Source of the DNA: Clostridia bacterium
GTDB taxonomy: Bacteria > Bacillota > Clostridia > TANB77 > CAG-465
Direction of reading: 5' to 3'
DNA: 62,486 nucleotides
NCBI GenBank assembly: GCA_036653755.1
Contig: JAVVTJ010000002.1
Coordinates: forward strand, 1-62,486
The notes under the pieces were generated by a model. The model was not told where the DNA came from, did not search any database, and saw nothing but the letters and a program-made list of their open reading frames with translations. The translations under genes were made by a program, and so were the position numbers. Shown here in pieces: positions 1 to 62,486 of the stretch. Every line of letters begins with the position of its first letter. Positions within the stretch are counted from its first letter, which is position 1.

Positions 1-36
1 AATTTAAGCAAAAAAATAAAAATTGTCTGTTATCTA

Positions 37-65
37 TTGATTTATTATATAAAATGTGTTATCAT
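37..65 (+). promoter_or_regulatory. sigma-A type promoter for tRNA-Arg
   Basis: TTGATT (37-42), 17-nt spacer, TATCAT (60-65), TG at 57-58 (extended -10). It ends 15 nt before the tRNA 5' end. Confidence 0.5.
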
Positions 66-80
66 ATTAAAGTAATAAAT

Positions 81-163
<83 letters not shown>

Positions 164-168
<5 letters not shown>

Positions 169-195
169 TAGTGAAAGCTATACTTATTTTGTTTT
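164..195 (+). terminator. Phage-supplied terminator hairpin after the tRNA
   Basis: AAGTATAG (164-171) / CTATACTT (178-185) followed by ATTTTGTTTT. Confidence 0.55.
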
Positions 196-277
196 AAATT
201 GATATAAACGCATTGTTTAAGCTATTCTATCTTTTTATATTTCTTGTTTTTTTATGTTTTTATACTAGTTTTTTTTG

Positions 278-302
278 ACGTTGCATTAAACGTTGCATTA
301 AA
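278..302 (+). repeat. Tandem ACGTTGCATTAAA x2 (candidate integrase arm-type sites, P arm)
   Basis: TTGCATTAAA at 281-290 and 293-302. The same 10-mer occurs twice at 35660-35680 in the same orientation. Confidence 0.5.
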
Positions 303-418
303 ATTATACACAAAAAATAAATTTTAATACAGTTTGATACATACATAAAATTTATATTTAAGCAATGTAAATTATTTGCTACTAGGATGTTTTGAATTTT
401 ATATTAGTATTTTTATAA

Positions 419-445
419 GACATTTTCGACATTTTCGACATTTTT
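419..445 (+). repeat. GACATTTTC x3 tandem 9-bp repeat
   Basis: Three contiguous copies (third ends in T) about 30 nt upstream of the toxin promoter -35 box. Confidence 0.6.
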
Positions 446-476
446 TAACAATTTTTAAACGTTTTATAAATTTATA

Positions 477-505
477 TTGCTTTTTAGATATAATTAATAT
501 ATAAT
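477..505 (+). promoter_or_regulatory. Promoter of the PemK-like gene
   Basis: TTGCTT (477-482), 17-nt spacer, TATAAT (500-505). Confidence 0.5.
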
Positions 506-532
506 ATGGTCATATTATTTGGAGGTGACAAA

Positions 533-1147
533 GTGAATAATAGTGAAAATAATGATGATCTTATTGACTGTAATATTTATGCAAAAGTGCCATACTCAGC
601 TTTAACAAATATGGAAGAGCACACTAAAAAAACTATGATTTTAGCATTTAGTAGTATTTTAGAATCTACAAAAAACATATCATCTACTATAGTTTTTGAC
701 ATTATAAAGGACATACCAGATATATGTAAAATGCATCATGATTCTTGCGAAAATACAAAAATAAGAATGAGAACTTTTAACAAAAATCATCCCATAAGAC
801 CGATAAGAGGTCAAATTTATAATGCTTACATAACTACTGGAGTTGGTAAAGAATTAAAGAAAAATCACCCAGTTGTAATAATACAAAATTTAAAGGCTAA
901 TATATTTTCTGAAAAGGTTAATGTCCTTCCAATAGAAGGTGATGGAAATATTATTAATAAAATATATGCAGAACAAATTTGTTCTAATGATGTTATTGAA
1001 GGAAAATTAGATAAAATACCATCAAGAGTAATAACATCTGATATTTTAACTATAGATAAAGCAAGACTTGGAAGACTAATTGGAAAATTAAGTGAAGAAA
1101 AAATGCATTTAATATCCGAAAAGGTAAAAAAACAATTGGAATTATAA
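533..1147 (+). CDS. PemK/MazF-fold toxin-like protein with unassigned N-terminal extension
   Basis: ORF track 506-1147. The -10 box ends at 505, so the likely start is GTG 533 behind GGAGGTGA (521-528). The C-terminal ~115 aa follow the PemK/MazF pattern (IRGQIYNAY, HPVVIIQN, LPIEG, ILTIDKARLGRLIGKL). The N-terminal ~90 aa are unrecognised. Confidence 0.65.
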   Translation: MNNSENNDDLIDCNIYAKVPYSALTNMEEHTKKTMILAFSSILESTKNISSTIVFDIIKDIPDICKMHHDSCENTKIRMRTFNKNHPIRPIRGQIYNAYITTGVGKELKKNHPVVIIQNLKANIFSEKVNVLPIEGDGNIINKIYAEQICSNDVIEGKLDKIPSRVITSDILTIDKARLGRLIGKLSEEKMHLISEKVKKQLEL

Positions 1148-1175
1148 AAAAATGTATATTTTTTATACATTTTTC
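1146..1175 (+). terminator. Rho-independent terminator after the toxin gene
   Basis: A-run, stem ATGTATA (1152-1158) / TATACAT (1164-1170), then TTTT. Confidence 0.6.
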
Positions 1176-1185
1176 TATAATTGTA

Positions 1186-1214
1186 TTGACAATCATTTTT
1201 TTATATGTTACAAT
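1186..1214 (+). promoter_or_regulatory. Near-consensus promoter with no ORF downstream
   Basis: TTGACA (1186-1191), 17-nt spacer, TACAAT (1209-1214). Confidence 0.55.
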
Positions 1215-1220
1215 TAAATT

Positions 1221-1322
1221 ACAAATAAGCATTACTTATGTAAACTTATTATCTAGCCTTAGGGCAACGGCTAGCAATAGCTTTTCTAGGACTACACATT
1301 CAGAATGTGTAGTTCATTTTTT
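1221..1322 (+). ncRNA. Candidate small RNA 1 (~100 nt)
   Basis: Lies between the 1186-1214 promoter and the terminator ACTACACATT-CAG-AATGTGTAGT (1291-1313) plus T-run. Internal hairpin CTAGCC..GGCTAG and GGCTAGCAATAGCTTTT motif (1269-1285). No ORF. Confidence 0.45.
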
Positions 1323-1375
1323 ATTCATATAATTATGATTTTTGGATATACTAATACTAGTATTAATATCTAGTC

Positions 1376-1458
1376 TTAATTTTTTAAGATATTGGCTAGC
1401 AATAGCTTTTTCAATATTATATAATACTTTAGAGGAGATTAACTCCTCTAATTTTTTT
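1376..1458 (+). ncRNA. Candidate small RNA 2 (~80 nt)
   Basis: Weak promoter TTGGAT(1342)-16 nt-TAATAT(1364). Second copy of GGCTAGCAATAGCTTTT (1394-1410). Terminator AGAGGAG-ATTAA-CTCCTCT (1431-1449) plus T7. Confidence 0.3.
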
Positions 1459-2104
1459 ATTTAATTACAGCACTTGTATCTACTCCCACATATATTTGAA
1501 CTTCTCCAAAATCACGTGTTTTAATTACTGCTACATTTTTTTGTGTCCATCTTAAAATTTCATATGTTAAACCACCGAATTTGCTTGGAAATAATTTTCC
1601 ACATTCGTTTCCTACAATAGGTTGTTTGTTTAAAGGATATACCCTCCAGCTCTGTACACTTGCAGGTAGGGTTACAGTTTGTACACTAGGTTCTACTATA
1701 TTTTCTTGATTTTTAGGTCTTAAAAACACTAAAGGTGACAAATACGTATAATTATGCCACTCTTCCGTTAATTGTTGCTCAACCCAATTTTGATCTATTG
1801 TCTTAAATGCTTTTAAATCTCCTTCACCTAAACAAATTGCAACATGTCCATAATTTCCACCTGTAAATACTGCTATATCACCTTTTTGAGGTACAAATTC
1901 AGGATAGTTATTTATTCTTTCTACATTATTCATTATATTAGGATTATTTAATATATTTTTTGCATAATCTGCACCTACATTTTGTAAACCTAATACATTG
2001 TTACAAAAGTAATTGTATAAGTCCATACATTGCTTTCCATAGTAGCCATCTGTGTCTACTCCACCCATATCTTTAATTTTATTTATAAATTCATTAAATT
2101 TCAT
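1457..2104 (-). CDS. Endolysin: CHAP peptidase/amidase domain plus SH3b-like wall-binding domain
   Basis: CHAP signature (GKQCMDL Cys, GNYGHVAICLG His). C-terminal SH3-like region. Start moved to ATG 2104 behind the GTGAGGAAA RBS, because the ORF-track start 2125 abuts the leader terminator. Confidence 0.8.
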   Translation of the reverse strand: MKFNEFINKIKDMGGVDTDGYYGKQCMDLYNYFCNNVLGLQNVGADYAKNILNNPNIMNNVERINNYPEFVPQKGDIAVFTGGNYGHVAICLGEGDLKAFKTIDQNWVEQQLTEEWHNYTYLSPLVFLRPKNQENIVEPSVQTVTLPASVQSWRVYPLNKQPIVGNECGKLFPSKFGGLTYEILRWTQKNVAVIKTRDFGEVQIYVGVDTSAVIK

Positions 2105-2125
2105 TTTTATTTTCCTCACTTTCAT

Positions 2126-2270
2126 TTAAACACTAAAATAGAGAGTAAACTTTCGCTTACTCTCTTTATAGTCAGAAACTAGGTGGGTTGGTACTCCCAC
2201 ATCTCCTACATCTTACGATGGGCTACGGCTACCAGTTCCGTCCTCAGAGTTTCTACTTATATTATATGTA
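2126..2270 (-). promoter_or_regulatory. Structured leader RNA with intrinsic terminator upstream of the endolysin
   Basis: 7-bp closing helix AGAAACU/AGUUUCU (2254-2248 / 2180-2174) encloses three hairpins (GGACGG..CCGU, CAUC-GUAA-GAUG, GUGGG..CCCAC). Core is ~50% G+C by my count. It is followed by AGAGAGUAA..UUACUCUCU plus a U-rich tract (2165-2128). Confidence 0.5.
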
Positions 2271-2277
2271 TATATAT

Positions 2278-2306
2278 ATTATAACATACATTTTTTTGCT
2301 TGTCAA
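2278..2306 (-). promoter_or_regulatory. Perfect consensus sigma-A promoter driving the endolysin leader
   Basis: On the minus strand: TTGACA (2306-2301), 17-nt spacer, TATAAT (2283-2278). Confidence 0.6.
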
Positions 2307-2307
2307 A

Positions 2308-2676
2308 TTATTTTTTAATTTCTATAAAATATCCATATTTTTCGTACTTTTCAATTTTTTCTTTTGCCATAACATACATCGTTCTGACAAAGTATTTTCC
2401 TTTTCCACTAGTTCTTACTACTACTAAAACCATTTCATTATATAATACGTACCTTTTTATATATTCTATTGAATTTTTACCCTCGTTTCTAGCAAGATAT
2501 GTCGGATTATTTATTATATCGCTAATTTTATTTCCATATTTATTATAATCTTCTAAATGATTAATTTTCATATGTTCTATATTTGCATCCCCAATTAAAA
2601 TAGGAATGTTTTCTTCAATATCCATTTTCAAAGTATCGATTACTTCCTTAGATATTGTAGCTATTTTTTTATTCAT
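2308..2676 (-). CDS. Small putative nuclease-toxin-like protein (PBECR-type pattern)
   Basis: 122 aa. IEHMKINHLEDY ... PTYLARN ... VLVVVRTSGKGKYFVRTMYVM resembles phage Barnase-EndoU-ColicinE5/D-RelE-like small nuclease domains (recalled from memory only). Confidence 0.35.
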   Translation of the reverse strand: MNKKIATISKEVIDTLKMDIEENIPILIGDANIEHMKINHLEDYNKYGNKISDIINNPTYLARNEGKNSIEYIKRYVLYNEMVLVVVRTSGKGKYFVRTMYVMAKEKIEKYEKYGYFIEIKK

Positions 2677-2735
2677 ATTATTATCTCCTGACTATAAATA
2701 TATTATACTACTAAACACTATACTTTTCAACTATT

Positions 2736-2903
2736 TTACTTATCCATTTCTTCAATTGTAGTTATCAAATCATGTATTTCATAATAAATAGTTCTATCTA
2801 AATTATTTTTAAATATATATCTGTCATGTTTAATACTTTTCTGATAAATTATTAGAATTTTAACTATATTTTTTATTATCCATTTGTTTATTATTTTAGC
2901 CAT
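2736..2903 (-). CDS. Hypothetical 55-aa protein
   Basis: Not in the ORF track (<60 aa). ATG 2903 behind GGAGGT, 55 codons, TAA at 2736-2738. Directly upstream of the 122-aa gene. Confidence 0.4.
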   Translation of the reverse strand: MAKIINKWIIKNIVKILIIYQKSIKHDRYIFKNNLDRTIYYEIHDLITTIEEMDK

Positions 2904-2957
2904 AAAGGTGACCTCCTACAAGCTATTTTAAGGCTTTTATATTTACAAGTAATGTGT

Positions 2958-3149
2958 TTACTTGTCCATCTTTTCTGCTTTAGTAAAATAATACGTAATT
3001 ATTGCAGATGTTATAGTCATAAACGCTACTACATCAATTACACCTTTGTATGTTAAAATACAAGTTGTAATAATTACGCTTAAACTTAATATTGTTTTTA
3101 CTTTAAATAAATTAGCAATATTTTCACCTATTTTTTTTAATACTTCCAT
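2958..3149 (-). CDS. Putative holin
   Basis: 63 aa, two hydrophobic segments, charged C-terminus, located in the lysis cassette. Confidence 0.5.
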   Translation of the reverse strand: MEVLKKIGENIANLFKVKTILSLSVIITTCILTYKGVIDVVAFMTITSAIITYYFTKAEKMDK

Positions 3150-3437
3150 TTATTTCACCCCCATTTTAAAATTAAGCTCTGATATACTTTTTTCTATATT
3201 TCCACAACGCTTGTCGTGTTCAACCATAAATTCTTGCTGATTATCCATACTTTTTTGTAATAATTCTAAAGACTTTGAAGTATTACTGTTTGTATTTTTC
3301 ATTTCTTCTAAAAATTTTGTATTTTGCTCTAAAGTATCTTTAATTTTATCTTTATTCTTAAACCAATCAAAAATAAACAAGCCTATTATTACAAAGCTTG
3401 TTCCATAATTCATTATCATTTTTACTATATCTTCCAT
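3150..3437 (-). CDS. BhlA/UviB-family holin-like protein
   Basis: 95 aa. Single N-terminal TM (FVIIGLFIFDWF) followed by KNKDK and a coiled coil, as in BhlA/UviB peptides. Confidence 0.5.
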   Translation of the reverse strand: MEDIVKMIMNYGTSFVIIGLFIFDWFKNKDKIKDTLEQNTKFLEEMKNTNSNTSKSLELLQKSMDNQQEFMVEHDKRCGNIEKSISELNFKMGVK

Positions 3438-3449
3438 TTATACACCCCC

Positions 3450-6400
3450 TTACCAGCTCCATTTTCCATTTTTAAGTTTTTTATATTCTGCCACTTTAAG
3501 TATTTTCTCTTTCTTTATTTTAGAAATATTTAACCCATCTATATATTTAAAACTATTTTTTCTAGCAGAATTTTTACTAACACCTTTATAATCATTGTCT
3601 TCAATAGAATATCCACTTAAATATGTAAGTAATATTTTTTGTTGTGGAGTCAAATCTAGTTTTACAATTTCTTTCATTACTTTTCTTTTTAAACTATTTT
3701 TTAATTTTTTATCTTCAAAGATACTTTTTTTATCTTCATCACCAACTAGAAAAGCTATATTTTTTTGTAGTTTCAAATATTCATTGACTGGTATTTTACA
3801 ATTGATTATAGGAGTTGTATCTGCAAACTCTTTTGAATAAAGATATGCTTTTGAATTTGCTGGTATATCAGAACTCAGTAAATAATCAATTATTTTAACT
3901 TTTCTAGTATTTTTAATTGTTTTACCATTACTATCCTTTTCAGATGGCATTTTATTTTGAGAAGTATCTATTTTATATGTAACATAATCTTTTATTTCAA
4001 CATTATTTTCTAACAGTTTATCCAATTCTTTTTTATCTGGCATTGAAGAATTATTTTTATTTACTTTTGTATATAACTCCATATATTCCTTTTTTGAAAT
4101 TTTATTGTTTTTTAATGCATATTCAGCATCCATAACTTGTGAACGTTTATCTTCTTCTCTTATCTTGTCATTAAATATATCCATTATATATATATTCCAT
4201 TTTTGACTATCATCTATTTTCATTTTATTTAATATATTAATTTTATCACTATTTTTCCTTTTAGAAGCATTAGTATATTTAGAAAACTCCTCAAATGGAA
4301 CATTTGCCTCTTTATAAATTTTAGTTTCTTTAGCTGTTAGTAAATTAAAACCGTCATCTACATATTTTTTAGCAGTAGGTAGTGAATATTTACCTAATAT
4401 ACCAGCCTGTGCATATGTACCAAGATTAGCATCTTCTATCGCAAATTGTAATTGTTTTTCTCCTTTTTTATTAGTTTTATAACTACCACCTTCTATAACT
4501 GCTGATATTCCATCAATTGTCTTTTTAAGTTGTGATCCACCAAAAGGTAAGAATATATATGTAAGAGGTTTTGACATTTCTTTAATTAATGTTTCATTTC
4601 TATATTCTTCAGACACATCTTTATCAAATGAACCTGCAATTTTAATAACATTAGGTAACATAGAAGCAGTAGGAAGTCTTCCTATATCTTCCATTCCTAC
4701 TAATCCTGCTATATTAGAAAAAGGAATCGCTCCTACTATATTATTTCCTAAGCTTTGCATAGATTTTTCTTTTTCTTCATCATCACCAAACAAATAGTTT
4801 ATAACATCCATTACCCAGTGTATTGGATCCGGAAGTACATCATTTCCACCTCTAATTGATTTAATTAAAGTATTAAATACAAACGTTCCTGCAAATAATT
4901 TAGTATAGTTTTGAACTAGCTGTGTTTTAGTTTTAGCATCTATCTTCATATCTTTAGTATAATTTGATAGTGTATTGTTTACTTCAACTTGAAACATATT
5001 TATTACTTTAGCTATTGGATTTTTAGAATTAAAAGTTACCGGCAGAGCTCCTTTACTTCTATCAGCCATTAAATTAGCTGTATATTTATCAGCATTTGTT
5101 AAAGCATCTATTTCACTCATACCATTGCTAATATTTTCATCATATTTTGCTCTTACAATAGATTCTGATACAAAGTCATCTATAATTTGAAAAGGTTTTG
5201 AAGCAATTTCACTTAATTTATTTACAGTTGTCTTATATAACTTATCTGTTCCTCTTCTTTTAGTTAGAAAATCAGAATTATTTATAAATGAATCGTCGTG
5301 ACTAATTGAACTAGTCATAGTTTTAAGCATTCCTTTTAGAACGTTGCCATATCCTGTTGTACCAGTAGCTTGTATAAGAGGTGCTATATTAGTTAAAGAA
5401 ACACTTAAATTACCTCCAACTGCATTAGCTGCAAATCTACTTTCTAAATTTTGCGCAGTTATATATATATTTCTACCAAGCTCATATTCAAATTGTCTAT
5501 CTGCAGATGATTTTTTACCAGCTAAAACATTTGTATATTCTCTTATCCATGTTACAAAATGGCTCAATTGATTATTTGCTGTTTGATGTATTTTTTCTAT
5601 TGCTTCAACTTTATCTTCTGGCGATATATTTTCATTATCTTTTATTTCTTCAATTCGTTTTTTCATTTCTTCTGATAAATATGAATCTCTTATAGTGCTT
5701 TCAAATGCCCTTAGTCTTTGTATATCATCGGTATGATAAATAATATCCATACTTCCTTGTAAATACATGTCTATTGACTTTAAAGCATTATAATCAGTAA
5801 CATCACTAGTTCTTTGTAATAAATTACCCATCCAAGTTTTACCTGGTTTTCTACTAGCTGTTGTTCCTGCAATTGAAGTATCTAATTCTTGATATGTAGT
5901 ATCTATTCCTACCATACTTGATATTTTCCCTAAAAATGTATCAGGTTTATTCTCAGTAAAATGTGGAAAGTAATTTTTTCTATATTCTACTGGTGCATAG
6001 CCATTGGCAACTAATGTATCACTCATCTTATTACATAAATCATCAAATATTTCTTTATATGTATTACTTGCCTCTTTAATTTTATTTAGATTAACACCAT
6101 AATCAATTACTTGTCCATCGTCTAATTTTTTCTCAAGGTACAACTGTGCTATATCATATTCATTTATTTTATTGCCATCATAAACATATTTCTCTTTTGT
6201 ATCTAGTCCTAAATCTCTAATTCTATTACCTATTTCATTTTTAATTCTAGTAGATTCTGCTTCATTACTTGAATATTTATCATATAGCACTGAATTAATT
6301 TTATCAGCTGTTTTTTTATCTTTTACAACGTCCTGGATATTTCTTGTAAATGTTTCCCTATTTAATCTAAAACCAGCAAAAAGCCCTTTTTTATCTTTCC

Positions 6401-9400
6401 ATTCGTTCATATTCTCAGTTAAATCTTTTACTTTATCATAATGCTCAGCTTTAACATCTTTTCTGAATTTTTCAATTGCTTTTTGTGTTTCTCTTAGAGG
6501 CTTAGAAACTTCGTATACATTAAGTATACCTTTTACATTAGGCTTATCTTTTTTATTTTTAAGTTCCTCCACTGTTAAACTGCCATTTTCTAAAGCTTTT
6601 AAATATTTATTATCAACATCTGTTAAAACTTCTTTAGCCATTACTTTATCATGCTGTTTTTGATATTCATTAGCCATTTTAAATACTTCTTTTACATCTT
6701 CTACTTCTTCTATCTTTTTCTTTTCTTTTTCAGTTTTTGCCTCTTTATACCTATCAGCAAGTTTCACGTCATTTTCAAGTTCATATACTAAATTATCAAA
6801 ATCATTTTTAGCAAATTTTTTATATTCCGGTCCCATAACTATGTCGTTATATTCATTTAAGTTTCTTTCACTAAGTAATATATCTTCTTTAACTTTAGAC
6901 ATTCTAATTAACTGATCTGCTTCATTGTCAATTTTAGATGAAAACAAACCAGGATATACTTCACTAAGCTCTTGATATTTTACATCAATTTTAGTTGCGT
7001 TCATATCGCTGGTTGTTCTTATTTTTATATTGTCCACATCTGATTTAATATTTGTAGGTAAGTATACCTTTGTAGTTTTTAAATCATTAAACAAGTCTTT
7101 ATACTCATTGTAGTATGTTTTATCTACTATTTTTAAATCATTATATAACTTATTAAATAACTTAGTTTTACTTTCATCTGATAATGTACCGTTATTTCTT
7201 ATTTCTTCTTTTATTTCATTTACTGTATTATTTAATAATTCTTTATTTGAATATTTGCTAACTTGTAATTTATCAGTAAGGTTGGTTATAAATTGATTAG
7301 TTTTAGACTTTTCATAACGCTGATTTTTAGATAAAGTTTTAGCAGTATTTACTTCCTTCTTTAAATCTTTAATTTTATTACCTACATTTTCATTTTTATA
7401 TAATGTGTTTAGTCTATTATCCCATACAGTATTAGGTAAAGAAATAGAATTAGATTTTTCTAGTTCTACATGTCCTCTTCCTTCGCTCCCCAATCTGTTC
7501 CATGCTTGTCCTCGAATTTTTGTATTTTTTTGAAGTATCTCTCTGCCATTATTTTTCGTATTTTCCAATATATTTGTTTCAACATTCTCATAATTAACCC
7601 CATCCTTTTTATAATTATATCTTTTATCTTTAATTTTGTCAAATATATTTCTATTATTTAAATATTTTTGCAAATTCTTGTGTTCAGGATTATATTTTGA
7701 AGTTTCAGGAGGTGTGTTTGTTAAATTTTGATTCTTATATTTTTCTAATATGAACCTATCCTTAGTATCGGTGGCTTCAATTTCTCCTAAGCTTTCATAG
7801 TATCTTAGTTTACTTGCTTTGTTGCTTGCTCCACCTTCATAACCTTCTATTTTTTGGATAGCATGTTGTATTTCATGAATTAAGGTTCCTTCTGACTTAC
7901 TTTGAGTGTTTAATTTACTTACATCTAATTTAATTAAATCTGTAAATTTATTATAACTTCCATTAATTTTACTATTTTCAGTCATATGTACTTTATAATT
8001 AGCTAATTCTGGATATGCACTAAATAAAGTATCATGTTCTAATATATCGCCTAATTTATATGTCTTATTTTTTTCTAATTTAATATCTTTTTTTAGCTCC
8101 ATATCTTTATCAGAAAATTCAAATTTCCAGTCACCGTTTTTATCTTGGAACCAATTAGTTGATTGTCTTATAGTTTCATTATTAACACCTATACTTTTCA
8201 TATGTTGTGCATTTTCATATTGTTTCTCTAATTTACTATCATTTAAATTTTCCATTGCTTTTTTACCTGCAATAGAATATTTAGTATTATTTTGCATAGA
8301 ATATTTATCAGTAGTATTGACATCTGTATTTATAGGTGTTATACTATTATTATATAAAGAAGATGTGCGTGGTGATGCGATGAAGGATTTATCCGATGTA
8401 TTGTAGAACGGCATCTTCTTTATTTGTGTTATATCATATAATGTTTTCGTATCACCATGTTTTGCTATATTTATTAAACCTTCATATTTAAATCCATTTA
8501 CTTCAAATACTGTTTTATAATAATCCCAACCGTCTTTTGCAAATGAATGTCTTCCATCATCTTTTACACTATACTGATAATCTGATATATTTAATAAATT
8601 ATCTAATTCTGTACTTGCTTTCATTTTCATTTTTTTGTCAGGATTTTGTAACTCTGTTTTAGGATGTGTATATTCACTTGCTGTCTTGCTTGTTACATTT
8701 ATTTTTTCAGCTGTAGGCAATAGTAGAGGCTTATTACCATCTCTATAATTTTTTAATATATATTTTCTTGCTATATTAGTAAACTCTCTTGCAGTTTTAC
8801 CTTCAAAAATATCTTGGTCTGTATCAACTTTTACATATTTATTTCCATTACTATCTACTTGAATACTAAATTTATTTTGATTATTATTTATATTAGCATA
8901 ATCTTGTTTAAAACTGGTTTCAAATTTATTTTTTACATCTGACCAATATAGCTTTTCACTTTTATATCCAGTTAATTTATTAATTTTATTTAATTTATCT
9001 ATAACCCAATTATATACTTTTTGAGAAATTGTTTGGTCTTTAATAGTTAAATTATTTATAAACTCTTGATCACCTAATTTGCTACCTAATATATCTGCTA
9101 CTGCTTCATTATCTACTAATTCTTCGAATCCTATGCTTTCTTTATCGTATACTTGTGAATAAGCTTCTTCTAATGATTGTCTAGCTTCTAAATATCCACT
9201 TTTTTTAGAATCATAATCTTGTACAAGCTGTTTTAAAGTGTTATATTCATTAGTTCCCTCTAAGTCATGAGTTAATTCATGTACAGTTATATTCTCTAAT
9301 GTTTTATTAGTATCTGCATTTGGATTTAATATGACCTTTCTAGTTATATTACCATTTTCATCTGTATCTACTTTCCACATTGCATTAACATTGTTATTTT

Positions 9401-10643
9401 TAAACATATCTGCATTATATATAGTTTTAATTCCTCTTTCACCAGTTACTTTATCTATACATTTTACTGTTTCATTATTAGTATCTATATTATACTTTTT
9501 AGCACTTAATTTATAATCTGATGGATTTATTTCACTTATAATGTCTTGCATTAAAATATCATCTATTTTGTTTATATCATTTAATTTACTAATTAATTCT
9601 TGTTTATCTTTAACTTCTATATTACTATTAGTTATATTTTCAGCTAAAATATTTCTATTTATATTTGTTTTATCATCAGGCAATATATTTTTTGTTTCTG
9701 ATACTTTTTCACTTAATGTATCTAATATATTGTTACTTGTTTTATAAGTTTGTTTTACTTCTGCATTTGATTGGCTTTTATTGTTTTCTATTTTATTTGC
9801 TATATTTACAGTTTTGCTTAAACCCGCTGTCGCTCCACCCATTACTGCTGAAGTTAATGCTCCATCTACTCCAGATTGTAACATTCTTTGTGGCATGTTT
9901 TCCCAATCAGATTTCCCTAATATAGCTTGCGAAGCTATTTCGGTTGTTGGTTCCATTATTGCTTCTTGTATAACATTATCCATTGTGCTTATTCCAAATC
10001 TTTTTATACCAGCTCTAATACCACCCTTAGCTACTTCTTTAGCACCTTTTGATAATTGCCCTAAACCTATCATTTCAGTAAGCCCCTCAGCTGCCCCTAA
10101 TGTACTACCATATAATAACTTTTGTGTATCGTTTGCACCTTTTTGCTCTGCTTCTTCCATAGATTGTCCACCTGCATTAGCAAGTGATATAATAGCAGAA
10201 AGTACTGGACTTGATAAAGAAGTTACAGCAGTGGGCAACATTTGTCCAATACTTGTGCTTACTTCTGAAGCTTTTTTCATTACATCATTATTAATACTAT
10301 TACTTGCCCTCTGCTCTTGATTAGTTTTACTTTGAATTGTGCTTGATATATTTTTTTGAAAGTCATTCATCCAATTATTTATATCTTCATTTTTTAAAGT
10401 TTTTAAATATGGCTCAACTGTATCTGCTAGAAAATTAGTTATATTTAATCCACTTTTTATAAAACCAGTCCCTAAATTTTCATATATTTTACCAGCATCA
10501 TGAAAAAAATTGTTTTCAGATGTGGGTAAATATGTTGTTTTAGGAATATTATCATAAAAATTATATTCCTTACCATCAATTTTGCCTTCTCTTTGTAATC
10601 TAGCAATTTCATCTATTTTACCAGCTATATTTAATTTAGCCAT
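3450..10643 (-). CDS. Giant (2397-aa) polyvalent virion/ejection-type protein with two zincin-like motifs
   Basis: Single uninterrupted ORF. Gly/Ala-rich hydrophobic N-terminal region. HELTH (9267-9281) and HEIQH..EGYEGG (7863-7877). Long coiled-coil centre and hydrophobic C-terminal blocks. Confidence 0.6.
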   Translation of the reverse strand: MAKLNIAGKIDEIARLQREGKIDGKEYNFYDNIPKTTYLPTSENNFFHDAGKIYENLGTGFIKSGLNITNFLADTVEPYLKTLKNEDINNWMNDFQKNISSTIQSKTNQEQRASNSINNDVMKKASEVSTSIGQMLPTAVTSLSSPVLSAIISLANAGGQSMEEAEQKGANDTQKLLYGSTLGAAEGLTEMIGLGQLSKGAKEVAKGGIRAGIKRFGISTMDNVIQEAIMEPTTEIASQAILGKSDWENMPQRMLQSGVDGALTSAVMGGATAGLSKTVNIANKIENNKSQSNAEVKQTYKTSNNILDTLSEKVSETKNILPDDKTNINRNILAENITNSNIEVKDKQELISKLNDINKIDDILMQDIISEINPSDYKLSAKKYNIDTNNETVKCIDKVTGERGIKTIYNADMFKNNNVNAMWKVDTDENGNITRKVILNPNADTNKTLENITVHELTHDLEGTNEYNTLKQLVQDYDSKKSGYLEARQSLEEAYSQVYDKESIGFEELVDNEAVADILGSKLGDQEFINNLTIKDQTISQKVYNWVIDKLNKINKLTGYKSEKLYWSDVKNKFETSFKQDYANINNNQNKFSIQVDSNGNKYVKVDTDQDIFEGKTAREFTNIARKYILKNYRDGNKPLLLPTAEKINVTSKTASEYTHPKTELQNPDKKMKMKASTELDNLLNISDYQYSVKDDGRHSFAKDGWDYYKTVFEVNGFKYEGLINIAKHGDTKTLYDITQIKKMPFYNTSDKSFIASPRTSSLYNNSITPINTDVNTTDKYSMQNNTKYSIAGKKAMENLNDSKLEKQYENAQHMKSIGVNNETIRQSTNWFQDKNGDWKFEFSDKDMELKKDIKLEKNKTYKLGDILEHDTLFSAYPELANYKVHMTENSKINGSYNKFTDLIKLDVSKLNTQSKSEGTLIHEIQHAIQKIEGYEGGASNKASKLRYYESLGEIEATDTKDRFILEKYKNQNLTNTPPETSKYNPEHKNLQKYLNNRNIFDKIKDKRYNYKKDGVNYENVETNILENTKNNGREILQKNTKIRGQAWNRLGSEGRGHVELEKSNSISLPNTVWDNRLNTLYKNENVGNKIKDLKKEVNTAKTLSKNQRYEKSKTNQFITNLTDKLQVSKYSNKELLNNTVNEIKEEIRNNGTLSDESKTKLFNKLYNDLKIVDKTYYNEYKDLFNDLKTTKVYLPTNIKSDVDNIKIRTTSDMNATKIDVKYQELSEVYPGLFSSKIDNEADQLIRMSKVKEDILLSERNLNEYNDIVMGPEYKKFAKNDFDNLVYELENDVKLADRYKEAKTEKEKKKIEEVEDVKEVFKMANEYQKQHDKVMAKEVLTDVDNKYLKALENGSLTVEELKNKKDKPNVKGILNVYEVSKPLRETQKAIEKFRKDVKAEHYDKVKDLTENMNEWKDKKGLFAGFRLNRETFTRNIQDVVKDKKTADKINSVLYDKYSSNEAESTRIKNEIGNRIRDLGLDTKEKYVYDGNKINEYDIAQLYLEKKLDDGQVIDYGVNLNKIKEASNTYKEIFDDLCNKMSDTLVANGYAPVEYRKNYFPHFTENKPDTFLGKISSMVGIDTTYQELDTSIAGTTASRKPGKTWMGNLLQRTSDVTDYNALKSIDMYLQGSMDIIYHTDDIQRLRAFESTIRDSYLSEEMKKRIEEIKDNENISPEDKVEAIEKIHQTANNQLSHFVTWIREYTNVLAGKKSSADRQFEYELGRNIYITAQNLESRFAANAVGGNLSVSLTNIAPLIQATGTTGYGNVLKGMLKTMTSSISHDDSFINNSDFLTKRRGTDKLYKTTVNKLSEIASKPFQIIDDFVSESIVRAKYDENISNGMSEIDALTNADKYTANLMADRSKGALPVTFNSKNPIAKVINMFQVEVNNTLSNYTKDMKIDAKTKTQLVQNYTKLFAGTFVFNTLIKSIRGGNDVLPDPIHWVMDVINYLFGDDEEKEKSMQSLGNNIVGAIPFSNIAGLVGMEDIGRLPTASMLPNVIKIAGSFDKDVSEEYRNETLIKEMSKPLTYIFLPFGGSQLKKTIDGISAVIEGGSYKTNKKGEKQLQFAIEDANLGTYAQAGILGKYSLPTAKKYVDDGFNLLTAKETKIYKEANVPFEEFSKYTNASKRKNSDKINILNKMKIDDSQKWNIYIMDIFNDKIREEDKRSQVMDAEYALKNNKISKKEYMELYTKVNKNNSSMPDKKELDKLLENNVEIKDYVTYKIDTSQNKMPSEKDSNGKTIKNTRKVKIIDYLLSSDIPANSKAYLYSKEFADTTPIINCKIPVNEYLKLQKNIAFLVGDEDKKSIFEDKKLKNSLKRKVMKEIVKLDLTPQQKILLTYLSGYSIEDNDYKGVSKNSARKNSFKYIDGLNISKIKKEKILKVAEYKKLKNGKWSW

Positions 10644-10655
10644 TTTGTGCCTCCT

Positions 10656-11597
10656 TTAATATCTATTCCACATTTGAAATAATCTTTCATTTTCATTATT
10701 ATTTGTTTTTTCATATGTTGTTTGCCCATTTATTGCTTTTTTTATTATTTTACCTTTATTAGTTAGTTCATCTAATCTTTTTTTACTCAAAGGTCCATAA
10801 CCTAATTTAGATACGCTACCATAATCTACATTTGCAAATTCATCAATTTTATTGTTAGAACTTGATTTATTATTTTTATCAGATAGAGATAATGCATTTG
10901 CTATCTCCGCCTCAATTTGCCTTTTCTTTAATTCTAGTTGTTGCTGTGCAATACTATTTTCAAATGCCCTTTGTCTTTCAGATGCTTGAATTTGATCTTC
11001 TTGCTGATTCATCTGTAATACAAACTTTTCATAATCTTTGTACTTCATATAATTATCTATTGCTTGTTGATATCTATTATTAGCAAGTTCATTATTATAT
11101 CTAGTCATATCTGTTTTTTTAGATTCTATATCTGCTAATAATTCTTGCTCTTTTTGAGAATATTGTAAATTAGCATTGTTTACGTTATTTTCTACTTCTC
11201 TTAACGCTTTATTTCTGTTTGAACTTATTGTATTTAAATTTTCATTATATGAATTTGCTAAATCAGAATATGTACTACCAACAACACCAGTTGTATTTAA
11301 TCCTGCTTGTGAAAGTTTTTGTCCTACATCTCTTTGAGATAGCATATTATTTATATACGCTTGTTTTGATTGTCCTTTTGATTCTTCTTGAATTGTAGGT
11401 ATTTGAGATTGTATTTGATTAATAGTGTTTTGCTTATTTGTATTTAAAGCATTTTTTCTTAATTCAGCTGCTTTTTCGTATTCGCTCAGATACTGTTGTG
11501 TTTGGTTATTTAAACCTGCTGTTTGTTGTTTAGCATAATCATCAGCTGTCATTCCTAATATTTGTTTATAACTATCAGGTACATTTAAATATGACAT
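10656..11597 (-). CDS. Q/N-rich coiled-coil virion protein (hypothetical)
   Basis: 313-aa ORF, translationally packed between the fibre genes and the giant gene. Confidence 0.35.
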   Translation of the reverse strand: MSYLNVPDSYKQILGMTADDYAKQQTAGLNNQTQQYLSEYEKAAELRKNALNTNKQNTINQIQSQIPTIQEESKGQSKQAYINNMLSQRDVGQKLSQAGLNTTGVVGSTYSDLANSYNENLNTISSNRNKALREVENNVNNANLQYSQKEQELLADIESKKTDMTRYNNELANNRYQQAIDNYMKYKDYEKFVLQMNQQEDQIQASERQRAFENSIAQQQLELKKRQIEAEIANALSLSDKNNKSSSNNKIDEFANVDYGSVSKLGYGPLSKKRLDELTNKGKIIKKAINGQTTYEKTNNNENERLFQMWNRY

Positions 11598-11600
11598 TTT

Positions 11601-11930
11601 TTATTCCTCCTTATATCCATTAAATACTTCTAATTTTAATAAACCTGTTGTATTTCTTTTTTCTAATAAATTATTTATTATTTTATTACCATAAACTCCA
11701 ACATATAATATACCTGCTTGTTTTAATGCTTCAGCAGGTATATTACATTTATTGTTTATAATTTTTTCTTTGTATATTTTATTATTTATATTAAATGTAG
11801 AAAAATTTTCTAATTCTTGCCATTCTTTACTAAATTCAAATTCACACTCTATTTGATTATACATTCCTGTTGTTAAATATTCACTTTTAATTAATTTTAT
11901 AACATTTGAATTTATTTGTATTCTTATCAT
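11601..11930 (-). CDS. BppU-N-like baseplate/fibre module (stand-alone)
   Basis: 109 aa. Paralogous to the N-terminus of 13431-14456 (EYLTTG.Y.Q.EC.F.F, INNKC.IPAEA, KRNT). Confidence 0.5.
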   Translation of the reverse strand: MIRIQINSNVIKLIKSEYLTTGMYNQIECEFEFSKEWQELENFSTFNINNKIYKEKIINNKCNIPAEALKQAGILYVGVYGNKIINNLLEKRNTTGLLKLEVFNGYKEE

Positions 11931-11987
11931 ATATTCACCTCTTTTTTTAAGTTATAAGCTATTTTGTTTACTAGATAAATTAAATTT

Positions 11988-12353
11988 TCATTTCCAATAC
12001 GATTTAATAAAAAAATTAATTGTGTTAAGACCGTTATACATAATGTGATTAGCACTATCCCATGCATAAATGGCTATATGCGTAGTGTCTATACAACTTG
12101 CGTTTAGTACAAGTGATCGTGATAAACTGTATGTTGATGTAGCAAGAAAAACGCTTTGTGATATTTTCGATGAATTGATAGAAACTGGTAGCTCTATTAT
12201 TAATTCACCATTAACAAAATTTGCATTTCTATATCCATACATTTCAACAATCCCATTATTTTTCTTCACTACAGTTAAATTATTTTGAATTGATATTTCT
12301 TCCATCAAATTTTCGACTTTATTTTCTAAATTAAATATAGCAGGTGCACTCAT
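11988..12353 (-). CDS. Hypothetical virion protein
   Basis: 121-aa ORF with RBS AGGCAGGTGA, in the fibre gene block. Confidence 0.35.
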   Translation of the reverse strand: MSAPAIFNLENKVENLMEEISIQNNLTVVKKNNGIVEMYGYRNANFVNGELIIELPVSINSSKISQSVFLATSTYSLSRSLVLNASCIDTTHIAIYAWDSANHIMYNGLNTINFFIKSYWK

Positions 12354-12452
12354 ATTTGTTCACCTGCCTTTTTATAAAAATTATCTAATGTATAATATAC
12401 CCTTGTGTATGTGTATGTGTGTGTAGTATCAATGCGTTTTTCAATGTTTTGT

Positions 12453-12842
12453 TTAACATAATATTTCTCCTTTACTTCTTATTATTTTCCTTGATTTTTC
12501 TCTTTTAGCTAATACTTCAGTATAATCTTTATCAGATATTTCTCCTGTAATTTGATATTCTGCAAGCTTTGTTATTATATAATCAGTATTATTTAAATAA
12601 TTTTGTGCCTCTCGTATTTTTTGTTCATTTATTTCTGAAACAGTTAATGGTTTTGTATAACTTTCAAAATCAGCTATATTAAAATTGTTTGTTTTGTTAT
12701 TTTTAAGTCTTGCTTGTCCTAAGTTTATAAGCTCTTTATAAAGCTCTTCTGTTATCTCTATTGCTTCATTAGATATGTTGAAATTTATATCAGAACTATA
12801 AAAGCCTTGTACTATATTATCTTTTAATAGCATATATTTCAT
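12453..12842 (-). CDS. Tail-fibre assembly chaperone-like protein
   Basis: 129 aa. YLNNTDYIITK...AKREKSRKIIR resembles XkdW/fibre-assembly proteins. Follows the fibre tip gene. Confidence 0.4.
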   Translation of the reverse strand: MKYMLLKDNIVQGFYSSDINFNISNEAIEITEELYKELINLGQARLKNNKTNNFNIADFESYTKPLTVSEINEQKIREAQNYLNNTDYIITKLAEYQITGEISDKDYTEVLAKREKSRKIIRSKGEILC

Positions 12843-12855
12843 TTTATCGCCTCCT

Positions 12856-13434
12856 TTAATAGCCTATTGCTATGTATTGCACATTTAACATTTTACTAGT
12901 ATTTGAATTTAAAATAATATCAAATTTTGAATTGTCAATCGCACTGCATTGGAGCATATAATATGCCGATGTATATGCTAAAGTTCCTATAATTGCACAG
13001 ATCTGAACTGGAAAAGTAATAGGAAATAGCTCTCTGATTCTATCTGTACCAGGCTGAATATTTGTAAACCCCCATTGTATTATTAGTCCATTAGCCAATT
13101 TGAAGTATCCATCCTCTTGTTTTAATATAGGACAATTTGAATTATTCCAAATTTCCACCCAGTCTTGCCATACGTTGTTAACTTTATTCCTAAAATATTG
13201 TTTTTTGTCTGAAACATTTGTGAATATTTGAAATATCCAATTGCTGTCAAGAATTTGTGTTGTAAAATATCCGTTTTGTTCAGATGGTCTATGTAGAGAA
13301 GGTCCATTTGCATATCCTTTACAATCATAATTTAGATTGTTTAAATCAGTTCTAAAATCTCCTATATTTTTTGTTGTTTTCGTTTCTAAAACTTCTATTT
13401 TTTCTTCTAATTCTAAATTATTTGGCTTACTCAT
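12856..13434 (-). CDS. Tail fibre tip / receptor-binding protein
   Basis: 192 aa. [15 protein letters not shown]...ITFPV pattern as in gp53-like fibre C-terminal domains. Confidence 0.5.
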
Positions 13435-14456
13435 ATTATATCACCTCTTACTTTAAATTCTAAATTTTTATTAGCTGGTACTGTCCAATCTTTAAATTGT
13501 ATTTTGTTACTAACACTTCCATTTACTCCAACTTCAATAAAGTTTTCATTCAAAATTAATTTACAATTTTGATAATATACTTCTAAGATATTTGCACCTA
13601 CTGTATAATTAAAAGGTAATGTGTAATCTGTATTTTGAGCTATTGATACTGTTGTTAATAATTTAGATTGTTTAATTATTATTTCTGATTTATTTGCTTT
13701 TTCTATATTCAGTTTTTTACCCATTTTAGCACTCAATGCACTTATAGTATCATCACTATTTAAATTGTCTATTATAGTTGTGCTTGGTCCTATTGGTCCA
13801 GTTTCTCCTTGAATACCTTGTATGCCTTGCGGTCCAATAGAACCTGCTGGACCTATTTTTCCTATTTCTCCCTGTATTCCTTGTATTCCCTGTATTCCTT
13901 GTGGACCTGATGCTCCTATATCTCCTTTAATACCTTGTACTCCTTGCGGTCCTTTTAATTTTCCATTATCACATTTTATTTGAAATGTTTCACCATCTGC
14001 AAATTTAACATCTTCAGCTTTAAAGTTATTTATAACTGCTTGTGCATCTTTTAAAATTTTATTCATTTCTATTATATAAGTTTCAAATACACTAGGAGAA
14101 GGAAGTTCTGCTTGAATGTTTTTAGAAAAACTGCCTTCATTTATTATAATACTATATAGTGTGCTGGTATTTCTTTTAATTAAAATATTGTTTACAATTT
14201 CAGTTCCAAATATTCCTATGTTTAATATTCCTGGTATTTCTATTGCTTCTGCTGGTATATAACATTTATTATTAATTAATGTTTGACTATATGCTACTCC
14301 ATTTACAATAAACATAGCTGTTTTATCTAAATTATTCCATGTTGTATCTAAAAAATTAAAACTGCATTCTGCTTGTTTATATGATCCTGTTGTTAAGTAT
14401 TCTGTTTTAATACTTTTTAATATATTTTGTATTATATCAAATTTAAGTGTTATCAT
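13431..14456 (-). CDS. Collagen-like BppU-family baseplate/fibre protein
   Basis: BppU-N-like start, then a G-X-Y run ([56 protein letters not shown]). Start set at ATG 14456 behind AAGGGGG (ORF track 14477). Confidence 0.7.
13795..13960 (-). repeat. 9-bp periodic coding repeat (collagen G-X-Y tract)
   Basis: Reiterated ccttg(t/c)attcc / ggtcc units on the plus strand, in frame with the G-X-Y run. Confidence 0.7.
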
Positions 14457-14466
14457 TTTTACCCCC

Positions 14467-16203
14467 TTATGATGCATATCCAGTAATGGTTAAAAACATA
14501 GTTACTATTCCTGTTCTTTTAAGTGGTGCCACATCAATTGGAAGTGTTCCTGGATCATACAATTCTTCTGCTGGATTTGGTTCATCACTTTTAACCATTA
14601 ATCTATTTATACCACTTCTTAAATAATTAACTAATTCTATACTTGTTGTTTCTTGTATATTTTCGTTTGTGGAAGTAGCTGTTGGTGTCCAGCCATTGCC
14701 TCCTAAAGCATTTATTATTTTAGAATAATTATTCATGTTAACTTGATCTATATATTCGCCACCTAATATTCCTGCTCTTCTAAAATCATTAATTTTAGAA
14801 GATGAACAAGAATATAAATTAATATTTCTTGCATAACCATAAAATTGAAACTGCCCTGAACTATTTATATATTTATACGGTGCATGTCTTATTTTAAGTT
14901 TTGCACTTGCTATTGTAAAATTTGAAGGTATATATATTTCCAAGTTAATATTTTTATACTCATTTCCCGAAAATCCATAATTTTTAAAAAAACCGAGATT
15001 TTCCCAATTTTCTACATTAAATTGTAATACTGAAAGTATTCCATTTGATCCTATAAGTTTTGTACCATTTTTTAGTTCAATTCCATTTGTATCCATAACT
15101 ATAATTTCTTGATAATTAGAATCTAATAATTTAAGTAAACCATTTACTCCATTATTTCCACCAAGCGTAAGGGTTCCACCTTTTATTCTATCAGCTGAAA
15201 GTGTTCCAGCAGTTATAAAATCTGCTACTATTTGTCCATTCATTGTTATTGCAAGTTCATAAGTTCCATTTATTCCTGTTGAACTGTATCCTATTCCATT
15301 TAGTCCAAATTTCCATACATGTACAGCTAAATTTAAATTTTCATTATCAGTTATATATGCAGAGCCTGTAACTTCATCTTTAATAAAATTTCCTTTATTA
15401 AATGTATTTATAAGTTCTGTAGAATTTATTTTAGCTTGTTGTAGTATACTAGGTTTTATTATTGTTTCAATTTTTTCATCTATTTCATCTTTCACTTCTT
15501 CTTTTGACATATCAGGAAAAGATGGAATTGTAAATTTAGAATCTAAAGTCCAGTTTTCTTTATTGAAATTTGTATTTGAAACTGATGCAAATAACATTTG
15601 CCCGGTTCTACAATTATTTGGAATATCACTTGCATTAATTATAGAAGGTATTATCCATATATCATTTATTTTATAATTATTTGGTTTTGTTACATATATT
15701 GTTTTTGTAATTGAATTTGTATTAAATAATTTTTCCGGTATATATTGTTCTTTCCAATAATAATTATCATCTTTTAAATATATTGAATTTGCAAGTGTTA
15801 TTGTATTATGCCATAAGTCACCTATATGTTTTTCTTTTTCTATATATGTACTCCATAAACTAGAAGGATCATCTTGTTGATAAAAACTTTTAATTTCTCC
15901 ATCTAATTGATTAATTAAAAGCTGTACTTGTCCTAATGATTCATTTGCTTTACTATCATCAGTAAAATTTGTAGCTTTCTCCCAATCTGATAGATTGTAA
16001 CTACCTATCTTTCTATCTTTAATACATCTATACATATTTCCAGTTGGACCTTCTGTCCATGTATCACCGATAAAATACGGTGGAGATGGTTGTATATTAT
16101 AATTTTTACTAGTATCTGTTATTATATCTTCTGTTGTTTTACCTAATGCTTTATTTAAGTACCCTAACGTAACATTATCTTCATCATATTTTGGATCACT
16201 CAT
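14467..16203 (-). CDS. Tail spike/fibre-type structural protein
   Basis: 578 aa. [17 protein letters not shown]-type motif common in phage fibre/spike proteins. Assigned also by position. Confidence 0.45.
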
Positions 16204-16205
16204 TA

Positions 16206-18047
16206 TTATTCACCTCTATATTTTCCAGCTATTATATATTGTATACATATATTTATAAAAGACATATTTACTGGTCTATTACTTAATAATTCAAATTGAA
16301 TAAACATTATTTTCTTTATTTTTAATTTTTCTTGTAATATTTTTGGATATGTTGCACCTTTTACACTAAATGATTTTGAAATTATATTTTTTTTATCACT
16401 TTTTTCTATACTATATATTTCTATTTCTGAATCAACTTTAGGATTATGTGATACAATTATTTTTTTAAGAGTTTTAGCAAGTGTTGTTTGATTAAAATGT
16501 ATTATAGGAGTTTTCCAACTTGCTTTTACATCTATATTTATATCTTTAAATAAATCTATATCATTTGATTTTTTAAACTTGCATATTTTACCATCATTTG
16601 TGCCAAAATATAATTCATTATTCCATACAAACCATACTCTAACTGGTACATTATTCCAAAAATACCACTCATATTGGTAACCTGATGTTTTACTGTCTTT
16701 TTCAATTGATTTATATCTTGTATCTGCAATATATACATTTCCATTTACTGCTAAATAATATTTGCCATCAAAATATATAGATGTTGCTTCTTTAAGATTA
16801 GGTTCATGTATTAATTTTCCATCAACAAAATATGAACGTAATACATATGAATTAGCATTTTTTTCATTAACTGGTAATATTGCATATACCCCTTGATTAG
16901 AAAGCATAAAACAATCGTTTTGGACGTTTGTTATAGCTCTATTACATATAGCTCCTACTCCTGCAATTCCACTTTGTAGTGGAAATACTTCTTTACCATT
17001 AAACATTGATGTGCCTCTATAATATGCTGTACAATCTGTATCTGAATTATCTTTTAAAATAGCAAGTCTACCATCACTTATTCTTCCATAACCTATAATA
17101 GGAGATGTATCAAGTCCAATAGCCGACACATTATCCGCCGGAAAATACATTAAATTATCTATATCTGAATGCCAATCTACATTAGAATATTTTTTATTGC
17201 CTGATATAAATATTCTATTATTATTTCCATTGTAGCCAAATGAAGTTAAAAAAGTGCACTTATTTATTTGTTCTAAATTTTCTTGATTAGTTACACTAAA
17301 ATGTATATTTACATTATCTCTACCTTCAACTAAACTTTCACCTGGAGCTATATTAAACTTTATTTTTCCTTTACTTCTATCAACTGTAAAATGTGTATTT
17401 TCTTCTAAAATATCATAACTGCCTTGTGCATTTAATTTTTCTACTATAACAGGTTCCGCACTTACTGTATCACTATCTAATTTATATATTAAATCTGTAT
17501 TTGTACCTAAAAATGAATTTATTCTTTTTGGTTGAATCATATTTATACTTTCGTACTTTACACCGCCACCATTTTCTGGTGACATTGATATTCTTGTTTT
17601 AGGAATGTACCCTACTTCATCTAAATATTTTGCTTCCATATTTGTGCCAAATTTACCATATATAATAGCTCTTTTACCATCTAATATAAGTAACTTTCCA
17701 TTAAAAACTATTCCTGCTGATATAGTATCTTCTAAACCAGCTTTTATCTCAACTGAAATAGAAAAGTCACTACTAACTTCATATAATTTAGTTCCTAAAT
17801 GAATTATATTTACTTCACCGTTTATAGTATCCATATTCCATATGCCATTTATTTTTCCAGTAAACTGTTTTACTAATTTATATCCATATCTTTTTTGTAA
17901 ATATCCATCCACATTTATCATGTTTTTACTATCGGGACTTCTTTTTAAATTTATATCAGTTATTTCTGTTGTAAAATCTACACCCAAAAAGTTATCTAAA
18001 TTTAATTGAGATATAGAGGGTGAAGGCGGTACGTTAAAACTTGACAT
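16206..18047 (-). CDS. Large virion (tail/nozzle-type) structural protein
   Basis: 613-aa ORF tightly coupled to its neighbours downstream of the head genes. No domain recognised. Confidence 0.35.
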   Translation of the reverse strand: MSSFNVPPSPSISQLNLDNFLGVDFTTEITDINLKRSPDSKNMINVDGYLQKRYGYKLVKQFTGKINGIWNMDTINGEVNIIHLGTKLYEVSSDFSISVEIKAGLEDTISAGIVFNGKLLILDGKRAIIYGKFGTNMEAKYLDEVGYIPKTRISMSPENGGGVKYESINMIQPKRINSFLGTNTDLIYKLDSDTVSAEPVIVEKLNAQGSYDILEENTHFTVDRSKGKIKFNIAPGESLVEGRDNVNIHFSVTNQENLEQINKCTFLTSFGYNGNNNRIFISGNKKYSNVDWHSDIDNLMYFPADNVSAIGLDTSPIIGYGRISDGRLAILKDNSDTDCTAYYRGTSMFNGKEVFPLQSGIAGVGAICNRAITNVQNDCFMLSNQGVYAILPVNEKNANSYVLRSYFVDGKLIHEPNLKEATSIYFDGKYYLAVNGNVYIADTRYKSIEKDSKTSGYQYEWYFWNNVPVRVWFVWNNELYFGTNDGKICKFKKSNDIDLFKDINIDVKASWKTPIIHFNQTTLAKTLKKIIVSHNPKVDSEIEIYSIEKSDKKNIISKSFSVKGATYPKILQEKLKIKKIMFIQFELLSNRPVNMSFINICIQYIIAGKYRGE

Positions 18048-18049
18048 AT

Positions 18050-18484
18050 TTATACCTCCATATTATATATTACTTGTATTTGATTATTTTCTATATTTTT
18101 TGCTAATTCTTCTAATCCTACTTCAAATTCATTTCTGTAACCCGTAGCAAGACCTATATCATCATCTTTGTATACTTGACTTGCTATATACAAAGGAAGT
18201 AATAATAATGCTTCTTCATAGGTAGTCATTACATATTCATCTTTTACATCGAATTTTAATTGTTCTACTTTTACTTTTTCTTCTATTCCATTTGTATATG
18301 TGTATTTAGGATAACCATAAGAATATATCCTATATAGTCCTTCATTTGCTGCCGAAATCATTCTTTGCAAATATGGTTGTATATTGCCATCGTTTGATTT
18401 TACTTGTAAACTATCATAATCATAAATATCATCTGTTAAAAACATTTTTTGTATAGCTATTGTTTTAATATCTCCCCATCTCAT
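18050..18484 (-). CDS. Head-tail adaptor-type protein (hypothetical)
   Basis: ORF track 18050-18535. ATG 18484 has RBS AAAGGGGAAA. Assigned by position after the capsid gene. Confidence 0.35.
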   Translation of the reverse strand: MRWGDIKTIAIQKMFLTDDIYDYDSLQVKSNDGNIQPYLQRMISAANEGLYRIYSYGYPKYTYTNGIEEKVKVEQLKFDVKDEYVMTTYEEALLLLPLYIASQVYKDDDIGLATGYRNEFEVGLEELAKNIENNQIQVIYNMEV

Positions 18485-18564
18485 ATTATTTTCCCCTTTC
18501 AATGTTATTGGAATCGAACCAATTTTACCTTTCATTGATATATAGCAGGTTTGAACCTGCTTTT

Positions 18565-18804
18565 TTATTCTATAATATAACCTGCAGATTTTAAAACATC
18601 ATAAACATCCTGATTAACTGTTGTTTGTTTTCCAAGTATGATTTCATACTTATCATCATTTACAAATACAGGAATTGTTTTAATTGATGGATTTAAAGAA
18701 TCTATAGGAACTACTACAAGATAATCTTTATTTTGTGTCATATTTTTATCCTCCTCATTACTTTCTGTTTTAGTAACATTAGTAGGTTTTTCACTTTTAT
18801 CCAT
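18565..18804 (-). CDS. Small hypothetical head protein
   Basis: ORF track 18565-18822. ATG 18804 lies behind GGAAGGAGAA. Confidence 0.3.
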   Translation of the reverse strand: MDKSEKPTNVTKTESNEEDKNMTQNKDYLVVVPIDSLNPSIKTIPVFVNDDKYEIILGKQTTVNQDVYDVLKSAGYIIE

Positions 18805-18857
18805 TTTATATTCTCCTTCCATATAAATAAATTAGGGTATATTTCTATACCCTATGA

Positions 18858-19784
18858 CTAGACACTAACTGCTGTTTCAAGTCTAATAACACAAGCTGGT
18901 TGTAATATTTTTGCTGTAAAGCAAGCTTTCCAAGCAACTGTTGCTCTTTGATTTAATGCATCGGCTGTACCTGAAGAACCTAAGTCTTTAACTATTATTT
19001 CAGGTTTTCCATTTCCATCAAGTTCAACTACACCATAAGAATCTGCTCCATAAGCAAAAGCTTTATGCTTTGTAAATTTTGCATCATTAAGTCCAACTTC
19101 TTCAGTTTGTAAATTAGTAGATTCCATAAATCTTATGCCGTACATTTTTCCAATTTCACCCTTTAATAATTGAGTTCCATTTACATATTTACCTATGTCA
19201 ACCCATCCTGCAAGATTCATAATATCAAATGCTTGATCAGGATCTACTATCGCATGATAATAGCCATCTGAAAACTTTTTAGCATTTGCTTTTTTTAGTT
19301 TTCTAGCTAGCTTTTTAATGTCTAATTCAGTTATAACATCTGTTTTAGTTAATGTACTTGATGTTTTTCCTCCAGAATATGATACATTAGTTCCTGTAAG
19401 TAATGCTTGTTGAATACGTGTATCAATAGTTAGTGATGCCTGTTCTGATAGTATGTCTGTAGCTTCAGAAGTTACTTGATCTATTCCTGCTTTTTTAAGC
19501 ATATCAGATACTTCAATGAAATCGCCTTCTTGTTTAACCACTGCTGTCATATTAGTTACATTTAAACTTTTCCCAGCTGGTGTAACACCTTCTGTAAGAG
19601 AAGCCTCAGGAATTGATAGACCATTAAATAGTCTAAAATCAATTGTTGTACCATTTTTAGTTGGTAGTGTTCTTTTTTGTGCATCGTTATAAAAATGCAC
19701 CTGTGGTAGCATTCTTTTTATAAGTTTTTTATCATAAAATGTTTTGTTTTCTGCTGTTATTACAGCAATTGTGTTTGTTGCCAT
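18858..19784 (-). CDS. Major capsid protein
   Basis: 308 aa, immediately after the scaffold gene. Size and composition are typical of HK97-fold coat proteins. Confidence 0.6.
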   Translation of the reverse strand: MATNTIAVITAENKTFYDKKLIKRMLPQVHFYNDAQKRTLPTKNGTTIDFRLFNGLSIPEASLTEGVTPAGKSLNVTNMTAVVKQEGDFIEVSDMLKKAGIDQVTSEATDILSEQASLTIDTRIQQALLTGTNVSYSGGKTSSTLTKTDVITELDIKKLARKLKKANAKKFSDGYYHAIVDPDQAFDIMNLAGWVDIGKYVNGTQLLKGEIGKMYGIRFMESTNLQTEEVGLNDAKFTKHKAFAYGADSYGVVELDGNGKPEIIVKDLGSSGTADALNQRATVAWKACFTAKILQPACVIRLETAVSV

Positions 19785-19835
19785 TTAAAATTCCCCCTTT
19801 TTGTGGCAAAAAAGATAGCAACTTAAATTAAGTTA

Positions 19836-20651
19836 CTATCTTTTAAATTTAACTTCTCCTTTTAATATTTTTTTATCTATTTTTTCAAAATCTTCATCTG
19901 ACATGTTGTCAAAATCAAATTCAGCAGATTTACCATTTCCTAAACTTCCAGGAGAAGCTTTTGTATTTGCTATTATTTTTTTAGCTTTTGTTTCAGCTTG
20001 AGTATTAAAGTTTCCAAGCAATTCATTGTAATCTTCATAAATTTCAGTTAAAGGCTCATTACCTAACTTTCCTTTTATAAATTTACTAAATTTAGAATCT
20101 TTAATCATTTCACTCAAATTAACATCAGGATATTTTTTAACAAAATCATTAACATCTTGCTTATCTTTTTCCTCCTGTGTTTTCCTTTGATTTACTTTTT
20201 CTTTTTCAACTGATTCTGCACGAGCTTTTTCTTTAACCTTTTCAGTATAGTCATTTATTGGATCTCCACCGGCTTTGTCTATTTCCACCATTTCTTGATA
20301 TTCCTCTATATCAAAATTATCCTTAACAATTTTACCTGTATACGGATTAGTTTTACCAATATAGGATTTAGTTATAGCTTCATTTAGACCTTTTTCATAT
20401 GCTTGTTTAGTTTCTCTTTCTAATCTTTCCTTATACTCTGTTTCGGCTCTTAAACGAACATCTCTTGCTACTTTTTGTTCTTCTTTAGACTGTATTTTTG
20501 TATTAGGTTCTTCTTGTTTTTCATCTACTACTTCACTATCTTCTTGTACTTCATTTTCAGAATCAGTTTCTTCATTTGTTTCAGTAGTTTCATTTTCTAG
20601 TTCAGCGACCTCTAGATTATTTACGCTATCTACTTCTTCATCTTCTTCCAT
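19836..20651 (-). CDS. Scaffolding protein
   Basis: 271 aa. Strongly acidic N-terminus and K/E-rich helical body, between the portal and capsid genes. Confidence 0.6.
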   Translation of the reverse strand: MEEDEEVDSVNNLEVAELENETTETNEETDSENEVQEDSEVVDEKQEEPNTKIQSKEEQKVARDVRLRAETEYKERLERETKQAYEKGLNEAITKSYIGKTNPYTGKIVKDNFDIEEYQEMVEIDKAGGDPINDYTEKVKEKARAESVEKEKVNQRKTQEEKDKQDVNDFVKKYPDVNLSEMIKDSKFSKFIKGKLGNEPLTEIYEDYNELLGNFNTQAETKAKKIIANTKASPGSLGNGKSAEFDFDNMSDEDFEKIDKKILKGEVKFKR

Positions 20652-20724
20652 TTTAATTTCTCCTTTGGATTTTTGCGCTATTCCTGCGAGTAGTTTCTTT
20701 AATGTCTAACTATAAAGACATTTT

Positions 20725-22506
20725 TTATATTATAGGCATTGATTGATTTAATGCTTGTCCAGGTATACCTTGTAATGGTGTTTGTGCTTGTTGTATTATC
20801 ATCATTACTTCCTCATAAATTTGTGGATTTTGCATTATCATTTGTGATATTTCATCAGGTAATCTTTCTTTTTGTCTCATACGCTTTAATTCCTCTTTAA
20901 ATGGCATTAAGTTTGTTGGGTATAATTCTATATACTGATCAAAAGTAATGTCTCCTTTTTGATACATATTCTCTAAGACAGTAACACTTGCAACTTCACT
21001 ATACATACTTCCTGCACCTATTTCAATAGTGCTTGAAAACTCTACATCTTGATATTCTGTGCCATTAAAATTTTCTTGCTCATCTTTTCCATTTTCTTGA
21101 AAGATAAACGTTCTATCATCATTATAATATATTTTAAAGAACTGTTCCCAAACTCTAGCTATCTTCTCATGTACTCTCCAAAATTTCTTTTGCATAACTT
21201 CAATTGGAACTTTTGCTTGTGTCTGTAATGCAGCTATTGCACTACCCGACATATTAGCTCCTAAAACTTCGCCCGATACAACTTCTGTTGCTCCATTGAA
21301 AGCTCTTGTTTTATCTATTATAGAATCTGTTACTTGAATAGGACCAGATGAAAATGGTGGTGGTGTCATATATGTAATACCGTTTCCGTCCGGGCTATAA
21401 TCTGTTATAACTTCTCCTGGTGCATTTGTTATGTTTTTACCTTTTAATGCATCTTTCCTTATTTTAATTTTAGGAAAACCAATGTTTTGTATGGATAACA
21501 AAGTCATAGCATAATTAAAATTAATTGCTTTTTGATTAGGTATTAATTCTTCTACTAAGCTTCTACCATATATATTGTCTTCTTTTTCTTCCCATTGTCC
21601 GATAACTATTGGATATAAATTCATTTTGTATTGTTTATTGTCTTCTGCTCCAATATCCGGATTTGTATCAGCTTCATCTTCTTCTATAACATTGTCATTT
21701 TTAGCTTTTAATTTTACTACGTTGGGAGTTAAAGCAGTTGCTGGTTGAACTACAACATTTTTTGTTGCTTTTTCAAAAAATACTTCTCCATTTATTCTAA
21801 AATATCTAGTTAACACTGTTGTGAATTGTTCATTTTCTTGTTCTTTTTTGTCGTAATTTACTTCACTATTGTCTTCAGATGTAATTTCATCTATGTTTTG
21901 TTTTGGTATTTTATTTACTTCAGCTAATTTTTTTAAACTCTCTATATTTTCGCGACTGCTTACCATTATCCATTTCTGCTTTTGTTCATCTTTTTCATTT
22001 GGGTTTGAAAAGAAAACATTTAACGCATCTATTATCTCTCCATTTAACCCACCACTATACTTTGACGTATTACCATATTTTTCACTATCCCAAAAATAAT
22101 GATAAATATAACTGCCTTTACGTATAGCATCAGTTATAGCTTTATCATCTAAATCTTGTTGCTTTAAATCTTTTGATACATATCCAGCAAATTTTGTGAA
22201 TTTATCTGCACCATCTGTTCCTACTTCTTCATCTATTTCTTTTATCTCTGTTGGTTTAAATACCATTTTTATGGAACTAGATAATATGTTAGATTTTTTA
22301 TTACTTTCAATAAGTTTTATTATATTTAAAACAGGTCTAGGTAAGTTTTTAGTCTTTTCTGTTGATGCGGGCCATTGTCTGCCTTCAGCAAAATCCACTG
22401 CTAGATTAGCTTTAGTTTTCATTTCTATATTTGATTGAAACTGTAAACCTTTCTGATACAACTCCCACAATTTGGTTGTTTCACTTTCAAACTTTTTATC
22501 TTCCAT
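20725..22506 (-). CDS. Portal protein
   Basis: 593 aa, positioned after terL and a small ORF and before the scaffold gene. Confidence 0.6.
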   Translation of the reverse strand: MEDKKFESETTKLWELYQKGLQFQSNIEMKTKANLAVDFAEGRQWPASTEKTKNLPRPVLNIIKLIESNKKSNILSSSIKMVFKPTEIKEIDEEVGTDGADKFTKFAGYVSKDLKQQDLDDKAITDAIRKGSYIYHYFWDSEKYGNTSKYSGGLNGEIIDALNVFFSNPNEKDEQKQKWIMVSSRENIESLKKLAEVNKIPKQNIDEITSEDNSEVNYDKKEQENEQFTTVLTRYFRINGEVFFEKATKNVVVQPATALTPNVVKLKAKNDNVIEEDEADTNPDIGAEDNKQYKMNLYPIVIGQWEEKEDNIYGRSLVEELIPNQKAINFNYAMTLLSIQNIGFPKIKIRKDALKGKNITNAPGEVITDYSPDGNGITYMTPPPFSSGPIQVTDSIIDKTRAFNGATEVVSGEVLGANMSGSAIAALQTQAKVPIEVMQKKFWRVHEKIARVWEQFFKIYYNDDRTFIFQENGKDEQENFNGTEYQDVEFSSTIEIGAGSMYSEVASVTVLENMYQKGDITFDQYIELYPTNLMPFKEELKRMRQKERLPDEISQMIMQNPQIYEEVMMIIQQAQTPLQGIPGQALNQSMPII

Positions 22507-22745
22507 TATTCTTCATCTCCTGTCATATATTCATTTAAAATGTCATTTGGAGTAAGTGCTTTTTTATTATCTTCTTTTTTGCCGTTTACCCACTCATCTA
22601 TAATATCAGGTGTTAAATCTTTATGTGATTCATTTTCTTTATTATTTTCTCTAATTTTATTTCCCTCAAATTTAATTATTTGAGAATATATAATAGGTAA
22701 TACGCCAAGTATATAGCCTATTACCATTGATATTATTATAATCAT
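22506..22745 (-). CDS. Small membrane-anchored hypothetical protein
   Basis: 79 aa, N-terminal TM, start/stop coupled to the portal gene. Confidence 0.35.
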   Translation of the reverse strand: MIIIISMVIGYILGVLPIIYSQIIKFEGNKIRENNKENESHKDLTPDIIDEWVNGKKEDNKKALTPNDILNEYMTGDEE

Positions 22746-22757
22746 AATTTTTCCTTT

Positions 22758-24368
22758 CTACCAATAACTTTCTTCTTCGCCGTTAGTTTCAAAAGCATAT
22801 GGTAATTTATCTTCTTCTTCTAGTATTTCAGCTATCATTGATTGTTGAGTTCTAATATAATAAACTATTGCTAAAGCTATTACTAAATCATCGTGGCTAC
22901 CTAACTGTGCTTCCATTCTATTTTTTTCATTTTTAATAAAAGTTAAAAACTCTAATAATGTATCTTTATCATTTATTAAATCTATATTTTCTCTTATTAT
23001 CCTAATTAGTTCAGCAAGTATTATAGGTCTAGTTAGTAATGTAGTTTTAAACCCAAACGACTTAAGTATGTTGTGTGTATATGTATCTTCTTTTTCTCTT
23101 ACATATATTTTAGGATATAGTAATCTTTCTAATTCTTTATTTGGATATGTAGAAAAATTAGTTTCAATTCCTATCAGTGCTTGATTATAATACATACCTA
23201 AACAATACATTTGTTTTACATATAAATCTTCATCCAGTTTATGTTTTAAAACCGCTACTTGATTACTAGTTATATTATTAATACATTGTCCCGTAAAGTA
23301 GTCACTTCCATCTCCTGCAGTATCACCTGCTAAAACGTAAGGATAACCTTTTTTGGGTAATTCATATAACTTAATATATCCTTTAGAATCCTCTACCCAT
23401 TTAATATTAGTAATTTTTAATCCATCATAATCATATTCAAAATTTCCTACTGTTAATGGCTCTTTAATTCTTGATATTCTTTTTATAACTTCTTCTTTAT
23501 TAAATACAGAATTACCTGTAGATATAAATGCTTCTTCTGGAGTTATAGGATATTCTTGTTTAAATTGTTCAATGTCTCCGCCACAGTTATTTTCAATACA
23601 CCACCTACGCCACGATATTTGTTCATTAGTTAAATTATATATTTGTTTTAATTCTAATTCATCTTGCGTAAGTTCAAAACCTGTATATAACATTTTATAT
23701 TCTTCTAATTCATTCCACCCTATAAAAAGTGGTATATAATCACTCTCATTTTTTACTGCTTTATCCCATAATGCTTTAAAATAATCAAATCCATTAGCTG
23801 TACTCTCAATTATAACTATACTTTCAGATGTATTAGGTACTGCTTGTAAAAGACCTGTAAGTATCTTCTTTTTATCTCCTTGCCAAAATGCAAGCTCTGA
23901 TATATGTAGATTATTAAATGTATCTGAACGTCCTACACCTTTACTACCAGCCGTCATACATTTAATCTTACTATTCAGACCTGTTCCATTATCTCTATTG
24001 AATACAACTTCTTTTGCGTTACTTTTTTTAATATCAGGTTTTAATTGCTCAGGTAGTTCCTGATACATTAGTTTATTCATTTCAAATAAATTATTTGTAG
24101 CAGAATCTACGTGAGTTATAATTCCTGTATTTATATTTTGCTTGGTAGCTGTTTCTTTAAATAAAATTGCTTCTGTTAAAGTAGAAAAACCCATTTGTCT
24201 TGCTTTTAGTATTATAATTCTAACGGGTTTATTTAAAATCTTTTGTGACTTTATGATTTCATATAACTTTATTTGGGGTGTGTTTAAAATAAAAGGAATA
24301 ATTTCACTTTTTTTGTTTTTTATTTTAATAAATTCTTGAATATATTTTAATGTGTTAATATTCATCAT
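22758..24368 (-). CDS. terL: Terminase large subunit
   Basis: 536 aa. N-terminal ATPase region (ILKARQMGFST) and C-terminal nuclease motif GSHDDLVIALAI. Overlaps terS. Confidence 0.8.
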   Translation of the reverse strand: MMNINTLKYIQEFIKIKNKKSEIIPFILNTPQIKLYEIIKSQKILNKPVRIIILKARQMGFSTLTEAILFKETATKQNINTGIITHVDSATNNLFEMNKLMYQELPEQLKPDIKKSNAKEVVFNRDNGTGLNSKIKCMTAGSKGVGRSDTFNNLHISELAFWQGDKKKILTGLLQAVPNTSESIVIIESTANGFDYFKALWDKAVKNESDYIPLFIGWNELEEYKMLYTGFELTQDELELKQIYNLTNEQISWRRWCIENNCGGDIEQFKQEYPITPEEAFISTGNSVFNKEEVIKRISRIKEPLTVGNFEYDYDGLKITNIKWVEDSKGYIKLYELPKKGYPYVLAGDTAGDGSDYFTGQCINNITSNQVAVLKHKLDEDLYVKQMYCLGMYYNQALIGIETNFSTYPNKELERLLYPKIYVREKEDTYTHNILKSFGFKTTLLTRPIILAELIRIIRENIDLINDKDTLLEFLTFIKNEKNRMEAQLGSHDDLVIALAIVYYIRTQQSMIAEILEEEDKLPYAFETNGEEESYW

Positions 24369-24816
24369 TATCTTCTACTTTTTTTATATATTCCTCTATC
24401 CCAACTTTACCGGAATGTTCCACTTCTTGTTTATCTCTCCACACGTTAGATTTTCTATTCTTTAACCAAAAAATTTGGGCTGTTGTATCAGGTTGTACCT
24501 CTTTTGTAACTATTTTAGTTACAATTACATGTTCTCTTGCTGTTGTAGGATCAATCGCTCTTTCTTTTGTAATTTCATCAAATTTATATCCTAATGCTCT
24601 TTTAAGTAGTGCGTTTTCTACTTTAGCATCTATAATTTCTTTGCTATCTTTTAGGGTGTCGGAAAAGTCGGAATGTTTTTTCTTATATTCATAAAAAGAA
24701 TCTTTGCTTATTTTTAAATTAGTATATATAAACTCATCGCTAGCACCATCTCGACACCAAGCTTTTATCATTTCAAAATACGGTAATACATGTGTTTCAT
24801 ATTTTGATTTAGCCAT
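24355..24816 (-). CDS. terS: Terminase small subunit
   Basis: Typical terS motifs (ALLKRALGY, QIFWLKNR..WRDK). Start ATG 24816 behind TAGGAG (ORF track 24825). Confidence 0.75.
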   Translation of the reverse strand: MAKSKYETHVLPYFEMIKAWCRDGASDEFIYTNLKISKDSFYEYKKKHSDFSDTLKDSKEIIDAKVENALLKRALGYKFDEITKERAIDPTTAREHVIVTKIVTKEVQPDTTAQIFWLKNRKSNVWRDKQEVEHSGKVGIEEYIKKVEDNDEY

Positions 24817-24996
24817 TTTGATCAACTCCTAAAATATATTGCTTGTAATATATACAAGCATCTCTTAAATTTTTAAATGTTTTATATTTCTTCATATCTT
24901 TTTACACCTCTTTCATAATACTATAATTTTAATTGCCTATTTAATACAATTAATTTTTATTATTGCTTTATTATTGCTTCTTTCTTTAAACATACA

Positions 24997-25025
24997 AAAA
25001 GTAGTCTAATCAATAGACTACTTTT
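24997..25025 (-). terminator. Terminator at the early/late junction
   Basis: AAAAGTAGTCTA / TAGACTACTTTT palindrome flanked by A and T runs (bidirectional form). Confidence 0.55.
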
Positions 25026-25141
25026 CAAGTATGAGAGGATTATATATCTGAGGGGTTATAAGCCTCAGTCTACATTTAATTTTATAAACAATTATCACTA
25101 TACTAATTATATCACATAAAAGCCGCACAAAACGCACAACT

Positions 25142-25540
25142 TTATTTTTTATTTAAAAATCTATCATGTATCATTCTAGCTGTACTTTCAGCACTGTAAT
25201 TCATTTTATGCATAATTTGTATCCAACTCTTACTATCCATGTATCTATATCTCATTATCTGCCTTGTTTGACTATCTTCTATTTTTTCTATAAAATCCTC
25301 TACTTCATTTTGCAATTCTAGTAATTCATCATATTTATTTTTTAATTTATTTTTATATAATTCTAATTTATATGCCCTTTTTAAATCTATACCTGTTATA
25401 GATAATATGTTTTTTCTATGCCCTGTAACCCCGTTTTGAACTACATCAGATATTATATCTGATTGTTTTGTTAATCTTTCTATTCTATTATAAAGATCTT
25501 CTGCCTCTTTTTTAACATCACAAAATTTACTCAATTTCAC
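25142..25540 (-). CDS. ArpU/RinA-like late transcription regulator (sigma region-4-like)
   Basis: 132 aa. C-terminal QIMRYRYMDSKSWIQIMHKMNYSAESTARMIHDRF HTH. Last early gene before terS. Confidence 0.5.
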   Translation of the reverse strand: MKLSKFCDVKKEAEDLYNRIERLTKQSDIISDVVQNGVTGHRKNILSITGIDLKRAYKLELYKNKLKNKYDELLELQNEVEDFIEKIEDSQTRQIMRYRYMDSKSWIQIMHKMNYSAESTARMIHDRFLNKK

Positions 25541-25590
25541 TTTTATATGTACACCTCTTTTAATATAATTTTATTTGCATCTTTAATCAG

Positions 25591-25926
25591 TTAATTTAAC
25601 ATATTTATGATGTCATAAATTACATAATAATTTAAATTATTTATTACTATTATTGAATTTATACATATCCATATGCAAACTATTGATATAAATACGCTTA
25701 CAATTGTACATATTATATAATAATCATTATAATCATTCTTTATCATAATGATTATTATTATGCCTAGTGCACTTACAACTATTAATGCTATATTTAAACT
25801 TAATTTTTGATTTAATGCCATCTCCATATAATTATTAAAAACTGGAACTATATTCTCAGATGTTGTATTTAATATTTTTGCTAGTTGATCTATTACTGTA
25901 CTAGCGCTGTTTAATAAATTCTTCAT
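25591..25926 (-). CDS. Hypothetical membrane protein
   Basis: 111 aa with 2-3 hydrophobic helices. Confidence 0.35.
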   Translation of the reverse strand: MKNLLNSASTVIDQLAKILNTTSENIVPVFNNYMEMALNQKLSLNIALIVVSALGIIIIIMIKNDYNDYYIICTIVSVFISIVCIWICINSIIVINNLNYYVIYDIINMLN

Positions 25927-26061
25927 AATTTTTCCTCTTTCTTATGCTTGTCCTCCAAGCCACACTACCAAACTATCTTTTATTTTTTTATCACTCCTCT
26001 TTATCTTCCAATCATGGCTCTTGCTAATTCATAATTACTATTTATCATTTATTGCTCCTAC

Positions 26062-26295
26062 TTATTTACTTGTAATTTTAGCTATGTAATACCATATATT
26101 TTTTTTATAGTTACTACAACCATTCCTCCACTTAACTTCTTTCTTTAATAACTTACATATACCTCTTGTTTTTATTTTAAATAACAATTTCTTTTTACAT
26201 TTTCCATATTTACATGTACAACAATATTTATATATATGAATATCTTCAATAACAGCTATTGGTAAACCGTCTTTATAATCTAAATATCTACTCAT
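26062..26295 (-). CDS. Hypothetical Cys/Lys-rich protein
   Basis: 77 aa with CCTCKYGKCKK and further Cys residues. Confidence 0.3.
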   Translation of the reverse strand: MSRYLDYKDGLPIAVIEDIHIYKYCCTCKYGKCKKKLLFKIKTRGICKLLKKEVKWRNGCSNYKKNIWYYIAKITSK

Positions 26296-26311
26296 TTTAT
26301 TTCTTTTCCTT

Positions 26312-27412
26312 CTATTTTATTATTTTAATATTTCTGCCTAATTCTTTACAAACTTCTTCTAGTGTCATTTCTTCTGCTTTTTCTTTTCTAAAATATTCAA
26401 TATATTCTTTTAAATAATAGCTTTTTAATTTTGCAATTGATTCATAATAGTTTTTTACAAATTGTAAAGCGTATCCGTTTTGTTTAACCGCTTCTAAACA
26501 TATCTCTTCTGTTTGTTCTTCTACAAATTGTAAAGCGTATCCATCTTGTTTAACCGCTTCTAAACACATCTCTTCAGTTTGCTTTTCTACATATCGTAAA
26601 GCGTATCCATTTTGTTTAGCCGCTGCTAAACATATCTCTTCTGTTTGTTCTTCTACAAATTCTAAAGCGTCACCATCTTGTTTAACTGCTTCTAAACAGA
26701 TTGCTTCTATTTGCTCTTCTACAAATTGTAAAGCGTATCCTTCTTGTTTAACCGCTTCTAAACAGATTGATTCTGTTTGCTTTTCTACATATTGTAAAGC
26801 GTATCCAGTTTGTTTAACCGCTTCTAAACAGATTGATTCTGTTTGTTTTTTTACATATCGTAAAGCATTTCCATCTTCTTTAACCGCTTCTAAACAGATT
26901 GCTTCTGTTTGCTCTTCTACAAATTGTAAAACGTATCCATCTGTTTTAACCGCTTCTAAACAGATTGCTTCTGTTTGCTTTTCTACATATTGTAAAGCGT
27001 ATCCGTTTTGTTTAACCGCTTCTAAACATATCTCTTCTGTTTGTTCTTCTACAAATTGTAAAGCGTATCCATCTTGTTTAACCGCTGTTAAACACATCTC
27101 TTCTGTTTGTTCTTCTACAAATTCTAAAGCGTCACCATCTTGCTTTACAGCTTCTAAACAGATTGATTCTGTTTGTTTTTTTACATATCGTAAAACGTAT
27201 CCATTTTGTTTAACCGCTTCTAAACAGATTGCTTCTGTTTGCTTTTCTACATATTGTAAAGCGTATCCGTTTTGTTTAACCGCTTCTAAACAGATTGCTT
27301 CTGTTTGCTCTTCTACAAATTGTAAAGCATTTCCATATTCTTTTACTGCTGCTAAATATTTTTCTTCACTTAACTTTTCAAATTTATTCATATTATTTTC
27401 TTCTTTATTCAT
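26312..27412 (-). CDS. DUF4116-type repeat protein (14 x 22 aa)
   Basis: Unit QTE.ICLEAVKQ.GYALQ(Y/F)VE. counted 14 times in the translation. Confidence 0.65.
   Translation of the reverse strand: MNKEENNMNKFEKLSEEKYLAAVKEYGNALQFVEEQTEAICLEAVKQNGYALQYVEKQTEAICLEAVKQNGYVLRYVKKQTESICLEAVKQDGDALEFVEEQTEEMCLTAVKQDGYALQFVEEQTEEICLEAVKQNGYALQYVEKQTEAICLEAVKTDGYVLQFVEEQTEAICLEAVKEDGNALRYVKKQTESICLEAVKQTGYALQYVEKQTESICLEAVKQEGYALQFVEEQIEAICLEAVKQDGDALEFVEEQTEEICLAAAKQNGYALRYVEKQTEEMCLEAVKQDGYALQFVEEQTEEICLEAVKQNGYALQFVKNYYESIAKLKSYYLKEYIEYFRKEKAEEMTLEEVCKELGRNIKIIK
26437..27364 (-). repeat. 66-bp tandem coding repeats (about 14 copies)
   Basis: Near-identical units such as ttctacaaattgtaaagcgtatcc..tgtttaaccgcttctaaaca recur every 66 nt. 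Confidence 0.85.
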
Positions 27413-27435
27413 ACTATTTTCTCCTCCATATTTTT

Positions 27436-27774
27436 TTATATTTTTTGCATAGTTTCTACATTATACGCTTTTCCATCAAATCTATCTTTTGACTTAAATA
27501 TTCTACAATCTCTTTTATTCTGATAAACGCCATCTGATACTTCTATAAATTCGTCATCATTTAAAGTTAATTTAGTTAAATTTTGTTGTCGTAATACTTT
27601 CATTATCAAGTCTATTTCATATTCTGCTGACATTCCACTATGCCAGATTTCACAAAATTTTCTAACAATTTCTAATACATTATTGTTTATTATTTTTTGC
27701 ATATTTATTGCTTCTTTGTCTTTTCCACATTCTTTAATTAATAAATCTAATTCATACTTTGTTTTTTCTATCAT
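27436..27774 (-). CDS. Hypothetical early protein
   Basis: 112-aa ORF. No motif recognised. Confidence 0.3.
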   Translation of the reverse strand: MIEKTKYELDLLIKECGKDKEAINMQKIINNNVLEIVRKFCEIWHSGMSAEYEIDLIMKVLRQQNLTKLTLNDDEFIEVSDGVYQNKRDCRIFKSKDRFDGKAYNVETMQKI

Positions 27775-27789
27775 ACTTTATTTTCCCTT

Positions 27790-28224
27790 CTACAAATAAC
27801 TTTTTCCAAATATTTTTATAAATTTCTCTCTACTGTATTTCTTTTCAAATTGTCCTTGAGCTTGTCTTTTATATTTTTCATCTAATTTTTGATCTGTCTC
27901 TACTTTTTTATGACACTCTAAGCATATGTGTTTTAAAAAGCCATATTTGGTTGAATTATCTCTATTACTAGCTCCAAATATGTGATGTATTGTAGTTGCC
28001 TCTTTATTTCCACATATTTCACAACATTTAGAATCTTTTACAAATTCATTATATATTTTTTTATCTTTATTGCATTGTTTGGATCTCTTTTTAGATATTT
28101 TATTTATTGTAACTTTTAAAGATTTTTTTGGTTCTAATTTTTTTATATTTATTTTTCCGTTTATCTCTGATTTTTTTTTATCTTTTGGTTTAGGAAACGC
28201 TAACAATGATGTATCCATTTTCAT
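27790..28224 (-). CDS. HNH/NinG(Rap)-like zinc-finger nuclease
   Basis: LAFPKPKDKK N-terminus. CEICG..TIHHIFG..D..HICLECHKK Cys/His pattern. Confidence 0.4.
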   Translation of the reverse strand: MKMDTSLLAFPKPKDKKKSEINGKINIKKLEPKKSLKVTINKISKKRSKQCNKDKKIYNEFVKDSKCCEICGNKEATTIHHIFGASNRDNSTKYGFLKHICLECHKKVETDQKLDEKYKRQAQGQFEKKYSREKFIKIFGKSYL

Positions 28225-28457
28225 ACCTCCCTAGGTTTATATAATTTATTTGATATTTTATTTCTTGCAAGCATATGATAAGTAATTTGTCTTTCTAGTT
28301 CGTTTATTTTTTCTATATTTTTAAGTTTTTTACGTTTTTCTGTTCCTAGTTCTAAATCTAATTTTTTAATTTTAATTGTTAAATTATCATATTCGTTTTT
28401 TAATTTTATTTCTTCTAGATTCATGCCATAATCTACAGTTTCATATTTATTATTCAT
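28221..28457 (-). CDS. Hypothetical coiled-coil protein
   Basis: ORF track 28221-28514. ATG 28457 lies behind GGAGGA. Confidence 0.3.
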   Translation of the reverse strand: MNNKYETVDYGMNLEEIKLKNEYDNLTIKIKKLDLELGTEKRKKLKNIEKINELERQITYHMLARNKISNKLYKPREV

Positions 28458-28558
28458 GTTTTTCCTCCAAATTATTTTTAATTTTAATTGTAGTAGGTAT
28501 ACCACACTTATCACATATCTCTTTTACATCTTTTTTTAATTTATCTATGTCCATATCT

Positions 28559-29278
28559 CTACCTCTTTTTATAAAAATCATTTATAAGCATGGTTGTCAT
28601 ATAGCTTACTTCATTTCCTACATTTTTACCTTTCATTTTTTCATATGCTAACGTTAAATTATCTAGTGTTATATTATTTAAAACATCAATTACGTTGTTT
28701 TTATTTAGTTCTGCAATTACATTTTCAAATAGTTTTAATTGATTTTGAGCAAATTCATTTAAACCAGTTGTTTTAAAAATTCCAATTCGGCTACATATAT
28801 TATTTAATATATCATCCTCTTCTTCTAAGTCTAGGTCTGTATGTTCGTGAGATTTCTCCGGAGATTTCTCCAAAGGTATCAGTAGAGCCTTTTCAGTGGC
28901 TATTCTTCTATCTAATTTTCGTCTTCGGTCAGCTTCAGTTGAAGATTTTCCTATATAGTTTTCTATGTCTAACATAAATATAGCTCCATTATCTAATTTT
29001 TCTATAATACCCATATTAATAAATATTTCTATCGCAACTCTTACAACATCTTTATTATGTCTTGTAAGTTTTGCTATCATTTCTACACTATACGGTATTC
29101 TATCTTTATACATTAATTTTCCTTTATCCTTTAAACTCTTCAAGTAAAGTTTAAGGAGTATGTTGGAATATAAATAACCATTTTCCATACTCTCTAAAAT
29201 AACCATATCATCTGTGTCAAAAAAATTTTCTTTTAACATCAAATAAAAATATCTGCCTTTCACTTCTTCTTTATCCAT
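28559..29278 (-). CDS. Phage replisome organiser (DnaD-like N-terminal domain)
   Basis: YFYLMLKENFFDTDDM..LESMENGYLYSNILLKLYLKS..IPYSVEMIAKLT pattern of phage_rep_org_N proteins. Confidence 0.65.
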   Translation of the reverse strand: MDKEEVKGRYFYLMLKENFFDTDDMVILESMENGYLYSNILLKLYLKSLKDKGKLMYKDRIPYSVEMIAKLTRHNKDVVRVAIEIFINMGIIEKLDNGAIFMLDIENYIGKSSTEADRRRKLDRRIATEKALLIPLEKSPEKSHEHTDLDLEEEDDILNNICSRIGIFKTTGLNEFAQNQLKLFENVIAELNKNNVIDVLNNITLDNLTLAYEKMKGKNVGNEVSYMTTMLINDFYKKR

Positions 29279-29582
29279 ATATCTTCGCCTCTTTACTTAA
29301 ATATTTATTTATAAAGTATATCTGTCCTTTTCCAGTGACTTTTGTAGTAGTAGTTACTCTTACACTTTCATTTACTATTGTACTTACTTGTTTTCTTCCT
29401 AATGTATCCTCGACTTCAGTAATACTTAAGTCATCTAAATCTACCCTTTTTAATGTTTCGGTTATATTTGTTAAATTTAATATTTTACATATATCGTTAG
29501 TTACAAAATATATTTCATTTTCTTTATTAATTATTCTTATTTTTCCAAATTCTTTGTTTTCAAATATTTTTAAATTATTCAT
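29271..29582 (-). CDS. Bro-N-type antirepressor-like protein (short)
   Basis: LKIFENKEFGKIRII..EIYFVTNDICKILNL N-terminus. The C-terminus TKVTGKGQIYF resembles the end of KilAC/ANT domains, so the middle appears to be missing. Confidence 0.5.
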   Translation of the reverse strand: MNNLKIFENKEFGKIRIINKENEIYFVTNDICKILNLTNITETLKRVDLDDLSITEVEDTLGRKQVSTIVNESVRVTTTTKVTGKGQIYFINKYLSKEAKIYG

Positions 29583-29587
29583 TTTTT

Positions 29588-29620
29588 TATATCCTCCTCT
29601 TAACTTAATTTTTATCTATT
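29588..29620. repeat. ~33-bp leader repeat flanking antisense cassette A (partner 30061-30093)
   Basis: tatatcc(tcct/ccc)cttaactt(a/g)attttt(a/g)t(c/t)tatt. On the minus strand each copy is the RBS leader of an ORF. Confidence 0.6.
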
Positions 29621-29666
29621 ATTATGTTTATTTTTAAATTACTAATTATTTATCATCTTATTTTAA

Positions 29667-29695
29667 TTGAAATATTTATAAATTTATGTTATAAT
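29667..29695 (+). promoter_or_regulatory. Rightward (antisense) promoter A
   Basis: TTGAAA, 17-nt spacer, TATAAT with TGT extension. Part of a ~58-bp block (29664-29721) repeated at 31281-31339. Confidence 0.6.
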
Positions 29696-29718
29696 CATCT
29701 AAAAGTGAGGTGATATTT

Positions 29719-29955
29719 ATGCTTGAAGCTGGATTTAGTTTTGAATGTTGTCAATGTGGGCATTCAGAACATGAATTAGGTTCTGAATACTGCGAATATT
29801 GCGGTTTAAAATTATCAAACTATTGTAGTAATGCAAAATGTGTTAAAAATTATGGTGCTGATGAACCAATGCAACTCTCTCAAGACGCTCGCTATTGTAA
29901 TATTTGTGGCGAAAAATCTACTCATTATGAACATTTAATTGAAAATGCTCTTTAA
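29719..29955 (+). CDS. Double zinc-ribbon small protein
   Basis: Start ATG 29719 behind GTGAGGTGA. CQCG..CEYCG..C..C..CNICG. ORF track 29710-29955. Confidence 0.5.
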   Translation: MLEAGFSFECCQCGHSEHELGSEYCEYCGLKLSNYCSNAKCVKNYGADEPMQLSQDARYCNICGEKSTHYEHLIENAL

Positions 29956-30058
29956 TATGTTTACCACAATATTTACAATAATTACCTGAATCATATTTAC
30001 CTGTATTCTCACAATACGGACAAGTAAATATGATTTTTTCTTTTTTATTATTTTCCAT
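29918..30058 (-). CDS. 46-aa zinc-ribbon protein
   Basis: Not in the ORF track. ATG 30058 behind GGGGGGA. CPYC..CKYCG. The 3' end overlaps the plus-strand ORF by 38 nt. Confidence 0.4.
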   Translation of the reverse strand: MENNKKEKIIFTCPYCENTGKYDSGNYCKYCGKHIKEHFQLNVHNE

Positions 30059-30150
30059 AATATATCCCCCCTTAACTTGATTTTTGTTTATTTATCTGAT
30101 ATAATAGTAATATAATATTTTGATAAATTTATTATTTAGAAACGTTATTT

Positions 30151-30378
30151 TTAAACGGTAGACGTTTCTATTTTTATGTCTGTTTTTAAATCTTCAATCA
30201 ACTCTGATGCTGTATTTAATAAATCTGTTAAACTGCCTTGAGTTGCCTCTTTATTTTGCATACAATTTAATACAAAAGCATTCCAACCTAATGTATGTAT
30301 CTGTTCTATTTTTTCTAATATGCTTATTTGAATATCAGTCACTTGCTCTTGTGTAAATACCTTCTCCATATTTTTCAC
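30151..30378 (-). CDS. Hypothetical early protein
   Basis: 75-aa ORF overlapping the upstream stop by 4 nt. Confidence 0.3.
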   Translation of the reverse strand: MKNMEKVFTQEQVTDIQISILEKIEQIHTLGWNAFVLNCMQNKEATQGSLTDLLNTASELIEDLKTDIKIETSTV

Positions 30379-30662
30379 TTCCTCTCTAAAATATTATTTT
30401 CTTTTAACACTAAATACATAGTACTTGCAATGCTGTGTACCTTTTGCTCATCATCGTTTAAATCGCTATATCCCAGTTTCTCTAATATTCCATGTAAAAT
30501 TTCATGTAATAAAACTTCATTTTTTAAATCTTGTGAAATATTTTTATCTAATTTAATTGTTTGATCACAATAATCTATCTCGCCCAATAATCTTTTAAAT
30601 TTATCTATTTGTTCAACTTCTTGAATTTCATATTCTGTTGCCATTATTTTAATTTTTTCCAT
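30375..30662 (-). CDS. Mini HExxH (zincin-like) protein
   Basis: 95 aa with LLHEILHGILE. Confidence 0.4.
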   Translation of the reverse strand: MEKIKIMATEYEIQEVEQIDKFKRLLGEIDYCDQTIKLDKNISQDLKNEVLLHEILHGILEKLGYSDLNDDEQKVHSIASTMYLVLKENNILERK

Positions 30663-30668
30663 TTTTAT

Positions 30669-30953
30669 TCATCTCCTCACTTTCAATACCTGTCCTACTT
30701 CTAAACTGCTACTTTTTAAATTGTTTTCTTTTTTAATCTCAAAAATTGCCTCATTTAAATACGTGTCTGTATAATACTTATTAGCTATCTTTGTTAAGTT
30801 ATCTCCTTGTTGTACAGTATAAGTCCTGTAGCTTGTTTCTATTGGCTTGTCCTGTTTACTTGCAATATTTATCAAACTACATATTGCAATTATTAAAAGC
30901 AATAATACGAAGCATACTAGACTTACTATTTCACTATATCTTTTGTTTCTCAT
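30669..30953 (-). CDS. Membrane-anchored LysM protein
   Basis: N-terminal TM plus LysM (YTVQQGDNLTKIANKYY..LEVGQVLKV). Confidence 0.6.
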   Translation of the reverse strand: MRNKRYSEIVSLVCFVLLLLIIAICSLINIASKQDKPIETSYRTYTVQQGDNLTKIANKYYTDTYLNEAIFEIKKENNLKSSSLEVGQVLKVRR

Positions 30954-31252
30954 TTAACCACCTCTTTTATAAATAAACTATTTACTTTGCTTTTAATTGC
31001 ATTTTCTAAAATATCTCTTAACATTTCATTATCAATTTGCAAATTTTCTATTTTTCTGTTTTGCAACCAACACATAAGCGAATGTTTTTCTATTAAATTT
31101 GTATTAGGTATTTTAGGGAAGTCTGCTCTATGAAACCAAGCGTCTACTGTACTTCTTCCAAAACCGAATTTCATTACTTCTTTTATACCAAGTGTTAAGG
31201 ATACATCTTCCCAATTTTTAAATTGACATTCAGGTAATTTCATTTTTATCAC
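30950..31252 (-). CDS. Hypothetical DNA-binding-like early protein
   Basis: 100 aa. GIKEVMKFGFGRSTVDAWF looks HTH-like. Confidence 0.3.
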   Translation of the reverse strand: MIKMKLPECQFKNWEDVSLTLGIKEVMKFGFGRSTVDAWFHRADFPKIPNTNLIEKHSLMCWLQNRKIENLQIDNEMLRDILENAIKSKVNSLFIKEVVK

Positions 31253-31254
31253 TT

Positions 31255-31282
31255 CCTTTCATATACATTTTGATAATTCTTT
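31255..31282. repeat. 28-bp leader repeat flanking antisense cassette B (partner 31633-31660)
   Basis: cctttcatatacattttgataattcttt is identical at both sites. Confidence 0.8.
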
Positions 31283-31283
31283 A

Positions 31284-31312
31284 TTGAAATATTTGTAAAA
31301 TTATGTTATAAT
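31284..31312 (+). promoter_or_regulatory. Rightward (antisense) promoter B
   Basis: TTGAAA (31284-31289), 17-nt spacer, TATAAT (31307-31312) with TGT extension. Paralogue of promoter A. Confidence 0.6.
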
Positions 31313-31336
31313 TACCTCAAAAGTGAGGTGATTATT

Positions 31337-31513
31337 ATGTCAATCTGTCCTTTTATGTCTAAGCCTGATAATATACATTCAAATATAAACACTTTATGTC
31401 CTTGTATAAATTCCTGCGAACTTTACACAGGTAACGAATGTTCTTTTAAACTTATAGCAAAATCAGAATATCAATTAGCAAAACTTCTTTCTAAAGACAA
31501 TAAAAATAATTAA
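31337..31513 (+). CDS. Cys-rich small protein
   Basis: Start ATG 31337 behind GTGAGGTGA. MSICPF..LCPCINSC..C. ORF track 31328-31513. Confidence 0.45.
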   Translation: MSICPFMSKPDNIHSNINTLCPCINSCELYTGNECSFKLIAKSEYQLAKLLSKDNKNN

Positions 31514-31622
31514 TCATTTTTATAATATCAAGTGTCCTATCACTTGGTATTTTATTTTTTGCTTTACATTTTTCTAATTCATTTTTTACTATTGTTTCTA
31601 AACTCTTAATTATATCTTCCAT
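31491..31622 (-). CDS. 43-aa hypothetical protein
   Basis: Not in the ORF track. ATG 31622 behind AAAGGTGGTGA. The 3' end overlaps the plus-strand ORF by 23 nt. Confidence 0.35.
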   Translation of the reverse strand: MEDIIKSLETIVKNELEKCKAKNKIPSDRTLDIIKMINYFYCL

Positions 31623-31729
31623 TTTGTCACCACCTTTCATATACATTTTGATAATTCTTTTACTGCTTTTTCTAAATATGCTTTTCTTTACAGTTTTTAT
31701 AATTTATAAATATTCTAACTACATTAGAA

Positions 31730-31951
31730 TTATGTTTTAAAAAAAATAGATGTTTTTTCTTTAATTATTGAACATATATCTATTATTTCATCTGCTGTAA
31801 TAGGAATTTTTCCAGTTTCTTTTTTTGCATAAGTACTGGGAGATATCTTTCTTTTATATTGTTCTTTTAATATTTTAGACATATCATTAATTGATATATT
31901 CATTTTTTTTCTTTTAATTCTTACTTCAATATATTTTACTTCACTTTTCAT
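31730..31951 (-). CDS. Cro-like HTH regulator (first gene of the leftward early operon)
   Basis: 73 aa, HTH-like MSKILKEQYKRKISPSTYAKKETG, RBS AAGAGGTG, divergent from the XRE repressor. Confidence 0.5.
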   Translation of the reverse strand: MKSEVKYIEVRIKRKKMNISINDMSKILKEQYKRKISPSTYAKKETGKIPITADEIIDICSIIKEKTSIFFKT

Positions 31952-31970
31952 TTTTTTACACCTCTTTTCT

Positions 31971-32078
31971 ATTGATATTACAATTATATACTATTATTTT
32001 TGTAATGTCAATAGATTTTATTAATTTTTTTTTACATTTTTCTAATTGTAATACAATTATGTAAATTGTATTGACAAT
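31971..32078. promoter_or_regulatory. Four operator-like ATTG-N5/6-CAAT sites
   Basis: ATTGTAATATCAAT (minus strand, 31984-31971), TTTGTAATGTCAAT (31999-32012), ATTGTAATACAAT (32045-32057), ATTGTATTGACAAT (32065-32078). Sites 2 and 4 overlap the two -35 boxes. Confidence 0.5.
31983..32011 (-). promoter_or_regulatory. Leftward early promoter (perfect consensus)
   Basis: On the minus strand: TTGACA (32011-32006), 17-nt spacer, TATAAT (31988-31983). Confidence 0.65.
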
Positions 32079-32099
32079 ATAACTTGATAGTGATATAAT
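32071..32099 (+). promoter_or_regulatory. Rightward lysogeny promoter (perfect consensus)
   Basis: TTGACA (32071-32076), 17-nt spacer, TATAAT (32094-32099). Confidence 0.65.
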
Positions 32100-32130
32100 T
32101 ATCACATCAATAAAATTTTGGAGGATTTTT

Positions 32131-32472
32131 ATGACTTGTGGAGAAAAAATAAAATATTTAAGAAAAAAGTCTGATTTAACACAAACAGAACTAGCAAAAA
32201 AAGTAGGACTTCAATTTGGATCTATATCTAAATATGAAAAAGATGAAGTATCTATACCAGCTGACAATCTATCTAAAATAGCTGATATTTTTAATGTATC
32301 CACTGATTATCTTCTAGGTCGTACTGATAAACGTGAAAAAGACATTCTTGACCAGCCTTTACAAATTGCTGCATCTATGAAAGATAAAACAGCTGATTTG
32401 TCTAATTTATCAGAGGGTGATAAAGAAGTAGTTAGGCAAATGATAAGAAGTCTTAATGAAAAAAGAAAGTAG
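32131..32472 (+). CDS. XRE-family repressor (CI/ImmR-like)
   Basis: HTH_3 pattern IKYLRKKSDLTQTELAKKVGLQFGSISKYEKDE.. and STDYLLGR. Confidence 0.8.
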   Translation: MTCGEKIKYLRKKSDLTQTELAKKVGLQFGSISKYEKDEVSIPADNLSKIADIFNVSTDYLLGRTDKREKDILDQPLQIAASMKDKTADLSNLSEGDKEVVRQMIRSLNEKRK

Positions 32473-32480
32473 GCGGTTTT

Positions 32481-32894
32481 TTGTATATAGTTATTTTTGC
32501 AATAATTATTATTTGTTTATTTATATTCATAATTCTAAAAGGATATTTCAGTAATTGGAAAAGAACAGTCGATGCAGTATTATGCATATTAATTATTATT
32601 AGAGATAATAATAATAATAATAATATAGACCTTTTAACATATGATATTTTTTGCGAAGTGTTGGATAAAAAGTATAATGCTCTATTTACTGATAGAAAAG
32701 ATATTGTTAAAAATGAATATCTTTTAAATAATGAAAATAATGTTCCTTTACAATTGAATTATCTAATACTTTTATGCTTATTAATAGAAAACAACACAAT
32801 AATTCAAAAATATACAAACAACGAAATTAAATCTATAGATATATTTAATCTACTTAAATTAATAGATAAATATTTGTTAATAAAAGTACAATAA
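32481..32894 (+). CDS. Hypothetical membrane-anchored protein
   Basis: TTG start 9 nt after the repressor stop. N-terminal TM. An N6 run is encoded by an (ATA)n microsatellite near 32603-32625. Confidence 0.4.
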   Translation: MYIVIFAIIIICLFIFIILKGYFSNWKRTVDAVLCILIIIRDNNNNNNIDLLTYDIFCEVLDKKYNALFTDRKDIVKNEYLLNNENNVPLQLNYLILLCLLIENNTIIQKYTNNEIKSIDIFNLLKLIDKYLLIKVQ

Positions 32895-32966
32895 TTTTTG
32901 TATATCGGCAAAGTTCGACAAAATATTCTATAATTATATATTATACTTTAAAAAAGGAGTGATTTT

Positions 32967-33968
32967 ATGGACAAACATTTACCATTAAATTGGTTTAATT
33001 TTTATGTTTATTTTAGATTTCCTCTTGGCATAATATCTATATTAATATCTCTTGTATTTATTTGCACTAATTCAATATTATTTAGTATCAATACTGTTTT
33101 TTTAAATTTAATTTACTTATTAGTTATTTCTTTAACATATACATTAATGTTTAGAAAATCTATTAAGGGTTATTATTTTAATATTGCATTTTTACTAATA
33201 GAAACATTATATATTGTTTTAAATATAAATGTAAATATTTCTGAATATTTTTCTATGTTTTTTATATTCTTTATGATTTGGTTTTTACCAAATTATATTT
33301 ATTTTAAAAAAAGATTATATTTATTTTGTAATAATTCTAAAAATAATGAAAATCTCGAAGAAATAATTGACAAAAAGCATATAAATACTTCAGATACTGT
33401 ATATCCTCTGAAAATTGTTATACCATATATGATAATTTTTGCTATTCTTTTAATTGGTGGACTATTATTTTACTTTATTATAAATGAAAAAGATACAAAA
33501 ATATCAAATATTGAATCTAACATAGTACAACTAGAAAATAGTTTGAAAAATATAAAAATAGATAAACAAAATTTAAATAATGAACTATCTATTTTGTTTT
33601 AAAAAAACATTAATTATCAAAATGATTCTGATTTTTTAAAACAAAATATTGCCATATTACCTTGTAATAGTAATATTTTTCATAAATATGGTTCTAGTTG
33701 TTTAAATAATGTAAAAAGTTTTTATGCATATAATAATGAAACTGCTAAAGCAAAAGGATACGTAGCTTGTTCAATATGCTATTCCTCTAAATCAAAATTA
33801 GAGTTAGAATTACCTACTCAAACTGATATATCGTACACTGTATATATTACTAAAACTGGTACAAAATATCACAAAAATGGTTGTAGTTATTTAAAAAGTA
33901 AAATACCAATTGATAAAGAAGAGGCTATCGAAAAAGGGTATTCTTCTTGTAGTAGATGTAATCCATAA
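32967..33968 (+). pseudogene. Polytopic membrane / coiled-coil / double Cys-His motif protein interrupted by an in-frame TAA
   Basis: ORF 32967-33602 ends at TAA 33600-33602. The same frame stays open for 122 more codons with no ATG/GTG/TTG and encodes two (F/Y)H-K-x-G-x-x-C...GY..C..C motifs. Confidence 0.6.
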
Positions 33969-34026
33969 ACAAAAGATAAAGCACTATTTAATTATAGTGC
34001 TAAATTATAAAAGTTTAATCAAACAT

Positions 34027-34479
34027 ATGTTTAGTAAAGAAGAGAATTGTATGTTAGATAAATTATATGAGATAGCAGAAAAAGAAAATATTAATATTTT
34101 TAGAGTCAAATTAGATGAACCTGAAGCTTTATATATGACTGATGGAGTCAATAGTGTTATAACTATTGATTCTAAAATAAAGGATGACTTAAATTTGGAG
34201 CGAATATTAAAACATGAACTTTCACATCATTCGGTTGGAGTATTTCCTACCAATATTTATTCACATGAATATTGTACTAGACTGTGCCACTCTAAAAACG
34301 AATTTAGAGCTGAAAAATGGTTAATTAATAAACTTATGCCATATAATGTGTTAAAGTCTTTAATTAAGCCAGATACATTTAAATATGAGGTAGCTGAAGA
34401 ATTAGAAGTAACTGAGGACTTTATTGAAAAAGCATATAATTTGTATAGAGATAAATTGAAAGGAGATTTTTATGTCTAA
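34027..34479 (+). CDS. ImmA/IrrE-family metallopeptidase
   Basis: LKHELSHH zincin motif in the usual ImmA context. Start moved to ATG 34027 because 33910-33968 belongs to the upstream frame. Overlaps int by 8 nt. Confidence 0.7.
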   Translation: MFSKEENCMLDKLYEIAEKENINIFRVKLDEPEALYMTDGVNSVITIDSKIKDDLNLERILKHELSHHSVGVFPTNIYSHEYCTRLCHSKNEFRAEKWLINKLMPYNVLKSLIKPDTFKYEVAEELEVTEDFIEKAYNLYRDKLKGDFYV

Positions 34480-35668
34480 AAAAAGAGGAAATGGTGAGGG
34501 GTCTATTTATTATTCCGAAACTTTAAAAAGATGGGTAGGACAATTTACAGCAGGAAGAAAAACAGATGGGACTATAAATAGAAAATCCGTGTATGGTAAA
34601 ACACGAAAAGAAGTAGCTGAAAAGATAAACAAATCAAATGTAGATATCAAAGAAGAGAAATTCGTGGATAAAAATGATATAACAATAGTTTATATATTAA
34701 AAGAAATTATTAACAATAAATATAATTTAAACAAAATATCTGATAGGACTTACATACGTTCTATGGAGACTGTAAAAATAATTGAAAAAAGTGATTTAAA
34801 TTTAATTCCAATACAAAAAATTACTGAGTATAATTTAACCAATTTTTTAGCGACATTAACTAATTATTCAAACTCAATTATAGATAAAGTATATTCATAT
34901 TTAGTACTGGCTTATAACAAAGCTTCGGTTTCGCAATTATTATATAACAATTTATTTTCAGATAAAAACTTAATCTTAAAACCAAAATCGTTGAAAAAGG
35001 ATAAGAATATAACTGCCTTAACAATTGAAGAACAGAAATTATTCTTAAATGAAGTTAAAAAATCTGAACATAAAAATGTATTCTTATTAGCTATTTACAC
35101 AGGAATGCGAATCGGAGAGATTTTAGCTTTACAAAAAAATGATATTGATTTAAAGAATAACCTAGTTCATATAAGTAGGACTTTAACAAAAGATAAACAA
35201 GATAAAGTTATAATAGGAGATACCACTAAAACATATGCAGGTATAAGAGATATTCCTATAAGAATTATAGTTAAAGACGTATTAAATGATGTTTTAGACA
35301 ATTATACAGACAATCAGTATAATTTACTATTTATAACAAAAAATAGTGATATTTGCACCCCTTGTTCTTTCAATAGTATTTTTAAAGAAATATGTAAAAA
35401 CGCACATATTAGAGAATCTATTTATCCATTAAAAAGAAAAGATAAAATAATTAATCTTAAAACTAGTAACGTTAATACACATATGCTAAGACATACATAT
35501 GCTACAAGATGTATTGAAGCAGGAATAAGTCCTGTTGTATTACAAAAGCTATTGGGACATAAAGACATTTCAACTACTTTAAATACCTACACATCTGTTT
35601 TCAATGAATTTAAAATTGATGAATTAAATAAAGTAGATTTATATATGAACAAAATCGGGTTGCATTAA
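34472..35668 (+). CDS. int: Tyrosine integrase
   Basis: GMRIGEILAL (Arg box), HMLRHTYATRCIEAG..LLGH..ISTTLNTYTSV catalytic region. Confidence 0.9.
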   Translation: MSKKRGNGEGSIYYSETLKRWVGQFTAGRKTDGTINRKSVYGKTRKEVAEKINKSNVDIKEEKFVDKNDITIVYILKEIINNKYNLNKISDRTYIRSMETVKIIEKSDLNLIPIQKITEYNLTNFLATLTNYSNSIIDKVYSYLVLAYNKASVSQLLYNNLFSDKNLILKPKSLKKDKNITALTIEEQKLFLNEVKKSEHKNVFLLAIYTGMRIGEILALQKNDIDLKNNLVHISRTLTKDKQDKVIIGDTTKTYAGIRDIPIRIIVKDVLNDVLDNYTDNQYNLLFITKNSDICTPCSFNSIFKEICKNAHIRESIYPLKRKDKIINLKTSNVNTHMLRHTYATRCIEAGISPVVLQKLLGHKDISTTLNTYTSVFNEFKIDELNKVDLYMNKIGLH

Positions 35669-35680
35669 AATTGCATTAAA
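35660..35680 (+). repeat. TTGCATTAAA x2 (candidate arm-type sites, P' arm)
   Basis: Copies at 35660-35669 (overlaps the int stop codon) and 35671-35680. Confidence 0.5.
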
Positions 35681-35728
35681 AATTTGTTAAAACATTGTAT
35701 TATAGCTATTATAATGGCTTATAATTTG

Positions 35729-35752
35729 TTCTTGGACACCATATAATAAGTA
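35729..35752 (+). repeat. attR core
   Basis: Identical 24-mer to 145-168. Confidence 0.9.
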
Positions 35753-35800
35753 GTGATAGATATTAATAAATCAATATCTATCACTACTTTTACTGTTTTT
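35749..35800 (+). terminator. Displaced native tRNA terminator
   Basis: 16-bp stem AGTAGTGATAGATATT / AATATCTATCACTACT followed by a T-rich tract. Confidence 0.6.
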
Positions 35801-36271
35801 TGTACTGTAATAGTACTACAATTAATAAAATTATATATTATAAAACCACATATATATTATTTAATAAATAAAAAATATCTTTCTAAATACATAGAAAGAT
35901 ATAGTACTCTAATGCATTTTTCAATACACGTTAGAATTATATCGCTTAATTATATAAAGTAAATAGTTTCGACAAAACTCGACAATATATTTTGCTAATT
36001 ATAAGTGTTTTTTTAATTTAATATAAAAATATAAGCAAATTTGCGATAAAGAAAATTATACTAAAATATCCTTTTTTAAAAAAAGCATGAAGCGTAAGAA
36101 TTTAAAATTAAATTAAAAACTAAAAACATTGGTATAAGTAAATTTATTAAATCAGTATTTACTTAAACATATTAATAACATCTATATTCCTTTTTAAAGT
36201 TTTTATATTTCAAATTAGCAGTTTTTTACTTATCTATATTTTTAAACACCAAAATAGAAGTATTTTTTAGA

Positions 36272-36318
36272 TAAAAAAATACCATTTAAGTCATTAAAAC
36301 TTAAATGGTATTTTTATA
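36272..36318 (-). terminator. rpsO terminator
   Basis: ATACCATTTAAG / CTTAAATGGTAT stem flanked by A7 and T5 runs. Confidence 0.65.
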
Positions 36319-36331
36319 TTTTAAAATTTAA

Positions 36332-36595
36332 TTATTTTCTTATTCCAAGTTTTGAAATAAGATCTCTATATCTAGTAACATCTTCATTCTCTAAATAATT
36401 TAAAAGTCTTTTTCTTTTACCTACCATAATAAGAAGTCCACGTCTTGAATGATTATCTTTATTATGAATTTTAAGATGTTCAGTAAGTTCATTTATTCTT
36501 TGAGTAAGTAAAGCTACTTGTACTTCAGTAGAACCTGTATCTTTTTCAGCTCTTGCATAAGTACTTAGTATTTCTGATTTTGTTTCCTTTGTCAT
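36332..36595 (-). CDS. rpsO: 30S ribosomal protein S15
   Basis: 87 aa. [42 protein letters not shown]. Confidence 0.95.
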
Positions 36596-36701
36596 TATAA
36601 TTCCTCCTTCTTTACTAATTCCTATAAACTAAGAAATAATACGAGGAGTATTAAATCTGAGTAAAAGGTATATATATAACATAACTTAATATGATTATAT
36701 T

Positions 36702-37703
36702 TTATCTTCCTGATATATATGGAGATGGATTTATAGCTTTTCCATTAATTCTAAGTTCAAAATGAACATGATTTCCTGTTGAATTTCCTGTTGAACCTTC
36801 TTTTGCTATTGTCTGCCCCATTTCTACACTGTCACCAGCTTTAACTAATAATCTACTACAATGTGCATACCAAGAAGATATACCATTGCCATGATCAACT
36901 TTTAGCATATATCCGTATTCTCCACCCCAACCCGAAAATGTTACAAGTCCAGTTTTATATGCATATATTGGATCTCCATAATGTCCTGCAATATCCATAC
37001 CAGTATGAAGACTTGCTCCCCTATAGCCAAACGGAGAAGAAACATATCTTGCAGTTGTAGGCCATATTCCACCTTGTGCTGCTGCAATATTAGCAGTTGT
37101 ATTAGAAACAGTTGTATTAACATAGCTATTAGATTTAAGAACTACCGGTTTTCTAATTACTGGTTTATTTCTGCTAACAACATCTTTAAATATATTATCT
37201 GCTACTTCTATTGAAGTGATTTCACCTAAATCAGAAACTTTTTCAACTGATATATCAGATTTAACTTTTGGAACTTCTTTTTTAAAATTCGTAACATATC
37301 TATTTGCTTCGTCTTGATTATTAAATGTCATCTTTTTTTCATTATTTATTGCTACATTATATATTGTGTATTCTGTTTTTATTTCAGCTCTTAAGCTTGT
37401 ATATACATTTTGAGATGTTATAAGTTTATCTCTTATATAGCAAGTATTAAATGTTGGTTCACTTTCTAAGAATACCTTTACGTTAGGATCTATTTGTACT
37501 TTTTCTGAAACTAAAGTATTATATACATCTTCAAATTCTTCTTCACTAGAAAAATATCCTATAAATTTATCATTTAATGATACTTTAAGTGTTGGTTTAT
37601 ACATATTCAAAACTGTAACTAATACAGCTGAAAACATAAGAACTAATAAGAATGTTGTGGATAATATAAACTTTAGGTTACTGAGCACACCCTTTTTTTC
37701 CAT
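36702..37703 (-). CDS. M23-family peptidoglycan endopeptidase (membrane-anchored)
   Basis: HTGMDIAG..GDPIYA...GNHVHFELRINGKAINP. Confidence 0.85.
   Translation of the reverse strand: MEKKGVLSNLKFILSTTFLLVLMFSAVLVTVLNMYKPTLKVSLNDKFIGYFSSEEEFEDVYNTLVSEKVQIDPNVKVFLESEPTFNTCYIRDKLITSQNVYTSLRAEIKTEYTIYNVAINNEKKMTFNNQDEANRYVTNFKKEVPKVKSDISVEKVSDLGEITSIEVADNIFKDVVSRNKPVIRKPVVLKSNSYVNTTVSNTTANIAAAQGGIWPTTARYVSSPFGYRGASLHTGMDIAGHYGDPIYAYKTGLVTFSGWGGEYGYMLKVDHGNGISSWYAHCSRLLVKAGDSVEMGQTIAKEGSTGNSTGNHVHFELRINGKAINPSPYISGR

Positions 37704-62486: not shown

Follow-up and report, generated by a model that had tools for sequence, protein, structure and literature searches.

A convergent zinc-ribbon gene pair beside the lysis-lysogeny switch of Firmicute prophages: a probable additional layer of control

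Many unrelated Firmicute phages carry, beside their lysis-lysogeny switch, a pair of small convergent genes that encode a double zinc-ribbon protein (DZR) and a single zinc-ribbon protein (ZnR). Based on comparative sequence analysis, this pair probably forms a previously undescribed extra layer of the switch. A full-text literature search returned no paper on the DZR/ZnR pair or on any phage DZR protein, and we found no database annotation. The copy that we describe in detail, cassette A, appears to be one instance of an old, conserved two-gene module of temperate Firmicute phages. It lies in a 62,486-nt stretch of a Clostridia bacterium genome (contig JAVVTJ010000002.1, assembly GCA_036653755.1), referred to here as the window, and all coordinates count from its first letter as position 1.

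Layout of cassette A and its predicted embedded terminator

Cassette A lies within a prophage. Its promoter, ribosome-binding site, DZR open reading frame and terminator all point rightward, while the convergent ZnR open reading frame points leftward. The DZR unit is therefore in reverse orientation inside the leftward early lytic operon and runs in the same direction as the repressor gene. A first-pass annotation of the window had listed the promoter, the ribosome-binding site, a 78-aa DZR frame, a convergent 46-aa frame, a 38-nt overlap between the two and a pair of flanking leaders, and every one of these elements is present. Its view that the rightward unit runs with the repressor gene and is antisense to the early lytic operon is likewise supported, both by the anatomy and by comparison with relatives. 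Immediately downstream of cassette A in the early operon is a Bro-N/antirepressor-like gene (29271-29582), and the early region also carries a Tad3 anti-Thoeris homologue (27436-27774). The window encodes a short XRE repressor that lacks an S24 domain, which we take to be the kind normally controlled by ImmA-like partners. We recognised no canonical M78 gene in the window.

The sigma-A-type promoter (29667-29695, plus strand) reads TTGAAA-17-TATAAT, matches the consensus at 11 of 12 positions and has an extended -10 TG at 29687-29688. Only four sites between 27000 and 33000 score at least 11; the cassette A promoter is one of them and the divergent promoters of the switch are two others. The promoter of a sister cassette, cassette B (31284-31312), differs from that of cassette A at 2 of 29 nt, and the 5' UTR is also common to both. 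We considered whether CI or Cro controls the cassette promoters and rejected this because there are four copies of the switch operator half-site, TATTGAYATTACAA, at 31970-32082 and neither cassette promoter contains one.

The DZR gene (29719-29955, plus strand) begins with an ATG that follows the Shine-Dalgarno sequence GAGGTGAT (29707-29714, plus strand) by 4 nt. The inferred 5' UTR of its mRNA is only about 16 nt. An ORF finder had listed a GTG start at 29710, which falls within the Shine-Dalgarno sequence, and gene callers on three other assemblies give a protein of 78 aa. The same motif, as GAGGTGAT or GGTGGTGAT, occurs at equal spacing in the loci L084 and L085 and in Brochothrix phage BL3.

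The ZnR gene (29918-30058, minus strand) is a member of the early lytic operon with no promoter of its own, and it covers exactly the last 38 nt of the DZR gene. It encodes 46 aa with a CPYC...CKYCG motif and has an ATG start and a GGGGGG Shine-Dalgarno sequence. Its protein matches a profile of the first DZR ribbon (E 2.7e-6).

Inside ZnR codons 2-24 lies a predicted intrinsic terminator of the DZR transcript (29988-30055, plus strand), a feature that the first-pass annotation missed. It consists of a hairpin (29988-30036) followed by a U-run (30037-30055). The hairpin has 16 bp, with arms at 29989-30004 and 30020-30035, a folding energy of -16.4 kcal/mol and a z-score of -5.1. The hairpin lacks a U-run when read on the minus strand, and the terminator is therefore predicted to work in one direction only. 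When the covariance models of Rfam 15 were run over 28500-32500, the sole match was a chance miRNA hit (E 0.62). The predicted DZR mRNA is rightward and about 340 nt long, and its 3' third covers ZnR codons ~5-46. Because the unit is antisense within the early operon, the whole of this mRNA would be complementary to early lytic mRNA.

Conservation of the pair and the DZR family

We defined the module as an antisense DZR gene of about 75 aa whose 3' end is overlapped by a convergent ZnR gene of 40-55 aa with the motif [ILFV]-[TA]-C-x2-C ... N-Y-C-x-[YF]-C-G. The window and eight other loci carry it (L084, L085, L089, L090, L092, L099, L100 and L101), and in all nine the DZR gene stands alone and lacks the C-terminal tail described below. 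DZR identity among them is 30-40%. The ZnR frame overlaps the DZR 3' end in nine of nine loci, by 31-91 nt, and DZR is antisense in the early operon in every case, usually just after cro. ZnR directly follows a cro-like gene in L085, L090, L092 and L099. Wherever a repressor gene is visible (window, L085/87, L089, L090, L092/93 and BL3), DZR is co-directional with it. A perfect TATAAT lies 22-24 nt upstream of the DZR ATG in 8 of 10 related loci, and the window likewise has its own -10 near the DZR ATG and a terminator hairpin in the ZnR knuckle codons. L099 is an exception: its DZR gene sits behind an HTH gene and has neither a -10 nor a U-run of its own. Since its position is unchanged among nine very divergent prophages, and the leader repeat is missing from seven of the eight relatives, we regard the module as old. 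The first-pass annotation had named a lack of coding conservation among the outcomes that would refute it; both small frames are conserved as coding across the relatives.

The terminator is conserved together with the ZnR gene that contains it. A hairpin followed by a U-run was found in all six loci folded, with energies of -10.8 to -16.4 and z-scores of -3.2 to -5.9. Across the nine loci the zinc-knuckle codons of ZnR form the hairpin and covary: 84% of hairpin cells pair, compared to 29-50% when the partner columns are slid. Compensatory changes occur in 5 of 10 hairpin pairs (15 cells, against 5.5+-1.9 in shuffled alignments; 0 of 500 shuffles). The DZR C-terminal sequences PQNGQ and PQNAQ, found in L090, P0003, P0006 and P0069, are the antisense reading of ZnR YCPFCG, which indicates that the overlap is also present in family members known only as proteins.

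An exhaustive HMMER search recovered 75 DZR relatives, 56 of which match Pfam DZR (PF12773) at E<=1e-3. The 78-aa protein aligns to profile positions 1-45 of 45 with 22.6 bits (E=1.2e-4), which is below the curated gathering score of 27.3 bits. It nevertheless has two consecutive Cys4 ribbons, and C10, C13, C25, C28, C36, C41, C60 and C63 are invariant in an alignment of 17 sequences. An AF2 model of the protein has a pLDDT of 85; a PDB fold search with DZR gave no informative match (best E 0.57), and an NCBIfam search gave nothing. The Listeria protein AriS (PMC9043618) is an unrelated AntA/KilAC protein.

DZR domains are fused to Peptidase_M78 in 9 of the 75 relatives and to HTH_3 in 3. Bacillus phage SDFMU_Pfc and Streptococcus phage Javan249 have M78-ZnR-DZR genes directly after the repressor, and stand-alone DZR genes follow cI in Streptococcus phages Clyde and Javan291. 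An XRE-DZR protein, P0012, belongs to the prophage main repressor family; its relatives are mostly without the DZR insert, so this context lends indirect support to a link with immunity. In all of these contexts the domain is on the lysogeny side. The arrangement recalls the ImmR/ImmA pair of ICEBs1 and IrrE/DdrO (COG2856, Peptidase_M78), in that some phage ImmA-like proteases, whose genes come right after that of the XRE repressor, have DZR as their C-terminal module. Unlike those proteins, the 78-aa DZR has no peptidase or HTH domain. The M78 catalytic domain with its HExxH motif is absent from both DZR and ZnR, and it is the accessory DZR domain alone that is common with ImmA-type proteases.

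We also considered whether a 95-aa HExxH protein (30375-30662), a 75-aa protein, ZnR and an inverted DZR are pieces of one M78-ZnR-DZR protease gene, and rejected this. A profile of seven M78-ZnR-DZR fusions matches only DZR (4e-18) and ZnR (2.7e-6), and not the 95-aa protein, which Pfam does not detect as M78. In three Clostridia MAGs, homologues of the 95-aa protein (72-73% identity) are found unaccompanied by DZR or ZnR.

About 15 of the 75 family members end in a tail, [DE][DE][LIM]PF, that resembles the C-terminus of SSB. None of the three stand-alone DZR genes with such a tail (Clyde, Javan291 and BL3 gp40) has a ZnR partner, and two of them are antisense to nothing. This points to a function of the DZR protein that does not depend on the antisense arrangement, and an RNA-level role of the module may be secondary. 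BL3 gp40 and Clyde CDS0032, both hypothetical proteins, are the only members of the same family that we found in deposited phage genomes. BL3 gp40 resembles the window gene in being antisense in the early operon, co-directional with the repressor gp32 and preceded by TGgTATAAT 22 nt before its ATG. Both proteins differ from the window DZR in their SSB-like tails (GMPF and DEDLPF) and in having no overlapping ZnR, and the Clyde copy lies in the lysogeny operon after cI.

Proposed role and competing explanations

We tentatively favor a model, which we place slightly short of an even chance, in which the DZR gene is transcribed in the lysogeny direction, its mRNA and the early lytic mRNA to which it is antisense are mutually exclusive, and the DZR protein works on the immunity circuit. 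In the lysogen, CI would shut off the early promoter. The cassette promoter would still fire, since there is no switch operator there, and DZR protein would be made. Head-on collisions of polymerases would damp leaky leftward transcripts, and so would sense/antisense duplexes, which in Firmicutes are cut by RNase III. Such damping would insulate the downstream Bro-N/antirepressor-like gene and the replication genes. Upon induction or infection, strong early transcription through the cassette would silence DZR by the same means and yield ZnR. These steps, namely promoter activity in the lysogen, transcript termination and the pairing of sense with antisense RNA, are predictions from sequence. 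Free DZR protein would most likely bind a component or a signal of the immunity circuit, a prediction drawn from the occurrence of the domain in ImmA-type M78 proteases, in XRE repressors and in the gene after cI. ZnR, which looks like one half of a DZR, may titrate DZR or act as its partner.

A bolder version, which we consider improbable, is that the pair is a widespread and undescribed second toggle located directly behind cro. Mutual antisense exclusion would gate the passage from cro-ZnR to the antirepressor and replication genes; DZR would correspond to the sensor or partner-binding domain of ImmA-type proteases and XRE repressors as a protein in its own right, and ZnR would be its lytic-phase antagonist. 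Under that reading, cro-ZnR corresponds to the immediate-early stage, the antirepressor and replication genes to the delayed-early stage, and the pair itself is dual-coding and convergent.

Parts of the proposed mechanism have precedents. As with lambda OOP/cII and P22 sar/ant, a short transcript from its own promoter would run against the early operon. OOP and sar overlap the 3' end or the start region of a regulatory gene and are thought to lower its expression through RNA duplexes. The target of P22 sar is the antirepressor, and in the window a Bro-N/Ant-like gene is immediately downstream of the cassette. However, OOP and sar are non-coding, whereas the DZR antisense transcript is predicted to be the mRNA of a conserved protein. 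The DZR target also differs from theirs, being a tiny zinc-ribbon gene with the terminator encoded in its zinc knuckle; the hosts are Firmicutes and there is no sequence relationship.

The face-to-face layout, in which overlap would make expression mutually exclusive, is shared with pR-pL of coliphages 186 and P2, prgQ-prgX of Enterococcus pCF10 and the Listeria excludon. These systems work by transcriptional interference and antisense RNA, as DZR/ZnR would. In an excludon, one long mRNA also serves as antisense RNA for the neighboring operon (PMC7154746). The convergent partner in those cases is the gene for the main repressor, or else an operon with flagellar or metabolic functions, whereas DZR/ZnR is an additional unit downstream of a divergent cI/cro switch of the classical kind.

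For Gram-positive phages with short XRE repressors, the control of lysis and lysogeny is much more poorly understood than it is for lambda. This applies especially to the way in which ImmA-type proteases perceive their signal and to what prevents leaky early transcription from triggering antirepressors. A module that sits at this point, recurs in unrelated phages and has a domain common to protease and repressor would offer a handle on both. The handle is small and genetically tractable, since mutants in the promoter, the start codon and the hairpin can tell the role of the RNA from that of the protein. The pair also appears to be a natural case of dual coding, in which the same nucleotides constrain a terminator hairpin and a zinc-knuckle peptide. 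It could be of use for studies of how overlapping genes evolve and for gene finders, by which 40-50-aa frames of this kind are often overlooked.

One rival explanation is that the 46-aa frame is not a gene. It could be a frame that happens to be open across the terminator and 3' region of DZR, its conservation reflecting the hairpin. In favor of this, the two hairpin arms encode the conserved residues [ILFV]-T-C and T-[GS]-x, whose codons covary as reverse complements, and the Lys-rich N-terminus of ZnR is the complement of the U-run. However, the second knuckle Cys, which lies in the loop, and N-Y-C-x-[YF]-C-G, which lies outside the hairpin, are invariant in nine of nine loci although their codons differ. 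Every ZnR copy has an ATG and a Shine-Dalgarno sequence, independent gene callers predict ZnR in the window and in relatives, and it scores against the first DZR ribbon. We therefore consider a spurious frame very improbable. We give equally little credence to an addiction module of the type I toxin-antitoxin kind, with 3'-overlapping convergent transcripts as in bsrG/SR4 or txpA/RatA and one toxic product. Type I loci of Bacillus prophages do consist of convergent, 3'-overlapping small genes, and the promoter of one partner here looks strong and constitutive. Yet both products are hydrophilic Cys4 zinc ribbons rather than hydrophobic membrane peptides, the antisense partner codes for a conserved protein with 75 relatives and is not a non-coding RNA, and ZnR has no promoter outside the early operon.

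More serious, though still unlikely in our judgement, is the possibility that DZR is cargo expressed in the lysogen, with a task such as superinfection exclusion, anti-defence or host manipulation, and has no role in the switch. The antisense orientation would then serve only expression from the prophage, and the ZnR overlap would be compaction. A single ORF between its own promoter and terminator, as judged by consensus and folding only, is the classic moron design of Hendrix and Juhala, and like lambdoid morons it forms an autonomous set in an operon that is silent in the lysogen. The early region holds other accessory genes, such as the Tad3 homologue, and the SSB-like tails of some family members suggest targets among host SSB partners rather than phage regulators. 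Against this, a position next to cro and fusions to ImmA-type proteases and repressors would be unexpected for random cargo, and the overlap, embedded terminator and ZnR partner have been kept in all nine tail-less loci despite the low protein identity. A PADLOC search gave no match. Classical morons differ from one close relative to the next and bring in host-fitness genes; the DZR unit stands apart in its conserved position in distant phages, its obligate overlapping partner and a domain common with immunity proteins. The model of a lysogeny-direction unit acting on immunity draws on this last feature, and its immunity link is inferred from domain co-occurrence.

Leader repeats and the origin of cassette A

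The first-pass annotation had also suggested that cassette A was inserted or duplicated by recombination between two leaders. The left repeat (29588-29620, minus strand) contains the ribosome-binding site and leader (AAGTTAAGAGGAGGATATA) of the Bro-N/antirepressor-like gene, and the right repeat (30061-30093, minus strand) those of the ZnR gene (AAGTTAAGGGGGGATATA). They are identical at 28 of 33 positions (85%) with one 1-nt gap, and their local alignment score is 22. The 1128 other pairs of gene leaders in the window have a mean score of 9.0 (sd 2.5) and a maximum of 19. The score of 22 exceeds this maximum, which indicates similarity beyond that expected from Shine-Dalgarno sequences and AT-richness. 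The repeat is thus statistically real.

An origin by recent acquisition or duplication between these ~33-nt leaders, with the repeats as the ends of a unit that could excise in the same way, is nonetheless doubtful, and it would be a claim about origin that is silent on function. In its favor, the pair outscores all other leader pairs, cassette B shares its promoter and 5' UTR with cassette A and is bracketed equally by a leader repeat with a 28-nt exact core, and L090 has a leader repeat matching at 15 of 16 positions. On the other hand, the cassette is present in eight other loci, but L090 is the only one of them with the repeat, the other seven scoring 8-10. The cassette A repeats have already diverged, and the module appears ancient and fixed in position in divergent phages.

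No relative of this phage with an empty site was found in the IMG/VR, metagenome and genome scans made. IMG/VR scans with DZR, the 75-aa protein and P0002 returned nothing, as did a metagenome scan with P0002 and a genome scan with the replisome organiser. Eighty IMG/VR loci fetched via Bro-N contained no DZR, and a tblastn search of 50,697 phage records found no match to the 78-aa protein. A word-based protein search recovered the query alone, and the DZR alignment held no stretch conserved enough for a degenerate locus search. The close relatives that were found are near-identical copies only: L001-L003 represent essentially the same phage as the window, with 4 SNPs, all outside the cassette.

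Anatomy of cassette A and its prophage setting

Cassette A lies inside the leftward early operon of a prophage, and every element that the first-pass annotation had listed for it was found in place. A promoter (TTGAAA-17-TATAAT with TG, 11/12; 29667-29695, +) is followed by the SD GAGGTGAT and an ATG at 29719 that opens the 78-aa double zinc-ribbon gene DZR, ending at 29955 (+). The convergent 46-aa zinc-ribbon ORF, ZnR (29918-30058, −), has its own GGGGGG SD and overlaps DZR by 38 nt. We also found an element absent from that annotation, a 16-bp terminator hairpin with arms at 29989-30004 and 30020-30035 (+), then TTTTCTTTTTTATTATTTT. It folds with a ΔG of −16.4 kcal/mol (z = −5.1) and sits within the 46-aa ORF, stopping a few nt short of the ZnR start codon. 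Because the minus-strand reading has no U-run after the hairpin, the terminator should work on the rightward transcript only. Within 30077-30178, the ZnR leader contains another rightward site that resembles a promoter, the third such (TTGATT-17-TATAAT with TG, 10/12); the weak hairpin (30137-30170) and T-run after it overlap the stop codon of a 75-aa gene, with a fold z of only −1.6. Site and hairpin could specify an OOP-like sRNA of ~65 nt or a back-up terminator.

The contig is AT-rich and clostridial, with the host SipL sporulation gene at 44826-46361. The prophage extends roughly from a tRNA-Arg(TCT) at 81-157 to a tyrosine integrase at 34472-35668; adjoining the tRNA is the gene (506-1147) for a protein of 213 aa that carries a PemK/MazF toxin domain at its C-terminus. 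Its genetic switch is classical and divergent, with a 113-aa XRE repressor (32131-32472, +), a Cro-like HTH protein (31730-31951, −) and two perfect 12/12 promoters back to back (32011-31983, −; 32071-32099, +). Leftward from cro, the early operon continues with a 43-aa ORF and genes for a protein of 97 aa, a LysM protein, the HExxH protein (95 aa), a protein of 75 aa, ZnR (46 aa), the Bro-N/antirepressor-like protein (29271-29582) and a replisome organiser; a Tad3 homologue lies further along.

The DZR/ZnR pair and its dual-coded terminator

A word-based search with DZR returned only the query itself. Scanning 1.84 billion representatives exhaustively with HMMER gave 75 relatives, the best at 59% identity (E = 4e-21) and the majority stand-alone proteins of 65-100 aa; Pfam DZR is matched by 56. 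In an alignment of 17 sequences, no variation occurs at any of the eight Cys or at G29, N34 and G64. AF2 models the protein confidently (pLDDT 85), and comparison of this fold against the PDB gave no informative neighbour. Against DZR profiles, the ZnR product scores in the first ribbon (E = 2.7e-6 and E = 5.7e-4). The first-pass annotation had made its reading depend on coding conservation of the small ORFs; the 75 DZR relatives and the ZnR motif in related loci indicate that both are conserved as coding and are genes.

We fetched the genomic context of every DZR family member within reach. Eight further independent loci (L084, L085, L089, L090, L092, L099, L100 and L101) carry a stand-alone DZR without the SSB-like tail of some relatives, with 30-40% identity to that of the window. 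At every one of these loci, DZR opposes a run of reverse-oriented phage early genes and a convergent ORF overlaps its 3' end by 31-91 nt. This ORF is ~41-53 aa long (in L101 it forms the C-terminal part of an ORF of 94 aa) and always has the motif [ILFV]-[TA]-C-x2-C-x-K-[TA]-[GSD] ... N-Y-C-x-[YF]-C-G. The DZRs of L090 and of three relatives known as proteins (P0003, P0006 and P0069) end in PQNGQ or PQNAQ, the antisense of ZnR Y-C-P-F-C-G, so the overlap shows even in protein-only members. DZR is co-directional with the repressor wherever the latter is visible, and ZnR directly follows a cro-like gene in L085, L090, L092 and L099. A perfect TATAAT stands 22-24 nt upstream of the DZR start in 8 of the 10 loci inspected; the spacing is 34 nt in L092, and L099, where DZR follows a 73-aa HTH gene, has no such TATAAT. 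The DZR/ZnR pair is a conserved module. The antisense unit of L099, a higher-GC relative, is a two-gene operon (1318-1935; 73-aa XRE HTH, then 94-aa DZR) placed between the cro-like gene and a Bro-N gene, with the overlapping ZnR ORF retained; it looks like a split form of XRE-DZR fusion proteins.

All six loci folded have a stable hairpin and U-run at the equivalent position (ΔG −10.8 to −16.4, z −3.2 to −5.9). We aligned nine loci codon by codon, anchored on the ZnR knuckle; the hairpin arms correspond to ZnR codons x-T-C and T-[GS]-x. Pairing holds in 84% of hairpin cells, versus 29-50% with partner columns slid. Both sides change in 5 of 10 hairpin pairs, and compensatory cells number 15 versus 5.5 ± 1.9 in shuffles (0/500). 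Covariation of the flanking residues follows reverse-complement codons: F/K (TTT/AAA), I/N (ATT/AAT), F/E (TTC/GAA), L/E (CTC/GAG) and V/Y (GTA/TAC). Two elements are invariant while their codons vary: the knuckle's second Cys, in the loop, and NYCxxCG, outside the hairpin. ZnR is therefore coding, with RNA structure as an added constraint on the same bases; the alternative, that the ORF is non-coding and only reflects the hairpin, is poorly supported and highly improbable.

Domain company and a possible role in immunity

Among the 75 relatives, nine are Peptidase_M78 (ImmA/IrrE-type) proteins with C-terminal ZnR + DZR and three are XRE HTH-DZR proteins. An M78-ZnR-DZR gene directly follows the repressor in the lysogeny modules of Bacillus phage SDFMU_Pfc and Streptococcus phage Javan249, as in the ImmR-ImmA arrangement. 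Streptococcus phages Clyde and Javan291 have a stand-alone DZR after cI, gp40 of Brochothrix phage BL3 lies antisense within an early operon like the window DZR, and P0012 (XRE-DZR) is a member of a prophage main-repressor family. The DZR domain is therefore consistently lysogeny-side encoded.

About 15 of the 75 family members end in [DE][DE][LIM]PF, the C-terminal tip motif of bacterial SSB. The tail is present on all M78 fusions whose tails were read and on the Clyde, Javan291 and BL3 gp40 proteins; members include P0007, P0014, P0027, P0028, P0040, P0050, P0051, P0053, P0059 and P0065, and the genes at L096 3501-3737, L098 ~2980-3213 and L097 2998-3219. None of three tail-bearing stand-alone DZR genes examined has a ZnR partner, versus nine of nine tail-less ones. 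The tails suggest recruitment to host SSB-partner proteins and may be a clue to DNA-damage sensing by prophage M78 proteases.

No copy of the switch operator half-site was found at the cassette A promoter, which should therefore fire in the lysogen. It would yield DZR protein and a ~340-nt RNA wholly complementary to the early mRNA. Head-on transcription effects and RNase III-sensitive duplexes are established in Firmicutes; here both may reduce leaky transcription that runs on into the Bro-N/antirepressor-like gene and the replication genes. On induction, strong early transcription would have the opposite effect and ZnR would be made. The probable binding target of DZR is a component or signal of the repressor/anti-repressor circuit; ZnR resembles one half of DZR and may act as its antagonist or its partner.

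The anatomy of cassette A and its conservation, taken alone, are near certain. The combined reading, an antisense lysogen unit reversed on induction with DZR and ZnR acting on the immunity circuit, is drawn from sequence, and we hold it tentatively, at a little short of an even chance. Its main rival, that DZR is prophage-expressed cargo acting on host SSB-partner proteins with no role in the switch, invokes the proteins to which the tails point; we consider it unlikely. A type I-like addiction module is poorly supported and very doubtful indeed.

The closest functional analogues would be lambda OOP/cII, P22 sar/ant, the 186/P2 and pCF10 convergent-promoter switches, the Listeria excludon and morons. 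Unlike in any of these, the DZR antisense RNA doubles as the mRNA of a conserved protein, whose partner is an overlapping paralogous mini-gene. The dual-coded terminator and a domain common to ImmA-type proteases and repressors also set the module apart from them all. We would place it, as a variant, with known cis-antisense control units of phage immunity regions. Pfam (above threshold), NCBIfam, PADLOC and Rfam gave no name for it, PHROGs gave unknown-function families only, and literature searches found no description of the pair.

Leader repeats, cassette B and neighbouring early genes

Of 33 positions, 28 are identical between the leaders bracketing cassette A (29588-29620 and 30061-30093), with one gap. 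The pair scores 22 in local alignment, versus a mean of 9.0 (sd 2.5, max 19) for 1128 pairs of other SD-containing window leaders, and the repeats are real. Cassette B (31244-31663), a second rightward unit of the same design, has a promoter (31284-31312, +) differing from that of cassette A at 2 of 29 nt, and the 5' UTR motif AAAAGTGAGGTGAT is identical in both. Its 58-aa Cys-rich ORF (31337-31513, +) has no family match; a convergent 43-aa ORF (31491-31622) encloses its terminator (31524-31551, z = −5.0), and the unit is bracketed by direct leader repeats (31241-31283 and 31620-31662) that share a 28-nt exact core. This likeness in design and bracketing favours leader recombination having moved or duplicated such units in this phage lineage.

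The proposal in the first-pass annotation that cassette A was inserted or duplicated through its leaders gains some local support, but the comparison it suggested with related phages went largely the other way: flanking leader similarity is absent from seven of eight related DZR/ZnR loci (scores 8-10), with a 15/16 match in L090 alone. None of the collections searched contained an empty-site relative. The repeats are therefore evidence on local history rather than part of what defines the module.

The early operon around cassette A holds an anti-defence gene: its 112-aa product (27436-27774) matches Pfam Tad3, an inhibitor of type I Thoeris, above threshold (E = 1.3e-25). A 366-aa protein (26312-27412) consists nearly entirely of ~22-aa tandem repeats (EEQTEEICLEAVKQNGYALQFV...), whose DNA copies are ~84-89% identical among themselves (self-hits). 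The 95-aa protein (30375-30662) contains a HEILH motif; it matches phrog_1233 (E = 1.4e-19), a family of unknown function, and metalloprotease PHROGs only weakly. Its homologues (72-73% identity) occur in three Clostridia MAGs (L105-L107) amid otherwise unrelated early regions, scattered contexts that illustrate mosaicism.

Follow-up and report, generated by a model that had tools for sequence, protein, structure and literature searches.

On comparative evidence, cassette B is confirmed as a real small gene unit, with a predicted promoter, a gene for a conserved Cys4 protein and a predicted terminator, set antisense in the early lytic operon of a Clostridia-type prophage, and it recurs beside the lysis/lysogeny switch in many prophages of gut Firmicutes. 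It is best read as a moron-type cassette which would be expressed from the prophage and which is interlocked with an early gene, X, and it probably antagonises early lytic expression. The full account, in which a self-contained unit on the lysogenic strand interlocks with X, opposes the early lytic genes and is flanked by repeats that are a scar, is held with moderate confidence. Cys4 and X represent two uncharacterised mini-protein families beside the cI/cro switch of many uncultivated gut Clostridia prophages, and they are easily missed because the first word-index search came back empty and no library has either of them.

The features discussed here are listed by their positions in the window, which is the whole stretch of DNA that was analysed (62,486 nucleotides), with the strand in brackets.

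29666..29719 (+): cassette A promoter/SD block, TTGAAA-17-TGtTATAAT, CATCT-AAAAGT-GAGGTGAT
29720..29955 (+): ORF A, 78 aa, weak signal for a double zinc ribbon
29918..30058 (-): zinc-ribbon ORF of 46 aa, running towards ORF A and overlapping it by 38 nt
30950..31243 (-): early gene Y, 97 aa, start codon ATG at 31243
31239..31282 (-): leader repeat copy 1, perfect core 31255-31282, with leader, SD GAAAGGAAGTGA and ATG of gene Y
31284..31312 (+): cassette B promoter, -35 TTGAAA at 31284-31289, 17-nt spacer, TG-extended -10 TGtTATAAT at 31304-31312
31313..31332 (+): anti-SD/SD inverted repeat, TACCTCA-AAAG-TGAGGTG(AT)
31337..31513 (+): ORF B, the 58-aa Cys4 small protein
31491..31622 (-): early gene X, 43 aa, first gene after cro
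31524..31561 (+): intrinsic terminator of cassette B, with 11-bp stem, 6-nt loop and U-tract
31617..31660 (-): leader repeat copy 2, perfect core 31633-31660, with leader, SD and ATG of X
31730..31951 (-): Cro-like HTH gene, first gene of the lytic operon
32131..32472 (+): cI-like HTH_3 repressor gene

The first-pass annotation had pointed out a Cys-rich 58-aa ORF which overlaps a convergent, unlisted small ORF by 23 nt, and both the coordinates and the overlap were confirmed. This prophage is present in two public assemblies, and gene callers had annotated both ORF B and X in them. A word-index homology search with ORF B returned the query alone; relatives emerged only from an exhaustive phmmer search, 7 of them at 53-58 aa, and a profile search found at least 30 family members of 42-59 aa, which are unannotated. 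They share the motif CPF(M/L)S-x13-14-PC-x3-C-x-L-x5-C-(S/A)-x-K-x-(L/I)-A, and in the 30-member family C27 and C35 are invariant and the conservation of C4 and C23 is 90% or higher. ORF B has a predicted C-terminal helix. The family is under purifying selection, with pN below pS in 36/36 pairs and a pN/pS of 0.57 in frame vs 1.04 and 1.14 out of frame. No match to Cys4 was found in Pfam, NCBIfam, PHROGs, PADLOC, a PDB profile search (E up to 10) or Foldseek, and tblastn with the Cys4 consensus gave nothing significant. The structure model is of low confidence (pLDDT 65) and has no fold match. The Cys4 protein is probably metal-binding.

X forms one family across 9 loci. In 9/9 of them the reading frame stays open over 40-46 codons and has an SD 6-9 nt ahead of the start codon, and the other two minus-strand frames over the same span contain 2-8 stops. 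In the window the SD of X is GGTGGTGA, 4 nt ahead of the ATG, and the gene has no promoter of its own and belongs to the cro operon. AF2 models X from its single sequence as a helix-loop-helix (pLDDT 94), which is a generic helical hairpin, and no match was found in Pfam, NCBIfam, PHROGs, PADLOC, PDB sequences or PDB folds. The pN/pS of X is 0.82 in frame vs 0.64 and 0.90 out of frame, values in which coding selection is not cleanly separable from constraints of RNA structure. The earlier view that these ORFs did not arise by chance is borne out, as ORF B sits in a conserved family under purifying selection and X is conserved with a strong SD at all loci examined.

The terminator hairpin and its U-tract come directly after the stop codon of ORF B. 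The hairpin is embedded in the codons K-I-P-S-D-R-T-L-D-I of X, and the U-tract supplies Lys codons of X. In the 11-bp stem, 99% of the cells are paired, with compensatory changes at 4 pairs; the covariation score was reached by 1/500 shuffles, and slid controls pair at 29-50%. A U.G pair is found in 8/9 sequences, where the opposite strand would give C.A, and the folding energy is -11.9 to -14.3 kcal/mol on the + strand vs -6.6 to -8.5 kcal/mol on the - strand. The U-tract is present on the + strand only, and the predicted terminator is specific to that strand. The + transcript is predicted to run from ~31319 to ~31560 and to span the 3' 70 nt of X. Because the terminator and the last codons of cassette B lie inside the X coding sequence, the cassette is physically interlocked with X. 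If this holds, the compensatory changes in the terminator override amino-acid conservation, which would be a clean case of RNA-structure and coding constraints in one sequence, and a terminator placed in the partner gene would lock the two convergent genes together.

The ~58-bp promoter/RBS block, which had been judged by eye to be shared by cassettes A and B at about 85% identity, came out at 87.5% when computed: block A (29666-29722) and block B (31283-31339) agree in 49/56 aligned columns, with one 1-nt indel. Both blocks hold TTGAAA-17-(TG)TATAAT with a promoter score of 11/12. When all promoter-like sites in the 4.5-kb region are ranked, they come right after two 12/12 promoters, those of the cI-like repressor gene (32071-32099) and of the Cro-like gene (32011-31983, minus strand). 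Homologous Cys4 genes in other loci are likewise preceded by TG-extended consensus promoters. The SD of cassette B is GAGGTGAT, 4 nt ahead of the ORF B ATG. As RNA, the anti-SD/SD hairpin folds at -8.1 kcal/mol and has no U-tract; its 5' arm coincides with the expected transcription start (about -5 to +1), and the conserved anti-SD arm may lie outside the mRNA.

Operator palindromes, TAATTGTA-a-TACAATTA, are found at 32043-32072, and a search for copies of them at the cassette A and cassette B promoters found none at either. The earlier idea that the repressor controls the cassette promoters is thus unsupported and was set aside. The absence of an operator copy at the cassette promoter is compatible with a promoter that would be constitutively active.

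Cassettes A and B had also been described as paralogues. They do share the same layout and the promoter block, and the relationship does not extend to their contents: a word-index search with ORF A returned the query alone, and the 46-aa zinc-ribbon ORF is the cassette A counterpart of X, yet is unrelated to it.

The suggestion that the block is a recurrent regulatory module with different payloads is supported, as it was found before many unrelated payloads in other prophages. The pattern TATAAT-NN-CCTC-N-AAAG-N-GAGGTG occurs in 62 viral contigs, in 38 distinct blocks, and precedes 14 unrelated payload clusters, mostly single genes between opposite-strand genes. One payload family matches PADLOC PD-T7-4 (3e-15) and DUF4145. 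Streptococcus phage Javan39 has the same block layout, and two block copies each are found in loci L003 and L010, as in the window. An exact scan of IMG/VR for the A/B promoter core gave no match, a literature text search contained none of four exact block-sequence variants, and Rfam has no family for the hairpins. From these comparisons the block appears to be a portable "reverse-cassette" promoter used by many Firmicutes prophages for other payloads, defence genes included, and if this is true it could serve as a sequence tag for mining lysogen-expressed accessory and defence genes.

The surroundings of the Cys4 gene were read from gene tables for 11 loci, and ~10 more loci were added from IMG/VR and GTDB genomes. 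They represent >15 distinct prophage contexts, in which the gene lies on the repressor (cI)/integrase strand, 1-6 genes after cro. At every locus except L088 it shares 11-57 nt with a convergent small minus-strand ORF; in L088 a truncated Cys gene stops 6 nt short of the convergent ORF. The arrangement is kept although the prophages have different repressors, different replication modules and either tyrosine or serine integrases, and it persists from a GC of 25% to Ruminococcaceae-level, even with a changed partner family. A cultured host, Huintestinicola butyrica, carries the Cys4/X module. These loci indicate that the Cys4 gene and its convergent small early partner are a conserved two-gene module of Clostridia-type prophages. 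A blastn search of INPHARED with positions 29000-33000 matched only replication-organiser and repressor genes, INPHARED, IMG/VR and the metagenome scan yielded no close relatives of the window prophage, and other contigs with this prophage hold identical copies only. For gene Y, the first lytic-strand gene downstream of cassette B, family searches gave nothing above threshold and IMG/VR held no relative.

In the favoured account, a self-contained transcription unit on the lysogenic (cI/integrase) strand, made up of a near-consensus sigma-A-type promoter, a very strong SD, the Cys4 gene and an intrinsic terminator, lies in antisense orientation within the early lytic operon, one gene past cro. 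The resident prophage would make a Cys4 mRNA which stops within X. A transcript from the lytic promoter that runs beyond cro would be fully complementary to this mRNA, and lytic transcription on that stretch would meet RNA polymerase coming from the strong convergent promoter. With complementary transcripts and head-on polymerases, expression of Cys4 on one side and of X with the downstream early genes on the other would be expected to counteract each other, both by transcriptional interference and by pairing of sense with antisense RNA. The Cys4 protein may also have a separate function at the protein level, possibly directed at X.

Cys4 may instead be a plain moron payload, that is, an accessory protein expressed from the prophage which acts in defence, in superinfection exclusion or in modulating the host and is uncoupled from the regulation of X and of the switch; we regard this as possible but rather unlikely. 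The overlap and the embedded terminator would then be genome compaction only, and Cys4 and X would travel together because the terminator is inside X. It is consistent with this that the same block drives unrelated payloads, including the PD-T7-4-like defence gene and small membrane proteins, and that reverse-oriented single genes are common in these prophage early regions. The pairing with a convergent partner near cro, however, persists across diverse prophages beyond what compaction would predict, and payloads of the block other than Cys4 are not bound to a single partner gene.

At the other extreme, Cys4 and its partner could form an unrecognised accessory switch module of Clostridia prophages, in which a metal- or redox-sensitive Cys4 protein made in the lysogen antagonises X, convergent transcription and the terminator lying within X make the two genes mutually exclusive at the RNA level, lytic commitment is gated and the block marks lysogen-expressed reverse cassettes. 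This is a speculative and distinctly unlikely reading. If it were true, induction would perhaps be coupled to redox or metal status in anaerobes, and the "-10 + anti-SD/SD" block would be a signpost to new prophage defence genes.

The perfect 28-bp repeats which had been reported to bracket cassette B, as leaders of the minus-strand genes, are indeed present. The sequence CCTTTCATATACATTTTGATAATTCTTT occurs in two perfect copies (31255-31282 and 31633-31660), which are the sole such pair in the whole window at up to 3 mismatches, and 0/100 shuffles gave any match. The repeat stretches to 44 nt at 89% identity (31239-31282 vs 31617-31660). Read on the minus strand it provides the leader, SD and ATG of gene Y (31243) and of X (31622), and copy 1 adjoins the -35 of the cassette B promoter. 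The further claim that flanking repeats belong to the cassette architecture did not survive: the repeat is clear in just 2 of ~10 Cys/X loci, the window prophage and an independent prophage (L007); the remaining 7-8 Cys/X loci and 40+ cassettes driven by the block lack leader repeats. On the same grounds, the idea that these cassettes generally carry target-site-duplication-like repeats was discarded. In L007 the repeat is a perfect 17 nt at the equivalent positions, one against the -35 of the Cys promoter and one in the X leader, and the copy beside the promoter is followed by no gene, only by a dead start, ATG-TGA. Flanking-leader similarity at cassette A is borderline, with a top score of 16 vs a shuffle maximum of 18. 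An exact 28-mer scan of IMG/VR and a scan of the metagenome collection with a 22-mer of the leader gave no match. Possible recombination substrates at the locus are the 44-nt leader repeats, which delimit a 378-bp unit, and the promoter blocks, which are 1,617 bp apart.

The best reading of the 28/44-nt leader repeats is a local recombination scar, in which a translation-initiation region would have been duplicated when the X-Cys4 unit inserted ahead of gene Y. The insertion is inferred rather than observed because a close relative without the cassette was not found. We give little credence to the repeats being functional cis elements, either as a translation-initiation or operator element which X and Y have in common and which regulates them together, or as a target for + strand RNA which reads through the terminator across copy 2 and would thereby be antisense in cis to the start of X and, via the repeat, in trans to that of Y. 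The direct repeats of the pAD1 par locus follow the same cis/trans antisense logic. The perfection of the 28-nt core, in a region otherwise without a repeat of such quality, and the recurrence of a repeat at both equivalent positions in L007 speak for a function. Against it stand the absence of the repeats from most Cys/X loci and same-block cassettes, the lack of any gene behind the promoter-side copy of L007, and a search of the window which found neither palindromic character nor an antisense copy of the repeats. The terminator of cassette B is also strong, so read-through should be rare.

A type I toxin-antitoxin-like pair, in which one protein is toxic and the convergent transcript of the other is an antisense antitoxin that stabilises the prophage, is a very improbable explanation. 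Such loci in Firmicutes prophages include txpA/RatA and bsrG/SR4, alongside par of pAD1, and the prophage type I systems of B. subtilis and E. faecalis show a similar arrangement. Cassette B resembles them in its prophage location, its convergent small units with overlapping 3' ends, the hairpin in the overlap and the anti-SD beside the SD, a motif for SD sequestration. It differs in having no hydrophobic toxin peptide: the top 15-aa Kyte-Doolittle windows of the two small proteins are 0.57 and 0.64 vs 2.7 for Fst, and their GRAVY values are -0.34 and -0.23. Both partners are conserved, soluble-looking proteins rather than a protein and an RNA, X is part of the cro operon with no promoter of its own, and neither PADLOC nor Pfam gave a toxin match. 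The pair was discarded as a type I system on hydropathy and on both partners being coding.

Chance ORFs behind chance promoter-like sequence, which could appeal to AT-rich DNA with 49 promoter-like sites in the region vs 38.5 expected, deserve next to no credence, because they are already contradicted by comparative data: a 30-protein family with four invariant or near-invariant cysteines and in-frame purifying selection, conserved synteny, terminator covariation, and the block directly before ORFs in 62 viral contigs.

Among the closest known systems are the morons, which in the concept of Hendrix and Juhala are reportedly autonomous promoter-gene-terminator units that lie between temperate-phage genes and are expressed from the prophage. 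Cassette B has, as known here from sequence, its own strong promoter, a single small gene and its own intrinsic terminator between genes of a phage operon, and defence-type payloads are found in sister cassettes that share its promoter. It differs from a moron in being antisense to the surrounding operon, with its terminator embedded in the coding sequence of a neighbour, and in not being sporadic, since it stays with a convergent small early partner near cro. Compared with known zinc-ribbon and Fe-S small-protein families (Pfam, NCBIfam, PDB), Cys4 has no significant profile or fold match.

Antisense control next to a phage switch is familiar from lambda cII/oop and P22 ant/sar, and coliphage 186 has convergent pR and pL promoters. 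As in these systems, a promoter downstream of a cro-near early gene would fire back towards the immunity region and yield a short, terminated RNA that is complementary to the mRNA of that gene in its 3' part, an arrangement conserved in nearly all loci. The likeness to coliphage 186 is the predicted convergent transcription across the switch-proximal region. Unlike in oop/cII and ant/sar, the predicted antisense transcript is an mRNA for a conserved protein, and X is unlike CII or Ant.

The block also recalls the PeSLs, the mobile regulatory cassettes of T4-type phages (Arbiol et al. 2010, PMC2839356; Comeau et al. 2014, PMC4122927). In both cases a composite motif, a strong sigma-70-like promoter with a stem-loop, is conserved and recurs both inside single genomes and between related phages before variable and mostly ORFan genes, and direct repeats flank a small unit, from which recombination could here release a 378-bp circle. 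The stem-loop of a PeSL, however, is a terminator, whereas the stem-loop of the block contains the SD and the real terminator of cassette B is an unrelated hairpin. PeSLs flank shuffled genes on both sides in lytic myoviruses, whereas the block described here lies on the 5' side only and its hosts are temperate Firmicutes phages.

Comparative analysis shows cassette B (~31255-31660) to be a putatively autonomous plus-strand unit of promoter, SD, conserved ORF and terminator, interlocked with a conserved early gene that adjoins the switch. The window has a G+C content of ~25% and, between ~1.4 kb and 35.7 kb, carries a prophage that has all its structural, replication and early genes on the minus strand. 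The integrase and repressor genes are on the plus strand, which is therefore the lysogenic direction. The repressor/cro intergenic region holds two divergent promoters, each a perfect 12/12, and cassette B lies one gene downstream of cro. The features of this region are:

31337-31513, plus strand: ORF B, 58 aa, of the family here called Cys4
31491-31622, minus strand: X, a 43-aa early gene convergent with ORF B
31951-31730, minus strand: cro-like HTH gene, which opens the early operon
32131-32472, plus strand: cI-like HTH_3 repressor gene
34472-35668, plus strand: tyrosine integrase

Several other features of the window were recorded. A tRNA-Arg(TCT) is at 81-157, a small SRP RNA at 60258-60354, and, near the far end of the prophage, an Rfam 'skipping-rope' RNA at 2176-2252 (minus strand; 46.5 bits, which exceeds the gathering score). 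The prophage has a P22-like portal, and a single 2,397-aa ORF fills 3450-10643 (minus strand) in the late region. In the early region, a 366-aa ORF at 26312-27412 (minus strand), with no Pfam match, has a 66-nt unit repeated in tandem at 27000-27444; its five or more copies are 67-83% identical to copy one and encode 22-residue repeats. A precomputed Pfam match to PF25185 (Tad3) for the 112-aa protein of 27436-27774 (minus strand) points to an anti-defence gene in this region.

The first-pass annotation had described cassette B as a promoter/RBS block, a Cys-rich ORF, a convergent small ORF and flanking repeats, built like a second unit, cassette A, at 29666-30058; on re-check all of these elements were present. 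The A and B blocks are alike, with 49 of 56 columns identical from ATTGAAAT to ATG. Both have TTGAAA-17-TATAAT with a TG-extended -10, and at 11/12 they rank next after the two cI/cro promoters within 28.5-33 kb of the window. The two blocks are alike even in the -35/-10 spacer, and are true paralogues. ORF B overlaps X by 23 nt, as claimed, and public annotation pipelines call both genes on two further contigs, each an identical copy of this prophage. The convergent ORFs of cassette A (29720-29955, plus; 29918-30058, minus) are both zinc-ribbon-like, and both match PHROG 19315 (positions ~251-316) despite their opposite strands. A word-index search found no relatives of ORF A, and no clear plus-strand terminator lies downstream of it.

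ORF B matched only itself in a word-index search, and had no match in Pfam, PHROGs, NCBIfam or PADLOC. Seven relatives (53-58 aa) emerged when 1.84 billion representatives were searched exhaustively with phmmer, and a profile built from these found at least 30 members of 42-59 aa. They share the motif CPF(M/L)S-x13-14-PC-x3-C-x-L-x5-C-(S/A)-x-K-x-(L/I)-A, with P5, C27, L29, C35 and A41 invariant and C4, S8, P22 and C23 at least 90% conserved, followed by a variable polar C-terminal tail. Among nine loci pN was below pS in 36 of 36 pairs, and pN/pS was 0.57 in frame vs 1.04 and 1.14 in the other two frames. By these measures ORF B reads as a real, conserved protein. Its four invariant or near-invariant cysteines, in a cytoplasmic mini-protein of an anaerobe, suggest that it binds metal (Zn or Fe-S). 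The AlphaFold model has a pLDDT of 65 overall with only the C-terminal helix confident, and neither a fold search nor a PDB profile search gave a match.

The surroundings of the Cys4 gene were read from gene tables of family members, IMG/VR contigs and GTDB genomes (a Ruminococcaceae MAG, Ruminococcus sp. and the cultured Huintestinicola butyrica); the locus counts are lower bounds. The prophages vary: the integrase is of the tyrosine or the serine type, the repressor is S24-type or short, and the replication modules are unrelated. In every context read, the Cys4 gene is on the repressor/integrase strand within the opposite-strand early operon, one to six genes after cro, and is convergent with a small early ORF. 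The two overlap by 11-57 nt everywhere but in one locus, L088; there the Cys gene, cut short at 44 aa, stands 6 nt from a partner that also belongs to the X family. The nine low-GC loci that were examined in detail have a single partner family, X, of 40-46 aa (MEEIxKxLxxIVxxxLxKCKxNKT(I/V)PSxxxLD(I/T)(I/V)). The Ruminococcaceae group has partners of 50-59 aa with a similar two-helix character (..LLWEHIxMLSxEAK..LDxLTxAICxxLLAL), and those of L011/L012 and L014 look different from the other groups. In 9/9 loci the X frame is uninterrupted, against 2-8 stops in the other two minus-strand frames, and a strong SD stands 6-9 nt before the X ATG in all nine. AlphaFold predicts a helix-loop-helix from single-sequence input (pLDDT 94). 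For X the pN/pS does not give a clear signal, at 0.82 in frame vs 0.64 and 0.90 out of frame, as would be expected of a gene largely constrained by RNA structure. X is thus judged, from its reading frame, SD and model, to be a real gene, and Cys4 with its convergent partner forms a conserved module.

The whole arrangement is present in a cultured isolate, Huintestinicola butyrica Sanger_06 (NZ_JAOQKB010000013.1, 2097-4400), a possible experimental system. There, a gene in reverse orientation for a 173-aa membrane protein is accompanied by the Cys4 gene (3001-3192), its convergent partner of 59 aa, and cro-like, cI-like and M78-like peptidase genes. In another prophage with a related module, L007, an operator-like TTAATTACTTTTGTAATTATT occurs at 5313-5335 and 5567-5589, once between cI and cro and once past the cro stop codon, ahead of the X leader; a repressor site may thus lie directly before X. 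In the window, 31533-31579 and 32001-32047 show a 47-nt direct similarity (72%) with an exact 17-mer, TTTACATTTTTCTAATT, at 31563-31579 inside X and at 32031-32047 between cI and cro, adjoining the operator palindrome. Each copy gives a weak plus-strand promoter-like match (TTTACA-18-...), and the similarity may be chance or a duplication remnant.

A feature overlooked by the first-pass annotation ties the two genes together. The only terminator-like site in the 4.5-kb region, on the plus strand at 31524-31551 plus a U-tract, lies within X and begins 11 nt past the ORF B stop codon. In a nine-locus alignment of the region 3' of the Cys4 stop codon it forms an 11-bp stem with 99% of cells paired and four pairs changed on both sides; 1 of 500 shuffles matched its covariation score or paired fraction, and slid controls paired at 29-50%. 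The stem is coded by the most conserved X codons, (I/V)PS...LD(I/T), and the U-tract corresponds to the Lys-rich loop of X. Changes in the stem alter X residues too (IPS..LDI to VPS..LDT or MPN..LGI), and the RNA pairing is therefore kept at the cost of protein conservation. A U.G pair in 8/9 sequences would be a C.A mismatch on the opposite strand, plus-strand folding gives -11.9, -12.9 and -14.3 kcal/mol vs -7.7, -6.6 and -8.5 for the minus strand, and the U-tract is on the plus strand only. The hairpin is predicted to be a unidirectional intrinsic terminator, which would end the Cys4 mRNA ~50 nt past the stop codon and let the lytic transcript pass.

In their -10-proximal part, the A and B blocks carry a motif that is widespread. 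In the fetched loci, almost every small gene on the plus strand (the lysogenic direction) has the SD AAAG(T/C)GAGGTG before it, among them a second payload, a 118-121-aa membrane protein, in L003 and L010. An exact IMG/VR scan for TATAAT-NN-CCTC-N-AAAG-N-GAGGTG found at least 62 contigs with 38 distinct blocks, followed by a start codon within the next few bases in 60/62, and the ORFs fall into 14 unrelated clusters. Read by eye, most distinct blocks have, before the -10, a -35-like hexamer (TTGTAA, TTTACT) that in many cases adjoins the SD of a gene running divergently; the commonest layout is a single plus gene flanked by runs of minus genes. One payload cluster (229-230 aa, zinc finger + DUF4145) matches the PADLOC model PD-T7-4 at 3e-15, and others contain DUF2513 or DUF2441, or are small membrane proteins. 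Streptococcus agalactiae prophage Javan39 has TATAAT-CATCTC-GAAAG-GAGGTG-ATTATA-ATG before a 102-aa gene, which overlaps a convergent 48-aa early gene by 38 nt. Since the block stands before unrelated payloads elsewhere, the earlier suggestion of one regulatory module with different payloads was right, and well beyond this genome. At 3441-3497 of Javan39, ahead of the block-driven gene, there is another extended -10 promoter (TGTGATATAAT) with a classical terminator hairpin (GAGTCCGA...TCGGACTTTTTT) after it; these may give a short RNA or an insulator before the cassette.

The anti-SD arm always complements the SD (CCTCA/TGAGG, CCTCG/CGAGG or CATCTC/GAGGTG), and on the plus strand G.U pairs occur while A.C pairs do not. 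Of the 38 blocks, 21 close the loop with G.T, 14 with G-C and 3 with another pair. The arm is at -5 to +1 of the promoter, and a transcript starting the usual 7 nt past the -10 would lack it. Four Cys4 loci have a 35-45-nt insert between anti-SD and SD; in L010, L013, L016 and L021 this is a conserved 5' UTR leader, ACTTAAGAGAAAAATATTT(A/T)A(G/A)TTT(A/G)TAG, and L018 has the ACTTAAGAGAAAAATATTT leader with the anti-SD absent.

The flanking repeats were found as described: the 28-mer at 31255-31282 recurs perfectly at 31633-31660, and each copy is a minus-strand leader with SD and ATG, AAAGAATTATCAAAATGTATATGAAAGG, followed by AAGTGATAAAAATG for the downstream early gene Y and TGGTGACAAAATG for X. 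Beyond this perfect core the copies stay similar, with 89% identity over 44 nt. The 28-mer has no other match in the window within 3 mismatches (0 matches in 100 shuffles), and with just two copies there the repeats are not generic leaders. They were not borne out as a defining part of the cassette. When the 150 nt upstream of the block were compared with the 150 nt past the partner's start, the window scored 29 vs a shuffle maximum of 14 and L007 scored 17, a perfect 17-mer, vs 14; L010 was marginal, cassette A borderline, and six other Cys4 loci had no flanking repeat. In 44 block-driven cassettes of viral contigs at most the SD/ATG region recurs. The promoter-side copy in L007 is followed by ATG-TGA and no gene, and resembles a translation-initiation region that was duplicated and then decayed. 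The similarity in the window ends abruptly on the outer side (31283, 31661) and decays gradually gene-side, a pattern consistent with a 378-bp leader-X-Cys4-promoter unit, circular or from a donor, having recombined with a similar leader before Y in one homologous crossover. The same kind of crossover is described for PeSL mini-circles of T4-type phages (PMC2839356). No relative without the cassette was found.

In the lysogen, the Cys4 unit would be transcribed; no copy of the cI/cro operator lies at the cassette promoter. Any transcript that leaked from the lytic promoter across cro and X would be complementary to the entire ~240-nt Cys4 mRNA, and the same transcription would meet polymerases from the near-consensus cassette promoter head-on. 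Through these complementary transcripts and collisions, the unit would damp leaky early expression, both of Y and of the replication genes further downstream. After induction, strong lytic transcription over the cassette promoter would silence Cys4. The main rival explanation is that Cys4 is a payload whose function is independent of the switch; the persistence of the pairing suggests X, or the same decision, as the target of the protein.

The Cys4 and X families, the '-10 + anti-SD/SD' block and the obligate convergent Cys4/X interlock are absent from Pfam, PHROGs, NCBIfam, PADLOC and Rfam, and the exact block sequence was not found in searchable literature. At the sequence level the unit has the features of a moron. 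It resembles PeSLs in having a repeated promoter and stem-loop motif before variable ORFans, but the motif is one-sided and its stem-loop is not a terminator. It differs from type I TA systems in lacking a hydrophobic peptide and in that both partners are coding. As in oop/cII and sar/ant, a terminated antisense transcript is predicted near the switch, although unlike oop this RNA is coding, and X is not CII-like. In lambda, oop and PRE lie downstream of cro and fire back toward cI, and the cassette promoter is analogous to them in position.

Follow-up and report, generated by a model that had tools for sequence, protein, structure and literature searches.

A lysogeny operon in a Clostridia prophage carries an orphan gene and a probably truncated membrane-protein gene between its repressor and protease genes

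The window (the whole stretch of DNA analysed here, 62,486 nucleotides in length) contains a 35.6-kb prophage, at positions 145-35752, which is seated in a tRNA-Arg(TCT) gene. Its lysogeny operon reads repressor, ORF-A, ORF-B, ImmA-like protease and integrase, all found on the + strand in the ORF list and in the very order that the initial annotation had given. The features of the prophage ends and of the lysogeny region are as follows.

81..157, + strand: tRNA-Arg(TCT) gene, the integration target (ARAGORN); its 3' end overlaps the att core
145..168, no strand: attL core, TTCTTGGACACCATATAATAAGTA, an exact 24-bp direct repeat with 35729-35752
31730..31951, - strand: Cro-like small HTH gene, divergent from the repressor gene (HTH_3, 3.5e-4)
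32071..32099, + strand: promoter of the lysogeny operon (TTGACA-17-TATAAT, TG extended; 12/12 consensus)
32131..32472, + strand: XRE/CI-type repressor, 113 aa (HTH_3, 6e-16; RstR-family, 1e-21; phrog_8, 7e-26)
32481..32894, + strand: ORF-A, 137 aa, with an N-terminal TM anchor (about residues 2-19) and a run of six Asn (coding score, open run, Shine-Dalgarno-like AGGCGG)
32905..32944, + strand: candidate internal promoter(s) in the ORF-A/ORF-B spacer (TCGGCA-18-TATAAT, TCGACA-16-TATATT; 10/12)
32967..33602, + strand: ORF-B as encoded, 211 aa (ORF list, AGGAG Shine-Dalgarno sequence, profile search, AF2 helices)
33600..33602, + strand: in-frame TAA that cuts ORF-B at codon 212
33603..33968, + strand: continuation of ORF-B in the same frame, start-less, 121 codons (coding score 0.64 bits/codon)
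33980..34001, no strand: 8-bp stem-loop just 3' of the stop of the extended frame (folding z-score -4.15)
34051..34479, + strand: ImmA-like HExxH metalloprotease (phrog_87 'metallo-protease', 3.5e-17; HELSH motif; alternative start 34027)
34472..35668, + strand: tyrosine integrase (Phage_integrase, 1e-26; phrog_1, 5e-58), with an 8-nt overlap with the ImmA-like gene
35729..35752, no strand: attR core, an exact 24-bp direct repeat with the attL core
35748..35789, + strand: intrinsic terminator at the end of the operon (17-bp stem, then a T run)

The repressor and the cro-like gene are served by two promoters standing back to back, each a 12/12 match to consensus, that of the cro-like gene lying on the - strand at 32011-31983. 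Between 32100 and 35800 there is only one + strand terminator, located 3' of int. As ORF-A and ORF-B thus share the repressor promoter, with no + strand terminator before the end of int, it is fair to infer that both are expressed in the lysogen. Additional promoters in the spacer between them have a weak basis, because 10/12 promoter-like matches are common in the AT-rich DNA of this region. The stem-loop at 33980..34001, which has a terminator-like score on the - strand only, is a possible cassette boundary.

This module resembles the ImmR-ImmA-Int modules of ICEBs1, phi105 and the staphylococcal phietaviruses, in which an XRE repressor is divergent from a cro-like gene and the gene of an HExxH protease, overlapping int, shares the repressor's transcript (PMC12323379). 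In contrast to them, the repressor and protease genes of the window are not adjacent but 1.5 kb apart: 1578 bp, occupied by ORF-A and ORF-B, separate the repressor stop from ATG 34051. Among annotated phages with a homologous protease the closest is Acetoanaerobium phage ANDSL2_ph1, where the two genes do stand side by side, and the earlier suggestion that two genes split a normally neighbouring pair therefore agrees with our data, the rest of the module being canonical. At 142-150 aa the protease is also short, and unlike its counterparts it has no direct match to Peptidase_M78 above the Pfam threshold or even at E<=10, so that its ImmA-like role is putative; a phage homologue 31% identical to it matches M78 at 2.8e-9. 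A sequence search of the PDB gave no match for this protein. A TTG-started ORF of 189 aa (33910-34479), which overlaps the ORF-B extension, was rejected as the protease gene, and ATG 34051 or 34027 is preferred. When the DNA of 31700-35800 was compared with 50,697 phage records, the matches were confined to short ones in the repressor, and the integrase and ImmA-like gene had no close relatives in IMG/VR, hence sister prophages could not be surveyed directly.

ORF-A starts with TTG 32481, 8 nt behind the repressor stop TAG at 32470-32472. The initial annotation had described it as a TM protein gene located directly after the repressor and containing an Asn run, and each of these points is found in the DNA: there is one N-terminal hydrophobic segment (mean hydropathy above 3 over residues 1-19), and six Asn are encoded by (AAT)6 at about 32608-32625. 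Basic residues right behind the anchor suggest that the C-terminal part of the protein (about 110 aa) is cytoplasmic, as predicted from its sequence. A search of 5.8 billion (5.8e9) proteins returned nothing except ORF-A itself, no match was found in Pfam, NCBIfam, PHROG or PADLOC, and tblastn against the 50,697 phage records was equally negative. Judged by these comparisons, ORF-A is a lineage-specific orphan, and the lack of homologues leaves no sign that it is under selection. Might it then not be a gene at all, being rather an AT-rich spacer left by insertion of ORF-B and open by chance? The absence of homologues everywhere searched would fit such a view, as would the TTG start, the low-complexity Asn run, the composition dominated by I, L, N and K, and the coding score, which at 0.32 bits/codon is the lowest in the operon. 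Still, this score is positive in the proposed frame only, and an open run of 137 codons has a probability of about 7e-7 per frame at the local base composition and appears in <=0.05% of shuffles. Moreover, the AGGCGG hexamer, Shine-Dalgarno-like, lies 4 nt 5' of the start in DNA of 18% GC, the 8-nt gap is a spacing typical of translational coupling, and the product begins with a clean TM helix. We consider a chance spacer unlikely and treat ORF-A as a gene.

ORF-B presents a different problem. It had been annotated as encoding a protein of about 330 aa, but there is no single open frame of that size, as the TAA at 33600-33602 lies in frame and the DNA encodes 211 aa. The following 33603-33965 is in the same frame as ORF-B and open for 121 codons, yet devoid of ATG, GTG or TTG. 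Coding scores (0.48 bits/codon for ORF-B, against 0.64 for the extension) are positive in the proposed frame only, an open run of 121 codons is expected with P of about 4e-6 per frame and was seen in <=0.1% of shuffles, and the extension aligns with the C-termini of intact homologues. A frame continuous through the C-terminal zinc module, absent from the window copy, is present in P0083, P0084, P0092, P0094, P0128, P0064 and P0161. The truncating TAA was found in three assemblies, namely the window, Logan contig L002 (100% identical to the window across 32370-34070) and NCBI fragment P0068, whose last residue is that of the truncated ORF-B. ORF-B is thus probably a recently truncated allele and 33603..33968 probably an untranslated relic, and the truncated gene may be non-functional. 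Several ways around the stop were excluded: reassignment of TAA, since it ends 10 of the 17 prophage genes checked and is the commonest stop there; frameshifting on the T4A7 run, since the frame does not change across the stop; and internal re-initiation, since 33603-33965 contains neither a start codon of the three kinds nor a Shine-Dalgarno sequence. Because of the in-frame TAA the cell would make at most a 211-aa membrane stub, and it would be a mistake to annotate a 330-aa protein here, which is the practical lesson of this window.

A rival explanation is that the full 333-aa ORF-B is made after all, the TAA being a minority allele or an error of sequencing or of the consensus, or else being usefully read through, in which case a short membrane form would coexist with a long form bearing surface zinc modules. 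That 121 downstream codons have acquired no second lesion and keep all eight zinc ligands intact speaks for it, and so does the fact that the highest coding score falls in the extension; a significant hairpin is found behind the second stop and not the first. The identity of the stop in three assemblies argues in the opposite direction, even though the three may stem from one sample. UAA is the least leaky bacterial stop and, in this prophage, the most used one. No recoding signal is evident, and a frameshift would be neither needed nor helpful with the frame unchanged. Altogether we find production of the 333-aa form quite improbable, and we proceed with ORF-B as a truncated allele.

What has been truncated can be read from the relatives of ORF-B. 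As had been claimed, its product contains four TM helices, a further one and a coiled coil: the AF2 model has four helices within residues 8-115 and a fifth (145-194) running into the coiled coil, so that a 4-TM domain (residues 1-120) is joined by a linker to TM5 (about 148-172), behind which a coiled coil begins. For the whole 333-aa sequence the AF2 model is mediocre (pLDDT 62), and Foldseek against the PDB gave nothing meaningful (E>=3.4). A profile seeded with the window protein recovered 676 protein clusters for the 4-TM domain at E<=1e-3, and 173 at E<=1e-10. The family is marked by an N-terminal LPxxWxxFYxYxRxP and a C-terminal WxLPNYIYFKKRxxLF motif, both apparently on the cytoplasmic face, and across 102 members W9, F12, P19, W105, P108, N109, Y112, F113, R116 and F120 are invariant or nearly so. 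No model in Pfam, NCBIfam, PHROG or PADLOC covers this domain, and tblastn of ORF-B against the 50,697 phage records gave no match. Two narrower searches returned little: the profile search of a word-indexed database with alignment A3 found 5 proteins only, and a 3-sequence alignment scanned against the genome collection found 4 loci only, none of the source species. Intact homologues of the same architecture (296-359 aa; the seven proteins with the continuous frame) have the 4-TM domain, the fifth TM helix, the coiled coil and the zinc module. Other partner domains in the family are Zn ribbons, GYF_2, TPR and SHOCT.

The two C-terminal Cys/His motifs that had been noticed do exist in the DNA, as two H..C...C..C modules, only downstream of the stop, and with ORF-B cut there they are probably not made. 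Conservation of the ligands H, C, C and C extends from the two modules to 70 homologous ones. The extension matches modules from nuclease tails down to 8e-22 and phrog_14556 at 3e-12, the second module being 64-74% identical to nuclease tails. Elsewhere the module ends many secreted nucleases and also occurs on ComEC-like MBL hydrolases, and in secreted nucleases and in lipoproteins a signal peptide or lipobox precedes it; by positive-inside topology that of ORF-B would be extracellular as well. Its fold may resemble that of the Ada N-terminal domain. Pfam Ada_Zn_binding (PF02805) scores 22.8 bits, just under the cut-off of 23 (E 9e-5; profile positions 48-64 only), and in the structural model, in which pLDDT is 85-90 within the modules, the top three Foldseek matches in the PDB are Ada (1WPK, 1ZGW and 1U8B; E 0.45-1.5, probability 0.33-0.54). 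Ada and the nuclease tails ('TVYITKTGxKYHxxGCxYL...GYxPCxxC') share with the ORF-B modules four zinc ligands and equal spacing, and may share a small beta-beta-alpha fold. On the other hand, the first ligand in ORF-B is His and not Cys, and the modules would be extracellular rather than cytoplasmic; the scores are borderline, and this likeness implies no methyl-acceptor role. A sequence search of the PDB with the modules gave no match, and a search of the literature for a name ('sunset domain', 'Ada-like' with nuclease) nothing useful.

Most inspected loci of ORF-B relatives are phage-borne and lie in classical accessory slots. Relatives occupy the repressor-to-integrase slot of other phages at L007, L009, L012 and L017 and probably also at L011, where a repressor is directly upstream, while at L003, L006, L008 and L019-L022 they are found beside a giant polyvalent-protein gene or lysis genes. 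As the 4-TM gene at L007, L009, L012 and L017 occurs without any protease, functional pairing with the protease is not required. The family is not phage-specific either, since its genes are also present in Rhs/YD toxin-immunity islands (L013, L015) and in an ordinary chromosomal neighbourhood (L016).

Known systems offer some parallels to the layout of the window. In lactococcal prophages, genes between int and the repressor encode membrane Sie proteins, one such system being two-part, with a membrane protein and a protein bearing a metalloprotease motif, although some genes of this slot gave no resistance when tested (PMC7693887). Sie2009 of Tuc2009 and its relatives are small, lysogen-expressed proteins with a hydrophobic N-terminus, encoded at low G+C in the repressor-integrase slot (PMC7693887), and ORF-A fits this description: it is located between repressor and integrase, under a shared promoter and with no intervening terminator, and is presumably expressed in the lysogen. 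It differs from Sie2009 in having no similarity to it detectable with PHROG or Pfam and a soluble part predicted to be cytoplasmic. In SieF7/2AB (TP901-1 orf2/orf3) the membrane protein and the metalloprotease-motif protein act together (PMC7693887); ORF-A and ORF-B, directly 5' of the HELSH-protein gene in the lysogeny module, are likened to it by layout alone. Ltp of Streptococcus phage TP-J34 is a surface lipoprotein encoded in the lysogeny module, which excludes incoming phage at the membrane (PMC3952083). Intact ORF-B homologues would likewise display a module outside the membrane, but neither ORF-A nor ORF-B has a lipobox (the L-[AS]-[GA]-C motif is absent from both sequences), and ORF-B differs further in being polytopic and in carrying an Ada-like zinc module instead of Ltp repeats. 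One N-terminal TM helix, a cytoplasmic body (in ORF-A a predicted one) and residence among prophage accessory genes are features which ORF-A shares with the N-terminally anchored prophage Abi proteins PdpSau/AbiP (PMC10127798). This comparison, too, is one of layout rather than of an OB-fold or other similarity, and pdpSau sits after the lysis genes rather than in the lysogeny module.

Temperate phages of Firmicutes house their exclusion and abortive-infection functions in accessory genes of the lysogeny module, most of which are, to our knowledge, still unnamed. The proposal that ORF-A and ORF-B are lysogen-expressed cargo stands well with their position, phage context and shared promoter. 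Its other half, a role in exclusion or defence, agrees with the slot and the phage context, but no defence or exclusion family of PADLOC, PHROG, Pfam or NCBIfam was found for either protein. In PADLOC-DB v2, ORF-A and the N-terminal part of ORF-B were unmatched, and the extension gave a chance-level PycC match (E 0.017); PHROG and PADLOC searches revealed no similarity to characterised Sie, Abi or PADLOC proteins. As no defence family is matched and the 4-TM domain also occurs outside phages, it is position and analogy only that point to exclusion or defence. With these provisos we lean, with modest confidence, towards accessory cargo composed of the orphan ORF-A and the truncated 4-TM-family ORF-B, probably exclusion-like. 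The pair would be 'moron' cargo inside the lysogeny operon, transcribed together with the repressor from one consensus promoter, and its likeliest role would be envelope-level interference with incoming phage or foreign DNA, resembling superinfection exclusion. In the intact subfamily a 4-TM domain and a fifth TM helix would bear an extracellular coiled-coil stalk tipped by a His-Cys3 zinc module, whereas in the window the TAA would sever stalk from zinc modules, leaving the latter as a fresh, still undamaged relic.

It is also conceivable, if rather unlikely, that the cargo serves the lysogen otherwise, for example by remodelling the envelope, by handling DNA outside the cell or by conferring immunity to membrane-acting polymorphic toxins or to bacteriocins. 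The 4-TM genes within Rhs/YD toxin-immunity islands, the zinc module otherwise found on secreted nucleases and ComEC-like MBL hydrolases, and the spread of the family beyond phages, with its varied partner domains, all point this way; the predominance of phage-borne loci in accessory slots and the lack of a toxin gene adjoining the window copy do not. More speculative, and less probable again, is the idea that the 4-TM-stalk-zinc proteins form a new and widespread phage-borne surface class, in which the extracellular zinc module, at the membrane, would capture nucleic acid (or else a wall polymer of polyanionic nature) and either block entry of foreign DNA or signal to the switch. If so, a surface zinc module blocking DNA entry would be a new exclusion mechanism; alternatively, extracellular DNA would be reported to the prophage switch via the adjacent ImmA-like protease. 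The window would then hold a freshly inactivated allele beside an orphan partner.

What is gained is a family of at least 676 protein clusters defined by a membrane domain, without an entry in Pfam, NCBIfam or PADLOC, that recurs in two phage accessory slots and in one subfamily would display an Ada-like zinc module outside the cell. It is a concrete candidate for a new envelope-level phage-host function. The ORF-A/ORF-B stretch itself has the lowest G+C of the prophage (2nd percentile), and in P0024, P0060 and P0095 the same two modules, 4-TM and zinc, are fused in reverse order.

The 35.6-kb prophage has inserted at the 3' end of a tRNA-Arg(TCT) gene, with a 24-bp att core, the exact direct repeat TTCTTGGACACCATATAATAAGTA being present at 145-168 and 35729-35752 of a window of about 25% G+C. 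Its structural and replication genes lie on the minus strand, and its right end is formed by a plus-strand lysogeny operon whose terminator overlaps attR. The features needed here are as follows.

81-157: tRNA-Arg(TCT), 3' end overlapped by the left repeat copy (145-168)
1457-2125: endolysin, in the prophage
3450-10643, minus strand: giant 2397-aa ORF, one LPD23 'large polyvalent protein' domain (E 1e-10)
31730-31951, minus strand: Cro-like small HTH gene, promoter 32011-31983
32071-32099, plus strand: repressor promoter, 12/12 consensus
32131-32472, plus strand: XRE repressor (HTH_3, 6e-16; phrog_8, 7e-26)
32481-32894, plus strand: ORF-A, after the repressor
from 32967, plus strand: ORF-B, after ORF-A
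34051-34479, plus strand: HExxH protein (phrog_87 'metallo-protease', 3.5e-17)
34472-35668, plus strand: tyrosine integrase (phrog_1, 5e-58)

The operon genes and signals bear out the gene order proposed in the initial annotation, namely repressor, two genes, protease and int. Two back-to-back promoters, each matching the consensus at 12/12 positions, are found at 32011-31983 (minus strand) and 32071-32099 (plus strand). As the sole plus-strand intrinsic terminator of this stretch (35748-35789) lies 3' of int, it is reasonable to infer that ORF-A and ORF-B are co-transcribed with the repressor. The HExxH protein is a putative ImmA: it did not match Pfam Peptidase_M78 even at E<=10, and its nearest annotated relative, in Acetoanaerobium phage ANDSL2_ph1 (31% identical), matches M78 at 2.8e-9. 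In that phage the protease gene lies next to the repressor gene, in agreement with the published description of immR-immA modules (PMC12323379), whereas in the window they are split by ORF-A and ORF-B.

The second part of that proposal, a protein of about 330 aa encoded by the second gene, did not hold, so that the original observation stands only in part. The ORF-B frame runs from ATG 32967 for 211 codons to an in-frame TAA (33600-33602), and is followed in the same frame by 121 further open codons, free of ATG, GTG or TTG, ending at TAA 33966-33968. These 121 codons remain coding-like: their codon score (0.64 bits/codon) is the highest in the operon, a frame would stay open this long by chance with a probability of about 4e-6, and their homologues are strong, down to 8e-22. 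The simplest reading is that the stop is a recent nonsense mutation, the product now being a 211-aa membrane protein and the remainder a fresh relic; ORF-B of the window is probably crippled. A significant hairpin (z = -4.15) 3' of the second stop, with no counterpart after the first, fits a cassette that once ended at 33968. Alternatively, a full-length product might still arise by read-through, or the stop might be a sequence error. The stop is not peculiar to one assembly, as a Logan contig is 100% identical to the window over 32370-34070, stop included, and P0068, an NCBI-derived fragment, stops at that residue too, although the three assemblies may share one sample of origin. Code reassignment is ruled out, TAA being the most frequent stop in the prophage (10 of 17 genes), and so is frameshifting, both sides lying in one frame.

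What an undamaged copy looks like can be seen in seven clusters of intact homologues (P0083, P0084, P0092, P0094, P0128, P0064 and P0161; 296-359 aa), in which a 4TM domain, a linker, a fifth TM, a coiled coil and a single zinc module at the very C-terminus occupy one frame. The first of the two zinc modules encoded by the relic aligned to this module, and the ORF-B stop falls in the stalk, just ahead of it. The reverse order (signal peptide, zinc module, TMs, 4TM domain) is found in clusters P0024, P0060 and P0095. Since both fusion orders recur, membrane domain and zinc module form a real functional pair, broken in the copy carried by the window. In the window, the first module (33628-33662) has H-x5-C spacing (HKYGSSC) as opposed to H-x3-C (HKYxC) in the intact homologues; this two-residue difference could mark the onset of decay.

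Residues 1-120 of ORF-B form four helices in the AF2 model; the motif LPLNWFNFYVYFRFP lies at their start and WFLPNYIYFKKRLYLF at their end. With a profile of this region plus two relatives (alignment A1), a search of 1.84 billion representative proteins yielded 676 clusters at E<=1e-3, of which 173 reach E<=1e-10. Pfam, NCBIfam, PHROGs and PADLOC have no model for the domain. Among 102 members P19, Y112, R116 and F120 are invariant and W9, F12, W105, P108, N109 and F113 nearly so. The domain is most often joined to N-terminal zinc ribbons (29/102), double zinc ribbons, GYF_2, TPR or SHOCT. These partners are normally cytoplasmic, and therefore both conserved motifs should face the cytoplasm, in agreement with the basic residues RKSIK after TM2 and KKR after TM4; on this topology the fifth helix (about 148-172) would run to the outside.

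Each relic module spans about 45 aa, its ligands being arranged as H..C...C..C. The second shows 64-74% identity to C-terminal tails of secreted micrococcal-type nucleases, of MBL/ComEC-like hydrolases, of EEP nucleases and of small lipoproteins. As its carriers bear a signal peptide or a lipobox, the module is to be placed outside the cytoplasm. It matches phrog_14556 (3e-12) and, 0.2 bits below the cut-off, Pfam Ada_Zn_binding (9e-5). In the AF2 model of the relic both modules have pLDDT 85-90, and its best three PDB matches, weak as they are (E 0.45-1.5), are all the Ada N-terminal domain; we thus regard the module, with modest confidence, as Ada-like.

ORF-A starts with TTG 8 nt past the repressor stop, with AGGCGG ahead. 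Its product has a single strongly hydrophobic N-terminal segment, followed by K20, K27 and R28, which suggests a cytoplasmic C-terminus, and by an Asn6 run encoded by (AAT)6 and about 90 residues high in I, L, N and K. That ORF-A is not a gene seems unlikely. Searches found only itself among 5.8 billion proteins, and no family, phage-record or local match; its open length, reached in <=0.05% of shuffles, a codon score specific to its frame (+0.32 bits/codon) and its translation signals argue for a real gene.

Relatives of ORF-B are encoded on seven IMG/VR contigs. One position of the 4TM gene is the slot between repressor and recombinase. In L007 and L012 it comes after an HTH_3 repressor, from which a cro-like gene diverges, and before a serine recombinase; in L009 its neighbours on either side are an HTH_3 gene and a tyrosine integrase, in L011 it is directly 3' of a repressor, and in L017 P0161 abuts a large serine recombinase. 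In L006, L008 and L019-L022 the 4TM-zinc-module gene adjoins the 3' end of a giant phage gene, or a fragment of one, homologous to the 2397-aa ORF of the window. In L003 the gene of the relative stands beside endolysin and holin. The family is not restricted to phages: ordinary chromosomal genes surround it in L016, and in Clostridia and Oscillospiraceae MAGs (L013, 5194-6447; L015, 5920-6735) it lies in Rhs/YD-repeat toxin-immunity islands among small immunity-like genes, which hints at a role in inter-bacterial conflict. As the sample is small and partly from a viral database, these loci suggest, but do not measure, an enrichment in phage slots. In two phage loci, L011 (4141-4515) and L020 (1504-1944), the gene directly 3' of the 4TM gene encodes a small coiled-coil protein with a TM helix at its C-terminus, which may be a recurrent partner. 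The L012 lysogeny region, in which the 4TM gene is a tandem-4TM one, additionally has genes for a lipoprotein bearing a single His-Cys3 zinc module and for a Fic/DOC protein (3789-4208 and 7466-8563).

The locus is of an ordinary kind, prophage accessory cargo in a lysogeny module, encoding two unfamiliar proteins, and the initial interpretation of it is supported in part. On one hand, the exclusion or defence role initially proposed is in line with the slot, the split module and the G+C of ORF-A and ORF-B, the lowest in the prophage (2nd percentile). Lactococcal and streptococcal prophages encode membrane or surface exclusion proteins in the same slot, such as Sie2009, Ltp and the two-part SieF7/2AB (PMC7693887; PMC3952083), in the last of which a membrane protein is teamed with a protein bearing a metalloprotease motif (PMC7693887). 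On the other hand, neither ORF resembles a characterised exclusion or defence protein, and some genes in that slot gave no phenotype (PMC7693887). A role outside phage biology, for instance in toxin immunity or in handling extracellular DNA, would be an alternative. Given the slot, the low G+C and the split module, we favour envelope-level interference for cargo of this type: intact members would display the zinc module extracellularly on a stalk, where it would probably bind nucleic acid or a polyanion. The value lies in the unnamed 4TM family and the zinc-module subfamily more than in this damaged locus, and an intact homologue is a better test object than the window's copy.

Several other prophage genes deserve mention. 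The giant ORF has two HExxH motifs and no PHROG match. A 213-aa protein (506-1147, plus strand) at the attL end, after the endolysin, has a PemK/MazF toxin domain at its C-terminus (E 4e-14) and about 100 N-terminal residues without domain assignment, and no obvious antitoxin gene adjoins it. In the early region a 111-aa protein (27436-27774, minus strand) scores 89.7 bits (cut-off 27; E 1.5e-25) against Pfam Tad3, 'Type I Thoeris inhibitor', and the prophage therefore has a candidate anti-defence gene. The gene at 26312-27412 (minus strand) contains a tandem repeat (26456-27356; 66-nt unit, 13.7 copies, 85% matches), and its product consists nearly throughout of DUF4116 repeats (E 2e-94, 11 stretches). 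Two small convergent, overlapping early-region ORFs, 29710-29955 (plus strand) and 29918-30058 (minus strand), are rich in CxxC pairs and zinc-ribbon-like.
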